Of a stretch of DNA of 64,000 nt, positions 1-64,000 are shown piece after piece. The notes below the pieces were generated by a model. The model saw nothing but the letters and a program-made list of their open reading frames with translations, was not told the DNA's origin and did no database searches. Made by a program: the position numbers and the translations under genes. Within the stretch, counting starts at the first letter, position 1. Every line of letters starts with the position of its first letter. Source of the stretch: Mobula hypostoma (lineage: Eukaryota); assembly GCF_963921235.1 (NCBI RefSeq), contig NC_086097.1, positions 168,704,001-168,768,000 of the forward strand, in the 5' to 3' direction.

Positions 1-548
1 TTCTAGGGTGCATCACAACCTGGTATGGAAGTTGTCCTGTCCAAGACTGAAAGAAGCTGCAGAAGATCGTGAACATGGCGCAGCACATCACACAAACCAA
101 TCTTCCGTCCGTGGACTCACTTTACACCGCACGTTGTCGGAGCAGTGCTGCCAGGATAATCAAGGACACGACTCATCCAGCCAACACACTTTTCGTCGCT
201 CTTCCCTCCAGGAGAAGGCTCATGAGCTTGAAGACCCATACGGCCCTATTTGGGAACAGCTTCTTTCCAACTGTGATAAGACTGCTGAACGGATCCTGAC
301 CTGGATCTGGGCCATACCCTCCAAATATCCAGACCTGCCTCTCGGTTTTTTTGCACTACCTTACTTTCCATTTTTCTATTTTCTATTTATGATTTATGAT
401 TTAAATTTTTATATTTACTAATTTTTACTATTTTTAATATTTAATATTTGTAATCCAGGGAGCAGGTAGCACAGAATCAAATATCGCTGTGATGATTGTA
501 AGTTCTAGTATCAATTGTTTGGCAACAATAAAGTCTAAAGTATAAAGA
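1..548 (+). mobile_element. Rex1/Babar-type LINE 3' end
   Basis: IIKDTTHPANTLFVALPSRRR...NSFFPTVIRLLN is the typical Rex ORF2 C-terminus, followed by a 3' UTR, AATAAA and a short-repeat tail. Confidence 0.8.
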
Positions 549-1084
549 AATTAACTTTCATCTAAAAACATCAAATGGAATTCTTGTATTACAACACTAA
601 TAGTTTGAGAAAGATTTCCTAAAAAAAAAACTGGGTAAAGCATTGCCTGTTATCCACATGACTGGAATTGTACTTCCCAGATCTACACTGAAAGGCTCAG
701 TAAGGTTCATCTGATCAGATAGAGCGCTTACACACCACATTCAAACCTCCCTCGATATCAAACTAGGAGAGCCGTTCAACAATTCCCAATGGACAAATTC
801 CTCAGCTAAACCTACTTTGTCAGGTGGTGGGAAGGAAGGGAAATACCAGAGGCCACAAATATCCCACGGGACAAACAGCAAAAACCCACAGGGATGAACT
901 GTCCCTACAAGCCATGCTTTTTGAGCACCAAGTGCAAAGTCAGGGAGTGGAAACATGAAAAGGACAAATCAACGACTGAAAAGCATTATGAGAAAGGGGA
1001 TGACACAATGACAGCATTAGACGAACTATCAAAGCAGTTCAGCAGCGAGAGTAACCTGGAGACACAAGAGACTGAAAAAGTCAG

Positions 1085-1505
1085 TGGGTCAGGCGGTGAT
1101 GTCATGTTGTATCTGTTCAAAATATTGATAAAATCACACTTGGAGTATTGTGTACAGTTTTGGTCACCATACTACCGGAAGGTTGGATTAGCAATTGAGA
1201 GAGTGCAGAAGAGATTCACCAGGATATTGCCTGGACTAAAGGGCCGTGGTTACAAAAAGAGATTAGTTCTCCAGTCCTGATGAAGGGTCTCAGCCCAAAA
1301 CGTTGACTGTACTCTTTCCCATAGATGCTGCTGGGCCTGCTGAGTTCCTCCAGCATTTTGTGTGTGTTGTACAGGTATTTAGATAGAAAGGCATAAAGGG
1401 ATATAGGCTTTATATGAGCAAATTGTAGAAGCATAAATAGGCACAGTTGGCATGGATGCAATGGGCCAAATGACCCATTTTTGCACTAAATGATTCTATT
1501 ATCCT
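1085..1505 (+). mobile_element. CR1 3' fragment interrupted by a Penelope tail (about 1267-1370)
   Basis: HLEYCVQFWSPYYRK...IERVQKRFTRILPGL motif. Confidence 0.8.
1272..1309 (+). ncRNA. Degenerate minimal hammerhead ribozyme
   Basis: CAGTC-CTGATGA-A-GGG-TCTCAG-CCC-AAAA-C-GTT-GACTG; GAAA is mutated to AAAA. Confidence 0.65.
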
Positions 1506-2792
1506 ATGAAAACCTAATCTTTATGCTTACACTGGACTAACTCTTTAAAGCTTTTCTGCATGTACCCTTCAGGTCTCTGCTCTTAAGTGAGTCATGCAAA
1601 CTTTGTATAAACATCCAAAGATCTATTGCAGGATGGTTATTAATGGACCCAACCACCACCAATACAACAGGAACCTCACTTCAGTGAATAAAAGCAGAAA
1701 AGGCTGAAATACGCAGCAGGACAAGCAGCATCTAGTGAGAGACATACTCGTGTGGTGCACTGTGTTGTCACACAGATCTAGAGTGTTAGCCCAGCAACAC
1801 ATTCATATCTCTCAGAAATTCAAATTAAAGTAATTAATCTGGAGTAATAATCTAGTATCAGTAGGGTATGTCATGCAAGTACCGGACTGATGCAAAAACC
1901 CAAACAGTTCCCCGCTGTGTGAGAGAAACCTGGTGCCTTTATTTTGTCAGATCCGTGTGTGTCTGGCACCCTCACGCCCCCCCCCCCACCATTGAAGTGG
2001 CTCAGACGTCTGCTGTACTCAATAGATGGAGATGGACAAAAAAAAATGACAGCTCTGCTAGTGACATCTGCAACTCATGAATGAACAAGCAAAAAGCGAC
2101 TAGCTACAAGACTCTGGGAGAAAGCTGCCGCAGTGATGAGAGTTTCCACAGAGAACCAAGAATGACGATTTTACATTGAACCCAAAGCTCACCTCCCACA
2201 CTACACAAGTAGTAATAGATTCTCCAAGGAATAGTTCAGGGAATAATGGAGCGGCCTAATGTGTGCACGCCTGTGAGGTGCTGAGTTTGTAGACCTCCGC
2301 TGTGATAGCTTCCGGGACATTTAGCTCTCCCCTCATGGTTCACAATGATTCCATGTGCAGACATTGAGAACATAGCTGATCTGAAAACTGTTGAATTGTC
2401 AAATTTACACAGCATGGATGCAGACCCTTCAGTGCAACTGGCCCATGCCAACCTGATAAAGTTTAAGGGAATGGGGGATTCTCAAGATCCCTGTAAACCA
2501 TGAATGAAGTACTGACTATGTCTGTGACTGCAGTGTGTTTGAAAAATGTCTCACAGCTGCCTTCTTTGGAGCAAGATGATTAAAGTTCACTCAGATCCAC
2601 ATCAGATGTCTCTGGGCTTTTCACACCTTTTGATTTTGACAAACGGCAGTACCTGATGGAAATTAGACAGAACATTCCTTTCTTAATTAAAGCATAAATT
2701 TGACGGATATTCTTATCTTTGTAATTAAGTTGTGGCTCCAGCAAACCAGGTAGGACATTCTTTTCTTTAATTAAGGTGGCTGGAGTGTCTAA

Positions 2793-2923
2793 CAAATTGA
2801 TTGTACTTTTGTATCGATAGTCCATTGACTTGACCAGAATGGTTATCAAACTGATTGTTCTCTGTATCAAAAGTCCATTGACTTGATCGGAATGGTTATC
2901 AAACTGATTGTTCTTTTGTATCA
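2793..2923. repeat. About 2.4 copies of a 53-54 bp tandem unit
   Basis: Unit aaactgattgttcttttgtatcaaaagtccattgacttgatcggaatggttatc; tccattg recurs at 2821 and 2874, gattgt at 2799, 2853 and 2906. Confidence 0.85.
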
Positions 2924-3365
2924 GTGGCCTTATAACTTCTGACAATTCTGACATCGGGCAGTGAACTTGTAGAACCGCCGGGGAGATGAGAAAGGGTCTC
3001 TCCCTGATGTCGGGTCTAAGTTCACTCGCCGGCTGAGTTCGAAGAAATAAACAGGTGAAAAGATAAGTAACGATCTTTTTGTGCTGTCGCTATTTGATCC
3101 AGCAAAGTTACATTTACAAACCAAGATATCTATCTAGGCAAGTCCCATTTGCCCACATAAGCCTTTCCTACTCATGTACTTGTCGAAGTGCATGTTAAAT
3201 GTTGTCAATGCACCTACCCCAATTACTTCCTCTGGCAGCCTATTGCACAAACATACTGGGTGAAAATGTCTTCCCTCAGGTTCCTATTAAATCTCTCCCC
3301 TCTCAACTTAAACCTATGTTCTTTAGTTCTTGACTCCCAACGCTGGGTGCATTCACACCATCAAG

Positions 3366-4365
3366 GAATTGAATTGAAGTGAAGTGAATTTATTTAAATC
3401 TTACATCCATCCCACAATATGACAGAGTAAAAATATTTGCGTTATGACTCTGTCACAATGTACAACATGTGAATTTATAAGTCTATTGGCTTGTAGAAAG
3501 AAGCTGTCCCTTAGTCTGTTGGTCCTGGCTTTAATGCTGTGGAAGCATTTGTCAGACAGAAGCAGCTGAAACAGTTTATGGTTGGGGTTACTGGTGTCCC
3601 TGCAGGTCTACCAGGCCTTCTTAATGCACCTGCTGCTGTAGATGTCCTAAATGGAGGGACACTCACACCCACAGATGCGCTCGGCTGTCCGTACCACTCT
3701 CTTCAGTGCCTAGCAATCAAGGTTGGCGCAGTTCCCATACCAGGCAGTGATACAGCCAGTCAGGATTCTACAGCCCCTGTAGAAGATCTTCAGGATTTGG
3801 GGGCTCATGCCGAACTTCTTCAGTCGCCTGAGGTGGAAGAGATGCTGCTGTGCTTTATTTGCCACACAGTTGATGTGTACAGTCCAGGTGAGATCTTCAG
3901 TGATGAGTATACTGAGGAACTGGAAACTACTCACCCTCTCAACTGCAGACCTACTGATATTGATCAGACCGAGCCCATCTCTGTCCTGTAATCCACAATC
4001 AGCTCTTTTTGATTTTTGGACATTGAGGGAGAGGTTGTTATCGTGGTACCACTGTGTCAGGGTGTCAACCTTTCCTCTGTAGGCTGTCTCATCACTGCTA
4101 GAAATAAGGCCAATCAAAGTCATTTCATTTGCAAATTTGATCAGCAGATTGGAACTGTGTGTGGCAGCACAGTTGTGGGTGTAAAGGGAGTAGAGGAGGG
4201 GACTCAGGACACAACCCTGGGGGTCACCTGTGTTGAGAGTCAGAGGATTCAGAGGAGCAGAAGCAAAGGAGCCCATCCTTACCTCCTGTCGGCGATCCGA
4301 TAGGAAGTCCAGGATCCAGCTGCACAAGGCGGGGTGCAGGCCAAAGTCTCTGACCTTCCTGTCAG
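3366..4365 (-). mobile_element. 5'-truncated Rex1/Babar LINE inserted in a CR1 3' fragment
   Basis: WILDFLSDRRQ...PQGCVLSPLLYSLYTH...QHLFHLRRLKKF; short-repeat tail at 3366. CR1 tail sequence flanks it on both sides (about 3120-3365 and 4380-4700). Confidence 0.85.
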
Positions 4366-5816
4366 GTCTGGAGGGAATTTAAATCCCTCTGAAAGTTCAT
4401 CTCTCACTCTCCTAAACTTCAAAGAGTAAAATTCCACCCTCTTCAACCTCTCTCCATAACTCAATCCCTAAACTCCTAGCAATATCCTCGTAAATCTCTT
4501 CTGCACTCTCTTCAGTTTAGTGGCATCTTTCATAAAGCAGGGTGACCAAAACTGAACATGATACAGTATTCTAAATGCAGCCTCACTAATATACTGTATA
4601 ACTGCAACACAATATCTCAACTTTAATATTCAGTACCCTGACCGAAGGTCAATGGGTCAAAAGGCTTCTTCACTCTCTGGTCTACCTGCAACACCAATAC
4701 ACCATAGCTGGTGTAAACTCAACACTACTTAGTTGAGAAACTAAATCAGCATGGACCAGCAATTGATCCAGGCCCTATTAGCACGTTATTCCAAGAAGAA
4801 AGATTGGTAACATATCAAAAAAAGGGATATGATGAAATCAAACAATGTCCAGTCTGAACAGTTTACAGTCCACAGGCTACAGACTTCAAAACATCCCAGA
4901 CATGATTTTCACAACTAATTTCTTTAACAACAGTAAAATCATTTGCAATTTAAGCTACCACATTACCAATTATAAGACTAAGCAACTTTATACAATTTTT
5001 TCATTAAAAGGAATCAATACCTCAAACATTCCCTATGAAAAGGAACTTCTGCATGAACAGATTTCTCCACAACCACCCCAGGATCAGTTTAAACATTGCA
5101 AAAAAGGAGTGTCAAAATTCCTTCATAATTTTAAAAGATCCAACCTTCTCTGCCATAGTGACAACACCCTATGTGCCTTGAGCCTCTCTTCAGAGTAGTA
5201 GGTTTTATTTTCTCTCCAACAACATCTTGAATCTAGGACTTTAATGTTCTTCCTACAATGCTGAACCAGCTCTTAAACTTCAACTCAAATTAACTTCAAT
5301 GTAGCTCATTACTTTGTACAATTTTACTATTCTACAAGTTCTATTGTACACTTCAAAAAAAATAAGATAACACATTTTGGTGCTTTGGCTTTAACTCTCA
5401 GCATTTGTGTTTTCAGGAAGTTATGCAACCTTTCTGCTCTTCACAAACCTTAGTGATTTTCAATTGGATGAATTGTCACATTTTTGTTTTCTTCAAAAAT
5501 TGTCTTTATTATGCACACTAAGTTGCTTTTGCCACAGGTTTGCCCATTCAGCACTTATTTACTTTGTGGCAAGGATCAGGAATGTTAGCGGTCAATACGG
5601 TTTTGAGTGGTCATGTAGAGTTGCACCATTCCTGAGGTCGGTTGATCCCAGTATCAGCTTCCTACCTGACCCCAAACCAAGCCATAATTAGAGCAGGCAG
5701 CCAGTGTCTGTTTCCCAAGGTTGAAATGTCTAATACTAGAGGCATTTAAGGTGAGAGGGGTTAAGTTCAAGGTGAGAGGAGGGATGTGTAGGGAGATTGA
5801 AGTATAGAGTGAAATG

Positions 5817-6707
5817 CACTACCAAGCACATCATTCCCAAATTCCACTTTCCACAGGGATCATCCCCTACCCAACACCCTTGTCCATTTGCTCTCTCCAC
5901 TGATCTCCCTCCTAGCACTTATCCTTGCAAGCGAAACAAGTACCATACCTGTCCTTACAGCATTCAGAGCTCCAAACAGTCCTCCCAGGAGAGGTGATAC
6001 TTCACCTGAGTCTGTTGGGGTCAACTACTGTATCTGATGCTCTTGGTGTGACCTCCTGTATATCAGCAAGACCTGACGTAGATTGGGAGACTGCTTCACC
6101 GAGCACTTATGCTCTATCCACTAAAAAAAGCAGGATCTCCTGGTGGCCACCCATTTCAATTCTACTTCCCATTCAGACATATTTACTGCTGCGATGAGGC
6201 CACACTCAAGTTGAAGGAGCAACACCTTATATTCAGACTGGGTAGCCTCCAATCTGATGGCATGAACAACAATTTCTAAAACTTCTGGTAATTGCCCACC
6301 CCCCCCTTCACAATTCCCCTATTCCTGTTTCCCCCTCTCACCTCATCTCCTTACCTGCCCATCACCTCCCTCTGGTGCTCCTCCCCCTTCCCTTTCTTCC
6401 ATGGTCTTCTACCCTCTGTCAGATTCCCCCTACTCCAGTCCTATATATCTTTCACCAATCAACTTCCCAGCCCTTTACTTCACCCTCTCCTCTCTGTTTC
6501 ACCTATCACCTACCACTTTGTACTTCTTCCTCCCCTCCCCCCCCCCACTGTCTTGCTCTAAGTTCTCATCTTTTTTCCCCAGTCCTGATGAAGAGTCTCA
6601 GCCCAAAAGTCAACTGCTTACTCTTTTCCATAGATGCTGCCTGGCCTGCTGAGTTCATCCAGCATTTTGTGTGTTGCTTGGGTTTCCAGCATCTGCAGAT
6701 TTTCTCA
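5817..6707 (+). mobile_element. Degenerate Penelope-like element (GIY-YIG, pyrimidine tract, hammerhead tail)
   Basis: TYPCKRNKYHTCPY, homologous to 31854-32306; degenerate hammerhead motif at about 6580-6616. Confidence 0.85.
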
Positions 6708-7019
6708 TCCTCCAAGTTTCCAAACTAGTTTACTACTCATTTAAATGTCAACTTACTTCCAAAATAAGGACTGGTTCTATGGTTCACAGTACCACTGGAG
6801 AACCCCTCAAAATATTATCCCATTTAATAAATAGTATAAACAAGCTTACAGAATAGTAAATTTATATAAAGGAATGAGCTACAATAAAGTTCACTGAGTT
6901 TCGGTTTTAGAGCTGGCTCACCATTGTAATGAGAACATCAAGGTCTTACATTCACCAGGGTGGTACTGGAGATGACATTAAATCCTATACAAGTCATTGT
7001 TACAACTTTCAAGTTGACC

Positions 7020-7500
7020 CTACAACAATGAACTCCAGGTCATCCACAATTCTGACACTTAAATTCTTCCCATTCACTGAATAAGCTTAATTGTCCAGTT
7101 TTAAATTCTTATTGTTCAACTTCTTCTCAAGCTCTCCCTCCACCATCTCTGTAACTTCCTTTACTCTACTGAATCGAGTTTATGACTGTTTAGAAGGAAA
7201 GTTGGTAACACTTGTTTTCTGGAAGGCACCATGTTAAAATTTTCAACCAGTATGCAAGTCACTTCTCACCCTTCCACATCTCCTCTTTCAGCCAAGCAGA
7301 CTTGAAAGAGTTCCTCTAATTCTTGACTTGTGCAGCCTGTTTTTGCTTTACCCAATGTTGGTGACCGTGCATTAAGGAATCCAGTGTTCAATCTCTGGCA
7401 TTCCCTTCCTACAGAATTCAGTGTTTCTACACCTCTCTTTTTTGCTTTGAGACTTCAACTCCAATCCTTCATCAAGATTTTAGGGATTTTGGTTGTTAAC
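7020..7500 (+). mobile_element. Old L2 3' remnant
   Basis: VGDRALRNPVFNLWHSLP resembles the L2 terminal G-RAF--APxLWNSLP motif. Confidence 0.55.
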
Positions 7501-8399
7501 TTTTGTCTAATCTAATCTCCAAGATGCAATTTCCTTAGTCATTTTGCATCTTCAACTAAGCATTCAAAACAGCTGAGCAAATGTCCAGTAGGATATCCAT
7601 ACTACACCAAACAGACATCAGGCACAGGCAGGCTTAAGTGGCCTTCAGGAGGTACAAATCTTCAAAAGCAACATGGAGGATTTAAAAATACCTTCAATTC
7701 AGGATGGCATAATCTTACAGTTGCCACAATTTAACAACTGTACTGACGTGCGCATTCGGGGGTTTAAAAAAAGGAAGTTATTTTGTTATAAATCTAGCAG
7801 AGTAGTTCTCAGGTATATCAGCAAAACTAATCATCAGAAATATGATCACAGTCACTGAATCAATAACCAAAACACATCTTATCTGGCATTGTTCTTGGGA
7901 GTCAGCAGGTATGTTCAGTTTTACCAAAGTTTTAAAAAGTCCCAAGTATTTTCTCTCAAAGGGAGTGAAGGAAAATAAATTCAATAGCTAGTCAGCTCAG
8001 GCTATTCTTACACTTTTAATTCAGCACAGTTCCAGTAAACAAGCCCTAGGAAGCTCTTGGCAAGTCTGTCTCACTCCCTAAGAAATAACACAAGAGCAAA
8101 ACAAGAGGTCTTCATACTTCATGTCTCTCATTAAAACACTTAGAGGTGATTTTACAAGTCTGGCTAGTGGATACAGCTGACATCAACATCAAAAACTCAA
8201 CCAAGTGTCTCATATTTTGTTTGTTAAATTGAGTATGTCAGAAATTATAGATGTTGCAGTTTCCCCAGATTGCATCACCAGGCAAAGCCAATTGCCATCA
8301 CTGCAAACACAGAATATTACCCAGCCCAAAATATTTCAAATTCTACAGCAGGGTGTGGCACAAACTCGATGTTTTTTTTATAAAAAGATTTTCCAGAAG

Positions 8400-8592
8400 A
8401 TTTCTGCATTTCTGGATTAAAAAAAGTACCTCAAATACCTGGATATTTCTAATGAGCATTATGAGACCTTGCTGTGGACACAACTGATAGCTATGTCCTC
8501 TGTAAAATAACTACGTTTCAAGAAAGGAACTCATCAGCTGCAAGTGCCCAGACGATGAAGGAAAGTTACTATACCAATGCAAAATTATTTTC
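8400..8592 (+). mobile_element. Old DeuSINE/L2-tailed SINE remnant
   Basis: Tail ...gagaccttgctgtg...aactcatcagctgcaagtgc...ctataccaatgcaaaatt resembles the shark SacSINE1-type 3' end. Confidence 0.45.
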
Positions 8593-8866
8593 CTCTGATT
8601 CTTCAGAGAGCATTAGTAGACCTGAATTAAATTATCACGATTGAGTACAAAAACACAGGAATCTAACTCTAGTTTGCTCCTACTCACAGACAGGCAAAGT
8701 GAGCTACCCGAAACAAAAGGCACATTTTACAAGTTTCAGGACTCAGTTGGTACAAAGCTGCTACTATGAGAACACAACACATATACCAGATTGCACCAGA
8801 ACATGCTAATACTTGGTTAGGTGATACAAATCCAACCCAATATTTATGGACAAAAGTCACAGTCAC

Positions 8867-8922
8867 CTCTGAGACATATCCAAAACCATCAGGTAAAGTC
8901 ACTTTACAGAATAATAATTTAC
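8867..8922 (-). CDS. SPIRE1: Candidate SPIRE1 exon 2
   Basis: Acceptor ctctctcctttccagcag|, 56 nt, phase 1 to 0. Joined to exon 1 it reads (G)KLLFCKVTLPDGFGYVSE and ends GAG|GTGACT. It starts GKL and ends E like the recalled human exon 2 (GKLGYSQCMETE), but the donor is weak. Confidence 0.35.
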
Positions 8923-10330
8923 CTGCTGGAAAGGAGAGAGATGATAGATTGTTATCTATTCAGATGGTAATGGAAGACAAGTATTTCTGCAGCACCTTTC
9001 AGAAAGCCGCAAAATGTTTCATAGCCAAAGATGCACCCCTGGAGTTCAGTCACTATTGAAATATTGGACACATGGCTGCAAACTTATACACATCACGCTC
9101 CAGCAAGAAGAGAAACACGACAGGGTCGAATATGTTAGAAGAGTGATTAACAGTTGTATTGACATTGGGGTAAGTCCCAAGATATTCTTCAAATATTAAT
9201 GCAAAATGCTCCAAGTCCATGCAAAAGAGCAGATTGGTCCTCAAGCAGAACTTTTGACAGTATGGGATCTGGAACGACAAGACGACTTCCAGCCTGCAAG
9301 CATTAACCAGCCAGGTTTCATACAGATAGAGAACAAACAGATTGAAGGATGGTGAGGGTGGCAAAGTTGGTGGGAGGAGAAATGGTTGTTTGGGTGATAC
9401 AACAACAATAGGCTAAATTGACCCTCACAATAATAGACTACATTGACACCCTCACAACATAGTCTTGGCTCAGCTTCTTGATGGGTAACAAATGCTGACC
9501 AGCCTGTGAATGGAATAAAAACCAACAAAACATGGGCTGGAAGTACTTCTTCCCACTTAGTGGCCCACTGTCAGTAACACTGTTAACTAACTAAGCCAAA
9601 TACTAATTTTATTAAAAGGAAATTCCAGTGTTTCAAGGGTGTCCTAATGCCGAATTCTGTCCCTTCTCGCCAGGAAATTGAATGGCTTTGTCCATAATAC
9701 GCAAGGGATGTCGTTATCTGGAAGGATAGCTGATTAATCTGTCGATCGCCCCCCCCCCCATGAAATGAAACGTGTGTTTGTAAATTAACACACACACTGT
9801 ACCGTTCTCGCCCCTCTCACGTTAACTTATTTTGCTGTTTTACTGATAATCTAGGTGTTAGATTGAAGCTGACTGCCTGCCTGCCTCTAGACTCTCCCCC
9901 AGGCCTATTTATTCCGAGTTGTTTATCCTTTGAGCCGCTTTCACCCTCAAAAGGAATACGTGTCTGCATTTGTTTTAAATTTCATCTACCTCGCCCAGCT
10001 AGACACCCTGTCAAAATTTCGGAAGCCTCTCCTCACTGACAGCCTCGCTTTTCAAAACCTTGTCTTCTCTACCTTTTAAACATTTGCAATTGATTGCAGA
10101 AACGCCGTCAATCACTCGCCAATTAGAACGTGTAGTGAGAGTGTGCAGAATCATTGCAAAGGTGATCCTAACTTGCAACATTTCTGTCGTGATTGTTTTT
10201 AAATCCAGTCTTATTGCGGCTCCCGGGAATGATTTATTAATGTATTACCACACAGCGGTGTATAATGGGTTGTTTGTGTCAACGCGCTGCCCTCTGTCAG
10301 TCAATCTGTTTTTGTCTCGGTCTCTCTATG

Positions 10331-10351
10331 ATTATTATTATTATTATTATT
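10331..10351. repeat. (ATT)7 microsatellite
   Basis: Direct reading; lies about 20 nt into SPIRE1 intron 1. Confidence 0.9.
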
Positions 10352-10369
10352 GCGGGGGTTATTTCCTAC

Positions 10370-10637
10370 CTGAATCGGTGCGGATGCTGATGTTGCCGTC
10401 TCGGTGCAGAAGTACAGCGCTGGCCCCGTTCAGCCTGCCCCAGAACCGGTGGCCCTGAGCGTTCGGTGCGTCGGCGGGGGGCTGCCGGTGCCTCCGGAGG
10501 GTGCAGCAGCACTGGTAACAGACGGCCCACGCCTGCTCCTCGTTCAGCGGCTGGTTATATAGCCGGAGGATCTGCTCCAGCGATAGCTCCTGCGGCTCGG
10601 GTTCGGCCGCTGGGCTCTCTTCTCCTCGCTCCGCCAT
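10370..10637 (-). CDS. SPIRE1: SPIRE1 first coding exon (N-terminus and start of KIND domain)
   Basis: ATG at 10637 gives [44 protein letters not shown]..., matching the Spire KIND motif [27 protein letters not shown]. The exon ends at a phase-1 donor CAG|GTAGGA (10370/10369). Adjacency to CEP76 favours SPIRE1 over SPIRE2. Confidence 0.93.
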
Positions 10638-10905
10638 CTCGCTGCAGCAGCGTGTCCGAAGGGCGACTGGAACCACCGGATCCAAGGCTAAATCATCCGG
10701 AGGAATAAAACCAAAAGCATCTTCTCCGGCCGCGCCATCAGCATCACCGCCACGCTGCCATATCCTCTCCCTCTCATAGACGCTCCAGCCTCTTTCAGCG
10801 GTTTCTTATTGAATCCAATCATATGACTCGTTCCTCATTGCTGGGAGAGAGCCAGTTCCTGCTACATGGTCCAAACGCCCGTCTGCTTTGCTGCGTTGCG
10901 TCATT
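10375..10905 (-). promoter_or_regulatory. CpG island / SPIRE1 promoter and 5' UTR
   Basis: Locally GC- and CpG-rich in a CpG-depleted window, spanning the first exon. CCAAT at 10815-10819. Confidence 0.75.
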
Positions 10906-11129
10906 TGCTACATTCTTTATGTCACGTTACAATTCTGTCTAGATTTGCAATATTCACCCAAAATGAGTTGTTATATTATCTAACTGGGATACACAAGGAT
11001 AACCTCTGCTTTGCATCTTTTGCTGCATTTATCATTTCTAACACCGTTTTCACTGCTTTGCATCATTTATTGTATTATTTCATCAGTCACTTATAAATTG
11101 CACCTCAGTGGGTGGAACATATTTTTTTT

Positions 11130-11910
11130 TGTAATTTCAAGTCCCATTCCTGAAAAATTGGTAAAGAGTCAATGGGAACATGCCAGATTTCTTTAGCCTC
11201 CTGAGGAAGATGAAGTGTTGGTGAGCTTTCTTGGTCATGATATCAACATAGTTGGACCGGGACAGGCCGTTGGTGATGTTCAAGGAACTTGAAGCTTTCA
11301 ACTTCAACAGCAGTGATATAGACAGCATCATTGCACCTGAAGTCAATGACCAGCTCTTTTGTTGACAATGAGGGGAAGGTTGTTGTCATGACAACATGTC
11401 ACTAAACTTTCTATCTCCTTCCTTGTACTTCAATTTATCATTATTTGAGATGCTACAAATTTATGAGACATTGATAAATTAGATTGTCAGAATCTTTTCC
11501 CCCATAGTAGGGATACCAAAACAAGAGGGCATAGGTTTAACAGGAAAGGAACAAATTTTAAAGGTGATTCCAGGGTAAAGTTTTTTTTTGACACAGAGTG
11601 GTTGATATCTGGAACTCGCAGCTAGAAGAGGTTCTGGAGTTACATATAATGATTGGATCCATTTCAATTAGCCTACCATCACAACAGGTCCCCAGCAGAT
11701 GCCGTTTCACTGGCTCTTCAATCTACCTTGGAAAATCTGTACATTGAAGATGCATAAATCAGGATGTTCTCCATTGACTACAGCTCTACAATCAACATTA
11801 TCTTTCCTTCAAAACTAATCAATAAGCTCCAAGACCTTGGCCTCAATATCTCCTTGTACAACTGGATTCTCAATTTCCTTGTTAACAGATCCCAGTCAGT
11901 TTGGATTGGT
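11130..11910. mobile_element. Cluster of Rex (minus 11130-11450, plus 11680-11910) and CR1 (plus about 11450-11640) fragments
   Basis: KKAHQHFIFLRRLKK and IDYSSTINII..KLQDLG..NWILNFL motifs. Confidence 0.7.
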
Positions 11911-11914
11911 CATA

Positions 11915-13705
11915 CTTCAAAGCAGCAAGTGAGAGTGTGGGATCTGAGAAGTGTGGTAGTTATTTAAAAACAACAAGTCGTGTTTGGAGTGAGCCAATAA
12001 AAAGAAGTGAGGTTTAAGTAGAGTGACTATTGTGTGAGTGGGGCAGGGTTAGAGTGGTCAGCATCACAATGTGCGCAGGCAACATTGGAACCCAAGTGCA
12101 GGAGAATGACAGATTCTGATGTAGAGACAGTGACCTGAGTTGATTCATAAGAATTTCAACAGAATATCAGTGGTTTGGCTGAACGGCACCTTGAGACGTA
12201 ACATTCTCAAAACTAGGACTCTGTGATTAGCGCTAATTGGGCATCTACTTAAATAATACAAGTTACATGGAATCCCCAGGTCAATCAAAATAAACTTAAC
12301 AAGTTTAAACAGAAAGCGCCAGGATACTGCATTACAAGAGTGAGTCACTCGAGAAAAGCACAAGAAAGTCGAAACAATTAAAAACTCTTGTTAAACAATT
12401 GACCAATTCAGGTGCTCTAAAAACTTCAGAGCTCAATGCTCTCCAGCTCTCCGCACAAGCCCAAAGAGCTCATTACAAGTCAGGCTTTGGCTCAATGGGC
12501 TTAGGCAAGAACAAGCAGAGCCGAAGATTTTTTCCCCATTTTCTTTGCCTATTAATACATAATTATTGCAGTGACAATGTATTCAAGGTTAGTGATATGC
12601 TCTTCATGTGAGATGTGCGAATTCTGTGAGACCTCCATTTTCCCTGATAACTATATCTGTACAAAGTGGATCAAGTTACAGTTCCTTAAAGACCACATTA
12701 AGGAACAAAAACTGAAGCTGGATGACCTTCGGCTCATATGGGAGAAAGAAGAGGCAATAGGTGGTAGCGACAAGAAGGCAGTCACCCCTAAGTTGCAAGA
12801 GGCAGTTACCTGGGTGACTCAGGAGAGGGAAAGGGAATAGACAGCCAGTGCAGAGTACCCTTGTGGCCATTCCCCTCAATATTAACCATATTGTTTGGAT
12901 ATTGCTGATGGGGGAGGGGGCGATGGGGAAAGACCTACCAAGGGGAAGCCGCTGCAACCGGGCCTCTGGCACTGAGTCTGGCTCTGCGGCTCACAAGGGA
13001 AGGGAGGAGAAGAGGAGTAGGGTAGTAACAGGGGATTCCATAGTCAGAGGAGCAAACAGGAGATTCTGTGGACATGAACGAGATACCTGGATGGTATGTG
13101 ACCTCCCATGAGCCAGGGTCAGAGATGTCCCAGATTGAGTCCACAGCATTCTAAGCAGGAGGGTGAACAGCTGGAAGTCATAGTACATATTGGTACCAAT
13201 GACATAGGTAGGAAGAGAGATGAGGTCCTAAAGAGACAATATAGCGAGTTAGGGAGAAAGCTGAAAAGCAGGACCTCCAGGGTAGTCATTTCCGGATTAT
13301 TGCCTGTGCCATGAGGCAGTGACAGTAAAAATAGGTTGATATGGCAGATGAATGTGTGGTGCAGAGGGCAGGGTTGCAGATTTCTGGATCATTGGAATCT
13401 CTACTAGGGAATGTATGACTTATACAAAAAGGATGGGTTACACCTGAACTCAAGGGGGACCAAAATCCTTGTGGGCAGGTTTGCTAGGGCTGTTAAGGAG
13501 GGTTTAAACTAATCTGGCAGAGGGACAGAAACTGGAATGACAGGGCTGAGGACAAAGCAGTTGGTATAGAAGTAGATGCATGTGCAGTGAGACGGTCAGG
13601 ATGGACAGGCAGTTGGTATACAAGTAGATGCATGTGCAGTGAGACTGTTAGGAAGGACAGACAGACGACAGGGCAAAATTGCAGTCAATGCAATCAGTTG
13701 AAGTG
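11915..13705 (+). mobile_element. CR1 5' region: 5' UTR and degenerate ORF1 (Cys finger and SGNH esterase)
   Basis: CSSCEM...YICTKW, VVTGDSIVRG, VIVHIGTNDIG and DGLHLN motifs with stops and frameshifts; 52-bp tandem duplication at 13557-13660. Confidence 0.85.
12062..12478. mobile_element. 417-bp insertion in the CR1 5' UTR, possible old solo LTR
   Basis: Flanked by a GTCAG direct repeat (12057-12061 and 12479-12483). The right end reads TTACA; the left end is CATCAC rather than TG. Confidence 0.4.
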
Positions 13706-13706
13706 C

Positions 13707-14684
13707 ATCAGAATCAGGTTTATTATCACCGGCATGTGACGTGAAATTTGATAATTTAGCAGCAGCAGTTCAATGCAATACATAATCTTGCAGAGAGACA
13801 AAAGAAATAAAACATAACAAATAAACAAGTAAATCAATTACGTATCTTGAATGGATTTTTTTTAATGTGCATAAACAGAAATACTGTATATTAAAAAAAG
13901 TGAGGTAGTGTCCAAAGCTCCAATGTCCATTTAGGAATCGGATGGCAGAGGGGAAGAAGTTCCTAAATCGCTGAGTGTGTGCCTTCAAGTTTCTGTACCT
14001 CCTACCTGATGGTAACAGTGAGAAAAGGTCATGCCCTGGGTGCTGGAGGTCCTCAATAATGGATACTGCCTTTCTGAGACACCACTTCCTAAAGATGTCC
14101 TGGGTACTTTGTAGGCTAGTGCCCAAAATGGAGCTGACTAGATTTACAACCCTCTGCAGCTTCTTTTGGCCCTGTGCAGTAGCTTCCCCACCCCACCATT
14201 CCAGACAGTGATGCAGTCTGTCAGAATGCTCTCCACGGTACATCTATAGAAGTTTTTGAGTGTATTTGTTGACGTGCCAAATCTCTTCAGACTCCGAATG
14301 AAGTATAGTCACTGTCTTGCCTTCTTTATAACTGGGACTAGGTTAGAACCTCAGAGATCTTGACACCCAGGAACTTGAAACTTCTCACTCTCTCCACTTC
14401 TGATCCCTCTATGAGGATTGGTATGTGTTCCTTCATCTTACCCTTCCTGAAGTTCACAATCAGCTCTTTCGGTTTACTGACGTTGAGTGCTAGGTTGTTG
14501 CTGCAACACCACTCCACTAGTTGGCGTATCTCACTCCTGTACACCCTCTCGTCACCTCCTGAGATTCTACCAACAATGGTTGTATCGTCAGCAAATTTAT
14601 CGATGGTATTTGAGCAATGCCTAGCCACACAGTCATGGGTATAGACAGAGTAGAGCAGTGGGCTAAGCACACACCCCTGAGGAA
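13707..14684 (-). mobile_element. 5'-truncated Rex1/Babar LINE
   Basis: PQGCVLSPLLYSVYTHDC..KFADDTTIVG and HPGHDLFSLLPSGRRYR; (ATTCTG)n-like tail. Confidence 0.88.
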
Positions 14685-14839
14685 ACATGAAACATGGTTA
14701 AGAAAAAAAGCTTTCCTTTCTACAACACTTTATCACAATGTTAGCTCACCTCAAGCCGTTTTACAACCAATGATTACTGACATATTTCTCTCTCCCCAGA
14801 AACTGGCTGATCTGCAGAGTATTCCCTGCAGCTTCCGAT

Positions 14840-16605
14840 GGTGAGGCCTCACTTGGACTATTGTGTAGAGTTTTGGTTATCCTGCTAAAGGAAAGATGCC
14901 ACTGGAAAGAGTACGGGAAAGATCTATGAAGAAGTGTTCTGTAACCCCATGACTCTACATTGCCAGTACTTGAGGAACTGAGTTATTGGGAGAGATTGTG
15001 CAAGTTAGGACTTTACTCCTTCAAATGTTGGAGAATGGGGGGTAACCTTATGGAAGTGTGGAACATATGAGAGACACAGATAGGGAGAATGTGCACAGTC
15101 TTTTTTTTCACAGGGCTGTGGAATCAAGGCTAGAGGGTATAGGTCTAAGTTGAAAGAGGAAACATTTAATAGGTACCTGAGATGCAACTTTTATACACTG
15201 AGGGTGGTGTTTTTATGGAACGTGCTGCTAGAGAAAGTGGTTGAGGCAAGCATAATAACAAAATTTAAAAGACATTTGGACAGGTACATGGATAGGAAAG
15301 GTTTAAAGGGACACAGGTCAAGCACAGACAAATGGGATGAGAATCTTGGTTGGCATGAGCCAGTTAGGCCAAAGGGCTCATTTCATTGCTGCATAACTCT
15401 GAAAGTTAGGCCTAATGAAGAAGATTTCATGTGATCACTGTTCTAACATAGGAAAAGTGGAACTCAATTAATACACAGCAGGATCCCATAAATAAACAAT
15501 AACAAATCTGTTCCTTGAATAATAGAATGTCTACAAGATAGCTTTTTAGAGTAGCTTGTGATTGAGCCCACCAGGGAAAAGGCAATTCTGGATTGAATGT
15601 TGTGTAATGAACCAGATTTGTTTAGGGACCTTAAGGTAAAGGAACCTTGAGGAGGCAGTGATCATAAAATGATATAATTCATCCTGGAATCTGAGAAGGA
15701 GAAGCTAAAGTCAGATGTATCATTACTGCAGTGGAATATGGGGAATTAAAGAGGCATAAGAGAGAATTGGCCAAAATTGATTGGAAAGGGACACCAGCAG
15801 GGATGATGGCAGTTGAGCAATGACAGGAGTTTCTGGGAGCAATTCTGAAGCCGCAGGATAGATACCAAAGAATAAGTAGTATTCCAAAGGGAGGATGATT
15901 TAACCGTGGCTGACAAATCAAAGACAGCATAAAAGCAAAAGAGAGGGCGTATAATATCACAAAAATTAGTGGGAAGGTAGAGGATAGGGAAGCTTTTTAA
16001 AAACCAACAAAAGGCAACTGAAAAAGCCAAAAAGAAAGAAAAGATGAAATATGAAGGTAAGCCAGCCAATAATATCAAAGAACATATCAAAAGTTTTTTC
16101 GGATACATAAAGAATAAAAGAGATGTGAGAGTGGATATCAGACTGCTGGAATATGACACTAGAAAGGTAGTAATGATGGAATAAAAAATGGTAGACAAAT
16201 TTAATTTTGCATCATTCTTCACTGGAAGAAATTCTAAAAATGTCGGGACAGAAGTGACTGTAGTTGCTAAGGAGAAGATGCTGCAGAAACTGTTAGATCT
16301 GAAGGTAGATAAGTCACCTGGGCTAGATGGTCTACACCCTAAGGTTCTGAAAGAGGTAGCTGAAGAGATTGTGGAGGCATGAGTAATGATGTTTCAAGAA
16401 TTACTAGATTCTGAAAAGCTTCTGGAGAACTGAAAAATTGGAAATATCACTCCACTCTTTAAGAAGGGAGAGAGGTAGAAGTAAGAAAATTATAGGTTAG
16501 TTAGCCTGACATCAGTGGTTGAGGTGTTGGAGTCCATTATTAAGGATGAGTTTTCAAGGTACTTGGAGACACATGATAAACTAGGACAAAGTCGATATGG
16601 TTTCC
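14840..16605 (+). mobile_element. Degenerate CR1 fragments (3' end about 14840-15400; EN-RT region about 15535-16605)
   Basis: RVVFLWNVL..FKRHLDRYM and KSPGLDGLHPKVLKE motifs. Confidence 0.8.
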
Positions 16606-16714
16606 TGTTAAGGTGAGTCAAAACAACTGATGCCTATTGGTCAGCTGACAACCAATCCTAGGCTGATGTCACCAACTAATGGTTATTCCAATCAAAGTCT
16701 TGAATATTCTTTGG

Positions 16715-17080
16715 GTTTGTTTGTTATGTGTCATGTCGCATGGCATGGGTGATCAGACTTTCCATGACCATTATTGTTCTTGCCAAAGTTTTCTACATAA
16801 GTGGTCTGCCATTGCCTTCTTCTAGACAATGTCTTTACAAGACAGATGTTGTCGGCCTGGCATCAGTGGTTGTATAACCAGGGCTTATATGAGCACTAAC
16901 TGTTCATACAAATATCCACTACTTGCTCCCATGGCTCCATGTGACCCTGATTGGGGGTTGGGGGTGGGGGTTTGGGTCCAAGCAGGTGAAACGCCTTGCC
17001 CAAGTGTGACCTGCAGACTAGCAGAGGGAAGGAACGCCTTACATCTCCTTTGGTAGAGACACATCTTCACTTCGCCACCC
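16715..17080 (-). mobile_element. SINE with tRNA-like head, CORE-like box and RTE/BovB-type tail
   Basis: Minus strand: TGGCGAAGTGA (A-box-like), GTTCCTTCC (weak B-box), CTTGGGCAAG, and GAAGAAGGCAATGGCAGACCAC (Bov-A/Sauria-type tail, plus-strand 16801-16822). Confidence 0.6.
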
Positions 17081-17084
17081 CATT

Positions 17085-17760
17085 TCAATAGTCATGCTTT
17101 GGAATGTATAGTTTTATTTTGAGTTTGAGATATTGTGATTTTACTGAATAGAGGAGTATTTTGAGTTCCGGCTTCATCTTATCTCCCAGCTTTGGGTCTC
17201 ATCAGTCATTGTAGGCAAGCAAACACAATAAATTGGCGAAGAGGTGCTGTATTATGTTGAGCAATTTCAGCAGAAGACTTACCCGCAATTCTACAACAGC
17301 AGCAAGTTCGAATTAAGGTGGCTCAGCTGAAGCTAATCAAAACCTTGACCAGCAAGTTGTCAATGAATCCAATGATGTCGGTGCCAAGCACTGAACAGAA
17401 CTCTTGTCAGTCAGTTGTTACATCCATTACCAATTTCCAGTTTGATACCGCTTCAGGAATTACATTTGAATCATGATTTAAATGTTACGAAGATATTTTC
17501 CAAACCAAGTTTGCCAGTACAGGCGACTTGTGGAAGACACGCACTTTGCCCCAAAAATTGGGAACTGCTGAAGATGAGCATTATTTCAACTTCATTCTGC
17601 CTAAGAACCTGTGTGACCTATCATTTGACGAAACTGTCCAAAAGCTAAGAAGCATTTTTGGAGAGCAGTCATCTCTCTTCAATATTTGCTACCAATACCT
17701 AAAACTTGTCAAACAAGACGCCGACAAGTTCATCACATAGCTGGTCCTGTTATTCAACCT
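17085..17760 (+). mobile_element. Gypsy remnant: LTR end, primer-binding site, gag
   Basis: PBS-like TGGCGAAGAGG at 17234; gag-like NFILPK..DLSFDETVQKL..IFG..SLFN..YQ.LKL. The LTR may start at TGTTAAGG at 16606. Confidence 0.65.
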
Positions 17761-19077
17761 TTCAGTCTCCTGAATAGAAACATAGAAAACATAGAAATAC
17801 AGCACAATACAGGCCCTTCGGTCCACAAAGCTGTGCCGAACATGTCCCTACCTGAGAAATTACTTAGGGTTACCCATAGTCCTTTATTTTTCTGAGCTCC
17901 ATATACCTGTCCAGGAGTCTCTTCAAAGACCTATCGTATCTGCCTCCACCACAGTCACTTGCAGCCCATTCCACGCACTCACCACTCTGCATAAAAAACT
18001 TACCCCTGACATCTCCTCTGTACCTACTTCCAAGCACCTTAAAACTATACCCTCTTGTGGCAGCCAGTTCAGCCCTGGGAAAAAGCCTCTGACTATCCAC
18101 ACGATCAATACCTCTCATCATCTTACACACCTCTATCAGGTCACCTCTCATCCTCCGTCTCTCCAAGGAAAAAAGGCCAAGTTCACTCAACCTAATCTCA
18201 TAAGGCATGCTCCCCAATCCAGGCAACATCCTTGTAAATCCTTTCCGTACCCTTTCTATGGTTTCCACATCCTTCCTATAGTGAGGTGACCAGAACTGAG
18301 CACAGTACTCCAAGTGGGGTCTGACCAGGGTCCTATATAGCTGCAACATTACCTCTCGGCTCCTAAACTCAGTCCCATGATTGATGAAGGCCAATACATC
18401 GTATGCTTTCTTAACCACAGAGCCAACCTGCGCAGCAGCCTTGAGTGTCCTATGGAATAGGACCCCAAGATCCCTCTGATCCTCCACACTGCCAAGAGTC
18501 TTACCAGTAATATGATATTCTGTCATCATATTTGACCTACCAAAATGAACCACCTCACACTTATCTGGGTTGAACTCCATCTGCCACTCCTCAGTCCATT
18601 TTTGCATCCTATCAATGTCCTGCTGTAACCTCTGACAGCCCTCCACACTATCCACAACACCCCAACCTTTGTATCATCAGCAAATTTACTAACCCATCCC
18701 TCCACTTCCTCATCAGGTCATTTATAAAAATCACAAAGAGTAGGGGTACCAGAACAGGTCCCTGAGGCACACCACTGGTCACCGACCTCCATGCAGAATA
18801 TGATCCGTCTACAACCACACTTTGCCTTTTGTGGGCAAGCCACTTCCAGACCCACAAAGCAATTTCCCCTTGAATCCCTACTTTCTCAAAAAGCCTTGCA
18901 TGGGGTACCTTGTCAAATGCCTTGTTGAAATCCATATACACTACATCTACTGCTCTACATTCATCAATGTATTTAGTCACATCCTCAAAAAATTCAATCA
19001 GGCTCGTAAGGCATGATCTGCCTTTCACAAAGCCATGCTGACTAATCATAAATCCTGCTTCTCAGGATCTTCTCCAT

Positions 19078-19902
19078 TGTGATGACAAACCAAGTTATCA
19101 GAAGATTGATGCTGATGAGAGAGATAAGAGAGACAATGGGGAAACATTCAAAATGCTAATAAGAGAGAAGAGAGAGATTAACGAGCAAGAAACACATTTC
19201 AGAATATTGACAGACCGGTTGCTTTGAACCTGAACTGTTTGAAGTTTGATGGACAGGCAATACCCCAGCAGGGGGATAAAAAGAACAGGTTCACGAAGGC
19301 ACAACACACACCACGAGATCATGAGATAACGAGACCCTGGAAGAGCGGTGTGCCCCCACAAATTGGTGGGAGTTTGGAGGTCTGGTCGCGGGAACCGACC
19401 ATAGATGCACAGGGTGAAAGGGTACGATCGGCGGGAACCTGGTTTGTGTGTCCACCCTTGCCTGGGTGCCAGCTTCACCGCGGAAGAACGGTTGTATCCG
19501 GAGTGGAGGGGTCACAGTCGGTGACAACAGAAGACATAAAAAAGGGTCCGCCCGAAAGCCAACTGCGAAGAACATCAAAGGTCTGCTGAATCAGATTTGC
19601 ATATCTCTATCTCTCTCCAATGGCACAACAGCGATTACTGCAAACTGTACTAAGCTGAACTGAACTCTGCATCACTTGAGACTGATCATTTTACCCTTGG
19701 TTGATTCCTATAGAGCTTGGTTGATTCCTATTACCCTAGTTCTGTGTATTATCATTGCCAACCTGTTGCAATTACATCCTTATGATTAGAATACTGTGTT
19801 ACTTATTTCTTTAATAAAACTTTATTAGTTTCTGTTAAACCAGACTCCAACTAAGTGGTCCATTTTTGCTGGTTTGGCAACCTAGTTACGGGGTACGTAA
19901 CA
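19078..19902 (+). mobile_element. Solo LTR, 825 bp
   Basis: TGTGA...TAACA ends with CCAT TSD (19074-19077 and 19903-19906). The empty site is visible in the paralogous CR1 at about 56160-56180. AATAAA at 19813 suggests plus orientation. Confidence 0.9.
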
Positions 19903-21042
19903 CCATCAATTTACCAACCACTGAAGTAAGACTCACTGGTCTATAATTTCCTGGGCTATCCCTACTCCCTTTCTTGAATAATGGAACAACATCCACAGCC
20001 CTCCAATCCTCCAGAACCTCTCCCGTCCCCATTGATGATGCAAAGATCATCGCCAGAGGCTCAGCAATCTCCTCCCTCACCTCCCATAGTAGCCTGGAGT
20101 ACATCTCGTCCAGTCCCAGTGACTTATCCAACTTGATGCTTTTCAAAAGCTCCTGTACATCCTCTTTCTTAATATCTACACACTCAAGCTTTTCAGTCTG
20201 CTGTAAGTCATCCCTACAATGACCAAGATCCTTTTCCGTAGTGAATACTGAAGCAAAGTACTCATTAAGTACCTCTGCTATCTCCACCGGTTCCATACAC
20301 ACTTTTCCACTGTCACACTTGATTGGTCCTGTTCTCTTACGTCTTATCCTCTTGCTCTTCACATACTTGTAGAATGCCTTGGGGTTTTCCTTAATCCTGT
20401 CCGCCAAGGCCTTGTCATGGCCCCTTCCAGCTCTTCTAATTTCTTTCTTGAGCTTCTTTCTGCTAGCCTTATAATTTTCTAGCTCTCTATCATTACCTAG
20501 CTTTTTGAACCTTTCATAAGCTGTACTTTTCTTCTTGACTAGATTTACAACAGTTTTTGTTCACCACGGTTCCTGGACCCTACCATCCTTTCCCTGTCTC
20601 ATTGGAACATATCTATGCAAAATTCCATGTGAATATCCCCAGAACATTTGCCACATTTCTTCCGTACATTTCACTGAGAACATCTGTTTCCAATTTATGC
20701 TTCCAAGTTCCTGCCCGATGGCCTCATATTTCCCCTTACTCCCATTAAACGCTTTCCTAACTTGTCTATTCTTATCCCTCTCCAATGCTATTGGAAAGGC
20801 GATAGAATTGTGATCACCATCTCCAAAATGCTCTCCCACTGATAGACCTGACACCTGACCAGGTTCATTTCCCAATACCAGATCTCGTACAGCCTCTCCT
20901 CTTGTAGGTTTATCTACATATTGTGTCAAGAAACTTTCTTGAACACACCTAATGAACTCCACTCCATCTAAACCCCTTACTCTAGGGACATGCAATCGAT
21001 ATTTGGGAAATTAAAATCTCCCACCACGACAACCCTGTTATT

Positions 21043-22413
21043 GGTTGGGAAGTTGTTGGAGTCGATTGTCAAGGATGAGGTTACAGAGTACCTGGAGGCA
21101 TATGACAAGATAGGCAGAACTCAGCATGGATTCCTTAAAGGAAAATCCTGCCTGACAAACCTATTACAAATTTTTGAGGAAATTACCAGTAGGCTAGACA
21201 AGGGAGATGCAGTGGATGTTGTATATTTGGATTTTCAGAAGGCCTTTGACAAGATGCCACACATGAGGCTACTTAACAAGATAAGAGCCCATGGAATTAC
21301 GGGAAAGTTACATACATGGATAGAGCATTGGCTGATTGGCAGGAAACAGAGAGTGGGAATAAAGGGATCCTATTCTGGTTGGCTGCCGGTTACCAGTGGT
21401 GTTCCACAGGGGTCCGTGCTGGGGCTGCTTCTTTTTACATTGTACATCAACCATTTGGATTATGGAATAGATGGCTTTGTGGCTAAGTTCGCTGACGATA
21501 CGATGGTAGGTGGAGGGGCCGGTAGTGCTGAGGAAACGGAGAGTCTGCAGAGAGACTTGGATAGATTGGAAGAATGGGCAGAGAAGTGGCAAATGAAGTA
21601 CAATGTTGGAAAGTGTATTGTTATGCACTTTGGCAGAAGTAATAAACGGGCAGACTATTATTTAAATGGAGAAAGAATTCAAAGTTCTGAGATGCAACGG
21701 GACTTGGGAGCCCTTGTACAGGATACCCTTAAGGTTAACCTCCAGGTTGAGTCGGTAGTGAAGAAGGCAAATGCAATGTTGGCATTCATTTCTAGAGGAA
21801 TAGAGTATAGGAGCAGGGATGTGATGTTGAGGCTCCATAAGGTGCTGGTAAGACCTCACTTGGAGTACTGTGGGCAGTTTTGGTCTCCTTATTTAAGAAA
21901 GGATGTGCTGACTTTGGAGAGGGTACCGAGAAGATTCAGTAGAATGATTCCAGGAATGAGAGGGTTAACATATGAGGAACGTTTGTCCGCTCTTGGACTG
22001 TATTCCTTGGAGTTTCGAAGAATGAGGGGAGACCTCATAGAAACATTTCGAATGTTGAAAGTCATGGACAGAGTGGATGTGGCAAAGTTGTTTCCCATGA
22101 TGGGGGAGTCTAGTACGAGAGAGCATGTCTTAAGGATTGAAGGGCGCCCATTCAGAACAGAAATGCGAAGGAATTTTTTTAGTCAGAGGGTGGTGAATCT
22201 ATGGAATTTGTTGCCACGGGCAGCAGTGGAGGCCAAGTCATTGGGTCTATTTAAGGCAGAGATTAATAGGTATCTGAGTAGCCAGGGCATCAAAGGTTAT
22301 GGTGAAAAGGCGGGGGAGTGGGACTAAATGGGAGAATGGATCAGCTCATGATAAAATGGCAGAGCAGACTCGATGGGCCGAATGGCCAACTTCTGCTCCT
22401 TTGTCTTATGGTC
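21043..22413 (+). mobile_element. 5'-truncated CR1 of a second family with an open RT frame
   Basis: Uninterrupted RT (QHGF, LDFQKAFD, GVPQGSVLG, KFADD) to the stop at 22327; tail tcttatggtctta; host CR1 resumes at 22414. Confidence 0.92.
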
Positions 22414-23300
22414 TTATTACACTTTTCCAGAATTTGGATCCCTATCTGCTCCTTGATGCCCCTGTTACTATTGGGTGGTCTATAAAAAAACACCCAGTAG
22501 AGTTATTGACCCCTTTCTGTTCCTAACTTCCACCCACAGAGACTCCATAGCCAATCTCTCCATGTCTTCCTCCTTTTCTACGGCCATGACACTCTCTCTG
22601 ATCAACAGTGCCACCCCCCCCCCACCTCTTTTGCCTCCCTCCCTGTTCTTTCTGAAACATCTAAAGCCTGGCACTCAAAGAAACTATTCCTGCCCCTGAG
22701 CCATCCAAGTCTCTGTAATGGGCACAACATCATAGATCCAAATACTGATCCATGCTCTAAGCTCATCCGCTTTGTTCATAATCTCAAACCATCGGTCTGA
22801 TCATGTCCCTTTTTGATTACCTGCCTATTCCCCCTCTCACACCGTTTCCAAGCTTTCTCTATTTGTGACCCAACTGCCTCTTCCTCCGTCTCTTCAGTTT
22901 GGTTCCCACCCCCCAGCATTCCTAGTTTAAACTCTCCCCAATAGCCTTAGCAAACCTTCGCAAAGTGAATGATCCAGAGTTCATCCATTTCCAGCTTCAA
23001 CTTCTTAACATGGTTTGTTAGAAGCAGTAGCTGGATACACCTCTTGCAGATGTACTCATCAGGGAGATTGGAAGTCTCCTTACCTTCCCACGTTCCACAA
23101 GATGAGCATTCCACTATCCTGCGTGGCATCTCCACTGTCTACGTGTGCAAAAAGAAAGAATAAGTAACAAAACTACCTAGGGCCTACACAGCTCCTTGCC
23201 AAAGCCTCAACTCCCCACTTTAATACTGGTCCACTCACACAATGGCTGCAGTGTTTAACTTCTCTTAATTGTACTTTGCCAAATGCCTAATTATGTACAA

Positions 23301-23565
23301 TCCTTGGGAAATGCGGTGCACAAAATGTGCCATCTGCCCCTACTTGCTACTCTCTTTCCCAATACACAATCCAATGTCTCCTTGGGAACTGTGGCGAACA
23401 AAATATATGAGCTGCCCTGACTGCTTCTCTTAAACTCTCTCTTCCTCCATGCAATCCAATGTCTCCTTGGGAAATATGACACGCAAACTGTGTTGGCTGT
23501 CCCCACTCACTTCTTTTAAACTCTCTCTCTATGCAATCCAACATCTCCTCAGAAAATGTGCCATG
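23301..23565. repeat. About 3.3 diverged copies of a 78-85 bp unit
   Basis: tccttggg at 23301, 23379 and 23464 and tcctcag at 23546, with caatccaatgtc recurring. Confidence 0.8.
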
Positions 23566-23710
23566 CATTGGTATGTGTTGTTTGTAGCTTTACATTACTT
23601 CTATGTTTCTTTGTATTTACTGTGAATGCCTGCAAGAAAACAAGTGTAGTATATAGTGACACATATGTACTTTGATAATAAATTTACTTTGAACTTTATA
23701 TTCACTACAT

Positions 23711-24481
23711 CAGCGGTCCCCAACCACCGGGCCGCGGACCAATACCAGGCAGCAAAGCATGCGCTACTGGGCCGTGAGGAAATGATACGAGTCAGCTGCA
23801 CCTTTCCTCATTCCCTGTCACGCACTGTTGAACTTGAACATAGGGTTGCCAACTGTCCCATATTTGCTGGGACATCCCGAATATTGGGCTAAATTGATTT
23901 GTCCCATATTTCCCCCGCTGAGGAAGAGCGTTCCTATGAAACCTTTCGTGCCGAAATGGCGTGAAGTAAAGAAGCAATTACCATTAATTTATATGGGAAA
24001 AATTTTGAGTGTTCCCAGACCCAAAAAATAACCTAACAAATCACACCAAAGAAAACATAAAACCGAAAATAAATAACACTAACATATAGTAAAAGCAGGA
24101 ATGATATGATAAAAACACAGCTATATAAAGTAGAAATAATGTATGTACAGTATAGTGGGGAAGATGAAGGCAAAACTGATTTGTGGGGGAAAAATCGGCA
24201 CATACTCACATGCGCACGTCACGCATGCGCACACGGGTGCCCGCGCAAGGCTTCATGGTCATGGTAATCTTTCCTGGGGTTAAGTGTCCCGGGATTTGAC
24301 TGCTACTTTTGTCCCTTATTTGGGAGTGAGAAAGTTGGCAAACCTAACTGTAAAAGACATGTTGAGGTGAGTTTAACCCTACTTGAACCCCCCCCCCCCG
24401 CAACCCCCCGGGTCGGCCGGTCCATAAGAATATTGTCAATATTAACCAGTCTGCGGTGCGAAAAAGGGTTGGGGACCCCTG
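23711..24481. mobile_element. Non-autonomous hAT (Charlie-like) element
   Basis: Terminal inverted repeats (TIRs) CAGCGGTCCCCAACC / GGTTGGGGACCCCTG; perfect 8-bp TSD CACTACAT (23703-23710 and 24482-24489). Confidence 0.92.
23841..24346. mobile_element. Inner hAT (Blackjack-like) MITE
   Basis: TIRs TAGGGTTGCCAAC / GTTGGCAAACCTA, subterminal tgtccc/gggaca motifs, no clear TSD. Confidence 0.75.
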
Positions 24482-24544
24482 CACTACATTTAGTAGACAA
24501 AACAGACAGGTCCTTAAACTGGCAATGCATGGAAGGATGTGGAT

Positions 24545-25256
24545 CCAAAGTTCATAGTACATTAATTATTGAGGTATGTACACATCATACAACCTTGAGA
24601 TTGGTCTCTTTACAGGCAGCCATAAAACAAAGAAACCCCAACAAAATCCCATTAAAAATAATTACCTTCAAACACGCAATACTCAGAAAGAGAAAAACAA
24701 ATCAGGCAAACAATCAAAGTAAGCAAGTAGCTTCAGAACTCGAGTTTTATGAAAGACAAAACCAGGCATCATGGCAGCTAGTGTAAGCAACAGCCATAGC
24801 TCATCCCAAAGCTGAGTAAAAGTTGTGAGATCACAGACCTAAAGCCAGGCATCACTGCAGTTCAGCGTGGAGCTGATTAAACATCGTGGATCAGTGAGCA
24901 AAACTGGCCCTGACACTCTGGCCTGGTGCTTAAATCAACCAAACATCAGGTGATTCATTGCCCTCTGGGACCTGGACTCCATCGCCATGATCCAGCCCGG
25001 CACCTAAATCGATCGGACACCACGACTCCTGCCTTGATTCTGCTTTGATCCCGACTCATTGGCTACAACCAGGCCTTCCCTGCGCCTCCACTCATCTCCA
25101 CTTGCCACAACCATGCCTCACCTTGACCACTTTGCTCCTCTCCCCATTGTTAGTGTTAATTGTTATTAATAAGGTATATAGTTGTTTCCTTTATTTTGTT
25201 TTTTGCCACTTGTAAGTAGTCGCTGGGCATCACCAGCACCATCTTAAACTGGAAGT
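24545..25256 (-). mobile_element. Non-coding Rex-like short element
   Basis: Minus-strand 5' end CTTCCAGTTTAAGATGG and a Rex-type 3' UTR, with no ORF between. Confidence 0.5.
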
Positions 25257-26455
25257 TTAACAGGTTTAGAAAGCAATGCAGGCAAACAGAATTAGTGTGG
25301 CTGGCACAAGGGCTGGATTGGATGTGATGGGGTGAAGGACCTGCTTCAGTGCTTGATCACTCTATGACTAATAGCAGTCATTGTTCTCCATTCTTTAGCC
25401 CCTGCATTTCCACCGCTATAACACAGACTTGAATACCCAATGAAAAAATTATTAAATGATGGAAACGATTTTCAAAATAGAAACCTTGCTGGTTGAAACT
25501 GCCCTGAGCTTGTGGAAGGAACTAGATGAATGTAATTTTAAGGAAAGAGCACACTACTTTCTGCATTCTCTCATGAGTATTCATCCTTTCTCATTTATTC
25601 CTTCTGAGGGTGTGAGCATTTCACTCCTTAACCAGCCCAGGTTTCCATCAATCACCCTCATGAACTTCATCTTATGAAAATCTCCCAGAGCTGAACGGGC
25701 AACTTCCCAAGATCTTGATCCAGTAGCAATGAAGGAATCATGCTGTATTTTGGTCAGGATGGTGTATCTGACCAAAACAGTTAATGCATTGGCCCACATT
25801 ACTGATGCAAGTTTTTCTTTCACAATTTTCAAATCGATTCAATTACTTTAATGCCACATTTGGAACTTGTGTCCAGGGATCAATAGTCTAGGTCTCTGCA
25901 TAACTTAATCACCATGCCAGTGTACCCTTTATTGATGACAGTTTGTCTGTGGGATCAGAAACTTGTCTTTGGGCCAAATAGGACACAGATGTTTCCCAGC
26001 TGACTGATCCAATGGGAAAGTGTAGCTGAGGAGCATTGGAGCAACTAGGGCTGTTTGCTGGAATTGTGCTATGAAAACCATCTGCGAACAGAGGGTTTGG
26101 AAAAGGGACTGTTAATGTGAAATGAGGTTTGGTGAGTGGGGACAGAAGACACTTGCTGCTGGTAAGTAGGTTAACTATTTATTTACAGTGCTATTGCCAA
26201 CTGAATCCTCCAAATTTTCATTTTCATTGTAACATTCAAGATGTCTTTCGATCCCTTCAGATTCTTTGTAATTCCTAACTTGTTGTAGTGAAATCGTTTC
26301 ATTTTCACTCCTGCCCGTTTCTGGTATCTTCAACAGTTCTGAATTCTTTTACTGCTTATTTCTTGCCAACTATTAGTGACAAAAATCACTGCTATTTGAA
26401 CACAAACATATGCAACTATTTAAAAACTGTGCACACTAAGCACAGTGTAGTGTCT

Positions 26456-27730
26456 GTCGTTGTTGTTCGTCCTTCGTAGTCGAAGATGACCATGGCTTCA
26501 AAGTCAAATGGGAGATTGGTGGCTGTGGGTCCGGAGGTGACTGATGAGGCCAATCCGGGCCCTGAAGGCTCGCCCACATGTGGGACACAAGTGGGTGGGT
26601 GCTGTCGTGGCAGTGGATGCTGCTCGGGCCTTGCGCACAGCACGCTTTCGTTGCGCCTCGATGATGCGCCTGACTGCAGCTGCACGGGCTCCTGTGGTGA
26701 TCTTGCTGCGCCAAGCTGGACGGTCGAGGGCAGGCGTCTCCCACGTGTTGATGTCGACACCCAGTCCTTTGCGGGACACTTTCAGGCAGTCTTTGTAACG
26801 TTTCTTCTGCCCCCCCGACTGAGCGCTTGCCCTGACACAGTTCTCCGTACAGCAGCTGCTTAGGCAATCGGCTGTCTGGCATTCTGACCACATGTCCAGC
26901 CCACCTGGCTTGGGCTTTCAGCAGGAGGGTGTAGATGCTGCAGAGCCCAGCTCGTTCCAGGATTTCCGTGTCGGGGACTTTGTCCTGCCACCTGATGTGG
27001 AGGAGTCTGCGGAGACAGCTCAGGTGAAAGTGGTTGAGCTGTTTGGTGTGTCTGCTGTAGACAGTCCAGGTCTCGCTGGCGTAAAGGAGGGTGGTAAGGA
27101 CCACTGCACAGTAGACCTTCAGCTTGGTGGTAAGGTTGAGTCCTCTCCGCTCCCAGACGTTCTCACGGAGTCCCCCAAAGGCGACGCTGGCTTTGGCAAT
27201 CCTGTTGTTGACCTCAGCGTCTATGTTCACTGCGCGAGAGAGTATGCTGCCCAGGTAGGTGAAGTTGTCGGCTGCCTGGAGGTTCTGGCCCTTCACCGTG
27301 ATGCGTGGCTCCTGGTATGGCTTTCCTGGGGCAGGCTGGTACATAACTTCGGTCTTTTTGGTGCTGATAGTGAGATCGAAGTTGTCGCAGGCTTGTGAGA
27401 AGCAGTCTATTTCACGCTGCATCTCCTGCTCTGTGCTGGCGTTGAGTGTGCAGTCATCAGCAAACAACAAGTCTCTGATGACAGTCTCTCGCACCTTTGT
27501 AACTGCCTGCAGGCGCCTAAGGTTGAACAACCTGCCATCAGTCCTGTATCTGACGTGGATTCCTTCTTCGTAGTTATGAAAGGCATCTGTCAGCATGGCA
27601 GAGAATACCATACTGAACAGAGTCGGGGCAAGAACGCAGCCTTGTTTGATGCCATTTGTCACTGGGAAGGCCTCCGACTCGTCGCCGTCATCCAGAACTT
27701 TCACCATCATACCGTCGTGGAACTGCCAGA
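26456..27730 (-). mobile_element. Young 5'-truncated RTE-clade LINE
   Basis: GIKQGCVLAPTLF, LLFADD and C-terminal CPTCGRAFRARIGLISHLRTH; (CAA)n tail; 9-bp TSD GTAGTGTCT (26447-26455 and 27731-27739); single +1 frameshift in the C7 run at 26810-26816. Confidence 0.93.
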
Positions 27731-28106
27731 GTAGTGTCTAACGGCCACACAACTGCACACGTCTGATGCAAGTTAGAAACTGTTCCAAACAGTCTTCTGC
27801 CCCAAATAGATGAAGGGAATCCTGGCTATTTTCTTATTGGTTTTTGTTCTTTAAGAGTTGGCCGAAATAAATGGCTACCCCGATCAACTAATATCCCAAT
27901 TAAGTGGAATGCATTGTATGCTCAAAATTACAGATAAGACAAAAATTCATTCTTGCATTTGTCTTTACTCCCAAAGCTTCATGAATAAACTGAAAAAATA
28001 CTTGGAACAAACATGTAATATCCAATAAACACATTCCAAAGTATAAAAAGAAAAAAAAATGGATGGATGGGGCCTCCACACTCACACAATTTCTTAAAGA
28101 AACTAA

Positions 28107-29125
28107 CTGCATGGAGGTCGGTCACTGGCGGAGTGCCTCAGGGATCTGTCCTGGGACCCTTACTCTTCGTGATTTTTATAAATGACCTGGATGAGGAAGT
28201 GGAGGGATGGGTTAGTAAGTTTGCTGATGACACAAAGGTTGGAAGTGTTGTGGATAGTGTGGAGGGCTGTCAGAGGTTACAGCGGGACATTGATAGGATG
28301 CAAAACTGGGCTGAGAAGTGGCAAATGGAGTTCAACCCAGATAGGTGTGAAGTGGTTCATTTTGGTAGGTCAAATATGATGGCAGAATATAGTATTAATG
28401 GCAAGACTCTTAGCAGTGTGGAGGATCAGAGGGATCTTGGGGTCCGAGTCCATAGGATGCTTAAAGCAGCTGCGCAGGTTGTCTCTGTGGTTAAGAAGGC
28501 ATACAGTGCATTGGCCTTCATCAATCGTGGAATTGAATTTAGGAGCCGAGAGGTAATGTTGCAGTTATATAGGACCCTGGTCAGACCCCACTTGGAGTAC
28601 TGTGCTCAGTTCTGGTCGCCTCACTACGGGAAGGATGTGGAAGCCATAGAAAGGGTGCAGAGGAGGTTTACAAGGATGTTGCCTGGATTGAGGAGCATGC
28701 CTTATGAGAATAGGTTGAGTGAACTCGACCTTTTCTCCTTGGAGCGACGGAGGATAAGAGGTGACCTGATAGAGGTGTATAAGCCGATGAGAGGCATTGA
28801 TGGTGTGGATAGTCAGAGGCTTTTTCCTAGGGCTGAAATGGTTACCACAAGAGGACACAGGTTTAAGGTGCTGGGGAGTAGGTACAGAGGAGATGTCAGG
28901 GGTAAGTTTTTTACTCAGAGAGTAGTGAGTGTGTGGAATGGGCTGCTGGCAATGGTGGTAGAGGCGGAAATGATAGGTCTTTTAAGAGACCTTTGGATAG
29001 GTACATGGAGCTTAGAAAGATAGAGGGCTATGGGTAACCTTAGTAATTTCTAAGGTAGGGACATGTTCGGCACAACTTTGTGGGCCGAAGGGCCTGTATT
29101 GTGCTGTAGCTTTTCTATGTTTCTA
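28107..29125 (+). mobile_element. 5'-truncated CR1
   Basis: GVPQGSVLGP, KFADDTK and RPHLEYCAQFWSP; same family and tail as 17776-23140. Confidence 0.92.
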
Positions 29126-30564
29126 ACTCTTAAGATAAGACATCCTGCAAATTTATTTCACATCAAGGAACACAATCTTCCATTTGGATGAATTCAAAAG
29201 CACCTCCGAAACAGATTTACCAAACACATGACAGGCTTTGCACTCACTCACCCTCTTACTCAAGTGAACTCCTATGTGGCCACACCTCAACCAAGATTTT
29301 TCAAACACAAACCATTCATACTTTAAAATGAGGGATGCACAGGGTGAATGACCTCCCCCAGCAGGGGTAGGGTGGGAAATCACCAACCACTGTCTGACCC
29401 CTACTGCCACTGAGGGTCTGGGACTGCCTGTCATGCTCCTTAAACAGGCCAAACCCTAGGTAGCATGGGGGAGATGCTTTCGATGAACAAGATGGATGGA
29501 CACTTACTACATCTTACCCAATCATCTTTTAAAAGTATATACAAATTAACATCAGGATTAGGTCCCCTGGCTCCCCAAGCCTGCTTCACCATTTACTAAT
29601 AAAATAGTTGATCCAACTGTAACCTCAACTCTGCATCCCCAACTACCCACAGCAGCCCTTCACCCTCTTCTTTGGTATCTACCCACAGCTCCCTTAAGAA
29701 TATTCAAAGACTGCTTTTCACCATCCTTTGAGGAAGCAAATTCCAAAGTATCATGACACTTGAAAGTTTTTCCAAATCAGTCTTAAAGAGGAAACTTGTT
29801 ACTTTTAAATGGTTACTTCTAATTCTAGTTCCTTTCACAAGATGGAACATTCTCTCCGCACACTCCCTGTCAAGAAACTCAAGATCCTATTTGCTTCTAT
29901 CAACTCTTGCACCCTTCTCTCATAAGACAGCCTGCTGTCAATCCTGATGGAATTGGTGCCAATGTACTACATCTCGTCTTTGTGCTTGGCTGTGTAGCAG
30001 ATTCCAGAGTATCAGGAAGTCTGTAGGATTTCAGAAGACATGTTGACCTGACCGCCAATGAACATTACAGTTGTTTACTGTCTACTATGTCAGATTCAGA
30101 TTATGGTTTGAGAATGTTATTTAACATACTCTTCTGTGAAAGTGAATCATTTGAATGCTGCACCAGCTTGCCAGCCAAACTATCACTGCTACTTGTATCT
30201 ATGGGGATAAGGAATATGCAGATATGTTTAAATCTTTGCTTCCACGTGTTCTCACTATTTCTGTTCTTCATTACAATTTCCTTTGGATTTATGCTTTCCT
30301 ACGTTTCCTAATTTTAAAATTTTGTATCATAGAATTGTTCCAACATAAAGGGGGATCAACAGGCCCATCCCATCAGTCTCATTACCCTATTCTCTCCACC
30401 AAAGCCCCACAAGTTATTTCCACTGGAAGTGTCTATCCAGTTCCCTTTTTAATGTACCGATTGTTGTTTTGAGTTCCACCACCCTTACAGACAAAGCAAT
30501 TCCAGAATCTATCTACATAGTGTTTTCCTATTACCCAAAATTTGAAGTCCTCAATGGAAGCAGC

Positions 30565-31271
30565 ACAAAGCCCAAGAAGACATTGTACTTTTGAAGACAC
30601 TTCAACTGCGAGTCTGTTGGGGTCATATATTGTGTCTGGTGCTTCCAGTGTGGCCTCCTGTATATTGGTGAGACGATGTAGATTGGGAGACCACTTCACC
30701 AAGCACCTACATTCGTCCGCCAGAAGAAGCAGGATCTCCCAGTGTCCACTCACTTCCCATTTCCACTGCAGTATGTCAATCCATGGTCAGTCCTCTACTG
30801 TTGCCATGAGGCCACACTCAGGTTGGAGGAACAACACCTTATATTCCGTCTGGGTAGCCTCCAATCGATGGCATGAACATCGATTTCTCGAACTTCCGCT
30901 AATGCCCCCCACCCTCTTCACCATTCCTTGTTCCCTTTTCTCTCTCTCTCTCTCACCTTATCTCCTTGCCTGCCCACTGCCTCCCTCTGGTACTCCTCCC
31001 CCTTTTATTTCTCCCATGGCCTTCTGTTCTCTCCTATCAGATTCCCCCTTCTCCAGCCCTGTATCTTTCACCAATCAACTTCCCAGCTCTTTACTTCACT
31101 CCTCCCCTCCCCTTTTCACCCATCACCTGTTATTCCCCCTCCCCTCCCCCACCTTTTAAATCAACTCATCTTTTTTTCTCCAGTCCTGCTGAAGAGTCTC
31201 GGCCCGAAACGTTGACTATACTCTTTTCCATAGATGCTGAGTGCTGAGTTCCTCCAGCATTTTGTGTGTGG
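30565..31271 (+). mobile_element. Degenerate Penelope-like 3' fragment
   Basis: GIY-YIG remnant (LYIGETRCRLGDHF..HL); hammerhead motif at 31181-31218 with CTGCTGA. Confidence 0.85.
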
Positions 31272-31345
31272 TACTTTCGAAGATTAAGTTGTTTGATTGA
31301 AATATTAACTGAAGGATAGGGGCATGTAAAAGATCTAAAGGCTCA

Positions 31346-32700
31346 TTTCCAACACCTCCCTCCCCTTTCTAGATCTTTCTGTCTGTATCTCTGGAGACAG
31401 CTTATCTACTGATGTCTACTATAAGCCTACTGACTCTCACAGCTATCTGGACTATTCCTCTTCTCACCCTGTCTCTTGCAAAAACGCCATCCCCTTCTCG
31501 CAATTCCTCTGTCTCCGCCGCATCTGCTCTCAGGATGAGGCTTTTCATTCCAGAACGAGGGAGATGTCCTCCTTTTTTAAAGAAAGGGGCTTCCCTTCCT
31601 CCACCATCAACTCTGCTCTCAAACGTATCTTCCCCATTTCATGCACATCTGCTCTCACTCCATTCTCCCGTCACCCCACTAGGAATAGGGTTCCCCTGGT
31701 CCTCACCTACCACCCCACCAGCCTCCGGGTCCAACATATTATTCTCTGTAACTTCCGCCACCTCCAACGGGATCCCACCACTAAGCACATCTTTCCCTCC
31801 CTCCCCTCTCTGCTTTCCACAGGGATCGCTCCCTACGCGACTCCCTTGTCCATTTGTCCCCCCCATCCCTCCCCACTGATCTCCCTCCTGGCACTTATCC
31901 GTGTAAGCGGAACAAGTGCTACACATGCCCTTACACTTCCTCCCTCACCACCATTCAGGGCCCCAGACAGTCCTTCCAGGTGAGGCGACACTTCACCTGT
32001 GAGTCGGCTGGGGTGATATACTGCGTCCGGTGCTCCCGATGTGGCCTTCTATATATTGGCGAGACCCGACGCATACTGGGAGATCGTTTTGCTGAACACC
32101 TACGCTCTGTCCGCCAGAGAAAACAGGATCTCCCAGTGGCCACACATTTTAATTCCACATCCCATTCCCATTCTGATATGTCTATCCATGGCCTCCTCTA
32201 CTGTAAAGATGAAGTCACACTCAGGTTGGAGGAGCAACACCTTATATTCCGTCTGGGTAGCCTCCAACCTGATGGCGTGAACATTGACTTCTCTAACTTC
32301 CGCTAATGCCCCACCTCCCCCTCATACCCCATCCGTTATTTATTTATATACACACCTTCTTTCTCTCTCTCTCCTTTTTCTCCCTCTGTCCCTCTCACTA
32401 TACCCCTTGCCCATCCTCTGGGTTCCCCCTCTCCCCCTTTTTCTTCTCCCTGGGCCTCCTGTCCCATGATCCTCTAATATCCCTTTTGCCAATCACCTGT
32501 CCAGCTCTTGGCTCCATCCCTCCCCCTCCTGTCTTCTATCATTTTGGATCTCCCCCTCCCCCTCCCACTTTCAAATCTCTTACTAGCTCTTCCTTCAGTT
32601 AGTCCTGACGAAGGGTCTTGGCCCGAAACGTCGACTGTACCTCTTCCTAGAGATGCTGCCTGGCCTGCTGCGTTCACCAGCAACTTTGATGTGTGTTGTT
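31346..32700 (+). mobile_element. Young Penelope-like element (RT C-terminus, Cys linker, GIY-YIG, hammerhead tail)
   Basis: CKRNKCYTC...GVIYCVRCSRCGLLYIGETRRILGDRFAEH...VATHFN...EQHLIFRL..LQPDGVN; near-TSD TAAAGGCTCA (31336-31345) / TAGAGGCTCA (32701-32710). Confidence 0.93.
32601..32636 (+). ncRNA. Minimal type I hammerhead ribozyme, intact core
   Basis: AGTC-CTGACGA-A-GGG-TCTTGG-CCC-GAAA-C-GTC-GACT: stem I AGTC/GACT, stem II GGG/CCC, vestigial palindromic stem III (ACGT); predicted cleavage after 32632. Confidence 0.8.
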
Positions 32701-32879
32701 TAGAGGCTCAAATGTTGACCCTAGTTCAGGCCAGAATTTCTCCCTCAAGCCACACTTACAAAAGCACATTTTCTAGTCATTATCACCTAAATAAGTGCAT
32801 ACATTTTCTGAAAAATTTCCTACATTACCACTGGTGGCGCTCGGTTTCTTTCAGGATTGTGCCTCTGGACCTGTGGAGT

Positions 32880-35800
32880 GGCATCAGGTTTGGATGGCGT
32901 CTTGTCAAAGACAATGTTCTTGGTTGCTGGTGTCACGATCATCACTGAGAGGCAAGTCCGGTGGTCGTAATGTGTCTATCTTGTCTCAGGTGTGTTCTTT
33001 GGCTGGGCATCCAGTATATGATTTAAATGGCATCTCCATGTATGCTCTCCAACATCCACTGTGTAAATCAGTGGTCCAGTTTTTGTAGCTATCCTACCAG
33101 GTGTCCACTTGTCTTCTCAGTAATCATGCGCTAGGACTTCCTGTTCTTGGCAGGTGTTTGATTTATCGTTTCATGAACAGAGTTCCAATACACAAAAAGG
33201 AAATTGTCCACCTTGTGCTGTAGAGAAGTCACCTCCTTGTCCATAGCTTTTATGCACTTATTGAATGCTTGGATGAACCTTTTAGCTAACCCATTCACGT
33301 CTGGGTGGCAAGGAACTAACTTGAAATATCTGATACCATTTTTCTTCATGAATATGCTGAATTCTTCTGATGTGTACTCTGGTCCATTGGCACTCAAAGG
33401 TAAGCCGTTCCTGGTGAAGATCGTCCTCAGAGTGGAAACAGTCTTTTCTGAGATGGTTGACTTCATTGGTATGATCTCCGGCCACTTCAAATGAGCAGTC
33501 ACAGCAATCAAAAACATGGAGTTCATGGATGGTCCAGCAAAGTCAATATGTACTCTCTGCCATAGTGATGATGGCCACTCCCATGGGTGTAACAGTGCCT
33601 CTCGGGGTGCATTTTGAACTTCTTGGCATCCCAAATACCTCTACGCCAAGCTTTCAATCTGTTTAATTATTCCTGGTGAGACTCTTCATCATGTCTGTAT
33701 CCAAGTGTCCTTCATGCAGATTTTCTAACACTCTGTTGTGCAGCTTAGAGGCAACCACAATACCAGATCCAAAGATCAGCGTTCTTTGACATACTGACAG
33801 TTGTCTCGTTTCACTGAGAACTCTGGAAACATAGGTTACCTTGATTTCGCCATCCTTGCTTGGTGAATGTCATAGACTTTTGACAATGTCAGGTCATTCC
33901 CTGTTTCTCTTTGTATTTATTACCGGCAACTATTCCACTGTGGAAGACACGACAAGCCATCAGCATTGCTGTGTTGTTAGGTGCCCTTGAACTCTATGTC
34001 ATAAGAGTGGGTTCACATCGCAGCTGGGTAGCAGACATCATTAGAATTTCCTTCCTGAGATTGAAAATGAACACAAGGGGCTGCTGAACTGTCACCTGCA
34101 TAAACCTTTGTCCGTAGGGGTTGTGGTGGAACTTCTTTATTCTCATACTAGACTAAAGGCCTCTCAATCAATCTGTGCGTAGTTGAATTCTGCCCTCATT
34201 AGTGATCTTGAAGCAAATACAATCGGATGTTCAGATCCATCTTTTGACAAAACAGTTCAGATGCCATTAGGGGACACATTGCACATAAGTCTGATGGGCA
34301 GTGATGGGTTATAATGGGTGAGCAGTACATCTGATGTTATTAGTCTCTTTTGTTTCCTTGAACATTCTATCACATCTTTCTGACCACTTCCCACTTAGCT
34401 CCTGTCTGTAATAGTGTGTTCAATAGGTGCAGCACGCTAGCAATGATTGAGAGAAACCGATGGTAGTAGTTTACAAGGCCCAAGTATGACCTGAGTCGTG
34501 ACACATTTTCTGGTTTGGGTGCCTGTAGTACTGCTTCAATCTTCTCTTGTGACTTATTGTGACATGTCCGCAATATTCATTCTTGAAAACCCACATTTCT
34601 CTCTCTTTACACACAGACCATACTCACTCAGCTGGTAAGCACTTTACCAAGAGTTCTGGAGGTGCTCTTCACCATTCTTGCCAGTCATGATGATGTCATC
34701 AAGATAACATTGTGTTCCTGGGACATCTTGGAACACTTGGTCCATTGTTCTTTACCAAATTGTTGGAGCTGTTGCGATGCCAAAGACAAGATCGTTATAC
34801 TGAAACACTCCCTTGTGAGTGTTGATTGTGAGGAACTTCCTGCTTGACTCCTCGATCTCTATTTACGGATAGGCTTGTGACAAGTCAATCTTTGAAAATC
34901 TCTCCCTGCCTGCCAAAGGTGCAAAAATGTCTTCTATTCATGGCAAGGGACACTGCACAGTACGCAGCACCGGGCTGATGCTTTGCTTTGAAATCCCCAC
35001 ATATGCGAACAGTTCCAGCCTTCCAGTTCTTGATGACTGGGACAAAGGGGGTGGTCCAATTACTCTATTCAACCTTGGAGAGAATTCCAGACACCTCCAA
35101 GCTCTGAAGTTCAGCATCCACTTAAGGGCGTAATGTGCGTAAGGCACTGGACGTGCTTTATGGAATCTTGGTGTCTCTGCTTCATCCCCTTCAATTCTGA
35201 CCTTCATGCTTTGAGTTTGAGTTTACCAATACCTTTCTCAAACACCTTCTGATCAGCATTAAGCAACTGTGACCGTCTCTGGTTAGTGCTACCATTTGGG
35301 CTGCAGTTGCCTGTTGATGACACATCGAGAGCTTTGATTGTGTGTCAGTCGAGTTGGATTTTTCTCAACCATTCACATCCAAAAAGTGCTGGCCCTCCAC
35401 TTTTCGACAAAAATCTCTAACTGTTGTGTTTGGCCTCCATATATATCACATTCATTTTCAGTTTGCCTTGGGAGACACTTTTTTTGCTAGTGTAGGTCTT
35501 TAGCATTACTGAGGTCTTCTCTAATGGGTGCTTAGAAAACAGTCTGTTATAGTCAGCCTCTGAAATGATAGACAAAGCTGACCCAGCTATTACCAGCAGA
35601 TTAGGGCACAAGTGATCTCGTAAAATTGTAACAATTTCATTGAACACCTCGCTAGCTGGCTTTTCAGCAGTTACAAGGTTGCATAAGAGACTGTGTGGTC
35701 TAGCATCCATTAAGCTAAGAAGCATAGAGGCCTTTTATTGCTCATCCACATTGTTTGCCTTACAATACAGTTCAACCCTCTTGATATACGATTCCCCATC

Positions 35801-36170
35801 TTCATCAGCACTATCGAATTCGTCATCTTTCTCGACTGAAGCCATTGCCACATTATTTTCACTTTAATTTCTTTCAGTGTACTATACAGTTACTCACGTG
35901 CCCCTTTGTTAGCATCTGTGACGGCTTTCTTCATACTGTTTAACTCTTTCCTCTCGCTGTCTCGTCCCTAAACTGTTGGTGCAGTTCAAGATAATCTCCC
36001 ACATTCAGGTTCATACTCTTTGCCAATTTGTTGCATCTGTGCAATTACATATCGATTAAATTAAGGCAAGCACGTGGGAGATGGCAATAACTGGTGTATT
36101 CACATTGCAGTGAGAGAGAGGGAGAGCAAGACAACAGATCAATCTGCATGTGCAGACAATCATATCAGTC
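32880..36170 (-). mobile_element. Degenerate Gypsy LTR retrotransposon (gag, protease, RT, RNase H, integrase)
   Basis: Integrase LHPWEWP..WQRVHIDFAGP; LRSYLGLVNYYHRF; PRFHKARPVPYA; gag start FD..DE..ESYIKRVE.YCKAN; PBS-like TGGCAAAGAG at 36025-36016. Confidence 0.88.
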
Positions 36171-36784
36171 TCAGGAATTCCACAGGATAGTACCTTAGGC
36201 CCAAACATCTCCAGCTGCATCAAGGTCAAACTCAAAGTCAAATGTGAGTTTATTGTTGTTTGTAGAAGTACATGTATGCATAGGTTCAATGATAAACTTG
36301 CAGCTGCATCATGGGCACATATCATAAAAGCACCATTCACAAGAAAAACATTAATAAATAAATTATATACAAATGTTACAAGAAACAAAGCAAGCAGAAC
36401 AAAAAATAGCCCATTTTAGTGCAAAGTGATCCTAGTGTTGTAAACTGTTGTGATTGGAGTTTTGCCATTTGGTTCAAGAATGGTTGAAGGAAAATCAAAA
36501 TGTGAATCAGAATTAGGTTTATTAAATTTCATGACTTGTGTCATGAAATTTGTTGTTTTGTAACAGCATTAGAGTGCAAGGTATAAAGATTATCAGTCAC
36601 TATGATAAATAAATAGCGCAAAAGAGGAATAGTGAGCTTGTGTTCATGGGCCATACAAAAATCTGATTGCACAGGGAAAGCAGCTGTTCCTAAAATGCTG
36701 CTTGTGATTCTTTAGGTTCCTGTACCTTCTCCCTGATAGTAGTAATGAGTAGATGGCATATGCTGGAGCATGGAGATCTTTGAT

Positions 36785-37060
36785 GATTTATTTATTTAGA
36801 GATACAGCACCGAATAGTTCCTTCCGGCCCTTCAAGCAACACTGCCCAGCAACCCCCAACAAACCCAATTTAACCCTAATCTAATCACGGGACAATTTAC
36901 AATGACCAATTGTACGTGTTTGGACTTTGGGAGGAAACCAGATGATTCAGAGAAAACCCATGCATTCCACAGGGAGTACAAAGGATGCTGGGATTGAACT
37001 CAGAACTCCGACACCCAAGCTGTGATAGGATCACTCTAACCGCTATGCTACCGTGGGCCC
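36785..37060 (-). mobile_element. V-SINE (HE1-like), near full length
   Basis: tRNA head CACGGTAGCATAGCGGTTAG...GAGTTCAATCCC; V domain TGCATGGGTTTTCTC..TGGTTTCCTCCCAAAGTCCAAA; (TAAA)n tail. Confidence 0.85.
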
Positions 37061-37139
37061 CATGTTAGCGTACTGGTTATCGTGATGCTATTATCGTCCA
37101 TGATGATACCTTCTCAGTGCAGCACCTCCTGTAGAAACT

Positions 37140-37520
37140 GCAGGAAGCACACTGCTTGATTGGTATCTGTCAATCACCCTAAAAATTCATTCCCTCCAAC
37201 ATAGTGGCTACAGAACGTACTAATTACAAAACATACTACAATTACTTGCCCAGGCAACTCTAAAAGCACCTTCCAAACCAGCTGCAACTACTACTAAGGA
37301 CAAAGGCAACAGGCACATGGCACACAACCAACTGCAGCTTTTTCTTCACTATTCTAATCATCCATCCTTCATTGGCACTGAATCTAAATCCTGGATTTCT
37401 GTACCTAACAGCACTGTGTGAATTCCTTCATCTGGAGGGCTGCAGCAGTTCAAAGGTCAGTTTATCACTACCTACTTGCCTTGACAGCGATACCACATCC
37501 AAGAAAATCAATTTAAAAAG
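37140..37520 (+). mobile_element. Old LINE 3' remnant
   Basis: Tail aatcctgg..cctaacagcactgtg..ctgcagcagttcaa..gccttgacagcgataccacatcc, recalled as typical of an old shark CR1/L2 family. Confidence 0.5.
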
Positions 37521-38109
37521 TCAGAAATAAGGAAGATGATTGTTTCCCCTTTCAAAATAGATTTTTTTAGTTAAAAAGGGAATTCAACCTAACCGACTTC
37601 TGCTACTCTCCAATAAAATATAAGGTGTAACAGTAGAATTATCTTCACAAAAAAGAACTTCCTTGTTTTTGTTTTCTCTTGTGGAAAAATCACATTCAAC
37701 GCTATTAGCAGTAATAATCACAGAATAGCGGAACAAAATTACATTTACAAGACGCTACAGAGTTTAATCTCTCTTCCAGCATTGCTGGATAAATAACAAA
37801 CTATAAAGAAACATGCTTAGTTATGTAAGTGTACTTTACAAGAGGAAATGTGATTGGTTGAAGAATCTTGAAATATAAATAGCCCACTAATAGACTATAA
37901 CATCAAAGCAACATTTAAAAAAAACATTTCATATTGATGGAGACCAATTGAACTGACAATATTTTCACTCTTCGTTAAGCATGTACATTCTCCCATAACT
38001 GCAAGTTTGCCTTTTGGGAGAATCAATGTTTTTTTTAAAAAACAAATTAAATAATAACATTAAATCAATAGGCTAGCTTAAGACAAGAATACAAAGAAAG
38101 CGTACAAAC

Positions 38110-38300
38110 ACAGCAGCCCAACTGACAGAGCTACTGCCTCATAGTTCTGGCAACTCAGCATCAATCCTGATTGCTGTTGCTGTCTACGCAGTTCTCACAT
38201 TCTCTCTGGTTTGTGTCATTTTTTTCTGAGTGGTCTGGTTTCCTCACTCAATGGCGTACAGGTTGGTAGATTAATTGATCATTGAAAATTGTCCACAGGT
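38110..38300 (+). mobile_element. Old V-SINE
   Basis: tctggtttcctcactc..ttaattgatcattgaaaattgtcc resembles the copy at 36785-37060. Confidence 0.6.
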
Positions 38301-39891
38301 CAGAATGCATCTCTATAGGAAGAGAAATGGAGTTAAAATTTCAGGTTGAGGATTCTTCTGATGAAATGGTAACTCTCTGTTCCCAGATGATGCAACCTAC
38401 CTGCTGAGTATTTTCTGTTTTTAGTGTAGATTTTCAGCTTTTGCAGCTTTTTAAAAATTTCACTGCAAGTTGCAGATGGGATGGGTAATACATAGAATTA
38501 GTGGGAACATGGAGAGAGTAGGGTTTAATGCAAAGTGTTTGATGATTGGTGGGGACTCAGTGGACATGTTTGTGCGCTGTATAACAATGACTGTGTAATT
38601 TGCAGGCAGCATAGAGATCATTGAGCAATACAGCATGAATACAGGCCCTGGCACTGAGACAGTATCACATCAATTGCACAAATACCCCAGCTGGCAAATA
38701 TTCCAGTATATGCCTTAATATAATTTCAATGTTAGATCTCATGGAAAAACTACAAGTGTAGTTAATGGAGGAGGAGGAGGGTACTTTTGTTAACAACTTC
38801 TCAATTTCCAAACTTGTATGTGAACATAGACTGCAAGTTGTTGTTTCATTTGCCCTGTAATATCTTCTATAAGGATTGATTAGCCTTGCTAAAAATTGTT
38901 ACAGCAAATTAACTCCATTGTTTGTTTGAGCTTGTTTATTATAAGCTATTTAATTCATCCCTTTTTCATAGGGAATACATAATTACTTCCTTTAATGTCC
39001 AGTGTATTGAATGCAATTTAGTTGTGACTCTTGTTTCTGGCTCTTGAAGTTTATCAAAATTGCTTCCGTTCCAAGGATATCAGTTTAATGCAGTAAATTG
39101 GTATGATCTGGAAAGCATTTTCTGAAAGGGTGTAGGCACAGAATGTTAAAAAGAAAACACAATTGAATTATTTTTAGAGCTGGTTGTAGTGAATAGGAGT
39201 GGAGAAAGAGGAAAGAAAGAAATTTGTAAAGTTTTTTCAAAGAGTTGGCGCAGGCACTGTGGTCTTCCCTCTGAACAGTTAAAATGGTGCTGGATGTCAA
39301 TTGAAATGGTTTCTTAAGGTACCAGGCCTTAGTTCCTTACTCTAGATATATGCATAAAGTATGAAGTCTGACTAATGCATGACTTTTTTTTTGCTAGTGC
39401 CTCTCATGCAATGATTTATCAAATGAAAAAACTTTTATTGCTATTTTTCTTCATCAGTAAGATTATATACTACATAGAACATAATCAACAGATAGACGAT
39501 GAAAGTCACTTCCAACGCAAAACACCATTCCTCTGACAATTGCAGTATTTATGCACATTGCTGCATTAATGATACAATGACAAGGACAGGTGAGCAGAGT
39601 TTTTTTTTGATCGACCTGACTTGCCTAACATTGTTCTATAAAACAAAGAGGCCCTATTTTTTCTGGAGCATCTGTCCTCTGACCTCTTATCAATCAGGAG
39701 TGGCAGCAAAGTTGGACCGGATAGTTTGCTGTGAAGTGGCGTCAAGGGTCCTGATGTCAAGAACCGAATCCTGGTTTATCTCACTTCTCTCACTGATCAC
39801 AGCTGCCTCCCTCATCTCTGTTGTTGGCTCTGAGCAGGATTGGCTCTGAGCAGGATTGGCTCTTAGGTGTTTGGGCTGTCAATGGTCTTTA

Positions 39892-40500
39892 GAGTCAGAA
39901 TCAGTTTATATCCCTCTTATACGATACAAAAGTTGTTGTTTTGTGGCAAAGGCATAAAGTTACTATAAATCTCAAAATAAATAAATAGTGAAGAAGAAAA
40001 GAATAATGAGGTAATGTTCAAGGACCATTCAGAAATCTGATGGCAGAGGTGAAGAAGCTGTTTGGGTGAGTGTGGGTCTTCAGGCTCCTGTACCAGGGCA
40101 TGTCCCAGATGGTGATAATGATGGATGCTGCCTCTTACGCCATCTCTTGAAAGTGTCCTTGATGGTTGCAGGTTGTGCCTGTGAAGAAGCTACCTGATTC
40201 TCTGCAACCTCTTACAATCCCGTACATTGGAACCTCGATACCATGCTGTGAAGCAACCAGTCAGAATGCTCTTCACTGTACATCTACAGAAATCTGAAAG
40301 TCCTTGGTGACATAAAAAACCCCCCAAACTACAAATGAAGTAGAGTAGCTGGTATGCCTTCTTTGTGACAACATCATTGTGTTAGGCCTAGCATAGATGC
40401 TCTGCGATGTGGACACCCTGTAATTAAAGCTGCTCACGCTTTCCACTACCAACCCCTCAATGAGGACTGGTGCATGTTCTCCTGCCTAAAGTCCACAATT
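39892..40500 (-). mobile_element. Degenerate Rex 3' fragment
   Basis: Collinear with 13707-14460. Confidence 0.7.
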
Positions 40501-41586
40501 AATTTTCTGGTTGGGTCTCTGACACTGAACTCAGGCTCTGTGGTTTAGAAGGGAAGGGAGGAGAAGAGGCGAACTGTAGTGATAGGGAATTCAATGATTT
40601 GAGGAACAGGCAGGAGATTCTGTGGGCAAGAACGAGATTCCTGTATGGTATGTTGCCTCCCAGTTCCAAGGTCAGGGACGTCTCAGATCGAGTTCACAGC
40701 GTTCTTAAGTGGGAGGATGAGCAGCCAGATGTCATGGTCCATGTTGGTACCAATGACAAGGGTAGGAAGAATGACGAGATCCTGCAAAGTGAGTTCAGGG
40801 AGTTAGGTGCTAAGTTAAAGAACAGAACTTCCAGGGTTGTGATTTCAGGATTGCTACACATGCTAGTGTGGCCAGGAATAGGAATATAATAGTTTAACAC
40901 GTGGCTAAGGAAATAGTGCAGGAGGGACAGCTTCAGAGTTTGGGATCATTAGGCTCTCTTCTGGGAAGGTGGGACCTGTATAGACAGGATAGTTTGCACC
41001 TGAACTGGAGGGGCACTAATATCCTTGCAGGAAGCTTTGATAATGCTACATGGGAGGGGGGGGGGGTTGAATAAGAGTTGCAGGGGAATGGGAACTAGAG
41101 TACAGTACAGATAGAGGAGGGTTTGTGGGGAAAAATGTTGTTCAGCCCACATACAAAGTCAGGAATCGAAATGTGCATGGTAGGATTAATGTTCTGAATT
41201 GTGTATACTTCAATGCAATGAGTATTGTAGGAAAAGCAGATAAGGTTAGGGCAAGCAACGCAGATATTGTAATCATGAGTGAGACTTAGTAGCAAGAGGG
41301 GCAGCTCAATGTTCCAGGGTTCCATTGTATTAGACATGATAGAACATGAGGGATTAAAGGGGGAAGGGTGGCATAACTCATCAGGGAAAATGTCACGGCA
41401 ATGCTCAAACAGGATAGGTTGGAGAGCTTGTATACTGGGGCCATATGGGTGGAACTAAGGAATAAGAAAGGGATGACCATATTAATGGGATTATATTATA
41501 GCTACTCAGTTGTCAGCAGGATTTAGAGGATCAAATTTGTAGCGAAATCTCAGACTATTGCAAAAAAACACAAGGTTGTAATAGTA

Positions 41587-42153
41587 AACAACAGGAATTC
41601 TGCAGATGCTGGAAATTCAAGCAACATACATCAAAGTTGCTGGTGAACGCAGCAGGCCAAGCAGCATCTGTAGGAAGAGGTGCAGTCGACGTTTCAGGCC
41701 GAGACCCTTCGTCAGGACTAACTGAAGGAAGAGTAAGGGATTTGAAAGTTGGAGGGGGAGGGGGAGATCCAAAATGATAGGAGAAGAAGGAGGGGGAGGG
41801 ATAGAGCCGAGAGCTGGACAGGTGATAGGCAAAAGGGGATACGAGAGGATCATGGGACAGGAGGTCCGGGAAGAAAGACGGGGGGGGGGGTGACCCAGAG
41901 GAATATTCAGAGGGACAGAGGGAGAAAAAGGAGAGTGAGAGAAAGAATGTGTGCATAAAAATGAGTAACAGCTGGGGTACGAGGGGGAGGTGGGGCCTTA
42001 GCGGAAGTTAGAGAAGTCGATGTTCATGCCATCAGGTTGGAGGCTACCCAGACGGAATATAAGGTGTTGTTCCTCCAACCTGAGTGTGGCTTCATCTTTA
42101 TAGTAGAGGAGGCCATGGATAGACATGTCAGAATGGGAATGGGATGTGGAATG
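41587..42153 (-). mobile_element. Young 5'-truncated Penelope-like element
   Basis: Very similar to 32150-32700; perfect 14-bp TSD AGGTTGTAATAGTA (41573-41586 and 42154-42167). Confidence 0.93.
41684..41719 (-). ncRNA. Minimal type I hammerhead ribozyme, intact core
   Basis: Minus strand: AGTC-CTGACGA-A-GGG-TCTCGG-CCT-GAAA-C-GTC-GACT. Confidence 0.78.
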
Positions 42154-42598
42154 AGGTTGTAATAGTAGGTGATTTAGTATTCTAAGGGAATGGCGATGCA
42201 AGTATTTGGATAGACAGTGACTGATTAGGGATAGTCAACATGGCTTTGTGCATGTTAAGTCATGTCCAACCAATTTTATAGAGCTCTTCATGGAAGTTAG
42301 CAGGAAAGTTATGAAGGCAAGGCAGTGGATGTTGTCTACATAGACTTTAGCAAGACCTTTGACAAGGTTCGCATGGAAGGTTGGTCAAGAAGGTCCACTT
42401 GCTTGACATTCAAGATGAGGTAATAAATTGGATTGGACATTGACTCCGTGAGAGAAACCGGAGTGATAGTAGTTTGTTGCCTCTCCGACTGGAAGCCTGT
42501 GACTAGCAGTGTGCCACAGGGATCAGTGCTGGGTCCATTGTTGTTGTCATCTATATCAGTGACCTGGATGATGATATAGTAAACTGGACCAGCAAATT

Positions 42599-42826
42599 AG
42601 AACAACACACACAAAACACTGGTGGAATTCAGCAGGCCAGGCTGCATCAATGGAAAAAAGTAAACAGTTGACGTTTTGTGCTGAAACCAGTCCCGATGAA
42701 GGGTCTCGGCCTGAAACATCAACAGTTTACTATTTTCCATAGATGCTGCCAAGCCTGCTGAGTTCCTCCAGCATCTTGTATGAGTTGCTTTGGATTTCCA
42801 GCATCTGCAGATCTTCTCGTGTTTGT
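42599..42826. mobile_element. Fold-back mini-element made of two opposed Penelope tails
   Basis: Left arm (about 42600-42687) is the reverse complement of the right arm (about 42700-42795); 9-bp TSD CAGCAAATT (42590-42598 and 42827-42835). Confidence 0.85.
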
Positions 42827-43199
42827 CAGCAAATTGGAGTTCAACATTTAAGTGAAATTTGGATAGGTACATGGCTGGGAGTGGTATGGAGAGCTGTAGT
42901 CTGGGTGCAGGTCAATAGGACTAGACAAATAGTTCAACATGGACTTGATGGCCCAAAGGGACTGTTTCTGTGGTGTAGTGTTCTATGATTCCAATTCCTT
43001 GGTTTTGCTGATGTTGAATGCAAGGTTGTTGTGACACAATAAAACCAGTTGATTTGTTTCACTTCTGTACCCCTCCTCGTTGCCTTCTGAGATTTTACCA
43101 ACAACAATGGTGTCATCGGCAAATTTATAAATAACACGAGCTGTGTTTCACCATTTGTCTAGTTTAAGAATATGTATGTGCCAGTGTTATCAGCACACC

Positions 43200-44330
43200 C
43201 TTTCCATCTTCCAGCAGCTCTCTAGAGCATGAGTTTTTTTTTGTTGGAACTAGGCCTTCAGATCCCATATAGCTTGTTTTTCTTTTTGATATGTGGAAGC
43301 GTTTCCAATCCAACACATTATGTTTGTGCTTAATTATCTCCTGAAAGTCCTTGTCATTCCCATCAAGCTAGTTATAGTGTTTCTGGCAGAAAGGCCAAGG
43401 TCTCTTCACAAGTGCCTATTCAAATGGATTTCAGAGCATTCCAGATGCTTGTGAACACACTACAGCTCCTGTTACATGGGTATAGTTGAGATGTTTGCGT
43501 GGCACTTTTTGATGAGTGCAGGCTTCCTGAGACTTTTGATATTCATTTGCACAGGTAGTATTTTTTATTTTATTTTGGGGGGTCAGGTTGCTGCAGATAT
43601 TGGAGCAGATTAGGCAGTGATAACTCCAGCAGTCATTGGTACCTGCCATGATACAATGATAGGGATATCCATGCAGTCTCTCACTAGGACAATGATACAA
43701 TAAATGATGGCTGGATCAGAGTTGTTGTCATGAGGTGTTGTTCTGATCTTTCTGCTGAAATATTTGTTGATTACGACAAGATCATGGTCCCAGCATACTG
43801 TCTTAAGACGCTGTTGGAATTAGTTTTCCTATTCTCTTCTTATTCATCACACCATGCCAGAATATTGTAATAATTCCAACCCCAGAGTTACCAGAGGAGC
43901 AATTTGTCTCTCTGAGTTGCATATCAGGCCAGGACTTTTTCCAAGACAGAGTAGAAGTTCGCAGCCACATCTATAGTTTTCAGTGTTGGAGAATATGAGA
44001 TGTGACTCTCCAGCTCATATATGCTCATGAGCTGAGTCACAAGATATTCCCTTGGGAGAAGTCTTGGACATGAGAGACTAGGTTATGCTCGATTGCAAAG
44101 CTTCCAGAGACAACCTTTCAGATGGCTATCTTCTGATCACCATGTCTCACTGTCAACAGCAAGACATCCAGGTTTCTTGTCTACAACAACTGAGCAAAGG
44201 TCCTGATACTGCAGTCTGGTTGGCAGTGACAGCCTTGAACATGAGATGGCCATTGCACACCAGCTATCACATTGACCTGATAGGGTGCTGTCTTGCTCTA
44301 GTGATGGCTGGAGACCAAGCTCTGCTCCAC
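43200..44330 (-). mobile_element. Old RTE-like endonuclease region
   Basis: Decayed APE-endonuclease-like motifs on the minus strand (RVG..NSN.., HDLVVINKYF, C-SYHCLICS). Confidence 0.5.
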
Positions 44331-46054
44331 TAACAGGTCCGTGGTCCTTAACCACTGTATCTTCTTCATTTCCTCTCTCGTGACCCCTGGAAGCAGAGAG
44401 GTGGGGGTGGAGAAGTGAAGGTGCAGAATGTGAAAACTAGAGAAGGGTTCCAAGTGCAGAGAAGGAAGAAAGAAGGGGGTCAAGCAACAGGTGAAAGACA
44501 GAGGGAATTGGATGTAAGGGTTTGAGGGAAGGAGGCTGAGTATATGTGGGAAATGGCCATGGGCAGAGAGGCCATTGAAGGAAAAGGGATTCATGAATTT
44601 ACAGGAAAATATGACATAATTGAGTGGTCTAATATCAACATTAAGTATACGATATTTTACACATGTTTTTAAAGAGTTTTGTATGAGACTATGTTAGTTA
44701 GTAGTGCACTTCCTCGTGATTTTGGATATGTGTTTGCTTTTTAAATGTACTGCAGTAGGAACATGAGAAAATATTGCACTTCATTTGACTTAATCGATAT
44801 GTGTACAATGTATCAGAAAAAAACTGGCAGATGGAATTGGGGACACGAGGTGATCAGCTATGATCTAGATTCTGTGCAAATGTCTACTCATTACATCATC
44901 CAATTATCCACTACATCATTAGTTCAATCAGTAATCACAATAATTTCTTTAATTTGACTGAGTAGTCACACAAAATTCCGTTCTCAGTAACTTAAGGTAT
45001 TCAGATATCAAGGCACTTGAGCCAATGTAGCTATTATTGAACTTACATTCCTCAGTTCTCTGAGGGAGTTGGTCATTTTGGATACAACTTCATAAATGGG
45101 TATTGCCATCCTCTCACAGCTGCAAGACTAATGGCAGATGCAGATACTGCTGCCATTGAACAAAGAATGCTTGTGCTCGACTCCACTGAGCCCAAATCAG
45201 TTACAAGCCTTGTTATTGCTTCTCAGTAGCAATGGAAACAGATATTTTTAGCATTCATACAGAAACTGACATTACAGATAGAAGCCAAATAATAACAAGA
45301 AAAAATACACAATTACTCTTCTTCCACAATTAGTTTGTCATGACAATTGCATTAACAATTTTATTTCACATAACATTCCTCATTTTTATATTGGAGGAGT
45401 TTGAATATTTTTGGTTTGGTCCAGGAGTGTATCCCCACCCTCTTCCCCCAGCTCCACACCAATTTCTTCAGAAATACCCAATGCACAAACTTTTGCTATT
45501 TATCAACTACAACTGAACTGAAATGTGCATTTCAAGGTCACATTACTGTATTAAAAGTTATCACTAGGTCAGCACTGTCACTCTAATGACCAAAAAAATA
45601 TTTACAGCACTTCCAAAATAAATGACGTGAAGCTGTAATTTTACATGGTTGACTTAATTTTGGCACAGGAGTTTCATTAGTCGGGGCAAGAAAATACAGC
45701 TCTTATAATCAGCTTATAACCCTCTATAGGGTACAGCTGATTACAAGAATGGAGTACTTGCAATATAATGAAGTTGGCCAAATAAAGGACATTATATCAT
45801 TCTTGTGTATTGAATTTGAGTAGCAAATTGGCAAGGTGGTATAACAAACTGTTACAGTATGAATAAGTTGCGAGACAATTATCTTTTGATTTTAAGCATT
45901 ACTGGCAAGTGATCCATATCCATGCAGGACAAAGAACCATGGTTTTGGATTTAATGTAATTGAGTGACCAATGATAAACTACTCACAGGGCACAATGGTG
46001 CTGCAAGGACTTATTCTGGAACTCATGTATCTGATTCAGTGTACTTTGGCACCA

Positions 46055-48040
46055 GACAGATAGATAAATAGATTCTTTATTGATCCCAAAGGAAATTTGC
46101 AGTGTCACAGTAGCATTACAAGTGCACAGATATACAAATATTAGAATAGAAGAAAAAATAAAAAAATAAGTAACCTCAAACAGGAGGGGGTCATCACTTC
46201 CCTGGCTATAGGTCGACTCATTATAAAGCCTAATGGCCGAGGGTAAGAATGACCTTATGTAACACTCTTTGGAGCAGCACAGTAGTTTTAGTCTATTACT
46301 AAAAGGGCTCCTCTAGAATTGCTAGGGTTTTCCGTAGGTTCCTTTGTTCTACCACAGCCTCCTACATGTTCAGCTTGAATCCCATTAACAGAGCCAGCTT
46401 TCCTAATCAGTTTACTGAGCCTGTTGGTATCACCTGTTTTGATGCCATTGCCCCAGCAGACCACCACATAGAAGCTGTACTGGCAACAACAGACTGGTAG
46501 AACATGTGAAGTAGAGGCCTGCATACTCCAAAGGACCTCAGTATCAGGAAGTAGAGGCGACTCTGGCCCTTCTTGTACACAGCCTGTGTTGGTCCTCCAC
46601 TCAAACCTGTCATCCAGGTGCAACCCAGGTACTTGTACATCTTCAACACATCCATGTCTTCACTATCAATAGTAACAGGGAGAAGTCCAGGCTTGGTCTT
46701 CCTAAAGTCCGTCACCATCTCCTTTGGCTTACTGATGTTGAGCTGCAGATAATTCAGCTTGCACCATTTGACAAAGTCCTCCACCAGGGACCTGTATTCA
46801 TTCTCCAGTCTTCCACTTACATACCCAACTATTGCTGAGTCATCAGAGAATTTCTGCAGATGACATGATTCAGTATTGTATCTAAAGTCCGAGGTATACA
46901 GAGTAAACAGGAAGGGAGCCAACTCAATCCACTGTGGGGCCCCAGTGCTGCTTATACCCATGTCTGACACATAGCTTTGAAGCTGAACAAACTATGGTCT
47001 GCCAGTCAGATAGTCCATTACACAGGATACAATGGAAGTGTAACCTGCATAAAATAGAGCTTTTCCCCCCAACAATGAAGGCTGTATGGTATTGAAGGCA
47101 CTTGAGAAATCAAAAAACATGATCCTCACAGTGCTGTCCTGCTTACCCAAATGGGAGTAGGCTCTGTTCAGCAGGTAGATGACAGCATCATCCACTCCAA
47201 TGTGCGCCTGGTAGGCAACCTGCAGGGGATTGAAGGCTGATTTGACCAGGGATCGGAGGTGGCCAGTACTAGGCTTTGGGTCTTCATGGTGTGTGAGGCC
47301 AAGGCCATTGGACGACAGTCATTCAAGACTTTCAGTCGGCCCCTCTTGAGAATTGGAACTACACACAATGTTTTCCACACATTCGGGATCCTTTCCAGGC
47401 TGAGAGTCAGATTGAAATAGCACTGGAGAACTCCACACAGCTGCTCAGCACACTCCATCAGGACCCTGTGGTTCACACCATCCGGTCCTAATGCTTTGCT
47501 GTGTCTGAGTTTCCCCAGAGCCCTTCTCACCTGCTCAGTAGTGAAACTGAGTCCACAATGACTGGGGAATGGGTGGAAGGTGAGGGCTGGAGAAGGTGAA
47601 GATCAGGACAATAGCAGTTGGTATGTGGAGGTGTGGATGGTAGGTACAAGGGAAGGAGAAGATGTAGACAGTAGCAGTCTGTGTTGTTCATTCACGTGTT
47701 GAACTGGACAGAGGAGAGAGGAGTGGCGTTGGTGCTCAGGGAACATTGGGGGTCTCACCACCTGGTCTGGTGTGCTGGGGGGGGGCGGGTGGAGAAAAGA
47801 GTGAACAGGAGGGCAACTGTCAAACCTATTCAAGAATGTTTAATTCATGAGTCTACTCACGGCTTGGCTGATTGAAGCCAGTGATGTTCTTCATGCCTCT
47901 CCACACCTCCCCTGTGCTACTCTGCCCAAGCTCGTTCTCCAACTCTCTCCTGTATTTCTCTTTAGCCAACTTGATCTTCTCCTTTAGCTCCCTCTGCACA
48001 TATTTCAATTCCTTCCTGTCTCCTGATCTAAAGGTACTCA
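46055..48040 (-). mobile_element. Rex1/Babar LINE fragment
   Basis: KALGPDGV, VRIMFFDFSSAFNTI, GAPQ...LFTLYTSDF and QKFSDDSAIVG; (TATC)n tail. Confidence 0.9.
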
Positions 48041-48393
48041 AACAGTCACAAATTTCTTTTCACTCTCATGCTTGCAGAACCAAAATGAAAACATAGCTTA
48101 CATCCTACCAAACAGTACCTATGATCTATTGTCAGATCGTGGACTGAATCACCAACATGGGTAGAACTAAGTCTACATGCAGAGTAAATGGCTAAAAAAA
48201 ATTCAGAAAAACAACTTGCCATTTTAAAGTGTATGCACCTTTCCTGAAATTAGGCAAACGTACATTAATATACACCAACATATGCTCCCAGCCACACTCT
48301 GACAAAAATTGATCATACCTACAAACTCCACAAAGGGTTTAAAAGGCTATCAACATAGAAAAGTAACACATTTACATCGATGGTAAAGGAACC

Positions 48394-48612
48394 ATTTATT
48401 TATATTTACTTATTGACATACAGCCTGGAATAGGCCCTTTGAGCCATGTCGCCCAGTAATCCCCCAATTTAATCCTAGCCTAATCACAGTACAATTTACA
48501 ATGACCAACTAACTTACCAACCAGTATGTCTTTGGAATGTGGGAGGAAACCAGAGCACCTGGAGGAAATCTATGTGGTCATGTACAAACTCCTTACAGAC
48601 AGCGGTGGGAGT
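48394..48612 (-). mobile_element. 5'-truncated V-SINE
   Basis: TTTCCTCCAGGTGCTCTGGTTTCCTCCCACATTCCAAAGAC; same tail as the copy at 36785. Confidence 0.8.
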
Positions 48613-48649
48613 GGACAAGTTAGCAAACAGGCAGCCAGAGTTGTGCATC

Positions 48650-48960
48650 TTTGATTGAGGGACATGAGCTTAAATACCACTATGGCAGCTAAGGAATTCA
48701 TATTCAATCAAATTTGCTTAATTTTGGAAATTTAAAGGTAGCCTCAGCAATAAAAGCCATGTAACTACTGAAATTTTGCTGAAATCCATTTATTTCTGAT
48801 GTTTCTGCTGAAAAGAAATCTCATTCTCACCTGGTCTGGCCTGTTTGTGACTCCAGACGCACTAATGTGGTGCCTTTTAATTGCATCCCCACTTGAAAGG
48901 AAATTATAATTGTCAATACGAATGGGAATTATCAGCATGTAAACCAGGAAAGAATAAATT
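48650..48960 (+). mobile_element. Old shark-type SINE (related remnants at about 1810-1935 and 62690-62860)
   Basis: Shared aaattcaaa..aataaatctg motif; cctggtctggcct..gtgactccagac. Confidence 0.45.
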
Positions 48961-49489
48961 GAAGGTATTAAGATTTTTCATACTTTCAGGAAAACAGAAT
49001 TTCTAAAATGTGGTCAAAATCATTATACAGCAATATTGCAAATTGATTTTAAAACCAACTACAGTATAGGATTTAATTAGAAGCAATGACCAGAGAAATA
49101 CAAGTTACAGCTGCTGACAAACTTATCACAAGCAGCAACTACTATTCTCAAATACCAAATTATAAGAAAATCCCCTACAAAACATTGCAGAACACAGGAT
49201 TATATGATTTCAATGAAATTAGATGCTCTCCTGCTTCGGTTCACAGTACAAAAGCTTTAGACGAGCAAGAGTAATATTAAACCTTTCAGCTTAAGGATTT
49301 ACAAAAAAAATGAACAAACATACCATTTTGTAAAGTGTTAAACAATCCCGTGTCTGTTAACAGAAAGTGCCATATATATGGACAACCACTATGACCTTGG
49401 TGAACATCACAAGCGATTAGGAATGCAAGGTACACAACAGCAATCTGAGCTAAGCACCAGATGACATATTTCCCAAGGACGTTGTTTGG

Positions 49490-49885
49490 AGAATTTTAAA
49501 CACCTTACTGCCTTCCAGGCCCAACATTGAAATCAACGATTTCGGTCATCTAGCCTTTTGACTTCTATTTCCAGTATTCACAATCTTCCTACTTCCCTGC
49601 CCTCCCCCCAATTCTTCTGGCACTTTCAAATTCCATTCCTCTCCTCCCCTTTACACCTATACCCAGCCGTACCCCTTGACATTCTCCAACCTTCATCACC
49701 CTCTTTCAGCCAGTATCACTACAACTGTTATCTTTCATTGTTCCTGTCCCCGATTCCGCCTCTGCAAATTAAAACTTTTCTTTCAATTTCTGGTGCAAGT
49801 TATCACCACTTAAATGTTACCTTAATTTTCCCTGCACAGATATTGAATATTTCCAGTATTTCTGATTTCCAGAAGCTGCAAGAGC
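49490..49885 (+). mobile_element. Old Penelope 3' remnant
   Basis: Pyrimidine tract followed by a decayed tail ...cagat..atttccag..tttccagaagctgca. Confidence 0.4.
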
Positions 49886-49945
49886 TTTTCAAGAAATTAA
49901 CTTTGATTACAAATAAAATATCAAGAGTTTGTAAATATAATCAGC

Positions 49946-50002
49946 TTTATTTTGTAGCAAAATATTTTATGTTTTAATAAAAAACAATTCCCACACTTTA
50001 TT
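49946..50002 (-). terminator. Candidate CEP76 polyadenylation signals
   Basis: Minus-strand AATAAA at 49997-50002 and 49946-49951, about 190-240 nt after the stop codon in AT-rich sequence. Confidence 0.55.
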
Positions 50003-50188
50003 TTTCAATAAATAGACAACTAACAAGAAAGATATATGAAAAGCTTTCCGTCTCTGGGTTTGTAGAATTTAGTCTGGTTTTAAAAGATACCATCGGGTAG
50101 GATGGCTATAATGGAGCAGCAACAAGGAACCAGTCCGTTGTTAGCATCCACCAAAGTGAAAGCAGGTCTGTTTGAAAGCTCAGCTGCA

Positions 50189-50327
50189 TCAGAGAACAGA
50201 ACGGTACTTGCATGCAAACATAATCCAGACTGCACAGGCAGACTCAGGGTATGGGTACACTCTCACTCGGACAGCAAGTCGGACCTGGTCTCCTCGACAG
50301 CAAATTATTTCTTCACAGAACGGAGAC
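50189..50327 (-). CDS. CEP76: CEP76 last coding exon
   Basis: Acceptor ctattttag| at 50328, then G+SPFCEEIICCRGDQVRLAVRVRVYPYPESACAVWIMFACKYRSVL-TGA, recognised as the conserved CEP76 C-terminus. Absent from the ORF track because the exon is short and has no 5' ATG. Confidence 0.95.
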
Positions 50328-50389
50328 CTAAAATAGATATGGGGAGAAAAGATTAGAATAACCCAGTGGATAGTGCTCTCCCAAATATG

Positions 50390-50630
50390 CCTGGGTTCAA
50401 GTGCTATTTTGTACAGCTGACCATAAAAATCGAGGTTGATGCTGGAATCCAGTAATCAGGGAGTGTTGCATTATCAACTTGTTGAGTGAGATGTTAGAAC
50501 AAGTCTGTCACCCTTCTGAGAGAGAGGCAAAGACTGAATATTATGATTTCAGAGAATCTAGGTGCATTGGCCAATATTTGTGCCTCAGTCAACATAGGTT
50601 ATCTGGTAATTATCTTACTTTTGTTTGAAT
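50390..50630 (+). mobile_element. DeuSINE (SacSINE1-like) remnant
   Basis: gggttcaagt..cagggagtgttgca..gagatgtta..tggccaatattt..cctcagtcaaca..ttatctggtaattatc follows the Deu-domain motif order. Confidence 0.6.
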
Positions 50631-51583
50631 GGTAGAAGACACTCGAAAGAGAAGATGGATACTCCTGCTTCCTTTGTTTTCACTCCTATTATGTTCTTAA
50701 GACAGTTTATCTAAAAGGACCCTTCCTTGAAATCTGTTCAGAAATGCCTATTTTTACATTGTTTACCTGGTGACGTTTTTACTAATGTTCAAGTTCAGAA
50801 TTTAACCTACTTAAGAAATTAGGTTTGGCAGAGCCCCGATGTACTTATCTTCAGACAACACTGTGATAGTGTGGAAACAGCTCCCAGTTCACAGGCCATC
50901 AGATTGATTGAATTAATGTTCTAGGAATAGTCATGTGAATGGCTATTTTTGGAATTTTAAGAATTAAGTATTACATCCCTGCACTATAAACAAGCTACTG
51001 TTGTACCTTTTTTTTTGCATATACACTTCATTTTTTTTTAAATAGTGACTTATCTGGAATCTTATCCATTTTACTGGCCAGAAATGTTACCATTGCAATC
51101 AGATTTATCTGAAAAAGGTCAGCTCAAGAGAAAGTTAAACAAATGGCAGAACTCTCAACTCTCTTACCCAAAGAAACTGAGAAGTGAAAACTGGCATCCA
51201 TACCCCTTTGGTTTAGAGGATTCCAATGATTTTTTGCCTCCCATCTCAGTCCTGACTGCCCAATCCCTTATCTTGATTCGATGCATTGGAATTCTAGACT
51301 CTCCAGCCAGAAGAAAGACCCTTTTAGCCTCTACCCTGTCAATCACTGTCAAATTTGTAGGCCTTGCTGACATTACCTCATTCTTCAAAGCTCCAGTGTT
51401 TACAACCTAATCTTGCTCAGTCTTTCCTCAGAGGAGAAACCCCTCATACCAGGAATTGATCGAGTGAATTTATCCTCACCAATTTTAATTCAAGCACATC
51501 TTTTAAACATGGAGACCAAACCTCCACCTGATATGCCAGGCACGACGTACCAAAGCCCGATAAAATTGTAGCAAGTTTTTTTT

Positions 51584-53650
51584 ATATATAATTTTTATTA
51601 AATTTTCAAAAAGATTACATGAAAAGATAAAATCTACCCCCCCTCCCCTTAACCCTCCCCCCCCATATATAAAGTCCTACCTAAAAGAAAGAAAGAAAAA
51701 AAAAGAGCCGCCTGGGTATTGGAAGGTTTCCACACGCTCCATGGGATTCAAAATAAATTTGGTATAATTATTCGTTACTTTCCCCAAGTAACCAAATTCT
51801 TTGTCGGAGCACTTAAATATGACATCCTATCTTTTGTAAATAAGGGCGCCAAATATTCAAGAATGTTACATAATTATCTCTTAAATTATAAGTAATTTTT
51901 TCAAGTGGAATAGAACTAGCCATTTCATTATTCCAACGATCCATACTTAAATACGAATCAGATTTCCAAGTAACTGCTATAGTCTTCTTAGCTACTGCCA
52001 ATGCAATTTTTATAAATTCTTTCTGATATTTATTCAATTTAAGTTTCGGTTTTATCCCTTCAATATCACCTAATAGAAATAATACAGGGTTATGTGGAAG
52101 TTGAATTCCAGTAATTTGTTCCAATAAGACTCTTAAATTTATCCAAAAGGGTTGAATTTTAAAACAAGACCAAGTAGAATGTAAAAAAGTACCAATTTCT
52201 TGATTACACCGAAAACATTTATCAGATAGATTTGAATTTAATCTATTTATTTTTTGTGGTGTAATGTATAATTGGTGTAAAAAATTATATTGTACTAAGT
52301 CGAACATTTATTGTATTTGTCATACTGTCCAAAGTCTTGACCAATTTATTTCATCAATATTAATATTCAGATCTGTTTCCCATTTTTGCTTTGACTTATG
52401 GGTTCCTTGTTTAATTGCCTGTTCTTGACTCAAATTATACATACAAGAAATACATTTTTTAATTTTCCCTTTTTGAATTAAAATTTCAATTTCATTAGCT
52501 TTTGGCAAAAACATTGCTTTGGCAAAAACCCAGCTTACCTATTAAGTAAGCCCTTAACTGAAAGTAACAAAGTATTATTAGATATTTTATATTTATCCTT
52601 TAATTGTTCAAATGACATCAATATACCTCGCTCAAAACAATCTTCTATAAATTTAATCTCTTTTTGGTACCAATTATATAAAAGTTGATTGTCCATTGTA
52701 AAAGGAATAAGTCTGTTTTGAAACAAAGGTCTCCTTGCTAATAGAGATTTCTGTGTTTCCTTATCAACATTTATCTTATTCCATAGATCAATCAAGTGTG
52801 TTAATATAGGAGATTCTTTCTTTTCCCGTATTCATTTAGATTCCCATTTATATACAAAATCTTCAGGTTTATTTTCTCCTATCTTGTCTAGTTCTATTTT
52901 AATCCATGCTGGTTTTTGATCATCGAAAAAAGATGCAATAAATCTAAGTTGATTTGCTTCATAGTAATTTTTAAAGTTTGGAAGTTGTAACCCTCCTAAC
53001 CTAAATTTACATGTCAGTTTTTCCAATGATATTCTTGACATTTTACCTTTCCAAAGAAATTTTCTCACAGATTTATTTAACTCTTGAAAAAATTTCTGTG
53101 GCAATTGTATTGGTAATGTTTGAAACAAATACTGTAATCTCGGAAATATATTCATTTTTACAACATTGACTCTACCTACTAATGTTATTGGTAGTATCAT
53201 CCATTTGTCAAGATCTTCTTGAATTTTTTTCAATAGTGGTAAATAATTAAATTTATATAAATTCTTTACATCACTATCAAGTCTTATACCTAAATACTTT
53301 ATACCATTTACCGGCCATCTAAATTGGGTTACTAATCGACATTGACTATGGTCTCCTTTAGTAAGAGATAAAATTTCACTTTTATCCCAATTTATTTTGT
53401 AACCTGATACCTTCCCATATTCATCCAATCTAGAAGATAATTTATGTAACGAATGTTGTGGGTTTGTTAAATAGATCAAAACATCATCGGCAAAAAGATT
53501 AATTTTATATTCCTCTTGGTTAACTCTAAAACCCATAATATCTGGATCCAATCTAATTAGTTCTGCTAATGGCTCTCTCGCCAATACAAATAGAGCAGGT
53601 GATAGTGGACAACCTTGTCTAGTTGACCTTTTTAGCTGGAATGGTGTTGA
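51584..53650 (-). mobile_element. 5'-truncated L1-clade LINE
   Basis: RQGCPLSPALF, INLFADDVLIYL, IKYLGI and CFRC..GTFLHSTWSC; minus-strand AATAAA at 51594-51599; TSD AGCAAGTTTTTTTT (51570-51583 and 53651-53664). Confidence 0.92.
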
Positions 53651-53974
53651 AGCAAGTTTTTTTTTATTATTGCTCTACCCTCGCAAGAAAGGCCAAAAGA
53701 ATTGTTCATTATACCAGCACGATGGTGAGAATGGGAATAGAACAGAATTAACATAACCCAATTTCTATCTAATAACACATTCTACACAGTACTTGCATCA
53801 CGTCAAATAAAAAAAGGGTCATGGCTGACTCCAGCAACACCTACGTGGTACAATAAGTGAAGCATTTAGCCAAGATAGTGAAGAGCTGTCGTCTATCAAT
53901 GGATAAACTAAGATTCAAAATAACATTGAACAAATGTACTTTAAATTTAAAAATCTTAAAATTCTGGAAAATAG

Positions 53975-54237
53975 AGGGGCGCCCTTTCAAAACAGATGCG
54001 GGGAAATTTCTTTAGCCAAAGGGTGGTGAATTTGTTGCCACATGCAGCTGTGGAGGCCAGGTAGTTGGGTATATTTAAGGCAGAGATTGATGGGTTCTTG
54101 ATTGGATATGGCATCAAAGGTTACAGGAACTAGGGTTGAGGAGGAGAAAAAAAAAGGATCAGCTATGATTGAATGGCAGAGCAGACTCGATGAGCCAGAT
54201 GGCCTAATTCTGCTCCTATGTCTTATGGTCTTCTTAA
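53975..54237 (+). mobile_element. Short CR1 3' end
   Basis: Collinear with 22135-22415. Confidence 0.8.
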
Positions 54238-54845
54238 TAGTCAGCCATGAAATGTTATAAAATTTCAAAGCTGTTTCTCTCTTCACAGATGGTGCCTGAC
54301 CTGAATATTTCCCATCATTTTGCATCCTATTTCAGATTTCTTGCACAAACAACATTTTGCTGAACCTCAAAAGTTGAAGCTTCAGAATTCAAGATTCATT
54401 TATTATCAAAGTATAAATTATACAACCTGGAGATTTGCTTGCTCATAGGTAACCATAAAGCAAGAAACCTGAAACAATCCAATTTAAAGTAAAAAAAAAG
54501 ATAAAAATAACAAAATAAAACACTCGATATGCAAGAGGAAGTAAAAGAAAGTATCAATCATGCAAATAATTGAAGCGAACAACAGCCCTCCGATCCAAAC
54601 CTTGGAGCAGCCCAGTGTAGGCACAAAGCCTTGTTTATCAGTTCATCATATTAGCGGGCATGGAGCACAGCAGCCAAGGCAGTCTTCATAGCCTCAGCGC
54701 CATGGAGATGATCTTCGCAGAGAACAAGCGAATTCAGTTCTCGTCCTAATCAACACCTTGTCTTTTCAGTCTATCTGGGCGGGTGTTTAAATTGACCCGA
54801 CGATGGACAGCAAAAGGCACTGCACCCTGGAGAGAGGAGTGAAGA

Positions 54846-57800
54846 TCATAGAAACATAGAAAACCTACAGCACAATATAGGCCCTTTGGCCCACAATGCT
54901 GTGCCGAACATGTACTTAATTTAGAAATTACCTAGGGTTACCCATAGCCCTCTGAACTCCATACACCTGTCCAGGAGTCTCTTAAAAGACCCTATCATAT
55001 CCGCCTCCACCACTATCGTCGGCAGTCCATTCCACACACTGTCCACTCTCTGCATAAAAAACGTACCCCTGACATCTCCTCTGCACCTGCTTCCAAGCAC
55101 CTTAAAACTATGCCCTCTCATGTTAGCCATTTCAGCCCTGGGAAAAAGCCTCTGACTATCCACACGATCAATGCCTCTCATCATCTGATACACCTCTATC
55201 AGGTCACATCTCATCCTCTGCCACTCCAAGGCGAATAGGTTGAGTGAACTCAGCCTTTTCTCATAAGGCATGCTCCCCAATCCAGGCAACATCCTTGAAA
55301 ATCTTTGCACCCTTTCTATAGTTTCCATATCCTTCCTGTAGTGAGGTGACCAGAATTGAGCACAGTACTCCAAGTGGGGTCTGACCAGGGTCCTATACAG
55401 CTGCAATATTACCTCTCGGTTCCTAAATTCAATGCCACGATTGATGAAGGCCAATGCACCATATGTTTTCCTTAACCATAGAGTCAACCTGTGCAGCAGC
55501 TTTGAGTGTCCTATGGACTCGGACCCAAAGATCCCTCTGATCCTCCACAATGCCAAGAGTCTTACCATTAATACTATATTCTGCCATCATATTTGACCAG
55601 CAAAATGAACCACTTCACACTTATCTGGGTCGAACTCCATCTGCCACTTCTCAGCCCAGTTTTGCATCCTATCAACATCCCGCTGTAACCTCTGACAGTC
55701 CTCCACACTATCCACAACACCCCCAACCTTTGTGTCATCAGGAAATTTACTAACCCATCCCTCCACTTCCTCATCCAGGTCATTTATAAAAATCACGAAG
55801 AGAAGGGGTCACAGAAGAGATCCCTGAGGCACACCACCGGTCACTGACCTCCATGCAGAATATGACCCACCTACAACCACTCTTTGCCTTCTGTGAGCAA
55901 GCCAATTCTGGATCCACAAAGCAAGGTCCCCTTGGATCCCATTCCTCCTTACTTTCTCAATAAGCCTTGCATGGGGTACCTTATCAAATACCTTGCTGAA
56001 ATCCATATACACATCTACTGCTCTACCATTAATGCGTTTAGTCACATCCTAAAATGTTCAACTCGGCTCGTGAGACACGACCTGCCTTTGACAAAGCCAT
56101 GCTGACTGTTCCTAATGATATTATGCCTCTCCAAATATTCATAAATCCTGCCTCTCAGGATCTCCTCCATCAACTTACCAACCACTGAAGTAAGACTCAC
56201 TGGTCCATAATTTCCTGGGCTATCTCTACTCCCTTTCTTGAATAATGGAACAACATCTGCAACCCTCCAATCCTCCGGAACCTCTCCCATCCCCATTGAT
56301 GATATAAAGATCATCACCAGAGGCTCAGCAGTTTCCTCTTGCCTCCCACAATAGCCTGGGGTACATCTTGTTGGGTCCTGGTGACTTATCCAACTTGATG
56401 TTTTCCAAAAGCTCCAGAACATCCTCTTTCTTCATGTCTATATGCTCAAGCTTTTCAATCCCACTGTAAGTCATCTCTACAGTTACCAAGGTCCTTTTCC
56501 GTAGTGAATATTGAAGCAAAGTACTCACAAAGTACTTCTGCTATCTCCTCCGGTTCCATACACTCTTTTCCACTGTCACACCTGATTGGTCCTATTTGCT
56601 CATGTTTTATCCTTTTACTCTTCACATACTTACAGAATGCCTTGGGGTTTTCCTTAATTCTGCTCGCCAAGGCCTTATCATGGCCCCTTCTGGCTCTCCT
56701 AAATTCATTCTTAAGCTCCTTCCTGCTAGCCTTATAATCTTCTAGATCTCTATCATTACCTAGCTTTTTGAACCTTTCATAAGCTTTTCTTTTCTTCTTG
56801 ACTAGATTTTCAACAGCCTTTGTACACCACGGTTCCTGTATCCTTCTGTCCTTACCCTGTCTCATTGGAACGTACCTATGCAGAACATCATGCAAATATC
56901 CCCTGAACATTTGCCACATTTCTGCTGTACATTTTCCTGAGAACATCTGTTCCCAATTTATGCTTCCAAGTTCTTGCCTGATAGCTTCATATTTCCCCTT
57001 ACTCCAATTAAACACTTTCCTAACTTGTCTGTTCCTATCCCTCTCCAAAGCTATGGTAAAGCAGATAAAATGGTGATCATCATCTCCAAAATGCGCTTCC
57101 ACTGAGAGACCTGACATCTGACCAGGTTCACTTCCGAATACCAGATCAAGTACAGACTTTCCTCTTGTAGGCTAATCTACATATTGTGTCAGGAAACCTT
57201 CCTGAACACACCTAACAAACACCACCCCATCTAAACCCCTTGCTTTATGGAGATGTCAATCAATATTTGGGAAATTAAAATCTCCCAGCATGACAACCCT
57301 GTTATTATTACACCTTTCTAGAATCCGTCTCCCTATCTGCTCCTTGATGTCCCTGTTAATATTGGGTGGTCTATAAAAAACACCCAGTAGAGTTACTGAC
57401 CCCTTCCTGTTTCTAACTTCCACCCACAGAGACTTAGTGGACAATCCCTCCATGATTTCCTCCTTTTCTGCAATCGTGACACCATCTCTGATCAGCAGTG
57501 CCACGCCCCCACCTCTTTTGCCTCTCTCCCTGTCCTTTCTGAAACATTTAAAGCCTGGCACTTGAAGTAAGCATTCCTGTCCCGAGCCATCCAAGTCTCT
57601 GTAATGGCCACAGTATCATAGCTCCCAGCACTGATCCACGCTCTAAGCTCATCCGCTTTGTTCATGATTCTTCGCATTAAAATAGACACATCTCAAACCA
57701 TCAGTCTGAGCGGATCCCTTCTCTATCAGCTGCCTATCCTCCCTCTCGCACTGTCTCCAAGCTTTCTCTATTTGTGAGCCAACCGCCCCTTCTTCCACCT

Positions 57801-58128
57801 CTTCAGTTCGGTTCCCACCTCCAGCAATTCTAGTTTAAACTCTCCCCAATAACCTTAGCAAACCTCCCTGCCAGGATATTGGTCCCCCTCAGATTCAAGT
57901 GCAACCCATCCTTTTTGTACAGGTCCCACCTGCCCCAACAGGTCCCAATGATGCAGAAATCTGAATCCCTGCCCCCTATTCTAATCCCTCAGCCACACAT
58001 TTATTCTCCACCTCACTTTATTCCTATACTCACTGTCGCGTGGCACAGGCAGTAATCCCAAGATTACTACTTTTGAGGTCCTGCTTCTCAACTTCCTTCC
58101 TAACTCCCTGTAGTCTGCTTTCAGGACC
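54846..58128 (-). mobile_element. CR1 LINE, about 3.3 kb (end of ORF1, APE, RT, tail), frameshifted
   Basis: VAITETW, GGGVALLI, GVFYRPP, GDFNFPNID, QHGF and RPHLEYCAQFWSP. Confidence 0.93.
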
Positions 58129-59579
58129 AGAGAGCACACGAAATTGGCTTTCCCCTCTGATCTGGGCTGGCATTTAAATTATCTAATCAGCCCATTCTAC
58201 CTCGCATTAGGACCTAGGCACTGCTGCTGTGAAAGGCTCCAGGCCTAGACCATGTTACCCAGCAACTTGCATCGGGCCCAGATTTCACCGCCCTGCCTGA
58301 AGCTGCTCTCAAGCTCTTCAAATCAGCTCGGCACTTGAACCTATACTTCTGGGGTTGTCTGATGGAGTCTTGTTCTTTTTAATATATCCATTGACAATAC
58401 AGTTACCATGGTGGATATCCAATACTGCAGCCAAATTTTCCCTCTAGATAATTGGACACTTAACAAAAGTGACATGAAGCAGATGAACAAAAGCAAATAA
58501 TTTAAAGAATTTTAAAAGTTTAATAATGCATTATTGGGCTTCTTGCAATTGCAACTATTAGAATTTAACTTCGAATTATAAAGTGCAAGAACAGACTCGA
58601 TGGTGCCACACACCAACCCCAACCTACCCTCTTGTCTCAATTGAATTTGTCTCCACCAATACCCCAGATAGTGCATTCCAGGGTACCCACCACTCTCTGT
58701 ACAAAAACTTTGTCCCACACATCTCCTTTGAACTTGCCCCCTCTCAACCTTTAATGCAGGCCCTCTGGTATTAGACATTTCAACCCAGGGAAGAAGATAC
58801 CAGCTGTCAACTCAATCAACGCCTTTCATAAATCTTATAATCTTGTCAGATCTCCCCTCAACCTCCACCACTCCAGAGAAAACAACCTCAGTTTGTTCAA
58901 CCTCTCCTTAAAGCACGCGCCCACTGATCCAGGCAGCATGCTGGTAAACCTGTTGCATATATTCTCTAAAGCCTTGACATCATTCCTATAATCTGGCGAG
59001 TAGAAATTAATACGATACTCCAGATGCAGCCCAACTACAGGTTAATAAAGCTGCAATCTAATTCCTGACTCTTGAACCTAATTCCTCAACTAATAAATAT
59101 GCCAAATGGTTCCTTTTCCACTTTATCAACCTGTATAGCCTCTTTAAGAGAGTTATGAACCTGGACCTCAAGGTCGTTCTGCACATTAACATTGTCCTTT
59201 ACATTTGGTTATCCCAAGTGCAACACTTCTCACTTGGCTGGATTAAATTTCATCTGCCTCTTCTCTGCCTATCTGCAACTGATCTATCCCTTTGTATCCT
59301 TTGCCAGTTTTCTACATTATCCACAACACCACCAATCTTCGTATCATCTGCACACTTACTAATCCACAATCAACATTTTCATCCAGTCATTTATACAAAT
59401 CATAAATATTAGATCAGAGTACAGATTCCTGCAGAACACCACTACTCATAGACCTCCAGCTAGAATAAATCCCATCAACCGCTATCCTCTGTCTTCTATG
59501 GCCAAGCCAATTCTGAATTCAAGAGGCATTTCATTGTGGATCCCATGCATTTTAATTTTCTGGATTAGCCTCCCATGAG

Positions 59580-60220
59580 ACTTCCAGTAAGATGCTTAGG
59601 TGCAGTAGCCACTCTGGGTCCAATGAAAGGTGTTTATGCTTGTCCTGTATGTCTTTTTTCACTGCTGGATACTAAGAACATCAAGCACTGCAGGACTATC
59701 TCATCAGCAAGTTGCTTGATAGCATTGAGCTGGACTTACTGCGTACTGTTGTCGTGCTGTCGTCTGGACTTGACGTATATCGTTGGACAGTGCGTATTGC
59801 AAGTGATCATCTTGGACGTTTTTATTGTGATCACACAAACCTGTTAGACATTGGTAATGTAGAATACTGCAAGTCCAGTTCACTGGTTCATTAGTGAGAC
59901 CAACAGCAGGGAAGCTTCCTTGCCTCAGTTATGGTGAGGACTAGGCTGAGGCCATGTTGCAAAGTTGAGGGCGGGCCCCTCATGTTGGTGCTGCCCTCTG
60001 GTGTTGGCTTGGCAGAAGAACAAGCTAGATCAGAGCAACTTACCATCAATTCTACAGCCATGACTCTCAGGGACTTGAACTATATTTTTTTTCCTTGTGA
60101 CTCTTTTCGGAAATTGTAACCATATGTGTTATTTGTGCTACGTGCTGTTGGCAATGTGTTCGAACCTCAGCCCCAGAGGAATTCTGTTTTGTTTGGCGAT
60201 ATTCATGTATGGCTGAATGA
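59580..60220 (+). mobile_element. Non-coding Rex-like short element
   Basis: Starts ACTTCCAGTAAGATG, ends with a Rex-like 3' UTR, and interrupts a CR1. Confidence 0.5.
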
Positions 60221-60293
60221 ATTGTCACCCATCTTATTAAAATCCAAGTAGACAACATCCACAGCTCAATCACCATTATCACCTCTTCATATA

Positions 60294-61926
60294 CAATGCC
60301 TGTAAAAAGTATTCACCCTGCTTGAAAGTTTTCATGTTTTATTGTTTTACAACATTGAATCACAATGGATTTAACTTGACTTTTTTGTCACTGATCAACG
60401 GAAAAAGATTCTTTCATGTCAAAGTGAAAACAAATTTCTACAAAGTGATCCAAATTAATTACAAACGTAAAACACAAAATAATTGATTACATAAGTATTC
60501 ACCCCCTTCCGGTCAGTATTTAGTAGATGCACTTTTGGCAGTACTTGCAGCCTTGAGTTGTGTGGATAGCTCTCCATCAGCTTTGCACATCTGGATAATG
60601 CAATTATTCCCTATTCTTCTTTACAAAACTGCTCAAGCTCTGTCAAATTGCATGTGGATTGTGAGTGAACAGTTTTTTTCAATTCAAGCCACAAATTCTC
60701 AATTGGATTGAGGTCTGGACTCTGACTTGGCCACTCCAGGATATTAAATTTGTTGTTTTTAAAATCATTCCCATGTAGCTTTGGGACGCTGTCTTGGTGG
60801 AAAACAAATCTTCCCCCAAGTTGCAGTTCTCTTGCAGACTGCATCAGGTTTTCCTCCAGGATTTCCCTGTATTTTGCTGCATTCATTTTACCCCTTACTT
60901 TCACAAGCCTTCCAGGGCCTGCCGCAATGAAGCATAGACCTAGCATGATGCAGCCACCACCATGCTTCACAGTACAGATGATATGCAGTGTTTGGTTTAT
61001 GCTAAACATTGAGTGGAGTCTAATGGACAAAAAGCTCAATTTTGGTTTCATCAGACCATAGAACCTTCTTCCAGCTGACTTCAGAGTCTCCCACATGCCT
61101 TCTGGCAAACTCTAGCTGAGATTTCATGAGATTTCTACCCCCCCCCCGCCACCCCACCCCACAACAGCGGCTTTCTCTTTGCCACTCTCCCATAAAGCTG
61201 CAATTGGTGAAGCACCGGAGCAACAGTTCTGGTATGCACAGTCTCTCCCATGTCAGCCACTGAAGCTTGTAACTCCTCCAGAGTTGTCATAGGTCTCTTG
61301 GTGGCCTCCCTCACTAATCTCCCTCTTGCACGGTCATTCAGTTTGAGGACTGCCTGCTCCAGGCAGATTTACAGCAGTACCATATTCTTTCAATTTTTTG
61401 ATAATTGACTTAACTGTACTCCAAGGGATATTCAACAAAATTTTCTCGTATCCATCTCCAGACTTGTGCTTTTCAATAACCTTTTCACAGAGTTGCTTGC
61501 AGTGTATTTTTGTGTTCCTGTGTAGTTTTTGCCAGGATACTGACTCACCAGCAGCTGGAACTTCCAGATACAGGTGTATTTTCACTACAATCAATTGAAA
61601 CACCTTGATTGCACACAGTAATCTCCATTTAACTAATTATGTGACTTCTGAAACCAATTGGCTACACCATTGATGATTTGATGTATCGTATTAAAGGGGG
61701 TGAATACTTACATAATCAATTATTTGTTTTATATTTGTAATTAATTTAGATCACATTGTAGAGATCTGTTTTCACTTCGACAAGAAAGAGTTTTTTTCTG
61801 TTGATCAGTGTCAAAAAAGGCGTATTAAATGCACTGTGATTCAATGTTTTAAAACAATAAAACATGAAAACTCCCAGAGGGGGGTGGTTGGTGTGAGTAC
61901 TTATTAAAAATAAAATATAGGCACTG
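60294..61926 (-). mobile_element. Tc1-family DNA transposon, full length, decayed transposase
   Basis: TA|CAATGCC...GGCACTG|TA; TIRs of about 210 bp with inner repeats (aagtattcaccc at about 60306 and 60493); LWSDETKIELF, VKHGGGCIM, FHQD and WPSQSPDLNPIENLW. Confidence 0.93.
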
Positions 61927-62871
61927 TAACTCAATCAAGTCAGTAAGATGTGAATTGGCACACACAAAGCCATGATAACTGTCCCTAGTATTAGGCTATG
62001 GTTTTCCAAATGTTGATAAACCTTATTCCCCAGAATCCTCTCCGGTAACTTACCTGTCTCTGACTCACCAGTCTATAAATTTAAGGATTATTTCTATTTT
62101 CCATCTTGAATAAAGGGTCAACATTTTCTACTCACCAGTCCTACAGGACTTTGCCTGTGGCCAGAGAGGACATAAAGATAATGGTCGAGAGTCTAGCAAT
62201 CTCATCTTCTGCTTCTCTCAGTAAGCTGGAGTATATCTCATCAGTCACTGGGGAATTATCCATTTTAAATGTTCTTAAGGGACCCAACATTACTTCCTTC
62301 ACTAGCTTGAAGTGCCATAGCAAGTTAGTATGCTCCACACTGATCTCCCTAACCTCCATGTTATTTTCCTTGGTAAATACTGATTCAAAATACTTATTCA
62401 GAACTTCATGCACACCCTTTGCCTCCGAGCACAAGTTCCCATCTTTAACCTTGAGTGGTTCTAGCTGATTCCCAGTATCTTCTTGCTCTTGATACATGAA
62501 AGGAATGCCTTGGAATTAGACCATAAGATATAGGAGCAGAAATAGGCCATTCAGCCCATCGAGTCTACTCCGCAAATTCTCTTTAATCCCACTTGGCAAA
62601 GACATTTCAAGACCAACCTGTTCCACCTCAACCCCACCCCCAACCTCTCAGTTTTCCTAATTTCCTTCACAACATAATTGCTGAATAACTTAAATTCAAA
62701 TAATTAAATAAATCTGAAATTAAAAAAGTAAATTGATATGGGCACCAAGAAACTCACGGTCATAAAAAAAAACTATTTGATATACTCATGTCCTTCCTTT
62801 CCCAGCTGTTTCACTGTGACTTCAGGTCAGTTAATGGTTTACTCTTGAGAAACGAGAAAGCAAGTTATCTA

Positions 62872-64000
62872 GCGAAGATCTGCAGATGCTGGAAATCCGA
62901 GCAACACACACACAAAATGCTGGAGGAACTCAGTAGGCCAGCAGCAACTATGGAAAAGCACACAGTCGACATTTCAGGCCAAAACCTTTCAACAGGACTG
63001 CAGGAAAAATGCTGAGGAACAGATTTAACAGGTGGGGGGGAAGGGGGGAGAGAATCACAAGGTGGTTAGTGAAACCTGGAGGGGGAGGGATGAGGTAAAG
63101 AGCTGGGAAGTTGACTGGTGAAAGAGAGGGGAAAGGGGATGGGAATGGGAAATGGTGAAGTGGGGGGGCATTACTGGAAGTTTGAGAAATTGATGTTCAT
63201 GCCATCAGGTTGTAAGCTACCCAAGCAGAATACAAGGCGTTGTTCCTCCAACCTAAATGTGGCCTCATCACAACAGTGGAGGCGGCTATGGATTGACATA
63301 TCGGAATGGGAATGGGAAGTGGAATTAAAATGGGTGCCCCATGCAAGATTCCACTTTTTCTGGCGGACAGAGGGTAGGTGCTTGGCAAAGTGGTCTCCCA
63401 GTTCCCAATCTACACCAGGTCGCACCAATATACAGGAGGCCACACCACGAGCACTGAACAAAGTATGTGACCCCAACAGACTCACAGGTAGTGAGGGAGG
63501 AGGTGCAGGGGCAAGTGTAGCACATGCTCCACTTGCAAAGATAAGTGCCAGGAAAGAGATCAGTGGGGAGGGACAATCGGACAAGGGAGTTGCAGAGGGA
63601 GCAATATCTGTGGAAAGCAGAAAGGGGGGAGGGGAGGGAAAGATGTGCTAGGTGGTGGAATCCCATTGGAGGTGGAGGAAGTTTCAGAGAATTATGTGCT
63701 GGATGTGGAGGCTGATGGGGTGACAGATGAGGACAAGAGGAACCCTATCCCTGGTAGGGTGATGGGAGGATGGGGCAAGCGCAGACGTGCATGAAATGGA
63801 AGAGATGCGGTTGAGGGCAGCGTTGTGGTGGAGGAAGGGAAGCCCCTTTCTTTGAAAAGGGAGGACTTTCCTTCATTCTAGAATGAAAAGCCTCATCCTG
63901 AGAGCAGAGGTGGCAGAGACGGAGGTACTGAGAGGAGAAGGGAATGGTGTTTTTACAAGTAGCAGGGTGGGATGAGATATAGTCCAGGTAGCTGTGAGAG
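62872..64000 (-). mobile_element. Penelope-like element running off the window edge
   Basis: GIY-YIG remnant; degenerate hammerhead at 62963-63000 (CTGTTGA..GAAATGTC). Confidence 0.88.

What the first reader, a model, noticed from the sequence alone, without database searches (positions are those of the whole stretch)
32601..32636. Dispersed family of minimal hammerhead ribozymes in Penelope-like element tails
Seen: the same motif of about 36 nt occurs at 1272(+), 6580(+), 31181(+), 32601(+), 41684(-), 42688(+) and 62963(-). Two copies (32601 and 41684) keep the full catalytic core CUGAnGA / GAAA / GUC, with stem I AGUC:GACU, stem II GGG:CCY and an extra A after A9. Stem III is only the palindrome ACGU. 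Established: Penelope-like elements carry such minimal type I hammerheads, which typically cleave efficiently as dimers. Inference: this genome holds a high-copy self-cleaving RNA family that processes Penelope transcripts and may cut host transcripts. The class is known; this family may be unannotated.
Basis: partly seen in the sequence, partly recalled or inferred. Interest (0 to 1): 0.72.

Follow-up and report, generated by a model that had tools for sequence, protein, structure and literature searches.

The report
Penelope retrotransposon hammerhead in a ray
The repeated 36-base motif is real but ordinary: it is the small hammerhead-ribozyme signature that Penelope-like jumping genes are already known to carry, mostly decayed here, with one modest extra lead that a splice site may sit on the ribozyme's edge.

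Summary
Observation confirmed. All seven copies are present, plus a partial inverted eighth. Only 32601(+) and 41719-41684(-) pass a strict minimal-hammerhead descriptor; 100 composition-matched random sequences gave 0 hits. The motif lies about 290 nt behind the GIY-YIG stop of 5'-truncated Neptune-type Penelope-like elements in a stingray/devil-ray-type genome. Four of six insertions tested have 10-15 bp target-site duplications. The motif matches the 2014 min-HHR consensus position by position, so it is a new member of a known kind. This scan found the family before: 44 notes in this genome fit. 'Cleaves efficiently as dimers' and 'cuts host transcripts' are unsupported. Published activity is low even for dimers, five of seven copies have broken cores, and most changes are CpG decay. 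One lead I found neither in print nor in the scan's notes: an acceptor-like AG sits in or just before stem I. One NCBI ray gene model joins a host exon exactly there, and another uses an AG inside the core. This echoes the Drosophila Penelope intron that ends at helix I. Cryptic exonisation explains it equally well. Interest 0.22.

The parts
32600..32637 (+). Intact minimal type I hammerhead motif (stem I 5 bp, CUGACGA + extra A, stem II 4 bp, GAAA-CGUC, predicted cut 32632/32633)
   Evidence: matches the published consensus
31346..32700 (+). 5'-truncated Neptune-type Penelope-like element carrying the flagged motif; short 3' end at +100
31336..31345 (+). Left target-site duplication (10 bp, 1 mismatch)
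32701..32710 (+). Right target-site duplication
31346..31800 (+). C-terminal RT fragment, in a different reading frame from the endonuclease part
   Evidence: ORFs 31339-31983 and 31785-32306; homologues P0001-P0008
31902..31928 (+). CX4CxxC zinc-finger-like linker (Neptune/Nematis mark)
   Evidence: definition
32010..32306 (+). GIY-YIG endonuclease and stop codon (TAA 32304-32306)
   Evidence: Pfam PF01541 E=2.7e-4, 21.6 bits, just under the 22.6 cut-off
32307..32599 (+). Pyrimidine-rich (81%) spacer between stop and hammerhead; candidate intron, with acceptor-like AGs at 32597-98 and 32601-02
   Evidence: use of the 32597-98 equivalent in gene model P0016
41587..42152 (-). Second insertion of the same subfamily; core-intact motif at 41720-41683 (G10.1.U11.1), long tail, 15-bp TSD
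30598..31270 (+). Insertion of the second subfamily; motif at 31181-31218 with A6C and C17U; 13-bp TSD
42599..42826 (.). 228-bp head-to-head insertion: partial inverted arm (42599-42687 -) plus direct arm starting at stem I (42688 +, U4C) with long tail; TSD 9 bp exact
5817..6706 (+). Decayed insertion; motif at 6580 (G12A, 1-nt deletion), long tail; no TSD found
1267..1369 (+). About 100-bp insertion that begins a few bases before stem I; motif at 1272 (G12A); no TSD found
62874..64000 (-). Decayed insertion running off the window end; motif at 63000-62963 (A6U), long tail; TSD not tested

Best explanation
The motif is the minimal type I hammerhead built into the terminal repeat (pLTR) of a very abundant Neptune-type Penelope-like retrotransposon of rays. 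Shown: each copy is the 3' end of a separate insertion, 5'-truncated, with the optional 3' tail and sometimes an inverted arm. Inferred from related systems: in RNA from tandem source elements, two motifs pair through the ACGU palindrome and swap stem I strands. Each core then cuts the other copy after GUC, slowly, and probably only when the element's own protein helps it fold. Inferred: this matters, if at all, for the life cycle of source elements. The dispersed copies seen here are passengers that lose the motif mainly by CpG deamination, because four CpGs lie within the 36 nt.
For: Position behind the GIY-YIG stop in 5 of 5 copies long enough to test (171-294 nt). Protein homologues at 77-88% identity in Mobula and Hypanus and 60-65% in carpet sharks. 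CX4CxxC linker and conserved C, C, H, H. TSDs in 4 of 6 insertions tested, against 1.6% for random window pairs. Two 3' end classes, +89/+100 and +133/+138, matching the optional 30-40 bp tail. Inverted-arm structure as described for Penelope. Match to the min-HHR consensus, including the extra base after A9 and the C-G-U-C centre in 11 of 44 listed motifs, counted by eye. Substitutions at CpG sites 15 of 55 cells against 11 of 203 elsewhere in the motif, p=2e-5. At non-CpG sites the core differs in 3 of 70 cells against 50 of 394 in the downstream flank, p=0.04; this is weak and the copies are not independent.
Against: No cleavage was measured and no RNA ends could be read, because only contigs were served. 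No full-length or tandem element lies in the window, so a 5' pLTR and a cis dimer were not seen. Nearest-neighbour folding prefers inactive folds: by 4.0 kcal/mol for the bare monomer, 7-12 kcal/mol with long flanks, and -35.9 against -16.7 kcal/mol for the dimer (this model ignores core tertiary contacts). No two-sided covariation appears among the window copies.
Confidence: 0.85

Rival explanations
1. Splice-coupled switch; this adds to the best explanation rather than replacing it. The pyrimidine-rich spacer is the element's own retained 5'-UTR intron, running from a donor at the ORF stop (CG|GTAA) to an acceptor in stem I. In the CAG|UCC subfamily, splicing swaps the 5' strand of stem I and cuts it from 5 to about 3 pairs, so only unspliced RNA keeps a competent ribozyme. 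In the CAG|UUAGUC subfamily the acceptor is shifted 4 nt upstream and stem I survives.
For: Mobula birostris model P0016 reads ...TAQT-VSPDEG where its near-identical relative P0033 reads ...TAQT-GAHEQ, which puts the join exactly at CAG|TTAGTCC. Hypanus METTL8 isoform X3 (P0020) carries an in-frame insert of about 53 residues starting at EGSRPET between two stretches adjacent in METTL6 structures, implying an AG inside the core. P0027 (DPDEG) and P0019 (RVSPDEG) fit but are ambiguous. P0004 leaves the element right after NFR. Loose-end consensus upstream of 32601 shows CTAAC or CTGAC 22 nt before the AG end in 2 of 4 runs. One contig in a guessed-RNA run joins 32298 to 32606, junction letters unknown. 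D. virilis precedent and an explicit prediction that other PLEs share a 5'-UTR intron.
Against: The GT at the stop is present in only 2 of 5 window copies (6580, 63001); 32601, 41719 and 31181 have CT. No C>G row for 32303 appears among the 40 rows shown (85 rows hidden). My acceptor descriptor passes 0.5% of all 8,842 AGs, but also other AGs in the spacers (rel -143, -254, -117, -78) and the AG at +48 to +52 in 5 of 7 copies; the stem I AG passes in only 2 copies. The AG is part of stem I, so its conservation needs no splicing. The joint is 1 of 15 shown, with 197 hidden. The junctions are read from protein models, not from RNA.
Confidence: 0.25
2. The gene-model junctions are ordinary cryptic exonisation. 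A pyrimidine-rich repeat with huge copy number offers chance acceptors when it lands in the sense strand of an intron, with no meaning for the element or the ribozyme.
For: Different AGs are used in different models (P0016 against P0020). Several spacer AGs score as well. Only 5 and 13 proteins were hit in two large searches, several of them unrelated or read-through.
Against: The clearest junction falls on the stem I border, where D. virilis has its intron end. However, my query covered only the downstream exon, so other acceptors could not have been seen.
Confidence: 0.55
3. Dispersed copies act on host RNA: intact motifs pair in trans, or with neighbours, and cut pre-mRNAs.
For: Two copies in 64 kb are intact, and the family is present in contigs of two guessed-RNA runs.
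Against: Intermolecular pairing is only 4+5+5 bp. The neighbour of 32601 has A6C, so it cannot serve as the core that cuts 32601. Published activity is low or protein-dependent. The copies downstream of the SPIRE-like exon are antisense. Decay follows CpG mutability.
Confidence: 0.07
4. The motif is conserved for a reason other than cleavage, such as a protein-binding or priming structure or overlap with the ORF start, and is catalytically vestigial in this lineage.
For: Anole hammerhead mutants insert normally in vitro. Naiad elements thrive without the motif. Inactive folds are favoured.
Against: The whole core, G10.1-C11.1 and both stems are kept in two subfamilies whose spacers are only about 67-70% alike. 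The anole motif does cleave with protein and is rescued by C3G/G8C.
Confidence: 0.2

Closest known systems
Minimal hammerheads (min-HHR) of metazoan Penelope-like elements (Cervera and de la Pena 2014, PMC4209133)
   Same: Type I; CUGANGA plus one extra base; G10.1-C11.1; no helix III beyond a palindrome (CGUC centre as in fugu, lamprey, Xenopus); 4-5 bp helix I; in the pLTR; mostly solo dispersed copies.
   Different: Helix II is 4 bp, shorter than the 7-8 bp in schistosomes but within the listed range. No cartilaginous fish appears in the part of their alignment I read. The upstream flank is C/U-rich rather than U-rich.
Neptune clade Penelope-like elements (Craig et al. 2021, PMC8557442; Arkhipova et al. 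2013, PMC3846280)
   Same: RT, then a CX2-5CxxC linker, then a C-terminal GIY-YIG with CCHH; pLTR with hammerhead; optional tail; inverted arm; TSD.
   Different: Only truncated copies are seen here. No tree was built, so Nematis is excluded by host and homologues only.
Poseidon element PAc of the green anole (Frangieh et al. 2024, PMC11167929)
   Same: Vertebrate PLE with a minimal hammerhead in the pLTR and two 3' end classes.
   Different: PAc lacks the Neptune linker and its ORF starts at stem II; the ORF start of the ray element was not found.
Drosophila virilis Penelope 5'-UTR intron (Schostak et al. 2008, PMC2377424; Cervera 2014)
   Same: An intron end coinciding with the 5' side of helix I, giving different spliced and unspliced hammerheads.
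   Different: That intron is 75 nt and shown by RT-PCR; here it would be about 290 nt and is only inferred from gene models.
Non-LTR retrozymes (PMC7229834; bioRxiv 10.64898/2026.07.22.740005)
   Same: Type I hammerheads in animal repeats related to PLE pLTRs; retrozymes were reported in the one chondrichthyan sampled.
   Different: Retrozymes are tandem arrays, mostly with canonical motifs; these are dispersed, TSD-flanked ends of coding elements.

Membership tests
min-HHR of PLEs | CUGANGA core, GAAA, NUH with helices I and II | tested here: met
   2 of 7 copies
min-HHR of PLEs | Extra nucleotide between 9 and 10.1; G10.1-C11.1 | tested here: met
   A32612; G32613-C32624; G.U in the 41719 copy
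min-HHR of PLEs | Palindromic 15.2-16.2 with no helix III | tested here: met
   ACGU at 32628-31
min-HHR of PLEs | Located in the terminal repeat of a PLE | tested here: met
   171-294 nt behind the GIY-YIG stop in 5 of 5 long copies; a 5' pLTR was not seen
min-HHR of PLEs | Compensatory changes across families | tested here: inconclusive
   Only one-sided changes (C-G to U.G at the end of stem I; G-C to G.U at 10.1-11.1) in 7 copies; no genome was available
min-HHR of PLEs | Self-cleavage as dimer or with protein | not testable with these tools
   Needs a bench assay; only contigs were served
Neptune PLE | C-terminal GIY-YIG with CCHH | tested here: met
   (Pfam score just under cut-off)
Neptune PLE | CX2-5CxxC linker between RT and EN | tested here: met
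   31902-31928
Neptune PLE | Optional 30-40 bp tail, inverted arm, TSD | tested here: met
Neptune PLE | RT phylogeny placing it in Neptune | not tested
   no tree built
Non-LTR retrozyme | At least two consecutive tandem units, each with a complete hammerhead | tested here: not met
   Copies are separate insertions
Rfam hammerhead families | Covariance-model hit | tested here: not met
   No hammerhead hit at E<=10
Intron-bearing PLE (Penelope type) | Spliced 5'-UTR intron in the pLTR | tested here: inconclusive
   Acceptor used in host gene models; donor GT in 2 of 5 copies; descriptor not specific

The most novel reading that the evidence does not exclude
Vertebrate Neptune elements keep a spliceosomal intron whose 3' splice site lies inside hammerhead stem I, so splicing and self-cleavage are alternative fates of one RNA: spliced RNA has a disarmed ribozyme and is translated, unspliced RNA keeps it and is the retrotransposition template. 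This may be general among Penelope-like elements: by eye, 20 of 43 published motifs have a YAG within 10 nt before C3. As a by-product, a very large number of ray copies supply ready-made acceptors that put hammerhead exons into host mRNAs.
Probability: 0.25. Interest if true: 0.55.

Novelty: new member of a known kind. Interest (0 to 1): 0.22.

Why it matters
As found, it extends a 2014 RNA class to rays, at very high density (eight motif-bearing arms in seven insertions in 64 kb), in a form that Rfam does not detect. That is useful for annotation but not surprising. If the splice-site lead holds, it would link two unexplained Penelope traits, intron retention and a weak hammerhead, in one testable switch. 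It would also give the first vertebrate case I could find of the predicted 5'-UTR intron.

Tried and rejected
No whole genome is held, so there is no genome-wide count and no test of subfamily covariation. Rfam gave no hammerhead hit. A family pattern scan of metagenome contigs gave 0 matches. A protein-guided scan gave 9 distant loci (28-49% identity) from 73 candidate stretches; a relaxed descriptor found no hammerhead in any of the 9, but 5 of them have under 450 bases after the match, so this says little. All 24 listed runs were contigs, so RNA ends at 32633 could not be examined; the 'none' in the ends table is no evidence. Summed contig depth (about 1e7 over the motif against 22 in the unique flank, run X1) is not a copy number and was not converted. 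The C>T share at 32624 (45, 57, 50 and 12% in the four runs) suggests a tolerated G.U variant, but the matching G>A row was not shown, so asymmetry is untested. A second joint (32312 to 32651, one contig, X14) ends after the AG at 32649-50; it is unresolved. My acceptor descriptor was rejected as a test because other spacer AGs pass it. P0017 is read-through of a copy starting just before stem I; P0023 and P0031 read through inverted arms; P0018 starts inside a copy; P0010 fits an internal deletion; P0024 is an unrelated repeat protein, and P0022, P0025, P0026 and P0029 were not opened. None of these was counted as a splice junction. No TSD was found for the 1272 and 6580 copies. Accessions and cluster members for the gene models could not be looked up, so their RNA support is unverified. 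Lunse et al. (dimer cleavage) is not held and was seen only as a reference title. Retrozyme membership was rejected because there are no tandem units. bioRxiv supplements are closed and file 1 of the Cervera supplement was not searchable; either may list a cartilaginous fish.

Full report
Observation. All seven copies were recovered, and an eighth partial arm at 42599-42687(-) was found by self-comparison. At 32601 the numbering is C3=32605, A9=32611, extra A=32612, stem II 32613-16/32621-24 with a 4-nt loop, G12=32625, A15.1=32628 and C17=32632, so the predicted cut is before 32633. Stem I has five pairs counting a closing U.G. A strict descriptor that checks pairing finds two motifs in 64 kb on both strands (C3 at 32605+ and 41715-) and none in any of 100 first-order Markov sequences. 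Rfam 15 reports no hammerhead at E<=10. The other five full copies have G12A (two), A6C, A6U or U4C.

What carries it. The 32601 motif ends a 1,355-bp insertion (31346-32700) flanked by a 10-bp duplication with one mismatch. Duplications of 10-15 bp were found for 4 of 6 insertions tested; random window pairs give such a match in 1.6% of trials. The insertion holds the end of a reverse transcriptase, a CX4CxxC linker and a GIY-YIG domain (Pfam E=2.7e-4, just under the cut-off). Of 15 longer homologues, the closest full-length matches are NCBI models from Hypanus sabinus and Mobula hypostoma at 77-88% identity, then whale and zebra shark at 60-65%. The window is therefore most likely from a stingray or devil ray (inference). 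The linker and the conserved C, C, H, H residues are the marks of the Neptune/Nematis type (PMC8557442 and PMC3846280, passages). The motif lies 171-294 nt behind the stop in all 5 copies that reach it, after a spacer of about 80% pyrimidine. The 3' ends fall at +89/+100 or +133/+138 in the 4 copies measured, matching the optional tail of Penelope-like elements. The 228-bp insertion at 42599-42826 is a head-to-head pair with the tail on one arm, as described for Penelope. Two subfamilies are present, with spacers only about 67-70% alike but the same motif. Contigs of four public runs pile up heavily on the element, 218,314 pieces in one DNA run, and drop to flank level after about 32720. This shows high abundance but is no copy number. 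No genome was held.

Comparison with what is known. Cervera and de la Pena 2014 (PMC4209133; parts 1-2 of 4 of the text, supplement file 2 part 2 of 3 and search passages) define the minimal hammerhead of Penelope-like elements. Their consensus has CUGANGA plus one base, G10.1-C11.1, a palindromic centre and a short helix I, and they report it in Xena, Poseidon and Neptune elements of fishes and in thousands of solo copies in coelacanth and Xenopus. The ray motif meets each feature; by eye, 11 of the 44 rows I saw have the same C-G-U-C centre. No shark or ray is in those rows, and shark, Callorhinchus and Leucoraja do not occur in supplement file 2 (file 1 was not searchable). Searches for hammerhead+Penelope+shark (4 papers), Penelope+Mobula+transposable elements (0) and Penelope+elasmobranch+repeat+genome (4) listed no description of this family (listings only, except passages of PMC6155905). 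A 2026 preprint reports retrozymes in its one chondrichthyan (part 1 of 5 and passages). The scan itself has noted the family repeatedly: 44 notes in this genome fit the look-up, and several in other sharks. These are unchecked notes and not independent support.

How it most likely works. In a tandem source element, two motifs can pair through ACGU and exchange stem I strands, so that each core cuts the other copy after GUC (inference from the published dimer model). Efficiency is doubtful. The 2014 paper saw no monomer activity and low dimer and trimer activity, and a review calls rates very low even as dimers (PMC6765202, passages). The anole element cleaved only with its protein, did not need cleavage to insert, and showed no RNA-seq ends at the site (PMC11167929, parts 1-2 of 4). 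Lunse et al., whose title says such variants cleave as dimers, was seen only as a reference. Folding agrees that help is needed: inactive folds beat the hammerhead by 4 kcal/mol for the bare monomer, 7-12 kcal/mol with long flanks, and about 19 kcal/mol for the dimer (core tertiary contacts are not modelled). The window copies look like passengers. Within the motif, 15 of 55 cells at CpG sites differ from the majority, against 11 of 203 elsewhere (p=2e-5). At non-CpG sites the core differs in 3 of 70 cells against 50 of 394 downstream (p=0.04), a weak sign of selection among source elements. The only same-strand neighbour of 32601 is 1,419 nt upstream and has A6C, so it cannot cut 32601. The two copies behind the SPIRE-like first exon are antisense to it. 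Nothing supports cutting of host transcripts.

Stem I begins at, or four bases after, a CAG preceded by pyrimidines, and the loose-end consensus of divergent contigs has CTAAC or CTGAC 22 nt before the end of the AG in 2 of 4 runs. I searched proteins with a profile of the peptide that the motif would encode (5 and 13 hits, two shared). The Mobula birostris model P0016 reads TAQT-VSPDEG where its close relative P0033 reads TAQT-GAHEQ, which places a join exactly at CAG|TTAGTCC. Hypanus METTL8 isoform X3 has an in-frame insert of about 53 residues beginning EGSRPET between two stretches that are adjacent in METTL6 structures, implying an AG inside the core. Two more hits (P0019, P0027) fit but are ambiguous. 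The rest that I opened are read-through, inverted arms or unrelated; four were not opened. One model leaves the element right at the ORF stop (P0004), and one contig in a guessed-RNA run joins 32298 to 32606 with unknown letters between (1 of 15 joints shown, 197 hidden). In D. virilis the Penelope intron ends at the 5' side of helix I (PMC2377424 passages), and Craig et al. predict 5'-UTR introns in other elements. By eye, 20 of 43 published motifs have a YAG within 10 nt before C3 (intronless row left out, taxa not independent, no background computed). A paper search on Penelope, hammerhead, splice site and exonization (13 papers with at least 3 terms, 12 listed) and three word look-ups in the scan's notes showed nothing on this.

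Against the lead. The GT at the stop is present in only 2 of 5 copies, and 32601 itself has CT. My acceptor descriptor passes 46 of 8,842 window AGs, but also four other AGs within the spacers and the AG at about +50 in 5 of 7 copies, while the stem I AG passes in only 2 copies. The AG is needed by stem I anyway. The junctions come from protein models whose RNA support I could not check, and my query could see only acceptors at or near the motif. Cryptic exonisation of an abundant pyrimidine-rich repeat is at least as likely (0.55 against 0.25).

Verdict. This is a new member of a known kind: a minimal hammerhead in ray Neptune-type elements, mostly decaying. Interest 0.22. The most novel reading not excluded is a splice-or-cleave switch at stem I (probability 0.25, interest 0.55 if true); split-read analysis of ray RNA would settle it.

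Noticed in passing
window 10637-10370 (-): First coding exon of a SPIRE-like gene (KIND domain, E=2e-20) with a clear donor after it; the 1272 and 6580 copies lie downstream on the opposite strand.
   Followed up: partly
window 1267-1273 and 42688: Two of seven insertions, and probably the copy in P0017, have their 5' border within a few bases of the start of stem I rather than at the cleavage site. This may mark a reverse-transcription stall or switch point at the hammerhead.
   Followed up: partly
window 32633-32650 and equivalents: A second acceptor-like AG lies 48-52 nt after the start of stem I in all 7 copies, just before an ATG in 6 of them; one guessed-RNA contig joint ends exactly after it.
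   Followed up: partly
window 32607-32610 with 32629-32632: In the C7 subfamily, GACG of the core can pair with CGUC, giving an inactive fold 4 kcal/mol below the hammerhead monomer.
   Followed up: partly
window 32624: C>T (G10.1.U11.1) is carried by about half of the contig depth in 3 of 4 runs and 12% in the fourth; it may be a propagated subfamily variant rather than decay.
   Followed up: no
P0008 (Stegostoma), C-terminus: The read-through peptide SLMKGLRPKRQLL about 125 codons after the endonuclease fits a related hammerhead in zebra shark; DNA not seen.
   Followed up: no
window 17781-22957, 28107-29125, 54847-57865: Several LINE RT-like fragments at 82-89% identity to each other; read as CR1-type from their translations, a recalled label.
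   Followed up: no
window 26416-27737 (-): A 433-codon open RT/endonuclease-like frame, read as an RTE-type LINE fragment (recalled label).
   Followed up: no
window 33131-35734 (-) and 60611-61636 (-): Integrase/protease-like LTR-element remnants and a Tc1-like transposase remnant with 87% inverted ends at 60327-60508 and 61694-61872 (labels recalled).
   Followed up: no
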